Assembly (NCBI GenBank): GCA_001643675.2
Contig: LSRY02000018.1
Coordinates: 186,001 to 250,000, forward strand
Direction: 5' to 3'
Length of the DNA stretch: 64,000 nucleotides
Origin: Monocercomonoides exilis PA203
Taxonomy: Eukaryota; Protista; Preaxostyla
Shown: positions 1 to 64,000 of the stretch, piece by piece
Layout of the letters: each line of letters opens with the position of its first letter
Position numbering within the stretch: position 1 is the first letter of the stretch
Program-made: the position numbers and the translations under genes
The notes under the pieces: generated by a model
What the model saw: the letters and a program-made list of their open reading frames with translations, nothing else
Database searches by the model: none
Told to the model about the DNA's origin: nothing

Positions 1-2805
1 CTTCTATTCGTCGTCAATGCCTTCTCCTTCTTCTTTTGATTCTTCAACATCGTCATCAAAAACAGTAGAAGTCAAATTCTTCGAGAAAGAAAACATAGAA
101 AACGATTCATTCTCATCTTCCTCTTCATCCGAACAGTCAAAAGGGAATTCTTCCCAAGAAAGAGCCGAAAAAGCAGATATTGATGAAATTATCGAAGACT
201 TCAAAAGAAAACATGCACCATGTCTGCCGCTTCCTGTGTTCGTTCCGCCACAAGAAGCTACCCTTCAGAATCCATCTTATGTCCCTTGAAGACAAAGACA
301 GAGAAAAAGCAATCAAAATTCAACACAAACATTTTTGACTCATTCAATTGCTGGCATTGGCACAGGAAGAGGAACATCTCCTTCTTCAATGTAAAATAAA
401 TCTTTTCTTTCTCTTCCTCAGTCATCTCCATCTCCCTCTCCTTCATCTTCTTCCTCTTCCTCCTCCTCTTCTTCTTCTTCTGTTACTGCAGTAACTGACC
501 TCTCTCTGCACCCAAACCACCTCATCGTTCTGAAATTGCCATGACTCGCAGCATAAGAGCAATGCATCCTCTTCTCCACCGACGCTATCTCAACCGCTGT
601 GCACAAGTTGCTTCTGCTTCATGTTCACCGTGCTCTTCTTAATCTACTTCTTCCTCCTCGTTGCTTCGCTCTTCAAGAAACAGATTTCTGACAGGAGAAG
701 AGCAGCAGATAAAGAGGATGAAGCAACAGCTCAGAGGAAGAAGGAAAAGACAATATTTTGTTCCACCTCCCGACATGTTTGATGCGATACAGCTGTTTGC
801 GAAGTCTCGGACGGTAAAGTGGTTTGTTGAGAATCTGGAGAAGAGGAAGAGAGAAAGAGAGAGAGAAGCAAGGAACGAGAGAAGAGAGGAGAGAAGAATA
901 AGAGAAATGAATCAAATGAGGAAGGCATTGAAATCCACAAATGATGCAGATAACAATGATGAAGAAAATGATAATAAAGCAATAGCAGAAGAAAACGAAA
1001 GCTTATCATCTATCAGAAGAGATTCTTTGAAGGAACCGAAGATAAATGAAGAAAGTGAATGTTTTTCCGCAGCTCCATTGTCAGTTATGAAGAAGAGCGA
1101 AGAGAGAAGAGACACAAACAGAGAGAGAAACAGAGGCTGACGCGAAGGTATTACTAGGCGCTTGAGCTTCAACGGGATTCTGTTGTGAATGAGGTGCTTT
1201 TGATGGTCAGAGCAAACCTTCTGTTTTCTCCAGCGCCGATTGACGAGTCGATAAAAAGACCAGGAATAATTGTGAGTTATTGAAAAATGAGGTGGGTGGT
1301 GATAAAGGTGAGAAAGAAAAGAAAGAAGGGAATAATTCTGTGAATGCAAAAGGAAACAAGGAAGAAGTTGAAGGTGATGAAGATAACAATAAAGATGAGA
1401 CGAAAAAGAAGATGATGATTCTAACAACGATGAAAACGAAGAAGTGAAATAGGAGGATTCAATGAACAACCCCAAAGAAGCTGTTTCTAAAGCAAAGAAA
1501 ATAAAACGGAAGCAGAAAAGAAAACAAATGCAAAAGAATCCATAACAAACAGAAAAGACGAAATTCATTCAGATGAGCCAAAGCCAGAGCCTTTTTCATC
1601 ACTAGCTCAGCAAAAACAGCAGCAACAGAACATAACAACAGAACACAACAGCAAATACCTCTCCAACGCAATCACCTTCTCCACAGCCTAAGCAATATAC
1701 TTCAGCAAGAGATACATTTGGAACGATTCACTTTCCTCGATGAAAGCGAATGAACTGCGGATGGAGAGGGGTTGGAAGGAGGGAGTTGATTGTGAACAGC
1801 AAAGAGATGTATATGGGGATTGGAGTGAAAGGTGCATTAACGATATCTCTGTCACCTGCTGTTGGAGGTGGAGGAGAAGGGGTGACGTTGGCTGTGATTG
1901 GAATGAAGGATTTGAACAAAGAAGTGACAAGGGCGATGCAAGATGAGTTTCGGAATGAGAAAGGGAAGGTGGACGATGAAGAAGCGAAGATCACGTTTTT
2001 TTCATTGGAATCTGATGATCAGAGAGAAAAACTGCTTCGGCTGACGAAATTGCAGGAGACACAGAAGAAGAAGAAGAAGAAAGAAGAGAGAGCGCAGGAA
2101 AATGGAGAAAATGGCGAAGAAGATAGAGGAAAAAGACTAGAATCTGTTTAGCAGCATCCAAGGAATACTACAGCCACACCTTGAGACAGGCACTCCGGCA
2201 AACCAGAAGGAGAACAAAATGGCCAACGAGGCGCAGCAAGAGGTGAAAGAAAGCCAAACTCAATTTTTGACAAGAGAGCAGAAATTGGACTGCCTGCTGA
2301 ATGACCTCGCTTATTCTGACTTAGAAGATTTGAGCGATGAACTGGATGTGCTCTGCCGTTATGTGCGTATCAAAAGCGAGGAAAAAGGGCAATTTGTGTA
2401 GAAGATGCAGAACGTACGTGCGTATGCGGCAGTCGACGCGAGGCAGACAAGAACGCGGTTGGATCTGATGAGTGCGCTGAAGAGTGGGCTGTGGCAAAGC
2501 CGGGCGGAGCTGAGAAGAGGAAGGAGGATGAAGTGGAGGGGCTGGTGGACACACAAAGAGGAAGCAGAAGTAACACAAAGAAAGGGAAGGAAAGGAGCAA
2601 GAAAAGGATCACCTCTGCTGTTTCAGAAGGAGAAAGGGATGAGAACATTCGGTCAGAGCAGCGTGCCTGGAAGAAGAGATGCACTATCGAAGCTATTTTC
2701 TTCGCTTTCGTTCTCAAAGTTGGCTTCTTTCTTAACTTCGTAGAATTCAATGGTGATGGATCTGATGCAGAAATACTCTGCTCTAAATTTGGTTGCGCCT
2801 TTTGA
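1..2805 (+). CDS. Fragmented or multi-exon hypothetical low-complexity (E/K/R/S-rich) gene, 5' end outside the window; may be decayed
   Basis: Run of purine-rich plus-strand ORFs (17-289, 661-1140, 1750-2151, 2219-2401, 2405-2805) broken by stops or frameshifts; no recognisable domain. Confidence 0.3.
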
Positions 2806-5490
2806 TTCAGCCGCTGATCTTGCTGCAAATACAAAAATTTCTCAGCGTCTTCTCTCCGACTGCACTTCTTCGCTTGTCAATTCGTTCATGTTAATGGACA
2901 TCCAACAACAATTTTCTTTTTCTCTCTGAACATCTTTATCTCCTTCACTGCAATCCAAAGCTAAACAACTATCTTCTGCTAATCCTGCTGCTCCTGGCTC
3001 ACTTCCTCCACTTTTACTGCTTACCGTAACTTCTTCTCCTTCTCTTTCATTCAACTTTCATCGAGTTCAGTGCCAGACATCATCTTTCGTTGCAACTTGG
3101 AAAGATACAAAGAAATGCTTATTCAAATAATGAATAACAGCTGAAAGTGTGTTACGACGGAAGCGATTCTCCAAAAAGCAAAAAATAATTTGCACGTTAT
3201 CAACAACTGAATCAATTCTGGCCTTTTCATTTGGAAGCTGAAGCATATGAAGTGAAAAGGAAATGGTATAAAAGCAATTTTTGTTTGGAACGAATGATTG
3301 CGGGGATGGACTTCTTCAGATTTCGCAATGCTTTTTGTTCATCTGAACGAGAGGAAAATGAAACGATGAGTGAGAAAAGCAATTTTTTGGAAAACCCATG
3401 CTTGAATGGAAGTTGCAAAAGATTCTTGCACTGATCGGTTCGGTAAGTTGGAATTAGAATTATAAGAGAAACAGATGTTTTTGAAAAGCTTGTTGATACT
3501 ATTGAAGAAAGGCATTTTGAAGAGATGAAGAAGATGATATAAAGCAATGAGCTTTATTTTAATTCGATTAAAAGAGAAAATAGATGGAAAAAAAAATAGA
3601 AGAAATATTTTCATTTGGGCTGATTTTTGGCTCAATGAAAGATAAGCGATGATATAGACTTTAAATGAAAAGAAGATGAAGTCTCATGTATTTTTCTATG
3701 ATATAGAAAATGGAGAAAATTGGAAAATGGAAGGAATTGTAACGAAATTAGAAAAAATCCATCATTATAAGTGATTATGGTTTCAACCGCACTGAAGGTC
3801 AGTATGTGAAGAGGAACAAATGTTGAGGAAAGGAGGGTGAGGGAGGCGTCTTGGAGGAGGGAAATGAAGCAGTTGAGGGCATACTCGATAATGGAGCAAG
3901 TGTTTTGCTTTGTTTAACCACAGCCATCAGCATCGGCTCCATTGTTTGCTCCAATTTTATTCAGTGTAATGTGAGGGAACAAGCTTATGAATTTGGGTTA
4001 ATCCAATATTCCACTTTATCTGTTTCTATTTGATGAATCCGATGAACCGAATAAAAGGAAAGGAAATTTGTTAGCTGTTCAAAGACGAAAAGAAAAAAGA
4101 GAAATAACTATTATTTGTAAATTAGTTTCAATAATTTTGTTTTTTTATCTTCTTTTCTTTTCTTCTTGACAAATTTTCTCTTTGCAATGTTGTATTTTAC
4201 CAATTATGAATTTGCAATTTTGAAGTTTTATTTATTAATTTTAGGTTCATTTTTATTTTCCTTGATCAAAAAATTCTTTTTAATGAAAAAAGGTATGTAT
4301 TTTGCATATTCACATAAAACAAATATATATGACAGAAATAAAAGCTTAATACTAGCAAAAAATCAATTGAACTTTTTGATCAAAGAATACCACAATAGAT
4401 TTAATTTTTTCGATTTTTGATCTTTTTTTATGATATCAAAAAAAATCACCCATATCTTTGAATCAAACATGAAATGTTCAGAAGCAGAAATACTGTGTGT
4501 CAATGTTATCATTTGAATGGAGAAGGAATGAATGTCAGCTGGAATGGATGGAATGAATTGCAATTGAAGGAGTTATCAGAATAATGGATTCAATCAACAT
4601 TGTGTTATTCAAGCGAAAATGGATCGAAAATGTTGAACCAGCTTTCAATGGTATTAAGAAAACATGTTATCAAAGTTGGAATTCCAGAACTTGTTGTTTG
4701 CTGCAAAGAACAAAGTGTTTCAAAAGAAAAAATCATAAAATCAAGATCTGGAAGCTGTTTGCCAAAACGGAAAGTTTGTGAACTTGTTTGTTTCTCTTTA
4801 ATTGTTAATGATTCTTCAAAAAAAAATGGAAAATGTTGTTAACAACACAGATAAAAAAGATGGATTTCAAGCGAAAATTTCAAAGGCAGTTGACAACTGC
4901 ATTGTGAAGCTCTAGCCACAGTTAGAAAGGAGGACTTTAATAAAAGCAAATTTTCATTGCCTTTTTGTGATGGATCAAAGAATTATTTGGCTGTGGAACA
5001 CATCTTTTGACTGTTATTTCAATAGGAATGAATTTTGTGAAAAACAGATATTCAATTTGGATGAACCGACTGTGAGGGGATCAATAAACTCGAAGCTTAT
5101 TGTTTTTGATCCAACAAACTCGAAGCGTGAGTTTTCGCAAAGAACAACCAGAAATGGCAAATTTCACTATAGCTGATGCTGTAATTGCTGATGTGTTCGC
5201 ACTTCCTTCTGTAATTCTGAGGTCAAGATAACGTATTCCTTATGATATGAATCAGCTTTTGTTACAACCTCTGGATATCTGACCGAACGGAAGAGGCTGG
5301 ATGAACAGTGAACAATTGAATTAAAAATTCGAAAAAAATACTCCTTCCTTTTTTTTAACGAACAAAAAAAAGCTCATTCCACTTGAAAAATCTCTCAACT
5401 TTGAAACGTTATCATGAAAGCGAAATTGAAACATTCAACATTGATTTCGGAGAAAATTGATAGAACGCAGTGAGACAGGATTTGCTCCGA

Positions 5491-5527
5491 AATAATGAGT
5501 ATTAATTTAAATTATGGGCGGTTTAAG
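5491..5527. repeat. DIRS inverted terminal repeat core, left copy (3' end of element)
   Basis: aataatgagtattaatttaaattatgggcggtttaag matches the rc of 9701-9737 at 36/37; weaker similarity extends on both sides (cagg..tttgctcc; aacttcgcc). Confidence 0.9.
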
Positions 5528-6120
5528 TGAGAACTTCGCCCTCCCAAATATGACGTGGAAAAAAGGACGAGATGAAAATATAGATAATAACATGTTAAAT
5601 AATAAATAGAATATAATGAATTGTCCGCATTTCTTCACCGCCGACTTCGCCTTTTCGCCTTGGTCACGAAGACCAGAGGGCAGGGGACATAGCCCCTCGG
5701 AGCTGTCTCCTGCAGTCCGTGCAAGGATCCGGAGAGGCGAGTGTTCCAAAACGGAGCAGAAAGAAAAACCACTCTCGCTTTCGCGAGGCGTGGAAAAGAA
5801 AACTGCGTGCCCTTTGCTCTGCCCCCCGCTCTTCTGCTGCAGTGGCAGAGCAAGTCCGCTCACCACACGCTGTGTGGACTAGTCTGACTCTTCTCTTTGC
5901 ACTTTCTTGCCATGAATTAAAGGAGTAAGGTTCTTCTTCACGGTTTCTCTTCCTTTCCTGTTGGTCAATACAGGTTATGGGTGCCTTCGATATTTCTGGA
6001 CGGTTTCTCTCTTTCTATCTCCTCTTCTATCTCGCCACTTTTTTCTCGTCATATTCTTCCCAACATGTTTCTCTCTTATTCTCGCACCCAGACGCTCTGA
6101 GTCTCTCCATCCGCATTAAT

Positions 6121-6217
6121 ATTATTTCGGAGCAAATCCTGTCTCACTGCGTTCTATCAATTCGCAATAGAGCGTATCTACGAACGCAAGGAGCAGGTTT
6201 GCTCCTCAATAATGAGT
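6121..6217. repeat. Internal complementary region (ICR) of the DIRS element
   Basis: 6121-6162 is the exact rc of 5455-5496 (42/42). 6158-6217 is the rc of 9728-9787 (59/60). The two halves overlap at CAATT (6158-6162). Confidence 0.93.
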
Positions 6218-6849
6218 CTTGAATGCACTTTTCCATATATTTACTTTGATTAAATAATATTTTTATTTATTAATTTACTTATTAGTATTGATCTTAAACC
6301 CTCTTGCCTAGCACGTCATCGTGCGGCGGATGTTTAGAGAGCATGCGGATGATGGTGCGGTTCCTGTCTCTACTCCCTTCCTTTCTTTGTGTGTTTCCGA
6401 GGCGTAATCGACCGGGAATTCGTTTCCCTTGCGTTATTTATCATCCAACCTAGATATCTGACACCCTGCTTCCTCCGGTCTGTGCGCATATTCCTCTCTG
6501 TGAGGCAGTGTGTTTGCTTCCATTCAGCTCTCTTCTGCTGCTGGGAATTATGAGGGGTGATCTCAAAAGCTAGGGTGGTCGGGATGAGGCGTTCTGTGAC
6601 AAAGTTGCTTTCCTTTGCTTTCTCTCTTCTCTAAGCTATAAGTCTCGTTTCTTTGTCCGCTTTCTCCATCCTCATATCTTCTTCACCTCCAGCTTCTGAT
6701 ATCATTTCTGTGCACTCTTTCATCTCTAAATTCATTTTCTCGATGATCATTTCCTTTCTTTCTTGAAACTTCTCCGACTTTTCCACTTCTCCCGTTTGGG
6801 GATCAGGACTTTCAATTGTCTCCAGGATTTATTTCGTATCTTGAACCGG

Positions 6850-7700
6850 AAAACCGTAAAGTATTCCTGTTCCACTCTTGAACCTGGTCCACATCTCGTG
6901 TGTGCATTAACTGCTTTCCAAACCGAACCTTTTCTTCTTGATATGTGAATAATAACTTTAAGTCTAATCGAGAATGTGGTCAAAGTATCGTGTATATCAC
7001 ACTCTCTCTTTGAATAACTTCTAATTCTTCTTTAATTCTCTTTATCTTTGCAGGTTAACCTTCTTTGATATCAAACCATACATATTTATCTTAAAATGAA
7101 GTCCTGGATATATTAAGCCAATGTTGGAGCGTCTATACTGCATCGATGAGTGCATTTGAATGTTTGTTAATATCGATTTTAGTAATTATCCTATCTGTTA
7201 TCTATATCTGCACTTCTAATAATACTGTATTCTCTTTCAAAATAGATTCCTTCCTTCTCAATCTCTCCAGCTCAGCAAGCTCTAAAGTAACAAAATTACA
7301 GTGAGGATGAGGGCTCTCCTCTGAAGTGCTTGCGTGTCTGTTGAGTTATATGTGGTGTCTTCCCATTTAGTAATAACTGCAAAATCTCACACTGGTTAAC
7401 ATCATTTGCAGTTTCTCGACTTCTATCCTTCGTAAGTTTTTGAAAATATATCTATATCTTTCACATCACTTGTCTGATGAATCATTCCACTTGAAAGATT
7501 CGTAGTCGATAGGTTATCAATAAATCTTGCCAAGATTCACCTGGCATCGTTCTCGATGAGGTGTATGTTTCATCTGTTCATTCTCATCCAAAAATTGTTT
7601 AAATTTTCTTAGCTATCTCCACGTATCCGTTTTGTTCTTTTGATTAGTCAATATAGCTGCTGATATATCCTCTACTCCTACGTCTTCTCCCCATGTTTGA
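6850..7700 (-). pseudogene. Degenerate DIRS tyrosine recombinase
   Basis: Minus-strand remnants: RRALILTVI/TLELAELER (box A-like, ~7265-7320, frameshifted) and TTFSIRLKVIIH...VNAHTRCGPGSRVEQEYF (HSxR-like and H/W...Y boxes, ~6860-6983); many stops. Confidence 0.65.
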
Positions 7701-7844
7701 AAAAGTTTCCTTCTTGTATATTTACTTCTCCAGTCAAACACTAATTATTTTTCATGGGGGTGAATTCAAGTCATCATTTCTCATCTCGAAACGGTCAATC
7801 AGATGTTTCTTAATAATAGACTAGCACTGTCTGTTCTTCTGGCA

Positions 7845-7906
7845 TCTCTCTCTCTCTTTCTCTCTTTCTCTCTTTCTCTCTTTCTCTCTCTCTATCTTTC
7901 TCTCTC
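7845..7906. repeat. (CT)n/(CTTT) microsatellite inside the DIRS element
   Basis: Direct reading. Confidence 0.85.
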
Positions 7907-7980
7907 TTCAGAGAGGATAGTCTCCAAATAATTCTTCAGGGCACCGGAGCAATCGTGTCTGTAATATAATCTAGTCTTCT

Positions 7981-8250
7981 CGGTTCGAATATTTGAAATG
8001 TCTCTACAACTTTTTCCACTCTCACTGCATTGTCCGGTTTCTTCAAAGTCCGGCTGAGTGCATCTATCGGCATTTTCGCTGAGATATGTTGAGTCTTCTT
8101 CAATTTTCATCACACCGCACTATGCGGCTTATTTCTGTATCCGTCTCTCGCGGTCTCTAGCGGTCTCATGCTCTGTCTTTTCCTCGAGTTTTTTCGCGGA
8201 TTCACTTCTTCAATATTCTCGTGAAATTTCGCCGTTACTATATCTACACA
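7981..8250 (-). pseudogene. Degenerate RNase H C-terminus of DIRS pol
   Basis: Minus frame from 8088 reads HISAKMPIDALSRTLKKPDNAV, with DALSR at 8050-8064; resembles the HIPGxxNxxADALSR end of DIRS/Ty3 RNase H. Confidence 0.55.
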
Positions 8251-8904
8251 TGACTCGCGAAAATGCACTGTTCCTTATCTAATTATCGATTCGCAATCTC
8301 TCTCAATTACTTTCTCTATCCTTCTCTCACAGCAAACTCAGCTTTTTCTTCCTTCAAACCCTTTCGATCAAAAGCAATATGTCACTCCACTATAACCTCG
8401 CGACAATACACAGCAATCTTTTATCTCTCCGTCCCGTTATATTTCGCGGTTTCACTTTTGTAATTATTTCTCTTATATTGAATCGTATCCTATCTTATTA
8501 AAATTGATAATATTTCACTCTTTCAGTTTTGATATGTTGTTGTAATGCAGCTTGTCAGTATTCACTTTGCGAAGGCCTCTCTAATTACTGAGTTTTCTAT
8601 CTTAATTGTCATCTCGCTGTTAAGTGCGTCTATCTCTGCTATCTCCACTCTCATGATCTCAAGACTTAACGTTGTCTTGTTCCTCGTAAATATCTCTTTA
8701 TTGTGTGCAGCTTCATTAAAATTATCTAAATCTTTATTGTTATTAAATTATCCTTCTATTAATATCTCGCTGTAATATGTGTATCGATTCTCACAAATAT
8801 CCTTGTTATGTGTTTATGTGTATATTTTGTTGCTGCATTTATCCGTATCTCAAAAAGCTGCTCATCTCTTATTCTTAATAATCTTTTCTTCGTTGTAAGT
8901 TGAT

Positions 8905-9012
8905 TCTCTCTTCTCTCTCTGTCTCGCGGCTATGCGCGGCTCTCTCTTCTCTCTCTGTCTCGCGGCTATGCGCGGCTCTCTCTTCTCTTTCTGTCTCGCG
9001 GCTATGCGAGGC
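8905..9012. repeat. 36-bp tandem repeat x3 in the putative gag region
   Basis: Unit tctctcttctctctctgtctcgcggctatgcgcggc at 8905, 8941 and 8977 (third copy has 2 mismatches). Confidence 0.9.
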
Positions 9013-9700
9013 TCTTCTACCTTGAAAATTATATCAATATTCTATTGTTTCTCGTTTGTTTTGTTTAATTTGTATTCCACAGCATAATATGAATAAATTT
9101 TTTCAATATTGTGTATGTATATAATATTATTTTAAAATTTTGATAGGATATTCTTTCTTTATAATAATCTCTCTGCAATTTGTGGATCTATCTTTTAGAA
9201 TTCTTGTAATATCCAGCGATTTCATTATTTAACTACATCACTCTTCAATTCGCAGTTCCTTTTCCTAATAAATAAACAATATAATGTGTAGTTTTATTCT
9301 TTTTAAAAGCCTATAAAAATGTTATATCTTCATTTTGTTTAAATATCTCTCGATTTTTTGTGGTTTCTGTTTGTTCAATTGTCTCGCTGCACAATGTGGT
9401 TCCAATTCCAATAATTATCTCACAGAATTTTCCAGATTCTGTTCTTGATAAAATCTCTTCACAATGTGCAGCTTGCCGTTCGACATCTTCAGCTGTGCAC
9501 TTTCTTCCATTCCGGATGATGAATTTCATGCTTAAATCCTAGTAAATTCTTCACTAAAATACTCCACTTTGACCAGTGTTTAAATTTGATCTTATTCTCT
9601 TCCATCGCCGTCTCTGTGTTCTATTGAAACAGGTTGTTGCTTCATTTTCATTGCGGACAATTTGGATCAACTTTGAATTTGAGTATTGGCGAAGTTAGAT

Positions 9701-9737
9701 CTTAAACCGTCCATAATTTAAATTAATACTCATTATT
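9701..9737. repeat. DIRS inverted terminal repeat core, right copy (5' end of element)
   Basis: cttaaaccgtccataatttaaattaatactcattatt is the rc of 5491-5527 with 1 mismatch. Confidence 0.9.
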
Positions 9738-11248
9738 GAGGAGCAAACCTGCTCCTTGCGTTCGTAGATTCGCTCTATTGCGAATTGTCAAAGATTAGAA
9801 ATTCGAACATTGAATTCGTAATTTGAGATTTATTCTTTTCTTATTCATTTCAAATAAACAGTACTGATGAAAAACAAAAGGACACAAAAAACCAATCAAC
9901 CATCATATTTCCGTTTTTATGAAGAAACTGGTGAAATGTTCAGACGATTGGAAAGAAACATCTCAAAGAATCGAAATTATCAAAAAAAATTGTTTGATGT
10001 GAATTTTGACAATTGATATTTATTCCTCTCAAAACAAAAAGAGAGTGAGAATAGGAGCAAGTTTTTGAACATTTTTGGAAAAGAAAGGAAAACAAAGTCT
10101 GTTTGTGAACATTTCAAAGTGATAATAAATTCACAGAAACAATAAACAACAATATTTCTTGATTGTTCGCTTTTCTTTTGAAAAAGTCATTGTTCGACAC
10201 TTCAAGATTCATCATAAAATAATAGAAAGTGCGAACGGATTATTTTCAAGATTATGTTCCTTTTTGATTACAAATCTCGATGAAAGTTGAAGATTGATTT
10301 TCTTTCATATGAGATTGCTCAGCAAAAACTCAAAACCAACAATAAATATAAAAGCAAGTCAAATAATTGTTAAAAAAAAATTAAAAATAAAAATAAAAAT
10401 AAAAGCAAAATACAAAGCCACAAATTGATGGCTGAAATAAGATGCAATGCAGTCAAGACTGCAACCCAACAAACACCCATGCGCATCTTCCTTCGTGCTG
10501 CTTCCCCAAAACACGAAAGCCCCATCCCGCAGTTCCTCCGCCTTTGCTGCTCTTTCAGTGTTCGCTCTGGATCCTGCTCCCTTTTCCATCCGTTCCTGCA
10601 CCGCCTCTTCCAGATAATGGGCAGCGAGGAAGCACCGCTCATCGGTGTGCTGCTGTCAGGCATGCTTGGCGTTTCGCCGAGTGCTCCATTTCTTTTTCGC
10701 TGTTTCCAACTGCTTTCGCCACGCCTGCCACCCCCCATCCACTGCCCAAACTGCAAGCCCCACATCCTGCTCAAGTCGGCTGTTCTTCGCTTTTTCTTGC
10801 TGCATGCACCATCCTTGGCAACAGACAACCCGGCAGATTTCGCTGCGCTGTGCATCCTATGCAATGTCTCGCTGCTTCAAATCAATGAATAGGAGAATAC
10901 CTGCCAATAACCAAACACAAATCAACAAACAAAAATTAACAAAAATGAAAAATATTAAAAAACAAAAAATAAAAAAATAAAAAATAAAAATAATAAAGAG
11001 CAGCACAGACAGCAAAAACAGATATCCCTCGTCCTCTCAATCCCACTCCAAAAACACATACAAGACAAGCACACCCCTTGCTGAATATATCCCACACGCA
11101 TACACACACACACGCACACATGCACATCCAAGTCCATCACCCACTGCTGCACTCTTCATCACCAACTCAAATCATGAAACAAGGAATGTCTCCAAAGGAA
11201 TCAATCCCACCCGAAATGCCCATTCCCCCTCCAAAGTTAATGCCAACC

Positions 11249-11367
11249 TCAAGTCGGCAAACGAGGCGAAGGCAACAAAGGCGAAGGCTGCAAAGGTGAC
11301 AACACAAATTTCAGCCTTCCAGTTCCTTGCAACGCCAAAGAGGAAGAGGATGGAGAAGAAGAAGAAA

Positions 11368-11401
<34 letters not shown>

Positions 11402-14400
11402 CGATGATGATGGCTGCGGTTGCGCTGATGAAAATATCGAATCACAGTCAGAAGGAGACGCAACAAACTGAAAATCACAAAAACTCGTCCTGCTCTGCGC
11501 TTCCACTCCACGAATCGCTTCCACACATGGCTCACAACGCAGATGCGTGCTCGCACACTCCCAAGCGCTGCCCACAGGAACAGCTGCTGCTGCACATTCA
11601 CCATCCCCACAACCCCCACAACCACCACAACCACCACAACCACCACAACCACCAGAAGGAGAATGAGCACTGCCATCCGAACTGTCCGCCCCATCCTTCT
11701 CTTCTTCTCCTCCTTCCTCCAATTCCATCATTCTCTTCCTCTTTTCTCTCTTTCCCTTTCCATTTTCCTTTCCCTTCCCTTTTCCCCTCCTCCTCCCCAT
11801 CCCCCTTTCTTTCCTTCTGCTTTCTGCCTTTTCCTCCACAAACTTCAGAATACATCGCACAATATCCTCGTTCATCTCTGCTTCCTCCTCTTCTCCTGCT
11901 CCTTCGGCTCCTTCCTTCTTCCTTTTCTCTTTCTTCCTCTCCTTCTCTTTCTTCCTCTCCTTCTCCTTCCTCTCCTCCTCTTCCTGCACCATGTGCAGCG
12001 GCAGAAACGCTTTTCTCCCTCCTCCTTCTTCTTTCACCCACTCCGCCACATCTTCCTCATACCGCCACCAAAGCTTCCTCAAATACTCTTTCTTCTCCCA
12101 AACCCCTCCCTTCTCCATCATCTCCATCATCTCCATCATCTGCCTCACCAGCTCCCCCTTCAAACATTCCACAACATCCTCCTGCCTCATCTTCATCGGA
12201 TCCTCTTCCTCGTCTTCTTCACGCTGCAAATATTCCAACAGAAATGAAGACGACGAAGACAATAATGCCGGAAACCTCATCAAGCTTGGCTCACCCATTT
12301 CTGAATCACACTGCAAATGCAATAAATCAACAGATGCATGCTCCATCTCCTTCATCTCTTTCATCCTCTTCTCCCCATGCTTCTTTCTTTTATCCCTCTT
12401 TCCGTCTTCTTTACCTTCCTTCTCTTCCTTCTCTTCCTTCTCTTCCTTCTCTTCCTTCTCTTTCTTGTTTTCCTTGCCTTCTTCTCCAGACACTTCACAA
12501 CACCCTTCAACCCCATCCTGATGGCAGCCCACTCTTCCTCTTCCTCCTCCACACACGCTCCTCCTCCTTCTGCGTCTTCTCTCCAAAAAATAGTCCTCCT
12601 CATATGTCAGATTCACCCCATCTCCACCACTTTCTCTCTCTGCCCATGCGCCCTTTCCCTCCTCCTCCTCCTCTTCCTCTTTATCATCATCATCATCTTC
12701 TTCTTCTTCTTCTTCTTCTTCTTCTTCTTCTTCTTCTCCTTCTTCTTCTTCTTCTTCTCCTCCTCCTCCTCCTCCTCCTCCTTCCAGCCCCTCTTCTTGC
12801 ATGTTGTGCAGCATCAGCAGCTGCTTCAGCGGAAGAGGACAGCAGCCCAGTTGCCTGCCTGCCGCTTCCCCATCCATCTCAAACAGCCCATCCTCCACTT
12901 TCTTTCTCTCTTCTCTTCTCCCCTCTTTTCTGTCAAACTTCCTTCCTTTCCTCCCTTCTCCTTTCTTCTTCCTCTCATTTTCACAATCTTCGTCCATCCA
13001 CTTCTCTCTTCTTCCTCCTCTTCTTATGCTGCTGCTGCTACTACTACTACTACCACTTCTGCTGCTGCTGCTCGGTGGAGTCAGCTCAGGCGAACTGCCA
13101 CAAACTGAATGCAACAACTCAGAAGTTTCATCTTTCTCCTTTCTATCCCATATTATCGAAGAAGAAGAAGGCGAAGAAGAAGAAGGGGAAGAAGTTGTTG
13201 CACATGTTGATGATGATGTTTTGATGGCAGGCATAATCTGAATCTCTGCAATCGGCGGATGAACAGCAACAGGAGAGTGAAGATGCCCGCACTTCCCACA
13301 CTCCTCACATTCTCTGCCTCTCCCATCTCCTCCCTCCCCAGCTGCGCCCTCCACAGGCACAAGCACTTCCTTCTCCTCCATCCCTCCCATCGCATCCATT
13401 GCCCCCACCTCCGCCATCTCACACGCCACGCTCCCCATGCTCCCCACACTCGCCAGACACTTCTGCTCAGGCTCTGCAACAAGAACACCTCCCCACCCAC
13501 CACCACCACCACCACAATCCCCCACCCCTCTCCCCCATCCTCCTCCCTCACACCCGCCCCCATATTCACACTCCCCCGAACGATACAGCGCCCCTGCTCC
13601 CACAAACACCGAAGGCGCCACACTCCCAGACACAAACTCAAAGAACTCTCGCGACAGCATCCTCGGCATCCACACAAACCGCTCCCAAACTCCGCTTCTC
13701 CCTTGCCCACCCCTGCCTCCTCCCTGCACAACCCATCTCCCTCCCTCTTCACTCTGCCTCCTCTCCTCCTTTTCCATCTTCCTCTCTGCTGCACGCTCCA
13801 TTGCACGCTCCATTGCACTCTCTCGTGCTCCTCGCCTGCCCTCACATCCTGCAAGAGGACAATTCAGCCGCGTCGAAGACAATGATCCCGAAGAGGAATG
13901 AGTCCGATGCAACTCAACAGCGAAATCAGAAGAGGGAAGAGGAAGAGGAGGAAGAGAAGAAAGATGATGATGAACCAATGCAATCCATATCACTGCTGCC
14001 ATTTCCTTGTCCAAGTCTTTCCCCTCCAACTGCCCCTTCTTCCTCTTCCTCTCTCATTCTCTTCCTTCCTCCCCCTCTTCCTTTTCCCATCTCTTTCTCC
14101 ATCTCTTTCTCTTCCCCATTACCAGCCACATCCACATCCACATCTGCATCTGCATCTGCTCCCCCTTCCCTCCTCCTCGCCAGCTCCTTCTCCCACCGCC
14201 TGTTGTCCGCATAGATTATCACCCCGCCTACCACCAACACTCCAATCAAAAACACAAATATCGTCGCTGTCACCACAACCACATTCTGCTCATCGCTGCT
14301 CAGCCCCCCTCCTTTCCTTCCTTCGCTGCCCTCTCCTCCCCTCACATCCTTATTCCCTGCCCCATCGCCCCCACCTCCCTCTCCCTCTCCCTTTCCCCCT

Positions 14401-14639
14401 CCTTCTCCCCCTCCTCCCCTCCTTCTCCCCTTTCCTCTCCAGGCCTCCTCTCGCATTCCCTCTTCTCATTCAGAAAATACCCCTTCTGGCACCGCACCAC
14501 AACACACTCCCCTGCTCCATCAAACGCATATTCATCTGCCTGCACCCCTACCCCATACACCCCATTCCGCACAAGCCCACTCCCCAGCCTTCTCTCCAAC
14601 ATGCTTTTCACTCCTCTTGCCCCGTCTTCCTCGCCCGCA

Positions 14640-14682
<43 letters not shown>

Positions 14683-17544
14683 ATTCCGCTTCTGATCCTC
14701 CCAATGCTGCTGCTTCCAGAGTCAGCAATCTGCACTTCTCTCCACTCTCCAGCACCTCCCACTCCATCGGCACCTCTGCCAGCGATGCCAGCGACTCAAA
14801 CAGCCCATAGCTCTCTTCCTCTTCCAGCACAGCACTCTCCAGCCGCCGATTCCGCGGAGAATACGCCACCACCCAGTCTGCCGCAAGAACTCCTCCACCA
14901 CCTCCTCCTCCCTCATCCCCATCCTCATCCCCATCCCCAACCCCATTCCCGTCCTCACCCCCTCTCAATCCCTCCGACGGCCACTGCCCAAACACAAGCG
15001 ATTCAGCTGACTTTTCCCACTCCCACCGCTTGATGTCAAACAGCGTGAAGAACACATCCTCGTTCTCCCCAAACCCAGCCGTCTCATTCAGCCTGCTCAA
15101 GTCAAGCGGCTCCTCAATGTGCCCATCAGCACCCATGCCCGCCTGCCCTCTTTTCCTCCCATCCTGCGCGCCACTCACCTTCTTCATCGCCCTCTTCGCC
15201 ACCCTCTTTGCCTCCATCCTCCCCTCTTTCTTTCTCTCTCCAGATTTCTTTCTCTCTCCTTTTTCCTCTCCTTCTTCCTCTTCCTTTTTCTCTTCCTCTT
15301 CCCTCCATCTCTGCAGCGTCTTCGCCGACGTCTCCCACCCTGCATACTTCGCTCCAATCGCCACATTCGCTGTGTTCTCCAGCGTCGTCCTCCCCGCAGA
15401 CGCCACAACCACCTTCCCCAGCCGCTTTTCGTGCACAAACGCTGCAAACACACACGACGCCGACTCCCCAATCCCGTCGGTCAGCACAAGAACACGGTGC
15501 CCATCAAACAGCGATGGTGCTGCCGTTGTTGCGCGCGGCCATGCCGATGACGGATTCGTCGTCTCTGCTCCCCTTGACTCCGCACCGCCGCCCACAAACG
15601 ACAGAAACGGATTCGTCTTGTTCGTGTTGAACGAAAACACCCGCGAAAATGAAACATTCCCACACGCACTCGCCTTTCCTCTGCCAAAATGCCCTTTTTG
15701 CGTTTTTGATCCAAGAGCCACCGTTCAAATCTTCCCCTTCCTCTCCCTCACTCTCTTTCCTCCTTTTCATCTCTCCTTCACTCCCCATCTTTCTATTTGC
15801 CTTCCACTTTGTCTTCCTCTTCGCCTTCGCTTCTGTCTTCGCCTTCCCATTCCCGTCTCCCTTCCCCAAATCACAAGACACTTCAAAGGTGTCTCCAATC
15901 TGCTTCCACTCGTCTGTTCCATGCAGCGTCTTGTACTCCACAAACTCTCCTTCCCCACGCCGCCGCCACAGCTCCGCCGCCCCAAAACTTGCCTCTGTCC
16001 CCAGCATCTGACTCTGCGGGAATACTGGAAACTCGCCCGGGAACAGAAGCGACAGAACTTGCAGCGCAAGCGAAGGGCTGCGCCCAGCTGCCGAGCGGAT
16101 GTCGATGATCAGCGTGCAGTTCAGATTAGTAGGTGGCACAGATCCTTCAGCTAACGACGGAGAAATCGGAGAGGAAGAAGCAGAAAGTGAGGAAATCAGA
16201 GATTGCTGCATAGTCTTCAGCGCATCAGCCGCAGCTGCCCCAAATGACACCTCGTTCTCCGGCTCAAAGTTGAAGATGCGAAACACACCCAGATGCATCG
16301 ACACGCAAAACGACACACTGAAATCGTCTGTCTCTGCAATCTTCACAAATACATCATCCGACAAAGTGGACGATAACGACGACGATGGCGATGATGACAA
16401 CGGGGAAGCATCTGGCATATAGTCAACCCAGCTCGCTGCACTTCTGAGCGGAATTACCAGCTTCAGGGGGCTCTTTCTGGAATTTTCTGCCAGTTTGTAC
16501 AACCGTCGATAGTCCTGAGGGTGATGAAAGCACACAATCGACTTGCTGTCAACTATATTGAGGGAACGAAACGCAAATCGGTCAGCCAATGACATCGATG
16601 CATGAACACGCCCCGTACTTGAACTTTGGATGCGCTTGTCTGGCATCAAATCTGCTCCATTCGTCAGCGAAGCACGAATAGCCTTTGTGTCTGAAGCACT
16701 CCTAACATATGGCTGTTGAAGAATCTTCAGCGCATCTGTTGGTTCAGTGCCTCCAAAAAATGTCAGAGTCTGGGGCTTTGAGAATGTTTCGATCGGACGC
16801 CTGCAAAATGATCGAAGGATTGCTTCGTTCATTCGCAGTAATGGATCACGAATATACAAAAGATGCTCGTTTGCCCATTCCCGAATCCAATCTTCAATTG
16901 GAACAATACAAGTGTCTGTACAATTTTCTCCTTCAATTTCAAATCCAGAAACATAAAATGATTTTAGACTTGAATCATCGTTTTCCTTTTTCATATCTAT
17001 TGCATTTGTAAATACGCTGTCAACCCACAAAGTCCATGTATCAATCTTTCCTTCGTCATCGTGATTGGCCTCTAGCGAAAATGGATAATACCATTCATAA
17101 AGTTCGCTACATCTCATCGAATATCGAGTTGTTCCCTGCGAAAAGCTTTTTATCAATTTTGAAAATTCAACAAATTTCTCGTAAATTTCGCCTTCTTCTT
17201 CTTCTATGCGGTTAAGTTTTTCCTTCAAAATCAAAAAAGCATTAGCATTTTTGCCGTTTTTCACTTCAAAATGATATGACTGAATAGTATTCTCAATAAT
17301 CTGAAGCATTGTGGACTTTAAAACTGAAAAATTACCAAACTTGTTATAAAAATACATATAATTTGAAAATTGATTCACGTTGCAAAATTGAAAATATTTT
17401 AAGCAAACAAAAAAAGAAAAAAAGCACATTTTCATTTCTTAATCGTTGTTCAAAAGTATGAGCCTCTTCGAATGGGGCCATCAGGGTGGGGCACAAAAAA
17501 CATATTTGAATCCAGTTAAGAAGATATATGCATCCCCAAAGCAT
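11249..17544 (-). CDS. S41 peptidase-like type I membrane protein, copy A (frameshifts near 15705, 14420 and 13950)
   Basis: Mirror of 18094-24369; ORFs 15504-17435, 14342-15721, 13926-14456 and 11249-14029 join through small, mostly homopolymer, indels. Confidence 0.6.
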
Positions 17545-17766
17545 TTATATCTCCAAAAACAAGATTTTTAATAAAACTTATGATCTGTAACATAACAAAT
17601 TTATTCCAACAATTATCAAAATTATTTTTGAAAATACAAGACTGTTAACGTAATTAAAAAGAAATAATTTTACGTGTGACCGAAAGAATAGTTGACAATT
17701 CAATGAAGGAGAAAGATCTATTAGTCAATTATCATTTCATTTGTTTTAAAAAGAAATAAATTTTAA

Positions 17767-17871
17767 TACATTTGTATATGTTGGGTTGAATCAAAAATAG
17801 AAACAAAATTTTTATATAATATAAAATATATAATTCATTAATAATATCTAATTAAATAATCATCAGATATT
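17767..17871. promoter_or_regulatory. 105-bp unique AT-rich palindrome spacer within a probable shared bidirectional promoter (17545-18093)
   Basis: Arm complementarity stops at 17766/17872; divergent ATGs at 17544 (-) and 18094 (+). Confidence 0.55.
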
Positions 17872-20800
17872 TTAAAATTTATTTCTTTTTAAAACAAATG
17901 AAATGATAATTGACTAATAGATCTTTCTCCTTCATTGAATTGTCAACTATTCTTTCGGTCACACGTAAAATTATTTCTTTTTAATTACGTTAACAGTCTT
18001 GTATTTTCAAAAATAATTTTGATAATTGTTGGAATAAATTTGTTATGTTACAGATCATAAGTTTTATTAAAAATCTTGTTTTTGGAGATATAAATGCTTT
18101 GGGGATGCATATATCTTCTTAACTGGATTCAAATATGTTTTTTGTGCCCCACCCTGATGGCCCCATTCGAAGAGGCTCATACTTTTGAACAACGATTAAG
18201 AAATGAAAATGTGCTTTTTTTCTTTTTTTGTTTGCTTAAAATATTTTCAATTTTGCAACGTGAATCAATTTTCAAATTATATGTATTTTTATAACAAGTT
18301 TGGTAATTTTTCAGTTTTAAAGTCCACAATGCTTCAGATTATTGAGAATACTATTCAGTCATATCATTTTGAAGTGAAAAACGGCAAAAATGCTAATGCT
18401 TTTTTGATTTTGAAGGAAAAACTTAACCGCATAGAAGAAGAAGAAGGCGAAATTTACGAGAAATTTGTTGAATTTTCAAAATTGATAAAAAGCTTTTCGC
18501 AGGGAACAACTCGATATTCGATGAGATGTAGCGAACTTTATGAATGGTATTATCCATTTTCGCTAGAGGCCAATCACGATGACGAAGGAAAGATTGATAC
18601 ATGGACTTTGTGGGTTGACAGCGTATTTACAAATGCAATAGATATGAAAAAGGAAAACGATGATTCAAGTCTAAAATCATTTTATGTTTCTGGATTTGAA
18701 ATTGAAGGAGAAAATTGTACAGACACTTGTATTGTTCCAATTGAAGATTGGATTCGGGAATGGGCAAACGAGCATCTTTTGTATATTCGTGATCCATTAC
18801 TGCGAATGAACGAAGCAATCCTTCGATCATTTTGCAGGCGTCCGATCGAAACATTCTCAAAGCCCCAGACTCTGACATTTTTTGGAGGCACTGAACCAAC
18901 AGATGCGCTGAAGATTCTTCAACAGCCATATGTTAGGAGTGCTTCAGACACAAAGGCTATTCGTGCTTCGCTGACGAATGGAGCAGATTTGATGCCAGAC
19001 AAGCGCATCCAAAGTTCAAGTACGGGGCGTGTTCATGCATCGATGTCATTGGCTGACCGATTTGCGTTTCGTTCCCTCAATATAGTTGACAGCAAGTCGA
19101 TTGTGTGCTTTCATCACCCTCAGGACTATCGACGGTTGTACAAACTGGCAGAAAATTCCAGAAAGAGCCCCTGAAGCTGGTAATTCCGCTCAGAAGTGCA
19201 GCGAGCTGGGTTGACTATATGCCAGATGCTTCCCCGTTGTCATCATCGCCATCGTCGTCGTTATCGTCCACTTTGTCGGATGATGTATTTGTGAAGATTG
19301 CAGAGACAGACGATTTCAGTGTGTCGTTTTGCGTGTCGATGCATCTGGGTGTGTTTCGCATCTTCAACTTTGAGCCGGAGAACGAGGTGTCATTTGGGGC
19401 AGCTGCGGCTGATGCGCTGAAGACTATGCAGCAATCTCTGATTTCCTCACTTTCTGCTTCTTCCTCTCCGATTTCTCCGTCGTTAGCTGAAGGATCTGTG
19501 CCACCTACTAATCTGAACTGCACGCTGATCATCGACATCCGCTCGGCAGCTGGGCGCAGCCCTTCGCTTGCGCTGCAAGTTCTGTCGCTTCTGTTCCCGG
19601 GCGAGTTTCCAGTATTCCCGCAGAGTCAGATGCTGGGGACAGAGGCAAGTTTTGGGGCGGCGGAGCTGTGGCGGCGGCGTGGGGAAGGAGAGTTTGTGGA
19701 GTACAAGACGCTGCATGGAACAGACGAGTGGAAGCAGATTGGAGACACCTTTGAAGTGTCTTGTGATTTGGGGAAGGGAGACGGGAATGGGAAGGCGAAG
19801 ACAGAAGCGAAGGCGAAGAGGAAGACAAAGTGGAAGGCAAATAGAAAGATGGGGAGTGAAGGAGAGATGAAAAGGAGGAAAGAGAGTGAGGGAGAGGAAG
19901 GGGAAGATTTGAACGGTGGCTCTTGGATCAAAACGCAAAAAGGGCATTTTGGCAGAGGAAAGGCGAGTGCGTGTGGGAATGTTTCATTTTCGCGGGTGTT
20001 TTCGTTCAACACGAACAAGACGAATCCGTTTCTGTCGTTTGTGGGCGGCGGTGCGGAGTCAAGGGGAGCAGAGACGACGAATCCGTCATCGGCATGGCCG
20101 CGCGCAACAACGGCAGCACCATCGCTGTTTGATGGGCACCGTGTTCTTGTGCTGACCGACGGGATTGGGGAGTCGGCGTCGTGTGTGTTTGCAGCGTTTG
20201 TGCACGAAAAGCGGCTGGGGAAGGTGGTTGTGGCGTCTGCGGGGAGGACGACGCTGGAGAACACAGCGAATGTGGCGATTGGAGCGAAGTATGCAGGGTG
20301 GGAGACGTCGGCGAAGACGCTGCAGAGATGGAGGGAAGAGGAAGAGAAAAAGGAAGAGGAAGAAGGAGAGGAAAAAGGAGAGAGAAAGAAATCTGGAGAG
20401 AGAAAGAAAGAGGGGAGGATGGAGGCAAAGAGGGTGGCGAAGAGGGCGATGAAGAAGGTGAGTGGCGCGCAGGATGGGAGGAAAAGAGGGCAGGCGGGCA
20501 TGGGTGCTGATGGGCACATTGAGGAGCCGCTTGACTTGAGCAGGCTGAATGAGACGGCTGGGTTTGGGGAGAACGAGGATGTGTTCTTCACGCTGTTTGA
20601 CATCAAGCGGTGGGAGTGGGAAAAGTCAGCTGAATCGCTTGTGTTTGGGCAGTGGCCGTCGGAGGGATTGAGAGGGGGTGAGGACGGGAATGGGGTTGGG
20701 GATGGGGATGAGGATGGGGATGAGGGAGGAGGAGGTGGTGGAGGAGTTCTTGCGGCAGACTGGGTGGTGGCGTATTCTCCGCGGAATCGGCGGCTGGAGA

Positions 20801-20953
20801 GTGCTGTGCTGGAAGAGGAAGAGAGCTATGGGCTGTTTGAGTCGCTGGCATCGCTGGCAGAGGTGCCGATGGAGTGGGAGGTGCTGGAGAGTGGAGAGAA
20901 GTGCAGATTGCTGACTCTGGAAGCAGCAGCATTGGGAGGATCAGAAGCGGAAT

Positions 20954-20996
<43 letters not shown>

Positions 20997-23900
20997 TGCG
21001 GGCGAGGAAGACGGGGCAAGAGGAGTGAAAAGCATGTTGGAGAGAAGGCTGGGGAGTGGGCTTGTGCGGAATGGGGTGTATGGGGTAGGGGTGCAGGCAG
21101 ATGAATATGCGTTTGATGGAGCAGGGGAGTGTGTTGTGGTGCGGTGCCAGAAGGGGTATTTTCTGAATGAGAAGAGGGAATGCGAGAGGAGGCCTGGAGA
21201 GGAAAGGGGAGAAGGAGGGGGAGGAGGGGGAGAAGGAGGGGGAAAGGGAGAGGGAGAGGGAGGTGGGGGCGATGGGGCAGGGAATAAGGATGTGAGGGGA
21301 GGAGAGGGCAGCGAAGGAAGGAAAGGAGGGGGGCTGAGCAGCGATGAGCAGAATGTGGTTGTGGTGACAGCGACGATATTTGTGTTTTTGATTGGAGTGT
21401 TGGTGGTAGGCGGGGTGATAATCTATGCGGACAACAGGCGGTGGGAGAAGGAGCTGGCGAGGAGGAGGGAAGGGGGAGCAGATGCAGATGCAGATGTGGA
21501 TGTGGATGTGGCTGGTAATGGGGAAGAGAAAGAGATGGAGAAAGAGATGGGAAAAGGAAGAGGGGGAGGAAGGAAGAGAATGAGAGAGGAAGAGGAAGAA
21601 GGGGCAGTTGGAGGGGAAAGACTTGGACAAGGAAATGGCAGCAGTGATATGGATTGCATTGGTTCATCATCATCTTCTTCCTCTTCCTCCTCTTCCTCTT
21701 CCTCTTCTGATTTCGCTGTTGAGTTGCATCGGACTCATTCCTCTTCGGGATCATTGTCTTCGACGCGGCTGAATTGTCCTCTTGCAGGATGTGAGGGCAG
21801 GCGAGGAGCACGAGAGAGTGCAATGGAGCGTGCAATGGAGCGTGCAGCAGAGAGGAAGATGGAAAAGGAGGAGAGGAGGCAGAGTGAAGAGGGAGGGAGA
21901 TGGATTGTGCAGGAAGGAGGCAGGGGTGGGCAAGGGAGAAGCGATGTTTGGGAGCGGTTTGTGTGGATGCCGAGGGTGCTGTCGCGAGAGTTCTTTGAGT
22001 TTGTGTCTGGGAGTGTGGCGCCTTCGGTGTTTGTGGGAGCAGGGGCGCTGTATCGTTCGGGGGAGTGTGAATATGGGGGCGGGTGTGAGGGAGGAGGATG
22101 GGGGAGAGGGGTGGGGGATTGTGGTGGTGGTGGTGGTGGGTGGGGAGGTGTTCTTGTTGCAGAGCCTGAGCAGAAGTGTCTGGCGAGTGTGGGGAGCATG
22201 GGGAGCGTGGCGTGTGAGATGGCGGAGGTGGGGGCAATGGATGCGATGGGAGGGATGGAGGAGAAGGAAGTGCTTGTGCCTGTGGAGGGCACAGCTGGGG
22301 AGGGAGGAGATGGGAGAGGCAGAGAATGTGGGGAGTTTGGGAAGTGCGGGCATCTTCACTCGCCTGTTGCTGTTCATCCGCCGATTGCAGAGATTCAGAT
22401 TATGCCTGCCATCAAAACATCATCATCAACATGTGCAACAACTTCTTCGCCTTCTTCTTCTTCGCCTTCTTCTTCTTCGATAATATGGGATAGAAAGGAG
22501 AAAGATGAAACTTCTGAGTTGTTGCATTCAGTTTGTGGCAGTTCGCCTGAGCTGACTCCACCGAGCAGCAGCAGCAAAAGTGGTAGTAGTAGTAGCAGCA
22601 GCAGCAGCATCAGAAGAGGAGGAAGAAGAGAGAAGTGGATGGACGAAGATTGTGAAAATGAGAGGAAGAAGAAAGGAGAAGGGAGGAAAGGAAGGAAGTT
22701 TGACAGAAAAGAGGGGAGAAGAGAAGAGAGAAAGAAAGTGGAGGATGGGCTGTTTGAGATGGATGGGGATGCGGCAGGCAGGCAACTGGGCTGCTGTCCT
22801 CTTCCGCTGAAGCAGCTGCTGATGCTGCACAACATGCAAGAAGAGGGGCTGGAAGGAGGAGGAGGAGGAGGAGGAGGAGGAGGAGGAGAAGAAGAAGAAG
22901 AAGAAGAAGATGATGATGATAAAGAGGAAGAGGAGGAGGAGGAGAAAGAGGAGGAGGGAAAGGGCGCATGGGCAGAGAGAGAAAGTGGAGGAGATGGGGT
23001 GAATCTGACATATGAGGAGGACTATTTTTTGGAGAGAAGACGCAGAAGGAGGAGGAGCGTATGTGGAGGAGGAAGAGGAAGAGTGGGCTGCCATCAGGAT
23101 GGGGTTGAAGGGTGTTGTGAAGTGTCTGGAGAAGAAGACAAGGAAGAGAAGGAAGAGAAGGAAAACAAGAAAGAGAAGGAAGAGAAGGAAGAGAAGGAAG
23201 AGAAGGAAGACGAGGAAGGCAAAGAAGACGGAAAGAGGGAGAAAAGAAAGAAGCATGGGGAGAAGAGGGTGAAAGGGATGAAGGAGATGGAGCATGCATC
23301 TGTTGATTTATTGCATTTGCAGCGTGGGTCGGAAATGGGTGAGCCAAGCTTGATGAGGTTTCCGTCATTATTGTCTTCGTCGTCTTCATTTCTGTTGGAA
23401 TATTTGCAGCGTGAAGAAGACGAGGAAGGGGATCCGATGAAGATGAGACAGGAGGATGTTGTGGAGTGTTTGAAGGCGGAGCTGGTGAGGCAGATGATGG
23501 AGATGATGGAGATGATGGAGAAGGGAGGGGTTTGGGAGAAGAAAGAGTATTTGAGGAAGCTTTGGTGGCGGTATGAGGAAGATGTGGCGGAGTGGGTGAA
23601 AGAAGAAGGAGGAGGGAGAAAAGCGTTTCTGCCGCTGCACATGGCGCAGGAAGAGGAGGAGAGGAAGGAGAAGGAGAGGAAGAAAGAGAAGGAGAGGAAG
23701 AAAGAGAAAAGGAAGAAGGAAGGAGCCGAAGGAGCAGGAGAAGAGGAGGAAGCAGAGATGAACGAGGATATTGTGCGATGTATTCTGAAGTTTGTGGAGG
23801 AAAAGGCAGAAAGCAGAAGGAAAGAAAGGGGGATGGGGAGGAGGAGGGGAAAAGGGAAGGGGAAGGGAAAGAGAGAAAAGAGGAAGAGAATGATGGAATT

Positions 23901-26840
23901 GGAGGAAGAGGGAGAAGAAGAGAAGGATGGGGTGGACAGTTCGGATGGCGGTGCTCATTCTCCTTCTGGTGGTTGTGGTGGTTGTGGGGGTTGTGGGGAT
24001 GGTGAATGTGCAGCAGCAGCTGTTCCTGTGGGCAGCGCTTGGGAGTGTGCGAGCACGCATCTGCGTTGTGAGCCATGTGTGGAAGCGATTCGTGGAGTGG
24101 AAGCGCAGAGCAGGACGAGTTTTTGTGATTTTCAGTTTGTTGCATCTCCTTCTGACTGTGATTCGATATTTTCATCAGCGCAACCGCAGCCATCATCATC
24201 ATCATCATCATCATCATTTTGTTCTTCTTCTTCTTCTTCTTCTTCTTCTCCATCCTCTTCCTCTTTGGAGTTGCAAGGAACTGGAAGGCTGAAATTTGTG
24301 TTGTCGCCTTTGCAGCCTTCGCCTTTGCTGCCTTCGCCTTTGCTGCCTTCGCCTCGTTTGCCGACTTGAGGTTGGCATTAACTTTGGAGGGGAAATGGGC
24401 ATTTCGGCTGGGATTGATTCCTTTGGAGACATTCCTTGTTTCATTATTTGAGTTGGTGATGAAGAGTGCAGCAGTGGGTGATGGACTTGGATGTGCATGT
24501 GTGCGTGTGTGTGTGTATGCGTGTGGGATATATTCAGCAAGGGGTGTGCTTGTCCTGTGTGTGTTTTTGGAGTGGGATTGAGAGGACGAGGGATATCTGT
24601 TTTTGCCGTCTGTGCTGCTTTTTATCATTTTTATTTTTGTTGTTTTTTCATTTTTTGTTTTTTGATATTTTTCATTTTTGTAAATTTTTGTTTGTGGATT
24701 TGTGTTTGGTTATTGGCAGGTGTTCTCCTATTCATTGATTTGAAGCAGCGAGACATTGCAAAGGATGCACAGCGCAGCGAAATCTGCCGGGTTGTCTGTT
24801 GCCAAGGATGGTGCATGCAGCAAGAAAAAGCGAAGAACAGCCGACTTGAGCAGGATGTGGGGCTTGCAGTTTGGGCAGTGGATGGGGGGTGGCAGGCGTG
24901 GCAAAAGCAGTTGGAAACAGCGAAAAAGAAATGGAGCACTCGGCGAAACGCCAAGCATGCCTGACAGCAGCACACCGATGAGCGGTGCTTCCTCGCTGCC
25001 CATTATCTGGAAGAGGCGGTGCAGGAACGGATGGAAAAGGGAGCAGGATCCAGAGCGAACACTGAAAGAGCAGCAAAGGCGGAGGAACTGCGGGAGGGGG
25101 CTTTCGTGTTTTGGGGAAGCAGCACGAAGGACGATACGCATGGGTGTTTGTTGGGTTGCAGTCTTGACCGCATTGCATCTTATTTCAGCCATCAATTGGT
25201 GCCTGTATTTTGCTTTTATTTTTATTTTTATTTTTATTTTTTTTTTAACAATTATTTGACTTGCTTTTATATTTATTGTTGGTTTTGAGTTTTTGCTGAG
25301 CAGTCTCATATGAAAGAAAATCCATCTTCAACTTTCATCGAGATTTGTAATCAAAAAGGAACATTATCTTGAAAATAATCTGTTCGCACTTTCTATTATT
25401 TTATGATGAATCTTGAAGTGTCGAACAATGACTTTTTAAAAAGAAAAGCGAACAATCAAGAAAAATTGTTGTTTATTGTTTCTGTGAATTTATTATCACT
25501 TTGAAATGTTCACAAACAGACTTTGTTTTCCTTTCTTTTCCAAAAATGTTCAAAAACTTGCTCCTATTCTCACTCTCTTTTTGTTTTGAGAGGAATAAAT
25601 ATCAATTGTCAAAATTCGCAACAACAAACAATTTTTGAAAAATTACGATTCTTTGAGATGTTTCTTTCCAATCGTCTGAACATTTCACCAGTTTCTTCAT
25701 AAAAACGGAAATATGATGGTTGATTGGTTTTTTGTGTCCTTTTGTTTTTCATCAGTACTGTTTATTTGAAATGAATAAGAAAAGAATAAATCTCAAATTA
25801 CGAATTCAATGTTCGAATTTCTAATCTTTGACAATTTTCTCCGAAATCAATGTTGAATGTTTCAATTTCGCTTTCATCATAACCTTTCAAAGTTGAGAGA
25901 TTTTTCAAGTGGAATGAGCTTTTTTTTTGTTGGTTAAAAGAAAGGAAGGAGTATTATTTTCGAATTTTTAATTCAATTGTTCACTGTTCATCCAGCCTCT
26001 TCCGTTCGGTCAGATATCCAGAGGTTGTAACAAAAGCTGATTCATATCATAAGGAATACGTTATCTTGACCTCATAATCACAGAAGGAAGTGCGAACACA
26101 TCAGCAATTACTGCAACAGCCAGAGTGGAATTTGCCATTTATGGTTGTTCTTTGATAAAACTCAGGTTTTTCATTTGTTGGATCAAAAACAATAAGCTTC
26201 GAGTTTATTGATCCCCTCACAGTCGGTTCATCCATATTGAATATCTGTTTTTCACAAAATTCATTCCTTTTGAAATAACAGTCAAAAGATGTGTTCCACA
26301 GCCAAAGAATTCTTTGATCCATCACAAAAAGGCAATGAAAATTTGCTTTTATTAAAGTCCTCCTTTCTAGCTGTGGCTAGAGCTTCACAATGCAGTTGTC
26401 AACTGCCTTTGAAATATTCGCTTGAAATCCATCTTTTTTATCTGTGTTGTTAACAACATTTTCCATTTTTTTTTTTTGAAGAATCATTAACAATAAAAGA
26501 GAAACAAACAAGTTTACAAACTTTCCGTTTTGGCAAACAGCTTCCAGATCTTGATTTTATGATTATTTCTTTTGAGACACTTTGTTCTTTGCAGCAAACA
26601 AGTTCTGGAATTCCAACTTTGATAACATGTTTTCTTAAAACCCTCCAGAGCTGGTTCAGCATTTTTGATCCATTTTCGCTTGAATAACACAATGTTGATT
26701 GAATCCATTATTCTGATAACTCCGTCAATTGCATGTCATTCCATCCATTCCAGCTGACATTCATTCCTTCTCCATTCAAATGATAACATTGACACATTGT
26801 ATTTCTGCTTCTGAACACTTCATAAATGATTCAAAGATAT
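17872..26840. repeat. Right arm of giant inverted repeat (~8.97 kb, uninterrupted)
   Basis: Starts ttaaaatttatttctt (rc of 17751-17766) and ends tgattcaaagatat at 26840 (rc of 4452-4465). Confidence 0.95.
18094..24369 (+). CDS. S41 peptidase-like type I membrane protein, copy B (~2050 aa; one frameshift at ~19170)
   Basis: Signal-peptide-like exon 1 (MLWGCIYLLNWIQICFLC) with GT donor at 18211 and in-frame AG at 18298 or 18322. Motifs LIIDIRSAAGRSPSLALQVLSLLFP and VLVLTDGIGESASCVFAAFV. Cys segment ECVVVRCQKGYFLNEKREC. TM segment VVVVTATIFVFLIGVLVVGGVIIYA. Long E/K/G/S-rich tail. Confidence 0.65.
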
Positions 26841-27152
26841 TTTCATTTCCACTCTGATGAACACGATCAAATATCCAAATCATCAAAAATATAAATAATG
26901 TCAAATTTTTTGTTGTCATTGAAATGATTGTTTGAATTTTAAGAAAAAGTGGAATCAATCAATACGTTTAATCTTCATAAAAACCATTCAAATCTAGGAT
27001 AATTATTTTTTAAAAGTTTATTTATACATCATATTTCTTGAATATATACTTTTTTTCAAAAACAAAAACAAAAAAAAAACTTTTCAATCCTTTGATCCAT
27101 GTTATTTTGAAAAAAGGGTTGAATAATTATTTGTTTTTTTCTTTTCAAGAAC

Positions 27153-28040
27153 ATGCAGAAAGATAAAGTTGAATTATCGACATATTTTCGAATGTTTAAT
27201 GATAACAGTTGTTGTTGCGAATTGTACAGAACTCAAATTCTTGATATGTCAGAAACAAAGTGCAGTTTATGTGGTTCATTTATGTTTCTTGGAAGAGATT
27301 CAATATCATCATTTATTCTTCGATGTCCAAATTGATAAAGAAGAAAATCACCATTTACCAAATTGATTAATTATCATTCAACATTGGGGATTTCAAAATT
27401 GTTGATGTTGCTTCTTTTTCTTTTCCAACATTTCAATATTACTCAAATATCTATTCCACTTTGCGTGGACCCATCTACCGTTTCTTTCTTCGCAAATACA
27501 GCTCGAAGAATAAGGTTGGAGTCATTGCTATCGGAATCATTGTGACTTGGAGGAAAAAATATGATTGTTGAAATTGATGAAATGTTGCTTTGTCGAAGAA
27601 AGAACAAAAGAGGAAAAAGGAAAAAACAGATTTGGCTTTTCGAAATGGTTGAAAGGAATGATTTGGGCAAACAAGGTAATTTTTCAGTTGTCAGAGTGAG
27701 AAATAGAAAAAAGAAAGCCTAATTCCAATTATTAATACAATCATAAGAAAAGATAGCATGATTTTCTCCGATGAATGGGCTGCATATAAATCATAACCTG
27801 AATATGGATATAAAACAAGACAGCGTGTCACAAGTATCGTTACAGAACTGAAGATGGAGTGTGCGCTAATATTATTGAAGGTTTATTATCGCAATTAAGA
27901 AATTTATCAACAACTACAGGAATAAAAGATCGGTTCATTGATGATACGATTGCAGAATTTATTGCTTTCAAAAGAAAGAATCTGAATTTCGTCAAATGGG
28001 GGAAAATACGGACTTTCAAGCTTTTTTTGCACAAAGCACA
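27153..28040 (+). mobile_element. Merlin / IS1595 (ISXO2-like) DDE transposase pseudogene
   Basis: CSLCGS...LRCP zinc finger; LGGKNMIVEIDE...KRGKRKKQIWLFEMVER; SLIPII...IFSDEWAAYKS; CHKYRY..EDGVCANIIEGLLSQLR; interrupted by stops and frameshifts. Confidence 0.85.
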
Positions 28041-29848
28041 AAAAAATTGCTTCACTCATAACTTTATTTCACTTTCTTTGATTGCAAAATTAATTTGATT
28101 ATCATTCACACCAACAAGCATCATTGAAATCAAAACATAAAGAATTGTTTCATTTTACGAATTTTTAAAAATAGACCCATTTTTATTATGTTTTTTGTTC
28201 TCAAAAAGTCGATGAAAAGTACATAATTTTACAATGAAAATGCCTGAAGCAAAATATTTTACCCCAAATTTTGTCAAAAATATTTTCTATTTTGAAGATA
28301 ATGAAACCCTTAATTAAAAAAAAGATTATAGTGATTCTGAAAATACAGATGAGGAGTCAAATTCAGATGAATTATCTGTTGTTGAGGATTCTATCTATTA
28401 TTATTCCGATTTACAGAAATTAAAGACGGAGCCAGTGCATCAGAATACAATGAAGATAACTAATTGTGATTTTTTGTTGCGTCTTTTTTTGTCTATCGTT
28501 TCATTTTTTTTAAATAACAACTTATAAACATTCTCTCTCATAAATAATTTATTTATTTTTGTGTTAAAAATCAAAATACTCAAAAAATACGTTTATAAAA
28601 AACGTGAAGGGCGAGTCTATTCTTTCCAATCTTTCTTTCAAATCTCAAAAAAATTTCTGAGACAATGAACTCAAAAAAATTTATTAAATAAAAAAAAAGA
28701 CTTCATTTTGTTTTATAACAATAACATAATAATTCCAAAAGTTTTTATGTGAAAAATGAAAAAATTAGAAATAACAAAATTTGTAATGCACATCGATGAC
28801 AAATATGAAAACGAAATAAAAATTCCAATGTTGATTCAAAAATTCATGCATTATGGCATTATGTCGAAGTTTTCAAAACTTTTGTTTTTTAAATGAAATT
28901 CATGAATGCATGAAGAAAAGTTAAAATCTTTGACAAAGAATATTGAATTGAAATTTCAAAAAACATAGCTTTTCCTCAACAAGAAATACAAGAATTCACA
29001 AATCCTTTTTCTAATGTTCAAGCAAATCAGTATTATTTTTTCAATTTTTTCTGTTTATTTTTTTTATTTAAATTTTTATTTTGATTTTTGAAATGAACAA
29101 AACAAACATGGAAAACTTTTTGATTAATCTGTCATAAACATTCATCAATTGTGATTTTAATGGAAAAACTCAAAATATCTTTCTGGACGAGCATTTTGTC
29201 TTTCAACTCAATGATTTTGGTGTTCTTTTCTTTTGTTTTTCATTCAACACACAAACAATACAAATTATTTGCTTGAGGAACATCACCAAAATTCTTTGAT
29301 TTTTTGATTGTATTTCTAAAAAAATCACAAAAAAACAAAGAACAAAAACACACGAAACAGTTGGAATAAAAATTGTTTGATTTCTGAAAAAAAGAACAGA
29401 AATAGTTGTCACAAAACACTTTTCAACAAAATGCTCAAATAAATCACATTCACACAAAAATAATCAAATGGTTGGAGGAACATTTCAAAAAGAAGAAGAA
29501 GAAAAGAAAAATGAAACAAAGAAAACACACTTTTCTCAAAACACCATAACAAATCAATCCACAACATCAAACTCCCCCTTTTTTCTTTTTTGAATTACAT
29601 GAAATGAGATAAACAAAAATCTCAAAAAAATATCAATCGTTTGTTCTTTGATCACTCCTTCAAATCTCCACAAATAATTGAAAATACTCTGCTTGAGAAG
29701 TCTCCTTCTCAATGTGTCAAATCGTCCTTTCAGTTTTGATTCGTTTTCTTCAATGATTTTTGTATTCTGTCAGTCAATGTGCCCATCAACACTGTTTGGA
29801 AAGGATGCTGAAAATATAACTTTAAAGAAATTGGCTCTCTCAATGGAT

Positions 29849-32800
29849 TCAGCATCCATTTTCGTTTCCATCCTTTTCTTCACCACTGCTGCTCCCGCTC
29901 AAGCCCCGTTCAATTCTGATGGCATCTGTCAATGTCATGATCAGCGCGTCTTTCGGAAAGTGGCCAACAAACTCTCTTTTCATTTCTTCAAGCCTCGGCC
30001 GGTCGTTCCTCCCCCGAGCCATGCTCCCTTTCAGCAGCTCAAAGAATGCACAACACTCTTCACCCTCCAGCCCAGGCCTCTCCCCATTCACAATCTTCTC
30101 TCCTGCCACCCCTGCCTCATACTCCCCAAACGGGATCTCCAGCCTCAGGCACTCCCACAGTATCATCCCCATCGAGAACACCACCGATTCTTTTGTTGCC
30201 CCCAGACTCTTGTTCACCATCAGCTCTGGCGCCTTCCACCTCATGCACTCCTTCCTGTTCTCTGCATAATCCTCAAACGCTGATGATGGCGGTGGCGACT
30301 TCACAAACCTCTCGCTCATCAGTGAAATGTCTGATGACGATGTGACAATCGTTGAAGTGGACGAGATGGATGATGAGTCTGAATCATCCGAAGAGGAGCA
30401 GTCCGAGTGGAGCGCAATGCTGATCACCATGTGCTCCGAGAACAGCACAATGTGCGGACTCAGATTGTCCAGCGATTGGAGTGGGTTTTCCATTTCATCA
30501 AAGGAGTGGAGTGCTCCATTCGCCACCCAGAACAGAATCTGCGCTGCTGTCTGCTCCCTCTCCTTTAACGAGCCAATCGCCATTTCCTTCTTCTCATTCC
30601 TTCCATGAAGCAGCATGAACAGTGAATCCCTCAGATCCACAATCAGCTTCTCATGAGGAGACGAGCAGGCCATTGCATCCACCAGATTCGACATCGATGA
30701 GGTGGTTGGACACAGACTCTCTGTTCGAACAAATGTTGTATCTGTGTCTGTGGTTGTTGTGGCTGAAGTCGATGAGATGGATCGCAATGGTGTTCGCTTC
30801 ATTGAAACATCATCTTCTTCCTCATCATCCACTTTCTCCAGCATCCATTCAGGAATCTTTTCTGAATCCATTCCAAGAATGTATTCAGTGGAGCCACTCT
30901 CACTAAGTAAATACTCAGATGACTCTGAATGCACCATGTTCTTCTCATACACTCTCTTCTTTGCCTTCTCTTCCTTCTTCGTCTCTGCTTCTCTTTCGGC
31001 TCTCCTCCACTGCTCCTCTGGCGTCATTTCCATCGTCATCATCTCGATCAGCTTCGGATCCTTTTTGATGTTGTCATTCACTATCTCTTCCAATTCCTTT
31101 GTTCTTCTCTTTTGTTTTCTCCATCGAACAACAAGAATAACAACAATGACAAGCAGAAACACAACAATCACAACACAAACAATCACAATGATTGGCCAGA
31201 ATGATTTTCCTTCTTTCCCTCCTTCAACAATTCTTTCATCTCCATTTGCTTTGAGATCACTAGCATTCTTCAGAATGAATGAATGTGTTGATGAAGGAGA
31301 TTCTGCATTTCCAAATAAAATATATACACTGATTTCAATTTCATTTCCACAACTGCTTATTTGATCCTTTGCAACACTTCCATCAACTTCTCTTTCTGAC
31401 AAAAACCCATATGAATCAAAATCATGTTTTTCAATCTCTTTCTCTTCTCCCTTTCTCTTCACAACCGAGAATGACAGATTGCATGGAACAAGAAGCATTC
31501 CTTTGAATGTCAGCTTCATTCTATCTGCCTCTTCTTTTGCTTCCACAGACTCCAGCACAGGAATGAAGAATGATGAATCCCTCTCTGAAACAATCCCTTC
31601 AAAACTGCACCCTTCATTCAGGATCCAAAGTGATGTATTTCTTTCCAATCCATCTCCCCCTTTCAAGCTGGAAATGGTCAGTGAAGCAGAATCTGAACAG
31701 ATAATGTTTCTTCTCAATGATGGATATCCTTCAATTGATGGATTGTTATTCAAAAACTCTCCTTTCTCAATATTCACATTTCCTCCGCTCATTGTTATTC
31801 CACCTTCTGGTGAATTCGTAATTGTTGTATCTTTCATCATCACAGAACCCTTCACAACATCCACAAGAGAACCTTCCCATCTGCACATCTCTTCTCCTGA
31901 ATTCAAATATTGTTCATTTCTTTCCTTTGAACTCCCATTGAAAATGCAGCTGTCCATTTTCACGTTTGTACAATTCTCCAATTTCATCAATTTTCCTTTT
32001 ATGGTCTTTGAACTCACTTTTCCCATTGTGCAATTTGTCAACTGAATTGTCTTTTTCATTGACAAGGAAGATATCAATGATTCTTCATTTCCTTCAACTG
32101 AGATATTTTCTGTATTGAAATCTTCAATTGTTAATTGTCCGCATTCTTTAATATCAATCAGAGAAGTTTCAATCGTTGAATTGCAAATTGATAATGAATC
32201 AATTATTGATGGAGAAGTTGATGAAAGATGAATAGCAGATTCATGAAGAATGAGATTTGATATTGAGCATTCCATTAGTTGTAATTCTCCTTTTCTCACA
32301 TTAATAATGTGAAATTGAATGCTTGTAAATTCTGCATTAACTCCTTCCTTCAGTTGTTTTGTAGAGAATGAGCAATTCAATATCTCAAGAATTCCTCCCT
32401 CTGGCGATATCAGTGATTCATGAGAAGAGATGAAATTTAAATCAAACATAAAATTCACTCTCACCAACGAGACTGTTTCTCTTGTTGAAATCAATGCTTC
32501 CTTTGCTCTTTCAATCTCCGATTTCACTTCGACTTTGCACATCTCTCTGTTCTTCGAACTCAAACTCATTTCCTTCAGATATAATTCTCCTCCAATCACA
32601 CTTTCTCCAACAATAATCATTACACTCATGAAATCTGAAGTCAAATGAATAAGACCATAATCAATTGAATAACATGGAAGTGTGTTTGTTCCACATTGCC
32701 TCTCATTCGATCCATTAACACTGCTCACAACAATTGTGTCACTCTGATGAATCGTCACAAGCCCAATCAGATCTGTGTCTCTTGGAAAGTCACAGCTATC

Positions 32801-35800
32801 AATTCCATATATTGCATTGCCACGAGTGTAATATCCCTCTCGAAGATCAAACTGAAATTGGTTTTCATTGATCTGAGATGAGATGTTGAAACATTCGATG
32901 AATATGTCTTTCCCCACTTTTGCTGTGTTTGCGCTGAACTTCATTCCCACAAATGTGAAATTCAATTCTCCTTTTTCCTTTGTTGCCAGATACACTCCTC
33001 CTCCTTTCCCATTGGTGCAGCTGCAATGGCTGATTGTTGATTCGATCATCTTCATTGATCCTGATGTACCCAATGTGAAGAATATCGCCCCACCTTTTTC
33101 ACTTGTTTCTGCCTTGTCTTCTGTGATGTTGCTCGAATTCACAACCAAACAAATCTTATTTTCGCTTTTCGACTCCAAAATGCTTGGTCCATTGTCACTT
33201 CTCTTCACTCCTGAAAATGATGAATTATCAATATTGAGACTCATTTCTACACCTCCTTCATTTATCTTTGTTGTTAATTCAGATCCTTTGATCAGAAGAA
33301 GACATCCGCCGCTTTCATTCAACGATTCCACTCGAATATTCTTCAACTGGCAAGTAATTCCAGCATCATGAATGGCAAAAATACTGTTTCCAACATTGCA
33401 TGATTCCATCGACAGATCATTCACTTCCACGCTTCCTCCAACCACATCCACAAATACACAATCAAATCCATTGTTCACTCCTGCTTCTGAATGGAATGAA
33501 CATCTAGTTATCACCAAATCTCCTCCTTTGTTTGAAATAATCGTTTTGGCTGAGTTGTCAAATCCAGATGCCAGTTGGAGTTGGATGTTGGACAATTCAA
33601 GATGAATATCATTCACCATGAAATATTCCAGTTGGCCTCCAATTGCCTGCTCAAAATTCAATATCGCTTTCTCATTCTCTTCTCCAATCTTTACACTTTT
33701 TTTGATCTGATGATTGGACATGTTGAATGAATCTCGAATAATTGTTGATCCTTCAATCTGAATTGTTTTATTTCCAATTTCCTTTTTCATGTTTTCCATC
33801 CCTTTCCACATTGTGAAGCATGGCTCCTTCTCACTTCCACAGCGCGCAACATCAAATCCTTCTGATGAGATAAATATTTCAAATGAGCTGTATGGAATCA
33901 GAAACATGAACAAATCCAAGTTTGAATGATTGCTATCTCTCCCCACAAACAATGTTTTATCATCTTTCATTGTCAAATAATTGAACTTGAATGAGTCATT
34001 TGTCACAGAAGTATTTAAATCATTTGCCAAAATGAACATATTCTTTCCATATTCTGCTTCATTTCTCTCAAATATCAAATTTACTGACAACTCAAACTTT
34101 GCATCTCCATCTGCCACAGAAAGCATCATCCCTCCTCCTTTCCCTTCACTTCCACTCGTTGATGATGCGCAGCACTTCTCAAATCTAGTTGATGAAACAT
34201 ACAATTCAGATGGATTGTCCAACGAAACAGACAGTCCTCCTCCTCCTTTTCCGTTCTCACTCAACTTGCTTGACGTGAATGTGCAATTCTCAACTCTTAT
34301 TGTATCTTTCGTTCCATCATCATTCGATCTCACACAAAGGCTTCCACCATCTCCTTTCCCTCTTGTGATGTTCTCAAATGAGGTGTTCTTCAACGTGATT
34401 GTTGAACACTTCTCAACATGAATTGCTCCACAACTCGGCAGATCACAATTTGTGATCGAGCAATTCTGGATTGTGGCTGAGCTGCTTGTGGCAATCTCAA
34501 TCAACCCATTCGCTCCATCTGTGCCTGTCTGATTCACAATCACCTCATCCATCAGACACTCACAACTCCCATTCACAACAATCACACTTCCCACAAATCT
34601 CACTTCTCCCACACTCCCTCCACAACTCATCTCAACAATCTCCACTTTCCCTCCACTCGCACTCACAAAAGAATAATTCGCAGAATCCACTCCACTCCCC
34701 ATCTTCATCCCGCAATCAGCAAATCTCAATGTGCCTCCTGAAGAATGGATAAATGATGATCGCTCTCCAATCGATCCTCCCAATTCAAACAAGATCCCCG
34801 TCAATATTGATGAAACACTGTTCATCACCAATGCTTCTTGTGTTTTTGTTCCTGTTCCTCCAACTTTCAATCCAACATCTTTGTCACAAGAATCAATCTC
34901 ATACGACTCCTCATTCAACTTCACTTCTTCGTCAAATGAAAATGTGCTTGTCAGTCTAATCATTCTCTCTGAACTCGGAAACTGAACTTCTCCAACATTC
35001 CCAATTCCTCTGCATGGGTAATCTTCATATCCACACAGTCTGAATTCACTTCCTTGTTCTCTCCCACTCACATATACTGGTGATGAAAATGCCCGAAAAA
35101 ACACAACAAGCGGAACAATCAGCTCTGCCTTGCCTCTTTCTCTTCCACAAAGTTCACTCAAATCTGCAACATTTATTCCAACTTCTGGATTGAATCCAAT
35201 TGAAGTGCTGTTGATAACAGCTGACAAGTCCTGTGCTTCCACAAACACATTCTTCCCTCCCAATGTTGCAGCACAACCATCAAAACTCGCTGTTGTGATC
35301 TCAAAGTCAAATGAGTCATCAGCCAGATTAAGCTTCACCCCTCCTCCATATCCCCTGCATTTGCATTGATTGAACGAAGTTGTCCCTCCGCTGTGTGATA
35401 TTGAATCTCCAATCAGAACCTTGCTTGCTGATGATGAAAGTTCGACTTTGATTCCTCCTCCATTTCCATTCACACACTCACATTCCTCAATCGTTGTGTT
35501 CCACACCACAAATGTCTCTCCTCCCTTCACACTTTTAGCCATCACAACACCATCTCCTTCTGTTGTCCGATTCACATTCCGAATTGTCATATTCGCTAAC
35601 ATACTCTCTCCTTGAACAGATTCTTCTGTTGATGGCTCTTCGAACAGAGGTTGGCTCATTTTCATATTTTTTATCTCAACATCACTCATCCTCAACTGAG
35701 ACAGTGCAATCACAAATATCGATGCTGAGATTTCTCTCTCTCCATTAACACTTGAAAAGATCAGAACATCCTCCAGTGATAGTAACCCACTCCCATCAGA

Positions 35801-38011
35801 TACCACAAACACACTCGGTGAAGAATCTCTTGTTGCGTTGTGATCAATTCCCACATGCCCCACCGCCAGCTGCCCGCTTGTCACACTGAACAGCGTTATC
35901 GAAGAGGAAGAAAGAGAATTCATCCCAATCAGACTTTCCTCTCTTCCTTTCCCCACAATCGAAATCTTCTTCTCTCCAACATTGTTTGTTTCCTTTTCGC
36001 TTTGATGTTTCCCATCCAGCACTGTGATTGAAGTGCTCAGCTGCGCTATGCTCGACTCCACTGCATGCCCCACTGTGAGGCAAGGAGCAGATTCATTCAT
36101 CCCACACATACTATTCGTGTCACTTCCACTCACCCCAACATACCGATCCTTCACTCCTTCTTTCAGCCAATCCTTCTTTTCAATGTGCTGATATATCCAC
36201 TTGTTTTCATTAAAATTGTATAAGTAACACACTCTCTTCTCATTTGTATTCGTTGTATACGATTCATGGAAAGGATTTTTCGATGAAAAGAGATTGCGTT
36301 TATCTGAAAAAATCACATCGTGGCCATATGGAGTGGTATTCGTACACATGCAATCGTGAAAGAAGAGAAAATAACAATAATGTTTGTCACTTGGAGCTGT
36401 TGATTGCTCAGTGCCCATGTTCAATCCTCCACCATATGACACTGCTGAGCACGAAATAAACTGGATGCTCCTCAATTTTAATTTAGCAGCATCAAATCTG
36501 CAATACATCCCTCCACCTAATCTATTTTCAAGCTCACATGAAATGAAACTGCAGTCAAACATACAAGCACTCTCCCCTCCTCCATTTTCTTCCCCAATAC
36601 ATCCTGCTCCCGAAACATTTGATTGGTCTAGAAGAAGCCCTCCTCCTGCTTGAAATGCTTTGCAATACAGGAATTCACATCCACTTATTCTGACGCATAA
36701 AGAAATATTATAAGCATATAATCCTCCTCCATAACATTTTTTGGTAGAACAAGATATGAATGAGTTGTTCTCAATTTTGATAGAATTGATAATACTGCAC
36801 ATTATTGCTCCCCCTTGGTAGTACGCAGTGCAGTAATTGAATGAGCAATGTGAAACAGAAAGCATTCCAGAATTGAGATTGTGCATGCAGATTGCCCCGC
36901 CACTTGATATTCCATCTGAAAAAGAATTATTTTCTCCTGTTGTCTTCGATCCATTCCATTCGCACCAAGTGAATGAGTTTGCACCATTATCTGTTGTATT
37001 CTGTCTCCCTGGAGTCAACTTTCCATCTGAAGTTCCTTCACATTTTGCATTTCTTGTTCGATAACATCCAATGAATGAAGTGTTTGAAGCTGTCAAGGAA
37101 GCCAAGGGGTTGTTCAAAGAGAGAACAATCCCTCCATAATAAACATCGCAAACCGATGAGAATGAGCAGCTGCTCATCAGACATGATGTTTGGAATAAGG
37201 AAGTGGATGAAGATGAACATTCTGAAGTCGCTGTTGAAATGTTGAAAAATGAGAGATGCGAGAGTGAAACAAGAGGAATAGAAGGTGATGAGAGAAACGG
37301 TGCTGAGGAAACATAAAAAGAAGAGAAATGAGTAGAACTCACGGAAACAACACATTTCCCAGAATATTTCCCTTCCAAGGCTTTTGAAGAAAACAGAGAA
37401 GGAAATGTCTGCAAAAATGTGGTTGAAGATGATCTGAGTGAAATGTTGGTGAACAGCCCACAACTTCCACTCAAGCAAAACGGAGATGTTTCACCCAATG
37501 GAACGATTTCGCAATCATTCAATTCAACATGGCTCCCATGTCCTGCTTTGATAACATTTTCCCCATCATTTTGCCTCAGCCCCAATGATTTGAGCTTCAT
37601 CGATGAATTATGAAGAATCAAACATCCTTCAACCTCACCCTCTCCAAAATATCTTCCTTTTTTCCACATTTTGTACTCTTCACAAAATTTTGAATAATTC
37701 ATTTTCTCATCTGGATTTTCTTCTTCTATTCTGCTTTGCCTTTTATTCAGCATTTTTACGCAATTATTCATCATTTTAGCCTGTTTTTCAGCCCCTTTCT
37801 TACAATCTTCATTTCCTTCTGCAAACACTTCACACATATAATGTCCATCAATTGTTTCATTTTGGAGCATATCTTCCCAAGGGTTCTTGAGGCAATAAAT
37901 AATTTGTTCATTCATTGATTTCTCTGCTTGCTCTGCCTCAGCACTTGTGGCACCAATGCACAGAAACTGCACACATATTATGCCAATAAGCCAACATATT
38001 AATGACAGCAT
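29849..38011 (-). CDS. Giant single-pass receptor-like protein: pectin-lyase/Pmp-like beta-helix ectodomain, TM, and C-terminal degenerate TKL-type kinase domain (~2720 aa)
   Basis: ATG at 38011 (MLSLICWLIGIIC signal). Many GG(A/G)(I/L/V) and F..C repeats and CG....PC motifs. TM FWPIIVIVCVVIVVFLLVIVVILVV. Kinase C-lobe motifs RWKAPEL, VFSMGMILWECL..EIPF and RP. Confidence 0.85.
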   Translation of the reverse strand: MLSLICWLIGIICVQFLCIGATSAEAEQAEKSMNEQIIYCLKNPWEDMLQNETIDGHYMCEVFAEGNEDCKKGAEKQAKMMNNCVKMLNKRQSRIEEENPDEKMNYSKFCEEYKMWKKGRYFGEGEVEGCLILHNSSMKLKSLGLRQNDGENVIKAGHGSHVELNDCEIVPLGETSPFCLSGSCGLFTNISLRSSSTTFLQTFPSLFSSKALEGKYSGKCVVSVSSTHFSSFYVSSAPFLSSPSIPLVSLSHLSFFNISTATSECSSSSTSLFQTSCLMSSCSFSSVCDVYYGGIVLSLNNPLASLTASNTSFIGCYRTRNAKCEGTSDGKLTPGRQNTTDNGANSFTWCEWNGSKTTGENNSFSDGISSGGAICMHNLNSGMLSVSHCSFNYCTAYYQGGAIMCSIINSIKIENNSFISCSTKKCYGGGLYAYNISLCVRISGCEFLYCKAFQAGGGLLLDQSNVSGAGCIGEENGGGESACMFDCSFISCELENRLGGGMYCRFDAAKLKLRSIQFISCSAVSYGGGLNMGTEQSTAPSDKHYCYFLFFHDCMCTNTTPYGHDVIFSDKRNLFSSKNPFHESYTTNTNEKRVCYLYNFNENKWIYQHIEKKDWLKEGVKDRYVGVSGSDTNSMCGMNESAPCLTVGHAVESSIAQLSTSITVLDGKHQSEKETNNVGEKKISIVGKGREESLIGMNSLSSSSITLFSVTSGQLAVGHVGIDHNATRDSSPSVFVVSDGSGLLSLEDVLIFSSVNGEREISASIFVIALSQLRMSDVEIKNMKMSQPLFEEPSTEESVQGESMLANMTIRNVNRTTEGDGVVMAKSVKGGETFVVWNTTIEECECVNGNGGGIKVELSSSASKVLIGDSISHSGGTTSFNQCKCRGYGGGVKLNLADDSFDFEITTASFDGCAATLGGKNVFVEAQDLSAVINSTSIGFNPEVGINVADLSELCGRERGKAELIVPLVVFFRAFSSPVYVSGREQGSEFRLCGYEDYPCRGIGNVGEVQFPSSERMIRLTSTFSFDEEVKLNEESYEIDSCDKDVGLKVGGTGTKTQEALVMNSVSSILTGILFELGGSIGERSSFIHSSGGTLRFADCGMKMGSGVDSANYSFVSASGGKVEIVEMSCGGSVGEVRFVGSVIVVNGSCECLMDEVIVNQTGTDGANGLIEIATSSSATIQNCSITNCDLPSCGAIHVEKCSTITLKNTSFENITRGKGDGGSLCVRSNDDGTKDTIRVENCTFTSSKLSENGKGGGGLSVSLDNPSELYVSSTRFEKCCASSTSGSEGKGGGMMLSVADGDAKFELSVNLIFERNEAEYGKNMFILANDLNTSVTNDSFKFNYLTMKDDKTLFVGRDSNHSNLDLFMFLIPYSSFEIFISSEGFDVARCGSEKEPCFTMWKGMENMKKEIGNKTIQIEGSTIIRDSFNMSNHQIKKSVKIGEENEKAILNFEQAIGGQLEYFMVNDIHLELSNIQLQLASGFDNSAKTIISNKGGDLVITRCSFHSEAGVNNGFDCVFVDVVGGSVEVNDLSMESCNVGNSIFAIHDAGITCQLKNIRVESLNESGGCLLLIKGSELTTKINEGGVEMSLNIDNSSFSGVKRSDNGPSILESKSENKICLVVNSSNITEDKAETSEKGGAIFFTLGTSGSMKMIESTISHCSCTNGKGGGVYLATKEKGELNFTFVGMKFSANTAKVGKDIFIECFNISSQINENQFQFDLREGYYTRGNAIYGIDSCDFPRDTDLIGLVTIHQSDTIVVSSVNGSNERQCGTNTLPCYSIDYGLIHLTSDFMSVMIIVGESVIGGELYLKEMSLSSKNREMCKVEVKSEIERAKEALISTRETVSLVRVNFMFDLNFISSHESLISPEGGILEILNCSFSTKQLKEGVNAEFTSIQFHIINVRKGELQLMECSISNLILHESAIHLSSTSPSIIDSLSICNSTIETSLIDIKECGQLTIEDFNTENISVEGNEESLISSLSMKKTIQLTNCTMGKVSSKTIKGKLMKLENCTNVKMDSCIFNGSSKERNEQYLNSGEEMCRWEGSLVDVVKGSVMMKDTTITNSPEGGITMSGGNVNIEKGEFLNNNPSIEGYPSLRRNIICSDSASLTISSLKGGDGLERNTSLWILNEGCSFEGIVSERDSSFFIPVLESVEAKEEADRMKLTFKGMLLVPCNLSFSVVKRKGEEKEIEKHDFDSYGFLSEREVDGSVAKDQISSCGNEIEISVYILFGNAESPSSTHSFILKNASDLKANGDERIVEGGKEGKSFWPIIVIVCVVIVVFLLVIVVILVVRWRKQKRRTKELEEIVNDNIKKDPKLIEMMTMEMTPEEQWRRAEREAETKKEEKAKKRVYEKNMVHSESSEYLLSESGSTEYILGMDSEKIPEWMLEKVDDEEEDDVSMKRTPLRSISSTSATTTTDTDTTFVRTESLCPTTSSMSNLVDAMACSSPHEKLIVDLRDSLFMLLHGRNEKKEMAIGSLKEREQTAAQILFWVANGALHSFDEMENPLQSLDNLSPHIVLFSEHMVISIALHSDCSSSDDSDSSSISSTSTIVTSSSDISLMSERFVKSPPPSSAFEDYAENRKECMRWKAPELMVNKSLGATKESVVFSMGMILWECLRLEIPFGEYEAGVAGEKIVNGERPGLEGEECCAFFELLKGSMARGRNDRPRLEEMKREFVGHFPKDALIMTLTDAIRIERGLSGSSSGEEKDGNENGC

Positions 38012-38873
38012 GGGGATCAATCCACACGAAGAAGGCGCTTTCTTTTTTTTCTTCGTTTTTGCTTTATTAGTATGGGTACATATCAACAAAAAAAAATTGA
38101 ATTCATTTTTCTATTTTTTTTGTTCTTGGAGATATTGTATTCGCTATTTATTTTTTTATTATTAACTGTGATAGGTTTTTGATGTGTTTCAATATCTTGT
38201 TTGTTCGATCCTGAGAAAAATAAAAAATGAATTGTAAGAAATAAATGATATTTTTATATTTTTGTTTTTTCATTGAGAAATGTGATGAAATTCAGCTGAG
38301 ACGCAATTGAATTTTTTTAAATAGCGTATGACCAGGATGAACATATTTCTTTCAAAGCAACTGTTCGAAATTCATTTTAATTATATAACTTACATTTATC
38401 CAGTGAAGAGAAGAGATCCGAGCGATGAAAATATTGCTTCTCTTTCACACATATTTTTTCCTTGTGTTTGTTTGTCTTTTTTGAAGTTCTTTATTGCAAT
38501 CATCAGATCCATTGAGTATTTTATGAAATTAATATTTTTTTTATTTTCATTTTGGATGATATGGACATTATAATTCAAAGAAATGGAGTTTGTGCATTCT
38601 TTTAATTAATGGAGTGGCACGGGTTATTTTGTTACTGTTTTGATTTATTTTGTGTATTTGTCTGAAAGAGACACAACTTTTATCGTTTGAGAGTTTTCAA
38701 ATGGATGAAATGGCCAAAAAAGAGAGACTTTTTGGAAAAGGCTTTGACATTTCAGTTAGGGATATTTTTTCATTGAATATGTGTTTATCGTTTGTTTGAT
38801 TTGAATATTTCATCTTTTTGATTTTTTTCAATGGTGATTTCACAATCTAATTTTATCTTTATATTCTTTTCAG

Positions 38874-41800
38874 GTTCGATGGAAGTTCAAAGGCAAATGC
38901 CTAAAGTTTTAAATTTATATTGACAGAATTCTTTTATGTTGAAGATTATTTCAAGTTGGGAAGAAAGGCAAAGAATAATTGAAGAACAGAAAAAGACTTT
39001 CGAAGAAAAGAGATTATGATGAGCCTTGGAAAACATAATGTGAAAATAACACGCAAAAGGGCAGAATCAGATGGAAGGACAATTATTCATTTCATGCTGA
39101 TCTTAAGGACTGAATTGAATGGTTGAGACAATTCTGAGTGGGAATGGAATTGATGCTGATGATGATTGAAGAAGGCAATATGCAGCAACATTGCTTGGAA
39201 GTGAAGAGATGGATAAGAGGAGGAAAAAGATCGATTTGGATGAGAAAGAAGGAATCGAAGAAAAAGTGAAGATTCGTGTAAGTTTGTTGATTTGTGAATG
39301 CGACAAAGTTCAGCTGGAAACGAAAAGAGAAAATCATTGCTCTTGAAATATTTCTTCTTCAAACATCATCAGACTTTTCTCATGAAATCTTCATCAATTT
39401 GAACAACATGGAAGGAAAAGCCTCAAACACCTCTTCTTCTTCATATTCAACAGAATGCAGAAAACAACAGGAACCATTCAATCATCCTTCAGTGCACTTT
39501 GGATACCCTCCATTTTACCCATTTCTTTTCCCTCCTCAGTTTTTGCCTTCACCTCAGCAGCAGCAGCAGACACAGTAGAAGGAGTCGAAGAAGACACAGA
39601 AATCAACAAACATTGAAGAAAAAGAAGAAGGAGAAGGAGAAGAAGGAAGGAATTCGCTGAATGGAAAAGGAAGAGCCACATGTGATTTGTTGGGACAAGA
39701 GCACATTTCGAAGCAGCAGAAGAATCCAAAAGATAGGAAAGTTGACAATTCCAAAAAGGATGGGATGAAACAGACAAGAAGGAAAGCCAATATCGAAGAT
39801 GAATTGGTTGCTGAGCTGAATGATGATCCAACAGAAGAAGATGAAGAAGAAAATGATGAAGGGGAGGAGAAGAGAAAGAGAAAGAGATTGAGAAGTTTTT
39901 TCCTTGTGAAAATGAGGAAGAAACTCAAGATGAAAATGAAATGCAGCTTGAGACATCAGAAAACAAGGAAGAATTTCGAGGGGAAGATGAAACAGACAAA
40001 ACAAAAGATGAAGAAGAATTTCATGAGGCAGAACAAAAGTCAACAGAAAAGAAGAAGACAATTCTGTTTGGGTTTGACAGCCAGTCTGGAGAAAGGATGG
40101 CATTTGATGACAGACTGGAAGAGGATAGAAGATGGAAAGAGGAGAAAGACACGAGTGAAGCAACAGACTTTTCACAGAAACAACAGAGGCAGGGAGATTT
40201 CGATGAAAAGAGGCAGATTCCTCAACATTCCAACAAATTTGAATCCAAAAAGAGGCAAAATGCACCTGAAGACAGAGCCTATGGCAGAAACTCTGTGTTT
40301 TTGACATCGTATTCGCGACTTGCCTCAGCTTCGTCTGGTCTTGCCATTCCATCGGCATCTGAGAATGGCAGAGGAAAAGAAGGAAAAGAAGGAAAAGAAG
40401 GAAAAGAAGGGAGAAGAACAGATAGTCAGGACAATAGGGATTGTATCAATCATTTATCATCAACATCTTCTTCTTCTTCTTCTTCTTCTCTCCAATCTCC
40501 CCATCTGCACAAAACACACGCCTCCCCTCGCTCTTCGTTGCATTCAGTTGAAGACCCAGTTTTATCGATGACACTGCCTTCGCATTCAGGAAGTGAGCTT
40601 CTTCGTATGAAAGAGAAGCAACAACAAACAGCTGGATCTTCCTCCACTTCTTCCTCTTCCTCTCCTTCTTCTTTTAACAATTCTTCCATTTCGCCTCTCG
40701 AAGAAGATGCCTTTTTCAGAGCAGTCAAGCATCATTCTCCTCCAGCTGATCTTTTCTTTCACTCACAAAGAGAGAAAGAGATCATTTCATCATCATCATC
40801 ACTTTCTTCTTCTTCTTCTTCTTTGGAACATCCACAGCTTCCTCGGAGATCAGCCCAATTCATTTCATCGGGTGTTGCACTTGATCCTTCTGCACATCCA
40901 AACATGTTTGCGTCTTCTCCCATTGCTTCTCTGCTGTCTTCCTCGACAAAAACACAGCAAAAAGTCAATCTTTTTCCAGAAGACGACATTTCGACTCTTC
41001 TTGAAGATGGCCTTCCATCCAGATCGAATGCTGTTGGCTCGACTGATATTTCTGATGGAGTGAGCACGTTTTCTGCTTCTGCCAAAGATGACAACAATCC
41101 TTCATCATTATCTTCTTCTTCCTCCTCTTCCTTCGTGAATACGCATTCATTCATTCAGTACAGCCAAAGCACAGCTGAGCAGAGTGTTGCACAGGCACAG
41201 CAGACAGATGTGTTGGAAGACGGATGAATGCCTCTGAGCGAAAGTGCAGTGATTGGGATGGAGAAAGAGAGAATGAATGGTATTTCACATGAAACTGATG
41301 AAAAGGAAGAAGAAGAAGGTGATGATGATGATATTGTGCATGAGCATGCACTTGGCAGCTCTGTGGAGTTTTGTGGTTCTTCGTCACTGGCAGCACCAGG
41401 AGCCTATTTTGGCTCGCCTCTGAAAACACAATCGGGTTCAGTAACGAGTTCAGCGATGAGGAAGCACACAGGATGGAATGAGAGAGGAGGGGTGTGTGGA
41501 GGCTGGGAAAGGGCAGAGACAAAAGGGGAGAAAGATTTTTTGCTGATTTCAGGAAAGGCGAAGTTCAAAAACTCGACGAGGATTGGGAGGGAAAGAGAGA
41601 AAGAGCAAATGAATTTGAGCAGCCGAAAGAGGAACACGAAAACCAAAAGCAAAGAAAGAAGCCTCAAGAAAAAGACAAGATCTCCTTCACAGACAAAACA
41701 GGTTATTCTTTTGTTTATTTCTTTCTTTCATTCTTTCCCTCTCTCTCTCTCTTTCAATTTTCTTTTTCTTTTTCATTTTTTTTTGAACATTTGCTTTTGA

Positions 41801-42200
41801 ATGACAATTTTGAATGTGTTGAAATATGTATTTGTTTATATTTCCATTCATTTTTCGAATTATTTTCATTTTCAATGCTGTGCTTATTGTTTTGTGTGTT
41901 TTGTGCTCATTTGAAAGCAGAAGCAGTCTGTCTTGTTGGGTGCCTCTTTGGCGAGTGAAAAAGAGAAGCAAGAGCGCAAAATGGCGATTCTGCAGAAGAT
42001 CTTGCAGCGAGCTTCTGAAGAGCAGGAAGGCAACGAGACTTAGCCATCCAGCTTGAACTGTTCACAGTTGGGTGTTCATGAAAGGGTTTTTGAAGTGATT
42101 GATTTGTCTGTCTGTTTGCTTTGTTTTTCAGTTGCCAAGCGATTTCCAACATCGTTTGAAGAAAGAATTGGATTCAACAAAACAACTGCCACACTCAAGC
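38874..42200 (+). CDS. Hypothetical multi-exon E/S-rich protein (exon structure uncertain)
   Basis: 428-aa ORF 39941-41227 plus flanking purine-rich ORFs; GTAAGT donor near 39277; AT-rich intron-like gap ~41702-41920. Confidence 0.35.
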
Positions 42201-43429
42201 AAAGTCAGTTCATTTCTTTGATTTATTTTCTTCCTTCTTCTTTCTTCGTTCGTCTTTTTCTTTTTCTTTTTTTCCAAAACTGCCACTTCAATTGACTCTT
42301 TTCTTTCAAAATTCAGTTCGTTCTCAGTCGCATCTTCTGATCCTATTTGAACAAGTCTTGTGGTGAGAAATATCCAAGTCAATTGTTTTATTGGGATGCA
42401 GATGGGACGTTCTGAATGAAAGTCTTTTGATGTTGATATGTCATATAAGAATCGATTTTCCATTTCATTTTCAAAGATCATTTTTGAAATGAGAAAAATC
42501 AATGTTCTCAGTGAAATCAATGAAGTCAAATAAGCAAGTATTGCACTCATCACTTCCGCTGGGCAAGAACAAATTCTTTTTGTCCATTTCATTTTTTTTT
42601 TAGAAAACTTCCAAATGGCAAAAAAAGCAAATTGAAATCACATTCATTTTGAAAACAATCACAAAACCCATTCAGTTGATTTTCTATTCTTTTTCTTTTT
42701 CAATCACCTTTTTTGTTTGTGGCATTTCAAATAAGTTATTGTGAAATACCTTGCAATTCCATTTCTTGAATGTTTTCTGTGCTTCAAAACTTTTGCATTA
42801 TCTTCAAACAAATGTTTCTTCTTCTATTTTTTCAATTTTAATATATCTTTATGAAAAATAGAAAACAATTGAATTTTTTTGTATGATTGTTTTTATTCTT
42901 TTCTCATTTTTGAAGAATGTTCACAAACACCTTTTGATTTCGCAATAACATTTTATTCCATATACATTGAGAAAGGCAAACTCATTAAAGAAATAAAAGT
43001 GTGTGTTCGTTTTTGAAGAATATGTTTTTCATTCTTGAAATTCTTCGAATTTCTTTTCAATTAGTAAAAAGAAGTTTCAAATGGAACAATCTTTTCATTC
43101 AATAACAATGAATTATTTTTCGTGTGATTTTATGAATAAAAAAGATAACGATATTGGTTGAAAAATATTCAACACAAAAAATTTATCTGAAATTTTTCTT
43201 CTCATGAAAAGAAAATATGGTTTGAAACAAAACACCCATAACAAAAATTGTTTGTTCTCGATTCAAAATCAGTTATTTCTTTCAATATTGCAACAACGTG
43301 TGACTATTTGTCATTTCTTTTTTTATTCACATTTGTTATTTTATTTGCGACATATTTTTCATTCATTGAACTTTGGGAAATGTTCTCATCACCAAAAAAA
43401 ATGTGTTTTCCTTTTCGAAGACAATCACC

Positions 43430-44708
43430 ATGTCCTTCACCTTCTTCCTCAGTTCAGCGTGTTGATTTTTGACGGGAGGGGACAAGGAAACTGAGGAAAC
43501 TTCGTATGAATTGTGCAAATCATTTGAGGAAATGCATTTGAAAGATGAATTGCTTTGCGGAGTTTATTCATATGGCTTTGAGACTCCATCACTTATTCAG
43601 CAAAAAGCAATCCTTCCAATTGTTAGAGGGTGTGATCTTCTTGCTCAAGCCCAATCTGGAACAGGAAAAAGAAGCGCTTTCTCAATTGCTTGCTTGCAGA
43701 AAGTGGATCCTTCTTACCACTTCACACAAGCGTTGATTCTTTTTCCGTTTCGTGAACTTGCAATGCAAACGCACAACGTTTGTTTTTTTCAAATGAATTT
43801 TTTTATGATATTAAAACATGTTTTTAAAGGTCATTTCAAAAATAGCGAGATTCATGAAAGGACTCAACATTTTGAGAGTTGTTGAAGGAGAAGCCATCAG
43901 TGAAACATCAAGGAAAGTTGCCGAAGCACCTCAACACATAATTGTTGGAACGCCTTGGAGAGTGGTACATATGATTCGTTCTGAAATCATTGATATTTCT
44001 CATCTGAGAATATTTGTGCTCGACGAAGCTGACGAAATGCTTTCTCAAGGGTTTAAGGATAAGATTGTTGAAATCAACTCAAATTTGCCGAAAAATACAC
44101 AAACAGTTCTTTTGAGTGCAACAATGCCCCAAGAAATCATTGAGATTACACGCCAGATTCTGAACGATCCTGTTCAAATTTTGGTTCCTGGTGATGAGCT
44201 CACACTTGACGGGCTGCGCCAATTCTATGTGGCTGTTGAAAAAGAAGAATTCAAAGAGGAAGCACTGTTCGACCTTTTCGATTCGGTCCAGGTCGCACAA
44301 TGTGTCATCTTCTGCAACTCCAGGCGCAAAGTGGACTATATCACCAAAGATCTTCGGAGCAGAAAGTTCACAGTCAGTTCCTTTCATGGTGGAATGGAGC
44401 AAGAAGACAGAAACCGTATTCTGCAAGATTTCAGAGATGGGAAAAACAGAGTGCTTGTAACAACCGATTTGTTGTCATGTAGCATTGATGTTCAACAGAT
44501 TTCGCTTGTTGTGAACTATGACTTGCCAATGGAGAAAGAGTCATATATTCGAAGAGTTGAAAGATCAGTTCGTTTTGGAAAAAAAGGATTTGTCATCAAT
44601 CTGGTCACAGAAGAAGATGTGCAGATGCTGAAAGACATTCAGGAATTCTATGGAATGAAAATTGAGGAAATGCCAGCAAATATCAAAGAACTGCTGCAGC
44701 TGAAATAA
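43430..44708 (+). CDS. eIF4A: eIF4A-like DEAD-box helicase, divergent paralog or pseudogene
   Basis: Q motif ([13 protein letters not shown]), [51 protein letters not shown]. Phase-0 intron 43778-43829; stop at 44708. The ATG at 43430 is out of frame. Confidence 0.85.
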
Positions 44709-46139
44709 AAGAGAAAATGGTGAGAGAAAGAAGGAAAGGGAAATCTCAGATTTCTGAAAGAAAAAAATGAGAAAAGAAAAAGATGAAGAAATGATGGAGA
44801 TGAGAATGAATAAAAGGCAAATAAGCAAATGAGTATTGATAGAAGAGAGAAAAATCACATGAAGAAAAGATGAAGAATTGTTGAGGAAATTGTTTTGTTT
44901 GCTTGATACTTGTTGGATATTGGATGAATGTTTCATTCAAATATAACGAAAATGGAAATAGTCATCTGAAAAGAAAAAGAAAGAAATAAAAACCATCAGA
45001 TTGCTTACTCCTTCTCTTATTCTTTCTTCAACACAACTTTCAAAAGACAAGAATCACAAACTGGAAATCGGTTTGTTGAAGAAAAACTTTCGTCAATACA
45101 AAGATAGCATTCACAAATCCCAATAAGCAACTTTTCATTCTCATCTTCGGTTTTCAAACAACTTCTTCATCAGTTGCCATCATTTCAATTTTTGATGTCA
45201 ATAAAGAAGATGAATGACGAAAATTTAGAAGATTATTCAACAAATTGCATCAGCAAATGGAACTCAACAGTTGTTTCTCATTTTCAAGAGTGATTTTCAC
45301 ATCTCACCTGATTTCATCTTTTTCATTTCAGAATATCCAATTTATTGGTTTCATATTTGATGGCAGGACAATATTTCTTCTTTGAAAATACCAACGTTTC
45401 AAAAACATAAAATGCTTTCTCTTGCTTTTTTCAAATCCATGAGTCATTTCAAAAGATAGGCATCCGATAAAGCATTTTCTGTGTTTCATTCATAAATGTG
45501 AATCATCTTCAAACAGAGGTGGAAAGTGATGGAATTCCAAATGAAAAGAAATCAAAAACATGAAAGCAACCAACAGAGAAAAATTCAATGAAAAAGAAAA
45601 AAATAAAACTGAACTATTCCTAAAGGTTACTCTTTCTTTCTCTTTCTCTCACTCTTTTCTGCTGTTCCCATTGTTCAACAAAGTTTCAGCGATAGAGCGA
45701 TACAAATGATTATTATTATTATTAAAGCTTATTTAGACTTTCACTATTTCGTTTTGATTTTATTTCTAAACTTGTCTGTGATGTTTATTTTCTTATTTTG
45801 TTTTTCATGTAGAAAAAAAAACCTTTTCATGTAGTTATAACGTGACAGAATACTGTTTATTAATATTTTTCCATTTCTTTTGCAAATGATATTTTGTATA
45901 TAGGTGGAATAACGTTTTCAAAAAATGAAACAGCGATTTCACCCACATTTTATTTTGATGAGAACATAATAAAGTTTTTGACAGAAATAAAAGTTTATCT
46001 GCTTTGGGGTGCAGAAACTTTAAGCGTTGAAAATTTGTTGCATGCTTAAATGGAATAAAGATTTTAGAGCAGGTTAGAAACAATGTTAGTTTTCATTGAT
46101 TTTTGAATTATTTTTTTATTTAATTATTTTGTTTTGCAG

Positions 46140-48489
46140 ATATTGAGCAATATTTGGATTGTGCACGATTCTTTTATGCAGAAACTCAAAGAGCTTTGCC
46201 AAAGAAGCTGATTGAAAAATTGTCAAGTTTTCTTTCTTCCCAATCTCCGAATTGCGAGAAATATCCTTTTAAACTTTTGCGAAGGGCAATCGTGGAATGT
46301 AACAATAAGCAAAAGGAGCTTCAGTTGCTTCTCAATGGATTGGTGTGCGTACTGAAGCACTGCTACAGTTTGACGAAATTTAGACGTGATGATCCTGCAT
46401 TCGAAATTCTTTTAAACCTTGACTTTCCCAAGTTGATTGAGGATATGTTAATATATTTTTTCAATTTGCCGCAGAAATCATTTAACGAAGCTGTTCCTGT
46501 TATTGAGCTTCTGTTTCGTGTTGTTGCATATGGAAGGATTTTCAGCGAAATGAGAGTAGGCGCACAAGAGCAGATTGTTTTATTCAATTTGGACAAAGCA
46601 TTACCGGAAAAGCAAAACGAGGAAAAATTGATACTGGCAGATGAATGTTTGTTCCATTTATTTGCAATGAATTCGGAACCTTGGTCTTATCAGAGATTAT
46701 TGAGTTTGCACAATGAAAATAGTTGCTTTTTTTCTTCTTATTTTACATTTTTTGTTCTTCATATACTTATACAGGTCGAATTTTGTTGGACAACAAAAAA
46801 ATTTTGAAAAAGCGAATATTTCACGTTCTCAAGCAGCATGGCGAAAGCAAAAGCGAAAGACTGAGCTTGTCGGGGTTTTCAAAAGGGATGCTATTGAGGT
46901 TGGTGTTGTGCTTGGACAATGCGATTCGAAAGAAAGACAAAGAAGAACACATTGACCAGGAGCAAGAGGGATATGATGCGTTAGCGCACGACTGGTGTAA
47001 TTGGAGGGTAAAGAAAAGTTTTCTTGACGGGTTGTATGGCTCAAAATCTCCGTACATTGAGGATGAAGAAGCATTTGGAGATGTTGCATTTGATACAGCC
47101 TGTGACGCGCTTTGCTGTTGGCGCGAATGTGTTTGTGGTGATGGAAAAGAGTGCATTTGCATCAGAAATGAAAAAGTGAGAGAGGCAGTGAACATGAAAT
47201 GGGGAAAGGTGTGGCGTGACGTTCATAAAATGATGAAGGACACTGCGATGAAGACGCTCGAACTGTGCTGCTTTGGGAAGAAATATCTCGGAGAGAGAAG
47301 AGACATCGCAGACGAAGAGAGCAAAGTGGAAAACTTGAAAAGGAAGAGACGGTCAAGATTTTTGAATCTTTTTTACAACACCGAGATGATTCGCAGCATT
47401 GTTGTAGTTACGCACATTAATCAAAACCAAGATAATGATGAAAGGGCAATGAAGCTTCTTTTTGCTATAATTCGTACAGGATGTAACGAAGGAAGAAGCA
47501 AAGTGAGGGATATGCTTTCTGGAGTTGTGTCAACCATTTGCGAGCTTCTGATGAGAGGGAAATATAGCAGAGATTACAAATATCGGACATGGCTGTGTTT
47601 TGTAGGGGATATGATACAAACAGCAATCACTCGGCCTTGTTTTAGGTTCATGCAGAAACCGTTGTATGGATTCTTTGGAAGGATTAGCCCTGTATTCTTT
47701 CAAGCGGACATTTCTGCGCTTCGAGATATGCTTGAAGAAGAAGGGTACGGAGACCTGTTGAACGCAATTTCTATTTCGAAGTACCGCACGCAACCGCCAC
47801 TTACAGAGGTCCCATTTTTGTGGTACGAACTGATTAGTAACTTTGTCACACTAACTCGCAGCGAGGCTCTCTCATTGCACAATCGCACTGTTGTGAGGGG
47901 GAGGTATGCGAACGAAGATTTCCTTGGGCAATCAAATTCGTTGTATTTCTATAACAGAAAAATGAAATATGAAGTATTGGATCCTGATTCATCAGCTCAC
48001 AGCGATTCATCTTCATTTTCCGAGTTGGAGATGTCATTTGACGAAAGTGACAGCTCCATCTTTCATGATTGGTATTATTATTTCAATACCCATTCAGAAA
48101 CGATATTGTTCAATGAAGACGAAGAGATCAGATGGGTGCAGGAGCCAGATGGGTCGTGGAAAAAGAAAATGGAAAGGGTGATTCCCTTTTTTGATTGTAA
48201 TTACTCGAGCAGATTTTTCAGTCACAAACGAAAATATCGGGCAAAGCACAAGTGGAGAAGGGTGCAGACGAACAGAATGAGGAAGAGAAACAAAGGAAAA
48301 GTGCTGAAAAAGATGAAGAAGGAAGAAGGATTTCGAGAAATAGGGAAGAAAAGAAAGCAGAGAAGAGACGATGCGAAATATGAGATGAGAACGGAAATGT
48401 GGGAACATGCACTTCATGAGCTTTCAGATGAAGAACACCCAACTGATCCATATGAGTTTTCTGAAGAAGAAGAAGAAGTAGTAGTGTGA
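46140..48489 (+). CDS. Hypothetical protein (>750 aa); further 5' exons likely at ~45540-46084
   Basis: ORFs 46154-46807 and 46723-48489 are joined in frame by a GT-AG intron at 46722-46774; AG acceptor at 46139. Confidence 0.65.
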
Positions 48490-49210
48490 AAAGGAGGAAG
48501 AGAACGAAGATCTTGAGAACAGTTATCAATAAAAACAAAAGCGGATATGCAGAAGAGAGCTTGTGAATGATGCAAAAAGAAATTAACTCATTTATTTTGA
48601 CTGGTTTGATATGTGAAATCAATTGAAGAGCAACGCATTATTTGTATAAAATTTCAACATTGTTAATTATTTCGGGTGTAAAGAGATTAATATTTGCGTA
48701 AGTTATTGTTTACATTTATGAGTCATAGCTGATATTTTGAAGGTTTTTTATTAATATGTTTTTTTCTTTGTTATTTCATTAGTTTTTAATGGAATTCTGA
48801 AAATGATGGAGAAGTTGCTTTATGTTTCTGTGTCTGTTAATTATTTATTGTTTCTCTTTGTTATTCACATATTTTTGTTTATCGTTTTCCATTGGCTTTG
48901 TATGTTAATCATTCGAACATCATGTATTTTGTTCTATTTTTGAAATTTTCCATTATTTTTGCATGAAAAACAGATTGTAATTAATCTTGCATTATCGATT
49001 GATTTTTTTCAAAATTCGGAAAAACAATATGAAAGGTTTTCCGCATTTTGAATTCGTTGTAATGAAAGTTGCGATAACGTTGAAGTGAGTTTTCGTGAGA
49101 ACTTGTTCATTCATGACGAGAAATAAATGTTACAAAACTTTTACTGAAGATCTTTGCTCAATTCAACATGATTATCAACCGAATAATTATTTTATTAATT
49201 AAATAATTAG

Positions 49211-50134
49211 GTGATTATTTTTGAAATCATATTTTTTCATTCAAAAATTCTGGTCCGAGATTTTTGATTGAATATTAACTAAAAAACACTGAGAAGTGAA
49301 AATACTAATTAAAAATATTTTCATCTTCATTTCAGTTTGAACATTTGTTTTTGAAATGGTTTTCATGAATTTTATCAATAAAATACTAAATCTCCATTCA
49401 ATGACAAACAACCTTTGAAAAATCAACATCACGAAAAAAGTTATGTTTTCAATTATTATCACCCACTTTGTTACAGTTAACCTAAAAATGAGTCATATTT
49501 GTTTCTTCATTATTCGATAAATAAATTTCGACTGTTTATTTGAAAAGTTTGAAAAATGATGAACTCTTCAAAAACAACGTAAAAAAAACTTTTTCAGTTT
49601 ATTTTGCACAAATTCATTTCATTTTTTATCTAATAATTGACATTCATCTTTTATTTCATAAAAAAAAAGTGGATTTTTTTGTTTTGAACAAAATATTGAT
49701 TTATGATGCAAAACACAATAAAAAAACAAAATTTTAATAAAATATTGTCAAAATAAAAAAAAAAAATAGTCAACAATGAACCACACTTTTGATAAAAAAG
49801 TTCCTGAATATCGTTTTTAGTTAATATTCTTGACAATAAATCAAAAAGATCTAGGTTTTGATTTAACTATTTTATTTATTGTGTGATAATAATTGAAAAC
49901 ATAACTTTTTTCGTGATGTTGATTTTTCAAAGGTTGTTTGTCATTGAATGGAGATTTAGTATTTTATTGATAAAATTCATGAAAACCATTTCAAAAACAA
50001 ATGTTCAAACTGAAATGAAGATGAAAATATTTTTAATTAGTATTTTCACTTCTCAGTGTTTTTTAGTTAATATTCAATCAAAAATCTCGGACAAGAATTT
50101 TTGAATGAAAAAATATAAGTTCAAAAATAATCAC
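49211..50134. repeat. 252-bp inverted repeat (49211-49462 / 49883-50134) with a 420-bp spacer; MITE-like units
   Basis: Arms near-identical (coordinates sum to 99345); each arm is bounded by GTGAT...ATCAC. Confidence 0.9.
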
Positions 50135-51529
50135 ACAAGTTTCGCTGTAATTTTTGAAAACATAACTTTTTTCGGGGTGTGAACAATTATAAAAATTTTT
50201 TAATTCGAGAAAAGGATTATTATTGAAATGTTTTATTTATTTTATTGAATCAAAAAACATCCTTTGATGTGAAAGAAAGACAGAAATAATTTGTGTTGAA
50301 GTTATTTCTTATCTATATTCATTGATATAAAATCATAATTAAAAATGAAAATTGAAATTTTTCTTAGAAAAAAATTAATTTTAAAAATAATCACACATAT
50401 GGAAATTTTTTGCAAATGATGAAATATTTTTATTTTGTTGAAAAATTCTTATATATTGCATTTTATTATTTGTGATTCGTCGTATCTTAACCTAATACAT
50501 ACAACTTGATTTAATCTATTTGCAAAAGTGTATTGAAGACAACAATGGATTTCATATCAATTAACAAAAGCATTTTGCAATCAAAAACTTTGAATTTTTT
50601 TTATTTGAAAAAATAACTTCAAAATATTCAATTTGATATATTAAAGTTTTAAAATTGTCTAAAAATGCTTTCCGAAGGTATTTTTTTTTTAAAAAGATAA
50701 ATAAACAATTAACATTTTTCAAAATAAATGAATTTGATGTTCAAACAATTATCTCCCATTAAACTTTTGTAATAAAGGTTTAAAATGGGACAGTATTTCG
50801 CTCTTTCTGACTTTTGTTCCACCCATAATGTTACGCCTAATGAATGGAAATAAATAAATAAATATAGAAAAAAATCAATTAATTTATTATAAAGAAAACC
50901 TAAAAAACAAATACAAAAAAAAATGAAATAAAAACCGAAAATGAAAAAAAAGAAAATTTTTTGATCAGAAAAAAAAACTATTCATTATAATGATAAATAT
51001 TAAAGTATATTCACTTGGTTTTGGCATGATGTGAAATTATTCACACATATTTTTTTATCCGGTCCATTTTTTGAAAGTCTCCTGGGAAACTGAATCTGGA
51101 CCCAAGGCCTGCAAATTTTTATCCAAATAATATTTGAAAAAAAATAGGAAGGATTCAGTTTAGTCCTTTAACTGAAAAAAACAGTTATCATTGGATAAGC
51201 AAGACTTCAAAAAATGGACTTTATAAAAAAAAGTAATATATATTTAGAAATCTTCCTCCATTGTGGAGTTGCCGTCTATTGCTGAATTTGAATTAATAAA
51301 AATATGTCAAAATTTTTTTGAAAAGTTCCTTTTGTTTAATTTTCAAATAAAGAAAAAATTTCATATTTCGATAAAATTTCTGTTTCAACTCACCATATTA
51401 TGCTGTCATGAAGACACAATCTTGACAATGTTATTGTTTTATTTAAAGTGAAGTTTCGTAAGTGGGAACAGAAATTTGATCAAAATATAAAATTTTTTCT
51501 TTATTTGAAAATAAAACAAAAGGAACTTT

Positions 51530-53428
51530 TCAAAAAAATTTTGACATATAAGACAAATTTGAAGAATTATCATGACCTTCAGTGCTATCTAAATTAAAAG
51601 AATTGAAATGTGTATTATTATTTATGGTTTGAAAATGAATAGAGCAATTCTTTGGAGAAATGTTTGTTTCTTGCATACCTAACATACCTGATTCGCTTTC
51701 AATGGAGCAGTTTGAATCTTCACCTTTAAATGAGTCATCAGAAAAAAAAGTATTATTAAATAATGTTGAATCATAGTTAAAAGCTTTCAAATAATTCATT
51801 CTATCCTTTATTGTTTTCTTCACGCTTTTTCCAATACTTTTATCCATTTCAATATTAAAAGAATTTTCGGTCTTTCCATTACCTAAATAAACTTTCCTAT
51901 CCTTTTCGGTTTTTCTTTTTCTTTCTCTATAATTTATTTCTGCATAATTCTGAGAATCAATACTGCTGAGAGGAGAAGACAATATTTTTCCATTTTTCTT
52001 TGTGAAAAATAAAAATTTCTTCATTCCAGAGATGATTAATTCACTCCAGATACTGTCTGCTTCTATTTCATGTCTTTCAGATTTATTAAGATATATCAAA
52101 TTTAATATTTAAATAAAGATTTTGTTTTATTGGACAAAATAATGTTGATCAAATTAAATAAAAAAAAATATAACAAACTTTAAAAAAATATGTTTCGTTT
52201 CATTTTCTCTTTGTCCGTTGGTATTGAAAGACAAATCAGGAGTAATTGTTGGATTATCTTGTTCATTCATTGTTATCTGTGTATCACTATCAGAAATAGA
52301 AATATTATCAATATTAAAATTAATAAAATTATTAACATAATATTTTGAATTGCAATTAGAATCGAAAAAATTAATTAAATCATCAATCGTCAATAAAACA
52401 TTATCATTTAATTTATTATTAATTAAACGAGTTAAATGCCCAAATTCACTATCGCACTCACTTTTCCCGTTGTGCTGTGCGAAAAATGACAAAGAACAAA
52501 TTTTATTGAAAAAAATTGGAGATGAATTAGATAATAAAAAGTGCAATATATGTGAGTTCCTAAAATGGGGACCATTATCACAAAAGAAATGAAAAGAAGA
52601 AACAACATTGAAAACATCGAATTTTAATAATTGCTTGAAAGATTCCAACACAAATCGAAAATCATGAGATAAAATTTCTGAAAAGAAATTAAACCAAAAT
52701 TTTTCAAGTTTTAATAATTTATTAACTTTAAAAACAACAAAACACAAGTGTGAAATTTGTTTTTTTTCATAAAAATTTTTACAAGTTTCGTTTCTTGTAA
52801 TGGGCAAAGCCCAATTCTCTTTGAAGTCCATTATGATGGATACTTCATTTTGTTTCATATTATTTTTCACGTGATAAAAATAATCACGCTGGCATTTTGT
52901 CATTTTTCTATGGTTTTCAATTAATTCTATTTCTTCTTTTTCTTCATCATTTAATTTCTTATTCTTTTTCATTAATTCTTTTTCTTTCTTCTCCAAAAAA
53001 TTCCCTCTCTCACAAATATCACAAAGATCAGTCCTTTTCTTGGCTTTCTTGAAATTCTTGGTTTTTTTACAAAACGTAGAATAAGCCATTTTGATTTCCA
53101 ATTCATTCGTCATTTCAAAATATAAATTCTTTTTTGTTTTTTCAATCAGTCTTTTCTCTGTCGGAGAAAAAACTGTTTCTTTTTTTTTATCTTTTAACAT
53201 TTTCTTTTCGTTTTTCTTTTCAAATTTTGATCGAGAGGAAGTTTTGACGACTTCTTTTCGATCAACATCAACTTCATGTTGATTTTTCAAATTCGCATCA
53301 TTTTCACGAACGGAAGAAATAATGCAAGACTGGGATTCGTTCGAATCGTCGTGCAGATGGTTTTTTTTCACAGCTGAAATAGTAAATACAAAAGAGTTTT
53401 TGATCAAAGTTGGTGAATAAAAAAACAA
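51530..53428 (-). mobile_element. Sola-like (D-D-D triad) DNA transposase with probable introns; locus probably extends ~51010-54140
   Basis: DLCDIC...H Cys/His motif; IMDFKENW (D at ~52827), SEILSHD, FCDNGPHFRN (D at ~52578), FFAQHNGKSECDSEFG (D at ~52452). Confidence 0.7.
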
Positions 53429-56400
53429 TATTGATTTTATTCCAAATTGTTCAGAAAAATGAAAATGAGCATACGTTTTTTTCGTTTTCTTCCGTTTTCA
53501 CAGCTACAAGAACTGTGGCACAACATCCAGGATTCTGCCATATTAAATTGGCTTGCTTTATTTGATTTCAGAAAAAAACAAGAAAACTATCGTTAACGAA
53601 AAAATAGAAAAGACAAACATTTCAAATTGGAGCAATTATCCTTTTTTTGTTTTTTTGAAGAAACTGTTTTTTCCGCTAAAAAATCTTTCCAAGCTTTTTG
53701 GGAGTAATAGAATTCACTTTTTGTAACATTCCAATCACTCTTCTCCAGTTTTCCCATGGGGAAAATGTTTGACACACAACCGAGAACCAAAACCCTTTCA
53801 TGCCTATTCAGCACAGAAAGTACATGCGAAAGATTTTCTAGAAGTTTGTTTATTTTTGCTTTTTAATAACATCAGAAACATTAATAAATCCAGATTAACA
53901 AAGAAGTTATTTTGCAATTATTATTAAACAATTTGAATTAGTGTTCATACTATTGTAATTGCTTTCAATTACTTCCCGAAAGGATTTTCCAGGTTTGCTA
54001 TGATGGATGAAGTGAATTTAGCATCCTTCCGGGTCCTCCGAATCCATGTCGTTCAAAGCTTTTGACAGCTGTGCGGCATGCCTGCTTTTTGTTGAGCGAG
54101 GCCTGTCGGAATACACGTTTTTTTTATTAGTATTTATCATGTATTTATAATGGTATATTTCAAATTAAATAATATTCAAATGTATTATCTTGAAATATTC
54201 TAAAATTTTTGAGAGAGTGAACACAATGGAAAACAAATGAAATGCAAAGAATAACTGGGTTAGAAATACTCTATATAACGAAAGTCACATATTTCACACT
54301 GAGAGGCAGAGCATTTATCAGAATTAAACAGTGATTGTTATGTTATCATTTTTGATGAATAATCTCATTCAACACAGCCTTTGAAAGATAATTATGCAAA
54401 CAATATTCAACAGCAATCCACCATTTTTATTATCCCATTCTATCACTTCACAAAAATCTCCTTTTGCATTGTTATTTTCAACCTTCTTTTTTTTCTTATC
54501 GATGTCTTTTGAACCATCAAACACTCACTCATGCATAGTTACAAACAACAAGGAACAATTCTAATAGAAGATCTTCAATCGAAAAGAATGATAAATTAAC
54601 AATAAGCTATTAAAATTTAAACATCCATCAATAACAGATTGAATCTTCAAAAAAATATTGTCTTTGTTTCAAAACATTGATGATAAGAATCTTTATCAAT
54701 TATCAACAGATATAATTGGACAAACACACAACAAAACATGTTAATTTCATAGTTCCTCATGGATAACAGATTCGAATGATCATTTGACCTGGATAAGTCT
54801 GTTGAAATCTTGATAGATATCATTCAGTGGTATTTTTCTGAAAAATAATTGACCAATGAATAAAGAAAAATTGATTATGAAAAAATTTCTATCGGAGAAA
54901 ATCAAACACACAGACCAGTTATTGAGTTGCTTTAATGAACGACTGTTTATAAGTGCTTTCTTTTTTTTTTGCAACATTGATTAAAGGAGTGAGAATTGAT
55001 TCAAACAATTTTGGACTCCAACAATCATTACTCATTTGTCTTTGTGTTCGAATAATGCTTGCAATGTTAATAAACATGATTGTGGATTTTCAAAGAAAGA
55101 TTGAGCCCGTCCAAATATATCTTCAGAAAATGTTTCATTACACTATTTGAGTATCTCTTTATTATTTTTATACAGAAGCTTCATAAATAGCTTTTGCTTC
55201 ATTTTCAGCTGTCGAAAAAAATATCCAAGTGAACTTTAAATGAGAGTTACAGAGGAGAGGTGACTTTCACAGTATTCATTATTAACTTTCTTTATCAAGT
55301 GAAATTTAAATTGCCGAGGAAACCAAAAATCTTGATATGTCCGAAAGAAGCATTAAAATAATTTGTGAAGTGAGAGCTTCAAGAAGTATCTGAATCTCCG
55401 TCTTTTCTGTTGAAGGTGGCCTTTGCTGTTTTTTCCTTATGAAAAAAAATCATATCTTCAGAATACAAGTTATAAAACAATCAGAGCATTGAGTATTGAT
55501 TTTCTGTATCTCTGCAAGTTTGCTATCCATGAACAAGTTCATTTCTTTTGTCAATCAAAGTTAATTCTCAGAAGAAATTTTATTTAATTGTCCATAAACT
55601 TAAGAAGCATCTGTCAAAACATTCTCAACAAACATCCTATAATCGACAATTAATAATTTTCTTGTGATAATGAAATGTTCTTGTTTTCTGTCTCCATCTT
55701 TTTTATATCAAGTCAAAATTTTAAAAGCACATGATCGTTTTTCTATTTTCGTTATTTTTTTGATGTTATATAATGAATAAATAAAAACATGATAGAAAAT
55801 GTTATAAGTGAGCTCTTGACTTTTTTGTTTCTTTTTCTTTTTGTTTGAATATCAATCAAAATGACTTTTTAACTATTGAACAAATAAAAAGATATAGAAC
55901 AGTTTATAATGCTTGTTAGATGTGAGTTATGTAAAAAACCTAGTCAACAAAAAGCAATTGTTGGGATAAGTTTGTAAAAGGAAAATGAAAACAGAAATAA
56001 ACACAAACGTTCTCAGCTGCGCGATACAAAAACAACTATGAAAAATACTTGGAAAATGGATTCAACATGAAAGACAGACGTTGTGACTGTTTCATTCAAT
56101 GAAAATAACACATCTCTATATTCAATTTATTTGTCAGTTTCTATAATATGCAGTTTCCTTCAATTGCAGACAAATAAAGTTTAAACTTCAATTGCTTCCT
56201 AGGTGATGGTTCAACATGTCTTTTCTGTATATTCGTATTTCTGCATTAACAAATTGACACTTTTCATTTTCTTTGAAAGTTTATTTCAGCTATATCCTTG
56301 AATATTGAATTCTTTTATTAACTGACGATCAAAAAAATATAATGGATGCATGTTCAAAAAATAGAATTCATTAAAATGACATACACATCAATTAATGAAA

Positions 56401-56471
56401 GTTGTTCGTGTATGGAACAAATCGATGTTTTTTTCACAAAATTAAAAATTATGCCCCAAATATGAAGTGGA

Positions 56472-56623
56472 TTACTTTTGGTCCATCTGTGAACAAACAA
56501 AGAAACGCAAAATGTCATTCACCGAAATAATGCCTGCATCATTTAAGTTAAAAAATAATAATATAACAAAATTATGCAATAAATGAATAAATGAATGAAT
56601 GAATGAATGAATGAATGAATGAA

Positions 56624-56694
<71 letters not shown>

Positions 56695-58317
56695 ATTTAT
56701 CAATTTTTTAAAATCCTTTCACAAAACAATATATTCTTCTCTTTCATTTTGATTTTTCATTTTTCATTTTTTCTTTCACTTTCTTCTCCTTCCCTTCATT
56801 CCCACAACAATCAAAAAAACCATACCATCAAGGCGATTCTGGCTGTCAACCACAATCAATCTGTGGATGTTGTGCTTTGCCAGCTTTCCCAGAACAGACT
56901 TCAGAGGCTCATCCCTTGAGCAGCAGTGCACAACAGAGCAGAGCTCCGCACAGGCAGAAGGAGAGGAAGAAGGAGAAGAGGAAGGAGAAGGAGAAGGAGA
57001 AGGAGAAGGAGATGAAGAAAGAGAAGAAGAAGAACAAGAGGAAATGGAAGAGGAAGAAGAAGAAGGAGCAGGAGAGGAAGAAGAAGAGGAAGATGCAATT
57101 GAGAGAACAGAAGGAGACACTGAGTTGTTGAGAATGGAGGGAGAAGAAGAGGAAGAAGAGGAAGAAGAAGAGGAAGAAGATTGCGTTGGAGGAGGAGAAG
57201 AGGGAGGAGAGCCATACCATGAAGACAGAGTGAGTGAAAAAGTTGGTTGTGAAGAGGAAGAAGGAGGAGAAATAGAAGAAGGAAATGAAGAAGAAGAAGA
57301 AGAAGATGATGATGATGTTGAAGGAGAAGAAGACGATGAAGGGCAAGTCATTGATGAAGCAATTGGCACAAAGTTCACGCTGATTGCTTCACTTGCAACT
57401 GGAGAAGAAGCATTCAGTTTGTCAGCAGATGATTGAGAAGATGAAGTGTTGTCTTGAATGTGTTGTGTTTCTGTTTGAGAAGCTGAGGAAGAAAAGTCAG
57501 AGAGAAGTGATTCGTTGTTTGTGGGGATGGAGGAGGAAGAATTAGGGTGAGATGGAGAAAGGGAAGAAATAGGAGAAATGGGAGAAGAAGAAGAAGATGT
57601 TGAAGAAGATGTTGAAGAAGAAGAAGAGGAGGAGGAGGAAGAGGAAGATTGAAACGAAGAAGAAATAGATTGAAAAGCTGCTGATGCTTCTCCTTCTGAA
57701 GCACTGAATGATTTCTCTTTTGTTTCTGATGAAATTTCTGGCTGTTGCTTTTTCGGCTTTTCAGGAGGTACATCAGAAGAAGAAACGAGCAAAAATTGTT
57801 GAGAATCAGAAGGAGGAGATGAAATGAATGAGAAAGTTTTTGAGATGGAAGAAGAAATTGAAGGGGAAGGAGAAAGAGAAGGAGAAAGAGAAGGAGAAAG
57901 AGAAGGAGAAAGAGAAGGAGAAGGAAGAGAAACTGAGGTGGATGCGGATGCGGATGTGGTGGTGGTGGTGGAGGTGGAGGGAGAATCAGAAGGATTAGAA
58001 GAAGTGATAGAAGGAGAAGGAGAAGGAGAAGAAGATGATGAAGTGGAAGAAGAAAGATTGGAAGATGAAGAAGAATTAGAAGAATTGGTAGGATTTGAAG
58101 GATTATTTGAAGAAGAGCGAAGTGAAAATGTATTTGAGACTTGAGAGACTGCAGATGCAAAAGGAACAGGAGATGAAATGGAGAGAGAAGATTTCTGGAT
58201 GGCTGCTTTGTGAAGACGACGGCGTTCGCTCTGAAAATAAAATAAAATAAAATAAAGAATAATACAGATGAAGAGATGAATAGATGAATGAATAAAAGAA
58301 CGAAATGAAATGTGAAA

Positions 58318-58356
<39 letters not shown>

Positions 58357-59891
58357 AATGCGAAATTACAAAAAGTTTAAAAAGAAATAAATAAAAATCC
58401 AAATTCAAACAATTCCATAAAAAAGAGGAGAGAAAAAGAAAAAGAGCTTATTTATATCAAACATTCTTAATAAATCTGTCTTTCAGTGTTAATTCCACTG
58501 GGTTTAAGAATGTGGCATAAAGTGTATCCAATGACATGTAACGGACATCACTCATCGAATACAGACCAACCACAACATCTGTTATTTCAAAAAAAAGTAT
58601 TAGAAAAGTTATTTTCGAAAGAAATAAAGAAGAATATCATAAAAAAATAGTTAAAAAAAGAAAGAAAGAAAGAAAAGAAAGACTAATATTCTACAATAAT
58701 TCACATGATCCGCCTCCATCCTCCTTCTTCTTCTCCTCTTCCTCCACTTTATCCCCCTCTTTCAATCACACACTGTTTTCATTCACCAGCGGAATAGCCG
58801 AAATGGAAGAGAGAGAAAGCTGTCTCAACACATCGATTGTTCTGTGACGAAGCGTCATCGACACAACGGTCGAATACGAACCAAGATTCAGCTCTCGCAG
58901 CGTCCGGTCCAGCAAAGGCGTTTGGATTTGCCACTGTTGTTTATTTGTGTTTATTTGCGTTCATTTTTGTTTTGTTTTGTTTGTTTTTTTTATGGATAAA
59001 AGGATGATGGGGAAATATATGAAGAATGAGCCAAACATTACAAAGAAAGAAAGAAAGAAAGAAAGAAATACGCAGACAGGAAATTTTGTGGGAAAAAAAA
59101 AGAAAGAAAGAACAATGTAAAAACAAAACTTTTATTTTGAAATAAAAGTTTCATACTTTTGACACAAAATATCGCAGAATTCTTGCATGAGTCAATATAT
59201 GAAGAACAGTGTTCGTAGCAGGATCAAAAAGAGGGCATCTGTGGACTTTATGCTGCAACAGCACTTCAATTGTGTTAAACAATGATGCATCATAATGGCA
59301 CACAATAAATGGAGGCCGTGCTAAAAAATTAGCGATGAATTTAAAATTTTTAAGCTGAACTCAGAAAAAATCAATTTTAATAAATTCAAACAAATGGAAA
59401 TATTTTGATGCAATTTTGATGGCTCTTTTCCCCTTTCTGCTAAAAGGATGGCTTTTCGCTTCTTTTTCTTCATCTGCCTCCATTCACGAATAGTAATCGT
59501 GCGAAGTGATTTTTCCAAAGTAACTTCATCCATTTCATCAAATAAATGCAAAAACATTTCTATGAAGTCGGTCACTGTAAGCATCCCTATGAATTCTAAT
59601 CTTTCGTTGTCCCAAAGAGGAGCTGAAGTGACTCCTATCCATCAGCAACCAGCAAAGAAAAGAGTAAAAAGAAAGGAATAATAACATGTTCAAACCGTTT
59701 TCCTGCAATGCATGAAACGCTTGGCTTATAGTAAGACTGACATCGATTATTATTACCTTCCCACTTTCTGGAACAAGTTCATAAGCTGTATGAGACTTTA
59801 AAAAATCCTGAATTGGTATTAATTCATTTTTAATATCTGCATTAAGCATATTATTTTCGGTTTCTTGATTGCTTTTACTTTCATCTCGCAT
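56472..59891 (-). CDS. SNF4: AMPK/SNF1 gamma subunit (4 CBS domains), multi-exon, with a large Ser/Pro-rich insert
   Basis: FLKSHTAYELVPESGKVIIID..AFHALQENG; SAPLWD..FIGMLTVTDFI; KVHRCPLFD..VLHILTHARILRY; ISAIPLVN; IHRLIVVDSQNRLDG|IISVNDILRFF; last intron 56534-56825; TAA at 56472-56474. Confidence 0.9.
56578..56695. repeat. Compound (AATG)n(AATA)n intronic microsatellite
   Basis: Direct reading; a similar (AATA)n tract lies at ~58315-58355. Confidence 0.9.
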
Positions 59892-60076
59892 AGCAAGATT
59901 GTTATTTTCAACAATTTTCTAAAAGAAATAAAAATATAAATTCTTATGGTTATAATATTTCTTTCATAGTGTTCAATAACATTCAAAAGTATTATATTTA
60001 TGCAAAAATGTTATTATTTGAAGAAACCCATTTTTGTAGTTGAAAAAGTCTGGAATATGGTTATAAGATCTAAGAA

Positions 60077-61940
60077 ATGTCAACTCAAATACCAGGCCAA
60101 CATAAAGGAGACCATGGTATATTTTTATGATTTGTTCATCATTTAATTAATGCTTTTATTAAAGTGACAAAGATGGAGGGCCCAACAGGCTATCACTCCT
60201 ATTCTGAAGAGGAGAAAACTGCCTTTGTTGAGTTTATCAACATGCATCTTTCTGGAGATCCTGATCTTGAGGGAGTTGTGCCCATTGATTCATCAGGTGA
60301 TGATATTTTTAAAAAGGTGCACGATGGTATTCTCCTCTCGAAAATGATCAATGTTGCAAAGGAAGGAGCACTTGGTTTGGCTAACACAATTTTTTCAGCA
60401 ATTAATAAACCATTTAATGAAACAAATTTGCTTTGACTAGATGAACGTGCACTGACAAAAAAGAAGTTAAACATCTACAACATTCAAGCAAATCAATGCC
60501 TTTGCATTAACTCTGCTAAGGCTATTGGTGTGCTGCTTCTTTTTGTTTCATTTTTAACTGTTCTAATTTCAATGTATTCTTTCAGGTTGTAGCGTTGTTA
60601 ACATTGGAGCTCAAGATATTATTGAAGGAAGACCAATGCTTGTATTTGCTCTTATGTGGCAGATTATCAGAGTTTGAAACTGAAAGCAATTAAACAGAGA
60701 GAAGTCTTATAATTTTGCATTTGCTTTGTTTGCACTTTTTTTTTAACAGATCAAATTGACAAGCAAAATCAATCTGAAGGATCATCCTGAACTGTATCGT
60801 TTGTTGGAAGATGGTGAAACAATCGAAGACTTTTTGAAAATGCCACCTGAGCACATCTTGCTGAGATGGTTCAACTATCATTTGAAAGCAGCCAACCACT
60901 CTCGTCGCGTGACAAATTTCACAACAGATGTGCAGGATGGAGAAAACTACATCGTCCTTCTTCATCAAATTGCCCCAACACACTGCGACCTCTCAGGATT
61001 AGAAGACACAGACCCACTTAAGCGAGGTGAGTTTATTCTGTCCGGAGCTGAGAAGCTTGGTGTGAAGAGGTTTATTAAGCCAGCTGACATTGCATCAGGA
61101 AACAACAAACTGAACATGTCGTTCACCGCACAGCTGTTCAACATGTGGCCTGCACTTGCACCACTGGAGACGATGGATGACAAATTGAAGATTCTGATTG
61201 AAGAAGACGATTCGGCTGAAAACAGAGAAGAGAGATCGTTCAGAAACTGGATGAACAATGTTGGAATTGAGACGTATGTGAACAACCTGTTCACTGATCT
61301 GAAAGACGGATATGTTCTGCTCCAGCTTCTGGACAAGTTGCAACCAGGAAGCGTTGCATGGTCTAAAGTCAACAAGCCACCAGTCAAGATTGTGTTCAAG
61401 ATGAACGAGAACACAAAATATGCAATTTTGCTTGCAACAGCACAGGGTTGCTCGCTTGTGGGCATTGGAGGTGCTGATATCTCAAGAGGACATCGTCAGT
61501 TCACATTGGCCATCACATGGCAGCTGAGAAGAATGTATATGATGTCATATCTGCAGGAGCTTGCAAAGAAACAAGGAAAGCCTGCATACACAGAACAGAG
61601 TATTCTTGCAGAAGCGAACGAGAAAGTGCAAAAAGCAGGAAAGACATCAATGATCACTGGATACAACGACCCATCCATCAAAACATCCCGCTTCCTTTGG
61701 GATCTTATTGGCACGATTGAGCCACGCGCTATTGACGAAGAATTGTACCGCACAGGAGGCGAAGGAGAAGAAGAGAAGAAAGACAATGAAATGAATGCCA
61801 AATATGCTATTGCTGCTGCACGCAAGATCGGATGCTCCATCTTCTGCTTGTGGGAAGATATTGTTGAAGTGAACCCGAAGATGATTCTGACGATGGTTGG
61901 TTCAATTATTGCTGAAGGGCACAAGGTGACCGAAGAGTAG
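60077..61940 (+). CDS. fimbrin: Fimbrin/plastin (4 CH domains), 5 exons
   Basis: [33 protein letters not shown]|[68 protein letters not shown]; GT-AG introns including 60117-60164. Confidence 0.93.
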
Positions 61941-62605
61941 AAAATAGAATGAGTTAAAAGTTGTGTTTTTGAAAATGTTATGTTTTGTAGTTTGCTTCCA
62001 TTGTTTATGCTGTTTTGGCATTTGTAATCTCTTTATTTAATTAATGCCTCTTTTTTAATTTTTTTTTAAATGTTATGTTAAATTTTATTTCGTGACACAT
62101 TGAACCTAGGCGCTTCAATAGTTTTTATTTTTTCATAAAACACCCAACTTTTTTAGATGTAAATATTGGAGAATTATTATGAATTATGAAAATATTTTTT
62201 AAAAAGGAAAAAATTTGAAAAACAAAAGAGAAGAAGAAGAAAAATAACGATAAGATTTTCAAGGAAAGAAATTCGTTTTCCCTCATTTCTTAACCTCTCT
62301 AAAAGAAAGATGAAATAGATCTTATGATGGGATATTCTTCGAATAAAAATTTTCTCTTCCATTTTTAACTTCATGTTTAAAAATGAATTAAAAGAAAATA
62401 CATTGCCTAGTTCTTTTATGAGTTTGCATGTGCTCTTTGTTTCAGAAATCTTGTTGAAATCGTTCTATTTCTATGATATTTTTATAACATAAAAATATTA
62501 CACTCCAACTTAATTGTTTCTAACATTGATGAATTTAAACTGTTCATAGTTAGCTCTCAATCCAAACAGGATTTTTTTACAGAATCAATCAAAACTCTTC
62601 TCAAA

Positions 62606-63484
62606 ATGATTAACAGCACAAACGGAAGAAACAAGGAATTGGAAAAGCAAAGCATTTTTGAACGAATTTCAAACGAACATCATCCAGAATCCTTTGAACA
62701 TCCAACATCACCAAATGAAAAAACATTGTTATTACTGCTCGAGAAAACCACTGATGCTTTGATGAGAGAAAAGCAGAAAAATTTGCAATTGCGCATAAAA
62801 ATCGCAGAACTTCAGAGAGAAAATTCATTGCTTAAGCAATTAAAGGAATCACAAAAATATGGAGATGCTTCAAGCGAAGCATGCATGGATGTTCATTTTC
62901 ATGAAACTACCAATCAACAATTGAACAATGTTTCATCACAAAGATTTCAATTCAAATCTTCGTCTTCAACAGAACAATGTGATCAAACTAAGATGGCTAT
63001 TTCCAGCCAACCATATGTTCATTCACCTCATCTACCTCAAAAAGCATCTTCAAAGTTTGAGTTTCATACAAATCCTGATCCTCTTCATACCCCTCCTTTA
63101 CCAATTAGCTCATTGAAAAATGAACTGAAACAAAAAACTTTTTCCCACATTAAAGCAAGCAATCCTCTTTCATCTCCAATGTCTCCCGATATACGAAAAT
63201 ACGAAAGTTCATTTCTTCGTTCACCAAAAACTTCAACATTTCATTCTCCATTAAGATCGTCCACTTCTGAAATAAGTTCAACTTCAATACAATCAAGACA
63301 TATCCATCCTTCAGTTGACTCTCCTTCTTCAATTTTGTCATCTTCACGCAAAAGTTCAATTGAAGAAAGCCCTTTCGCAACAAAAATTTCACAAAATGAA
63401 AGAAGGAAAGCACTAAAAAATGAAAGTGAAAGACTTTCGGAATATTTTGAAGAGCTAAAAGCTCACTTTCTCGATGAGACATAA
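62606..63484 (+). CDS. Hypothetical 292-aa protein, N-terminal coiled coil and Ser/Pro-rich remainder
   Basis: Intact ATG-TAA ORF flanked by AT-rich intergenic DNA. Confidence 0.65.
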   Translation: MINSTNGRNKELEKQSIFERISNEHHPESFEHPTSPNEKTLLLLLEKTTDALMREKQKNLQLRIKIAELQRENSLLKQLKESQKYGDASSEACMDVHFHETTNQQLNNVSSQRFQFKSSSSTEQCDQTKMAISSQPYVHSPHLPQKASSKFEFHTNPDPLHTPPLPISSLKNELKQKTFSHIKASNPLSSPMSPDIRKYESSFLRSPKTSTFHSPLRSSTSEISSTSIQSRHIHPSVDSPSSILSSSRKSSIEESPFATKISQNERRKALKNESERLSEYFEELKAHFLDET

Positions 63485-63654
63485 ATTAATTTATTGTTTT
63501 TGTATTTTTTATGTGCAATTAAATGCATATTACTGTGTATATTTAGTGGATTTTATTCAAAAATTTTTAAAGAAAAGATCATTTGCTTTATAATATATAT
63601 TTTGTTTGGATTGAAATCTTAAAATAATATTGTTTCAAAGGAGGATATCACCAT

Positions 63655-64000
63655 ATGAGTGCCTCCTATTCTCAAGGTATTTGTAATATTTTTTCATATC
63701 AAAAACCGATAAAAAATTCCTGTAAATATTATTTCAGATTCTGAAAGTCGTTTGCAACAAAAAGGAATTGCTTCTTCTCCAGATCACATAATGGAAATAT
63801 CTCCACCTTTATTCATCCGCCAAAATTCAAAGGTAGCATCAAGAACCAATTCTAAACCTTCAAATAGAACGATACCACAAGAAACGCCTCAATCTTCGAT
63901 TCTTTCAACTCCACATAATAGCGGAGTAGTAAACCACAAATTGAGAGAAGCAAATGATTCAAGATATGCATTGTCATTAAACAAGTCGAAATTGGAAGAA
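63655..64000 (+). CDS. Start of a hypothetical gene running off the window
   Basis: ATG at 63655, phase-1 GT-AG intron 63677-63737, open frame DSESRLQQKG... Confidence 0.55.

Follow-up and report, generated by a model that had tools for sequence, protein, structure and literature searches.

A decayed DIRS1-like element in Monocercomonoides exilis and a sibling family whose junctions need share only a single adenine with the target

Introduction

The 64,000-bp window of the Monocercomonoides exilis assembly analyzed here contains a DIRS1-type insertion together with its filled site, its empty site and an internal copy of its joined ends, and raises the question of how many bases such an element must share with its target in order to integrate. 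The published DIRS1 model asks for identity over three bases, and the original prediction for this locus, made from the sequence alone, proposed a constant 5-bp core, AATTG, for the whole family. The specificity of DIRS recombinases has had no experimental test, nor has the double-stranded circle postulated in 1985 been caught (PMC7192593). A 2011 survey left DIRS elements in excavates uncertain, and no paper linking them to Monocercomonoides was found in the searchable literature.

Results

The filled and the empty site

The element lies in a host palindrome (4452–26840) with two ~9-kb arms (4452–17774 and 17864–26840) around an 89-bp spacer (17775–17863). With the element removed, the arms are 97.2% identical, and they are the source of the filled and empty pair. 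AATTG had been read correctly at both ends of the insertion, on the forward strand at 5455–5459 (the 3′ junction) and 9783–9787 (the 5′ junction), and the sister arm does carry an uninterrupted target with a single CAATT (25832–25836, forward strand; crossover A at 25834). The flanks of the element match this arm continuously on either side of that one CAATT, with 96% identity over 161 bp and 100% over 168 bp. The empty site and the ICR contain one core each, and a TSD, as the prediction held, is absent at this insertion. Misassembly had been named as a risk, and here the public DNA contigs speak for one end: a single contig (n = 1), probably from the same sample as the assembly, crosses the 9787 junction with zero differences, while none among the contigs listed bridges 5455. 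Insertion into one palindrome arm is supported by these comparisons, with precise loss from the sister arm as a formal alternative.

Identity and ends of the element

Comparison with sibling copies places the family-constant boundaries at 5457–9785 on the minus strand (4329 bp), rather than at 5455–9787 as first proposed; read in its own orientation, the element starts with ATT and ends with TATCAA. Positions 5455–5456 and 9786–9787 are target-derived in the family model. The 5′ (left) ITR (9688–9785, minus strand) opens with ATT at 9785–9783 and the 3′ (right) ITR (5457–5540, minus strand) terminates in TATCAA. In a self-comparison the two form imperfect, non-identical inverted terminal repeats (5463–5540 vs. 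9688–9763, 67/78). The ICR, on the minus strand at 6121–6220 (6121–6217 in the original reading), is the reverse complement of the joined ends at 98 of 100 positions (E 9e-48) and runs through a single CAATT at 6158–6162, with the obligatory A at 6160; it does spell the predicted circle junction, which in element orientation reads TATCA-ATT-CGC. This region is predicted to fold as a hairpin (z −5.35).

Non-identical ITRs, an ICR complementary to the extremities, a 3′ tyrosine recombinase remnant and the lack of a TSD identify the element as DIRS1-like, as had been proposed. Self-comparison of the element showed its terminal repeats to be inverted and no split direct repeats of the PAT, Ngaro or VIPER kind. 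In public DNA contigs the ends and the ICR are covered to tens of times the depth of the flanks, which is what a repeat family would lead one to expect.

Coding remnants

Coding remnants, all on the minus strand, follow one another from the 5′ end. An ORF1 start remnant (gag-like, 9505–9724) gives a weak tblastn match to ORF1 of siblings L009 and L003 (E 1e-3 to 1e-4), and three 36-bp tandem repeats (8905–9015) are common to the full-length copies. Positions 7586–8097 retain the C-terminal end of RNase H and an MT-like end of pol; most of RNase H is missing, as is RT, which was undetectable in comparison with the full-length siblings. The window copy aligns to these only over its first ~250 bp, at the 36-bp repeats and downstream from the end of RNase H. 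The tyrosine recombinase gene (6373–7560) is broken into at least four frame pieces by several stops and frameshifts. It matches proteins with the phage integrase domain PF00589 at E 1e-50 to 1e-64, and one piece (6750–7031) matches such proteins of M. exilis itself. The first catalytic Arg and other motif residues are substituted, and judged from these residues and the broken frame the recombinase is dead. No stop-free stretch in the copy exceeds 123 codons, and a Pfam search of ten stop-free pieces of the element returned nothing meaningful. An alternative genetic code was ruled out as the cause of the stops, the host ORFs using the standard code. Neither the missing RT nor the dead recombinase had been noted in the original prediction.

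The window copy is therefore non-autonomous, lacking RT, and was most likely mobilized in trans. By itself this decayed, dead DIRS1-like copy on the minus strand, with its clean filled and empty pair, is an ordinary dead element.

Sibling copies in the genome

Siblings were fetched from GCA_001643675.2 via recombinase protein matches and hence were not selected by end sequence; the 12 loci obtained carry 13 copies, and the ICR is present in 13/13. Full-length siblings measure 6.0–6.5 kb with the order gag-RT/RH-MT-YR, in which the MT is putative, two of them (L001 and L003) encoding RT and RNase H, so that the oxymonad host proposed for the family is borne out by full-length relatives in M. 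exilis. Visual inspection of the A1 consensus and of L001 showed MT-like motifs; the siblings gave no Pfam match for this domain, and PF05869 was found in distant relatives only. Two further copies, L011a and L011b, are RT-less sisters of the window element with intact ends and ICR and a related 5′ body (72–87% identity); they are separate insertions into other targets, with a shared CAA (3 bp).

The junction survey

The ends of each sibling were compared with its own ICR. After decayed or missing ends had been left out (3′ of L005 and L012, 5′ of L004 and L006), 11 junctions were available per end, from one genome and with some of them decayed. Ten of the 11 siblings have ATT at the 5′ junction (L010, which lacks it, is decayed), and the preceding dinucleotide varies, with CA in 3/11. 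At the 3′ junction TATCA, or its subfamily variant, is followed by A in 11/11, and a full ATT is found in 0/11: the trinucleotides are AAA (seven), ATG (two), AAT and AGA. As evidence separate from these loci, public contigs of other copies depart into unrelated flanks after 9785 (n = 13) or 9786 (n = 16). Among the nine siblings with two readable ends, circle and target share 3, 1, 1, 1, 2, 5, 2, 3 and 3 bp, and the A is the sole position common to all matches in this 1–5 bp range.

The family junction pattern is thus flank-ATT…TATCA-A-flank, which puts the net crossover at A|TT and leaves that A as the one base in which the target has to agree. Against the flank background, A at the crossover (11/11) has a p of about 1e-5, and there is a preference for AA after the shared A (7/11, p 0.003). 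To the left, A at −1 (7/11, p 0.21) and CA (3/11, p 0.054) give a bias that is not significant, so it does not identify the exchanged strand. We hold the identity of the element and the one-base rule, taken jointly, with high confidence.

The constant AATTG core holds true at the window site, and the CA that precedes ATT in three siblings could be read in its favor; however, CAATT stands at both junctions in 0/9 two-ended siblings, contigs already diverge at 9785 or 9786, and CA is expected by chance at 7.5–9% of sites given an ATT match. For this family the 5-bp core is contradicted, and we see virtually no prospect of its being right. For the textbook model, in which circle and target must agree over the 3 bp ATT, one can cite the ATT found at either end of the window copy, the ATT in a paralog of the 5′ flank of L005, and the published elements, 18 of 28 of which carry the same trinucleotide at start and end. 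This model too is contradicted in this M. exilis family, by 3′ junctions that lack ATT throughout, and is very improbable here.

Neither decay nor rearrangement restores the longer cores. Five siblings are pristine (20/20 and 30/30 end-to-ICR identity), and their 3′ junctions read ATG (L001), AAT (L002) and AAA (L009, L011a and L011b), which rules out post-insertion mutation as the cause of the missing TT. In L005, L007 and L010 paralogous matches end exactly at the junction and the two flanks possibly come from different targets; as each junction is informative alone, later shuffling of flanks cannot rescue a 3- or 5-bp requirement. No empty sites for sibling insertions were found within the fetched loci, and small junction indels in the siblings are possible. 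The variable duplications that would speak for a true TSD are likewise not evident in the sibling flanks. A poly(A) tail was considered as a source of the 3′ AAA and rejected: for L007 and L010 the paralogous flanks themselves contain the A-runs, and the insertion in the window gained none.

The CAATT at the window site is a best-case match, the tail of this distribution and not a requirement. In full it is expected at about 1% of A sites, and a soft preference for junction-like targets perhaps helped this one.

Discussion

The explanation that we regard as best on the whole, and as modestly probable, is that a decayed RT-less derivative was integrated in trans through a one-base crossover and a single-strand exchange. 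Copying and integration, both in trans, would have brought an RT-less derivative of a ~6-kb DIRS1-like family into one arm of the palindrome. The single-stranded cDNA would have its joined ends rebuilt by the ICR, which would also pair with them, the recombinase would exchange one strand only at this ICR-paired junction, where one base of identity would suffice, and host replication or repair would finish the insertion, as for integron cassettes at G|TT. In Dictyostelium, DIRS-1 cDNA is single-stranded, mostly linear and a competent intermediate, the RT acts in trans and the ICR comes into play once reverse transcription is over; PCR across the junction gave no product, and double-stranded circles were not detected (PMC7192593). 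Since the ICR can base-pair with both ends once they are joined, and the junction folds, a duplex substrate could form without second-strand synthesis.

The polarity of the junctions bears most directly on the strand question. In all nine two-ended siblings the TT at the 5′ junction comes from the circle and the bases at the 3′ junction from the target, which together with the predicted hairpin is consistent with a folded single-strand substrate, one exchange and replicative resolution. Two staggered exchanges across a mismatched overlap, followed by replication, should yield two mirror product classes, of which only one was seen (9/9); with unbiased resolution, uniform polarity would arise about 0.5^9 of the time. 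A single exchanged strand, finished by replication or repair, would yield precisely the class observed. The uniform A|TT polarity thus favors single-strand exchange, a chemistry to which we give an even chance; it is favored and not shown, and sequence cannot show the strandedness of a substrate.

A double-stranded circle could also give these products, by two staggered exchanges over a mismatch-tolerant overlap resembling Tn916 coupling sequences, provided that repair or replication favors one strand or the cuts are nearly blunt. Such a route is in keeping with the classical circle model (PMC7192593) and is compatible with the junction table as well, but it needs a near-complete strand bias, the opposite polarity being seen in 0/9 siblings, and it calls for circles of a form not detected for DIRS-1; we consider it unlikely. 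A covalent circle might instead be dispensed with, linear cDNA ends being held on the ICR and joined to a target strand by recombinase and host repair. The mainly linear, competent cDNA of DIRS-1 and the strong folding of the junction region agree with this, but tyrosine recombinase chemistry demands that a 5′-OH and a 3′ extension open to cleavage be exactly placed, and we regard this route as quite improbable.

The single-strand reading resembles a known reaction. In class 1 integrons a tyrosine recombinase, IntI1, recombines a folded single strand (attC x attI1) with NTT at the crossover, G|TT there and A|TT here, and the first base alone must be identical in both partners (PMC2811028), as is the case for A (11/11) and not TT (0/11) in the M. 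exilis family. Unlike that family, the integron is bacterial, has no RNA step, uses a dedicated attI site and relies on recognition of extrahelical bases. The resemblance is one of products only.

Among the closest known systems are the DIRS1-like retrotransposons, such as Dictyostelium DIRS-1 and the elements in PMC3266345, with which the family shares non-identical ITRs, a 3′-placed ICR that spells the end junction, the absence of a TSD, an NTT start and, in full-length siblings, the gag-RT/RH-YR order, with a putative MT after RH. The window copy differs in being dead and RT-less, in its short ITRs (~80–100 bp) and in the ~580 bp between ICR and 3′ ITR; the family departs from the published model of 3-bp identity in that only the first base of the trinucleotide is shared.

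Among the 28 DIRS1 elements in Table 3 of PMC3266345, ATT is the commonest terminal trinucleotide and the end trinucleotides are unequal in 10; by our own count, 7–8 of these 10 show the polarity seen in M. exilis, in that the start equals the junction and the end keeps only its first base or two. More tentatively, and with somewhat less than even confidence, we suggest that DIRS1-like elements in general may integrate as single-stranded cDNA by one integron-like exchange at N|TT with single-base identity, with TT as the signal that the recombinase binds, and with no need for a 3-bp core or a double-stranded circle. No integron-like proposal for DIRS was found in the literature searched, and relaxed 3′ trinucleotides may have been discussed earlier.

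The one-base rule, under which an A at A|TT is all that circle and target must have in common, breaks with the 3-bp textbook model and lends itself to direct testing. The family offers near-intact masters, empty sites carried by palindromes and a good number of readable junctions, and it yields a precise cut-site prediction, namely A|TT, one base of identity and one product polarity, which can be checked genome-wide and in vitro. Scans of metagenomes and viruses with the RT alignment returned one distant locus each (L013 has neither ITR nor ICR). Structurally complete DIRS1-like elements are now placed in a metamonad, and the nearest relatives of their RT are proteins from a JGI metagenome and from Streblomastix.

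Related copies and candidate enzyme sources

The sibling DIRS copies at four loci fetched from the M. exilis assembly (L001, L002, L003 and L009) are, from their sequence, candidate sources of trans-acting enzymes. At L001 there is an open frame of 1066 codons (L001:9602-12799) with an apparently complete recombinase at its end, and the ends of the element that carries this frame are pristine. A database search found related RT/RNase H proteins (P0042-P0083, 28%–44% identity) in Streblomastix strix as well as in metagenomes from JGI and ENA, which points to a wider oxymonad lineage.

Two RT-less copies of the same DIRS family as the window copy lie in tandem at another locus (L011:1479-6477 and L011:7390-11822), separated by a gap of ~900 bp. 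Across the first 790 bp of the second L011 copy, identity to the window copy is 87%, and the upstream flank of this L011 copy, which ends in TGACA, is similar to that of the window copy. The coding region of the family contains a 36-bp tandem repeat, present in three copies at window 8905-9015 and in ~15 at L001:8492-9074. The mismatch at window 6175, in the internal complementary region, is private to the window copy, with A at that position in other copies, and therefore arose at the insertion of the window copy or later.

Junction flanks and other features of the window

Paralogous matches to one flank each of the L007, L005 and L010 copies (window 26967-27425, L004:13632-15030 and L012:1-134, respectively) start or stop exactly at the DIRS junction. 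This suggests either that duplications adjoin DIRS insertion points or that flanks have been shuffled between copies.

The host palindrome (window 4452-26840) spans 22 kb with a spacer of 89 bp, and the identity of its arms is 99%–100% in the inner part and 93%–97% in the outer part. A Pfam search with its long ORF (window 19105-24369, 1754 aa) returned no match. An ORF of 2746 aa at window 29849-38089 has a weak match to Ly49 as its sole match. Ordinary host genes are represented by a DEAD-box helicase piece (window 43818-44708) and a calponin-homology repeat protein (window 60756-61940). A MITE-like pair of inverted repeats (window 49211-49465 and 49880-50134; 255 bp, 98% identity) flanks 414 bp, and related sequence is found downstream of the L012 element.

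Follow-up and report, generated by a model that had tools for sequence, protein, structure and literature searches.

The window analysed here is a 64,000-nucleotide stretch of the Monocercomonoides exilis genome (C12:186001-250000). It holds, at positions 5455-9787 of its minus strand, an element with near-perfect terminal signals and no usable reading frame, and the question raised by this locus is whether an autonomous copy has decayed where it stands or whether the element was already dead upon arrival and had to be moved by others. The initial annotation had opted for the latter, proposing a coding-dead DIRS element, mobilised in trans. The analysis reported below makes it very probable that 5455-9787 is a copy of a non-autonomous DIRS1-type sublineage, coding-dead but with its cis parts kept, which is mobilised in trans by full-length copies. 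The search covered the M. exilis genome (82,301,135 bp in 101 contigs); at the DNA level it returned more than 200 matches, which fall into two groups, one of longer and one of shorter copies. The features of the window copy, and that of the corresponding site in the other arm of the palindrome in which it lies, are these:

5455-9787, minus strand: DIRS1-type element, a 4.3-kb (4.33-kb) insertion
9688-9787, minus strand: 5′ inverted terminal repeat (ITR), the outer 63 nt (9725-9787) complementary to the ICR
8066-9687, minus strand: 5′ internal region, noncoding, with homology to what precedes the RT in full-length copies; longest ORF 75 aa
8905-9015, minus strand: three 36-nt tandem repeats, with stops, left over from the RDRERRESRA-type repeat in the long frame of the family
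8056-8075, minus strand: deletion junction, between 8066 and 8065, reading ...AAAATGCCGAT/AGATGCACTCAGCC (the slash marks the junction)
7890-8065, minus strand: RNase H tail, from DALSR onward, which overlaps the beginning of the recombinase frame that is retained
6787-8065, minus strand: remnant of the tyrosine recombinase (ORF3), with 15 stops in the homologous frame and 8 frameshift indels
7836-7912, no strand: TC-rich microsatellite of a length that varies from copy to copy, adjoining the shared 141-nt deletion
6121-6220, minus strand: internal complementary region (ICR), the circle-junction template, pairing with both termini
5541-6120, minus strand: post-ICR 3′ block, of which 5541-5890 is G+C-rich and conserved
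5455-5540, minus strand: 3′ ITR, the outer 42 nt complementary to the ICR
25832-25836, no strand: empty target site, in the other arm of the palindrome, where the AATTG core occurs once, reading ...GAAAATTG/TCAAAG... (slash as above)

The termini are inverted, and the ICR is complementary to both outer ends, as in DIRS1-like elements. Positions 6121-6162 and the 3′ terminus (5455-5496) are exact reverse complements of each other, which confirms the match of 42/42 initially annotated; the second match reported then, of 59/60, is a sub-block of a longer one, of 61/63, between the 5′ terminus (9725-9787) and 6158-6220. The ICR consists of two halves, 6121-6162, which pairs with the 3′ terminus, and 6158-6220, which pairs with the 5′ terminus; they overlap by 5 nt (CAATT). 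The ITR match of 36/37 was also recovered, as the core of a match of 78 columns. As RNA, the ICR and the 3′ terminus fold into a long stem, as expected. No long terminal direct repeats were found in the element, and a search of the element against Rfam gave no match.

With respect to coding capacity, the absence of any minus-strand ORF of 80 aa or more between 6218 and 9700 was borne out. The longest start-to-stop ORF in this interval is of 78 aa (6747-6983), and the longest stretches open from stop to stop are of 94 aa (6750-7031) and 86 aa. When the ten longest open pieces were compared with Pfam, no match to RVT_1, RNase H or Phage_integrase was obtained, even at E ≤ 1. By tblastn with the RT-RH protein of the family, only its last approximately 60 residues were found, from DALSR onward, and the RT core is absent from the window copy. 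This is the reason why the initial annotation recognized DALSR as all that survives of the RNase H and found no RT YxDD. The suspected loss of the box A Arg of the recombinase also proved correct: the codon has changed from AGG to GAG (7280-7282) and specifies Glu. In addition, a conserved Trp of the recombinase reads Cys (6891-6893), YY reads YF (6861-6866), and the ORF3 remnant shows a 141/142-nt deletion and a 45-nt deletion. With its RT deleted, its recombinase remnant wrecked and no Pfam match, the window copy retains no coding capacity for its own transposition.

The longer copies of the family are of a different kind. At the protein level, all matches of the family are MONOS_ models of M. 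exilis. They show Pfam matches to RVT_1, RT_RNaseH and Phage_integrase; the full-length relatives combine RT/RNase H with a tyrosine recombinase and have no DDE integrase, as is the case for the DIRS order. The RT-RH protein is matched at more than 100 genomic places, and in at least four copies (two on C1, one on C7 and one on C20) both the RT-RH and the recombinase matches are free of stops. As copies with both frames open exist, candidate helpers are present in the genome. The partner sharing ICR and termini with the window copy, whose existence was to be expected under mobilisation in trans, is thus at hand (ICR match of 94-97%, with both frames open in some copies). The recombinase frame is open across the RT, giving open frames of 1324-1482 aa (1376 aa in P0002), and in L046 and L047 two frames are open over the RT; that the recombinase and pol frames overlap so extensively is again DIRS1-like. 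The 823-aa frame of L047 was for a time taken for a chimera, a reading that was dropped as the recombinase frame overlaps the RT. The RT-RH frame ends about 470 nt after DALSR, and no match to a methyltransferase domain was obtained in the partial ORFs scanned with generic Pfam profiles only.

Comparison with these autonomous copies shows which parts of the window copy have been kept. Over the stretch that begins with the ICR and runs to the 3′ end, it shows 88-91% identity to several of them and 82-85% to others (full range 0.78-0.93), and is as close to the autonomous copies as those are to one another. Identity of the coding remnant to the autonomous copies is 0.41-0.73. The ICR of the window copy is 93-98% identical to those of autonomous copies, and its 5′ terminal 63 nt match the autonomous ICRs at 94-97% in four of five cases (88% in L050). 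A similar profile was obtained among seven short lineages, where identity peaks at the 5′ terminus (0.90), at the ICR (0.89) and over the final 430 nt (0.82-0.88); for the recombinase remnant it is 0.68-0.78. Cis regions are therefore selectively conserved in the short lineage. The minimal cis requirements are likely to comprise, at the 5′ end, roughly the outermost 100 nt and, on the other side, the approximately 700 nt that begin with the ICR and extend to the 3′ end; to be copied by the RT of a helper and integrated by its recombinase, the element would need only the termini, the ICR and the 3′ block.

The RT was lost through a deletion of approximately 1.42 kb, which took the RT together with nearly all of the RNase H and ends just before DALSR. 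Its size was estimated from full-length copies, in which the homologue of the upstream side lies about 440 nt before the mid-RT query; the homology of 8066-9687 to this pre-RT part was seen in full-length copies on C2, C56, C26 and C91. About 75% of the full length is kept in the window element. The short copies compared were 15, namely the window copy and L031-L044 (3.7-5.7 kb as extracted), all of them matching the query over its whole length and with the same blocks. The junction is identical in 15 of 15, reading ...CTCAGCnAAAATGCyGAT/AGAyGCACTCAGCC, and only the last approximately 60 residues of the RT-RH, from DALSR, remain in every one. Contiguous matches spanning a 300-nt probe, with the junction at its centre, were obtained at no fewer than 31 genomic places. 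When a 20-nt junction pattern was searched for, short copies only were matched; in full-length copies, exact matching starts right at the junction. As the RT is physically deleted, with the same junction in all 15 short copies and at these 31 or more places, an intact RT-YR frame cannot appear in the window copy after polishing or splicing. The simplest reading of the common junction would be a single deletion event, followed by amplification.

We then asked whether the lesions of the recombinase are also shared, as they should be if the element was dead before it moved. The recombinase region of 21 copies was aligned to an intact frame (that of L047). The most informative comparison is with L044, a copy on C35 that is 94% identical to the window copy and has flanks unrelated to those of the latter. 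Fourteen of the 15 stops in the recombinase frame are common to both, that at codon 265 alone being private to the window copy, and 10 of the 15 recur in more distant lineages. Likewise, at least six of the eight frameshift indels are common to both outright, while a seventh differs by one base in its placement, and L044 also has the Arg-to-Glu change in box A. Among 13 older short copies, box A Arg is replaced by Glu in 11 and the stop pair at codons 132/133 is present in 12; deletions at reference positions 452 and 1361 and the 141-nt deletion are common to 12 or 13 of them. The flanks of the short copies compared are all unrelated. Stops and frameshifts are hence common to copies at unrelated loci, and the disabling mutations are not private to the window copy. 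Four further copies (L034, L035, L036 and L040), located on four contigs with unrelated flanks, are 94-98% identical and all carry the lesions; they represent a burst of dead copies. Between L038 and L039, which are located 20 kb from each other in inverted orientation and also have unrelated flanks, there are 7 substitutions; in this case gene conversion, rather than fresh insertion, could be the cause of the near-identity. The M. exilis assembly is nanopore-based (PMC8767320). Assembly error as the source of the wrecked frames was considered and rejected: the stops are substitutions, and the indels lie mostly outside homopolymers and follow the phylogeny.

The time available for decay at this locus can be bounded. 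The window contains a large palindrome, with arms at approximately 4452-17774 and 17864-26840; the 4.33-kb insertion is in the left arm and absent from the right one, in which the empty site is found. The insertion is most simply taken to be younger than the palindrome, in agreement with the initial annotation. AATTG is present at each end of the filled site (5455-5459 and 9783-9787) and once more at the ICR junction; at the boundaries of other copies, only AA to AATT is seen. Integration has thus produced no conventional target-site duplication and has made use of a short core common to the circle junction and the target. Over 1992 flanking bases, the two arms of the palindrome are separated by 63 substitutions (3.2%), so that at most about 1.6% of change has accrued since insertion, far too little for the damage observed. 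The view that the insertion is too recent for this much decay in place is therefore upheld, on the basis of arm divergence. Identity between terminus and ICR was rejected as an insertion clock, these segments being 91-97% alike between copies anyway. Taking into account that junction and lesions are common to copies at unrelated loci and that little time has passed since insertion, the window copy was coding-dead when it was inserted. A once-autonomous copy that lost its RT and acquired its stops after insertion would fit the observation that many other copies of the family have decayed individually. It is contradicted by the sharing of the junction and of nearly all lesions with copies at unrelated loci, by the presence of only one private stop, and by the 3.2% divergence of the arms, which limits the age of the insertion. 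We regard decay in place as extremely improbable.

A sequence of events can be proposed for the mobilisation of an element that was dead beforehand. An ancestor would have lost the approximately 1.42 kb containing the RT and nearly all of the RNase H in one event, and its recombinase gene would already have been inactivated too, as its catalytic box A Arg had been lost and stops and frameshifts had accumulated; both termini, the ICR and the conserved 3′ block would have been retained by the lineage. The short element would be transcribed and its RNA most likely copied by the RT/RNase H of a full-length helper. The ICR would splint the cDNA ends into a circle, which the helper recombinase would integrate at a site with a short A/T core (AATTG here), and recombination between co-replicating elements would shuffle segments between short and full-length copies. 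The RNA route, the supply of enzymes in trans and the mechanism of recombination are inferred from the DIRS-1 model. In DIRS-1, the ICR is essential, and the RT can serve a truncated construct in trans (PMC7192593). Mobilisation in trans, as initially suggested, is the interpretation to which the common lesions at unrelated loci, the partners with open frames and the conserved cis regions point.

Two other routes to the same copies were weighed. The element might have moved at the DNA level, being excised and reintegrated in a Crypton-like manner by a recombinase acting in trans, with no reverse transcription. Recombinase-competent copies do exist, and excision by a recombinase would likewise leave an empty site that is precise and contains AATTG once. 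Cut-and-paste, however, does not amplify, yet there are at least 31 copies; the ICR, needed only for rebuilding the ends from cDNA (PMC7192593), is among the best conserved segments; and the mosaic structure of the copies, described below, fits template switching. Movement at the DNA level is for these reasons unlikely. The short form could otherwise have originated as the reverse-transcribed product of a spliced (subgenomic) transcript, joining an upstream ATG to the recombinase frame. The deletion does preserve the frame of ORF3, there is an ATG (MKIEEDS...) at 48 nt upstream of the junction, and full-length copies have AG at the right boundary. Against this, the 9-11 nt that precede the junction (AAAATGCYGAT) were found only in short copies, with up to 3 mismatches allowed, and disagree with the left boundary as reconstructed with the help of two overlapping protein frames; furthermore, the junction copies all look like one event and not like recurrent splicing. 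A splicing origin of the deletion is on this evidence unsupported and, in our judgement, very improbable. Copying of a short element with a single deletion by full-length helpers is hence the reading that we retain.

The short and the full-length copies have not evolved independently. Over the final 710 nt, identity of the window copy is 91% to the autonomous L045, as compared with 85% to its sibling L044, owing to a patch of about 200 nt (approximately 5860-6060) that is of the autonomous (L045/L047) type and absent from L044. In L031 and L032, a 5′ part of the short type, including the junction, is joined to an autonomous-like 3′ part with 88-90% identity, and the recombinase is nearly intact. 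The family is thus mosaic as a result of recombination. Most of the same indels are found in the RT-bearing copy L014, together with the stop pair and the Arg-to-Glu change; L018, which also bears the RT, contains several of the same indels, without the stop pair and without the Arg-to-Glu change. A 22-nt motif spanning the stop pair is present at 28 places, about 11 of them beside RT matches. As the dead recombinase half is found on RT-bearing copies, death of the recombinase is not confined to the RT-less lineage, and some of the common lesions may be older than the RT deletion or may have spread by recombination. A possible, if tentative, picture is that of a layered parasitic community made up of autonomous copies, RT-bearing copies with a dead recombinase, RT-less copies with a near-intact recombinase and RT-less copies that are fully dead. 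The dead lineages could have persisted over about 25-30% divergence by repeatedly swapping their 3′ cis modules with current autonomous copies, through template-switch recombination, and so have tracked their helper.

Comparable derivatives are known from other retroelements. LARD, BARE-2 and Dasheng are large LTR derivatives whose coding regions are decayed or missing and whose ends are shared with an autonomous partner acting in trans; theirs is a system of LTRs, PBS/PPT and DDE integrase. Unlike them, the M. exilis element would regenerate its ends by means of ITR and ICR and be integrated by a recombinase; it has no direct LTRs with PBS and PPT, its termini being inverted and paired with the ICR. 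It is consequently an analogue of these elements and not a member of their group. The comparison with TRIM/LARD elements made in the initial annotation holds for a LARD- or BARE-2-type deletion derivative, as about 75% of the full length is kept, but not for TRIM. TOC1, in turn, has split direct repeats. This Chlamydomonas element has been described as a non-autonomous DIRS retrotransposon (PMC9940879), and SIRE, of about 0.43 kb, is a truncated derivative of VIPER in Trypanosoma cruzi that matches the A2/B2 split repeats of VIPER (PMC6681497). Non-autonomous YR retroelements, of which TOC1 and SIRE are examples, are thus already known. The M. exilis lineage resembles these two in consisting of noncoding, multicopy YR-retroelement derivatives presumed to depend on autonomous relatives (PMC9940879, PMC6681497). 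In contrast to them, neither being an ITR/ICR element, it is of the ITR/ICR type, keeps about three quarters of the full length, and is marked by one deletion junction and by common lesions.

The closest model is DIRS-1 of Dictyostelium discoideum, with which the family shares the ITRs and an ICR complementary to both outer ends, RT/RNase H and tyrosine recombinase in extensively overlapping frames, and the use of a short core shared with the target in place of a conventional target-site duplication (PMC7192593, PMC5633606). It differs from DIRS-1 in its short ITRs (about 60-100 nt), in the block of about 580 nt between ICR and 3′ ITR, and in its host, an oxymonad; the window copy differs further in lacking any RT. 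A construct devoid of part of ORF2/ORF3, trDIRS-1, is reverse-transcribed in trans by endogenous RT (Malicki et al. 2020; PMC7192593). This is a laboratory construct for which full retrotransposition was not shown (PMC7192593), whereas the evidence from M. exilis is natural and comes from the history of the copies. The lineage described here would provide a clean natural case showing that DIRS1-type elements can be parasitised, in agreement with the trans-action on the truncated DIRS-1 construct.

Our literature search found no paper linking Monocercomonoides with DIRS. In a survey of 2011, whether excavates have DIRS1-like elements was considered uncertain (PMC3266345), and most repeats were left unclassified in the M. 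exilis genome paper (PMC8767320). With the copies reported here, a DIRS1-type family that is abundant and in part intact is documented from a metamonad. Among the M. exilis gene models of the MONOS_ series, several correspond to frames of these DIRS elements.

A patch of about 200 nt in the window element (window ~5860-6060), located between the internal complementary region (ICR) and a conserved 3′ block, shares 82-98% identity with the autonomous copies L045 and L047, as opposed to 48-78% with the sibling short copy L044. The patch is a sign that lineages have exchanged segments. Further features are listed here with their positions.

C33:911200-916753, L014, RT-bearing copy whose 3′ half is of the type found in short elements
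C56:190047-195546, L018, RT-bearing copy whose 3′ half is likewise of the type found in short elements
Window 5541-5890, G+C-rich block after the ICR
Window 4452-26840, large palindrome with a spacer of 89 nt
G000:C69:557971-563309 and 533897-539238, L038 and L039, dead short copies
Window 8905-9015, 36-nt repeat in the 5′ region of the element

When compared with autonomous copies, L014 and L018 are 84-88% alike in the RT part and only about 70% in the 3′ part, and on this sequence comparison both therefore look like recombinants. Most of the short-lineage frameshifts are present in L014, as are the two stops at codons 132/133 and the replacement of the box A Arg by Glu. L018 has only some of the short-lineage indels in common, and both the stop pair and the Arg-to-Glu change are absent from it.

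Conservation of the G+C-rich block is 0.82-0.89, alike in short and autonomous copies. The block has no match in Rfam; it may act in cis, in priming or in transcription.

Arm identity of the palindrome is 99-100% in the inner part and 93-98% in the outer part. As the outer arms have diverged and the 4.3-kb insertion is present on one side only, the evidence argues against an assembly fold-back artefact.

L038 and L039 are inverted relative to each other at a distance of 20 kb. Their flanks are unrelated and they differ by seven substitutions, so that the pair reflects either gene conversion or an insertion that is very recent.

Over the RT gene of autonomous copies L045-L050, several frames on both strands, the recombinase frame being one of them, are open for 130-390 aa; the antisense ones may be compositional. 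Dozens of M. exilis "uncharacterized proteins" (P0001-P0034, MONOS_* models) are frames of this same DIRS family, some models linking different frames via predicted introns.

Certain other copies contain the 36-nt repeat expanded into long tandem arrays (G000:C29:288523-289222 and G000:C48:68092-73280), which on C48 reach several kb.
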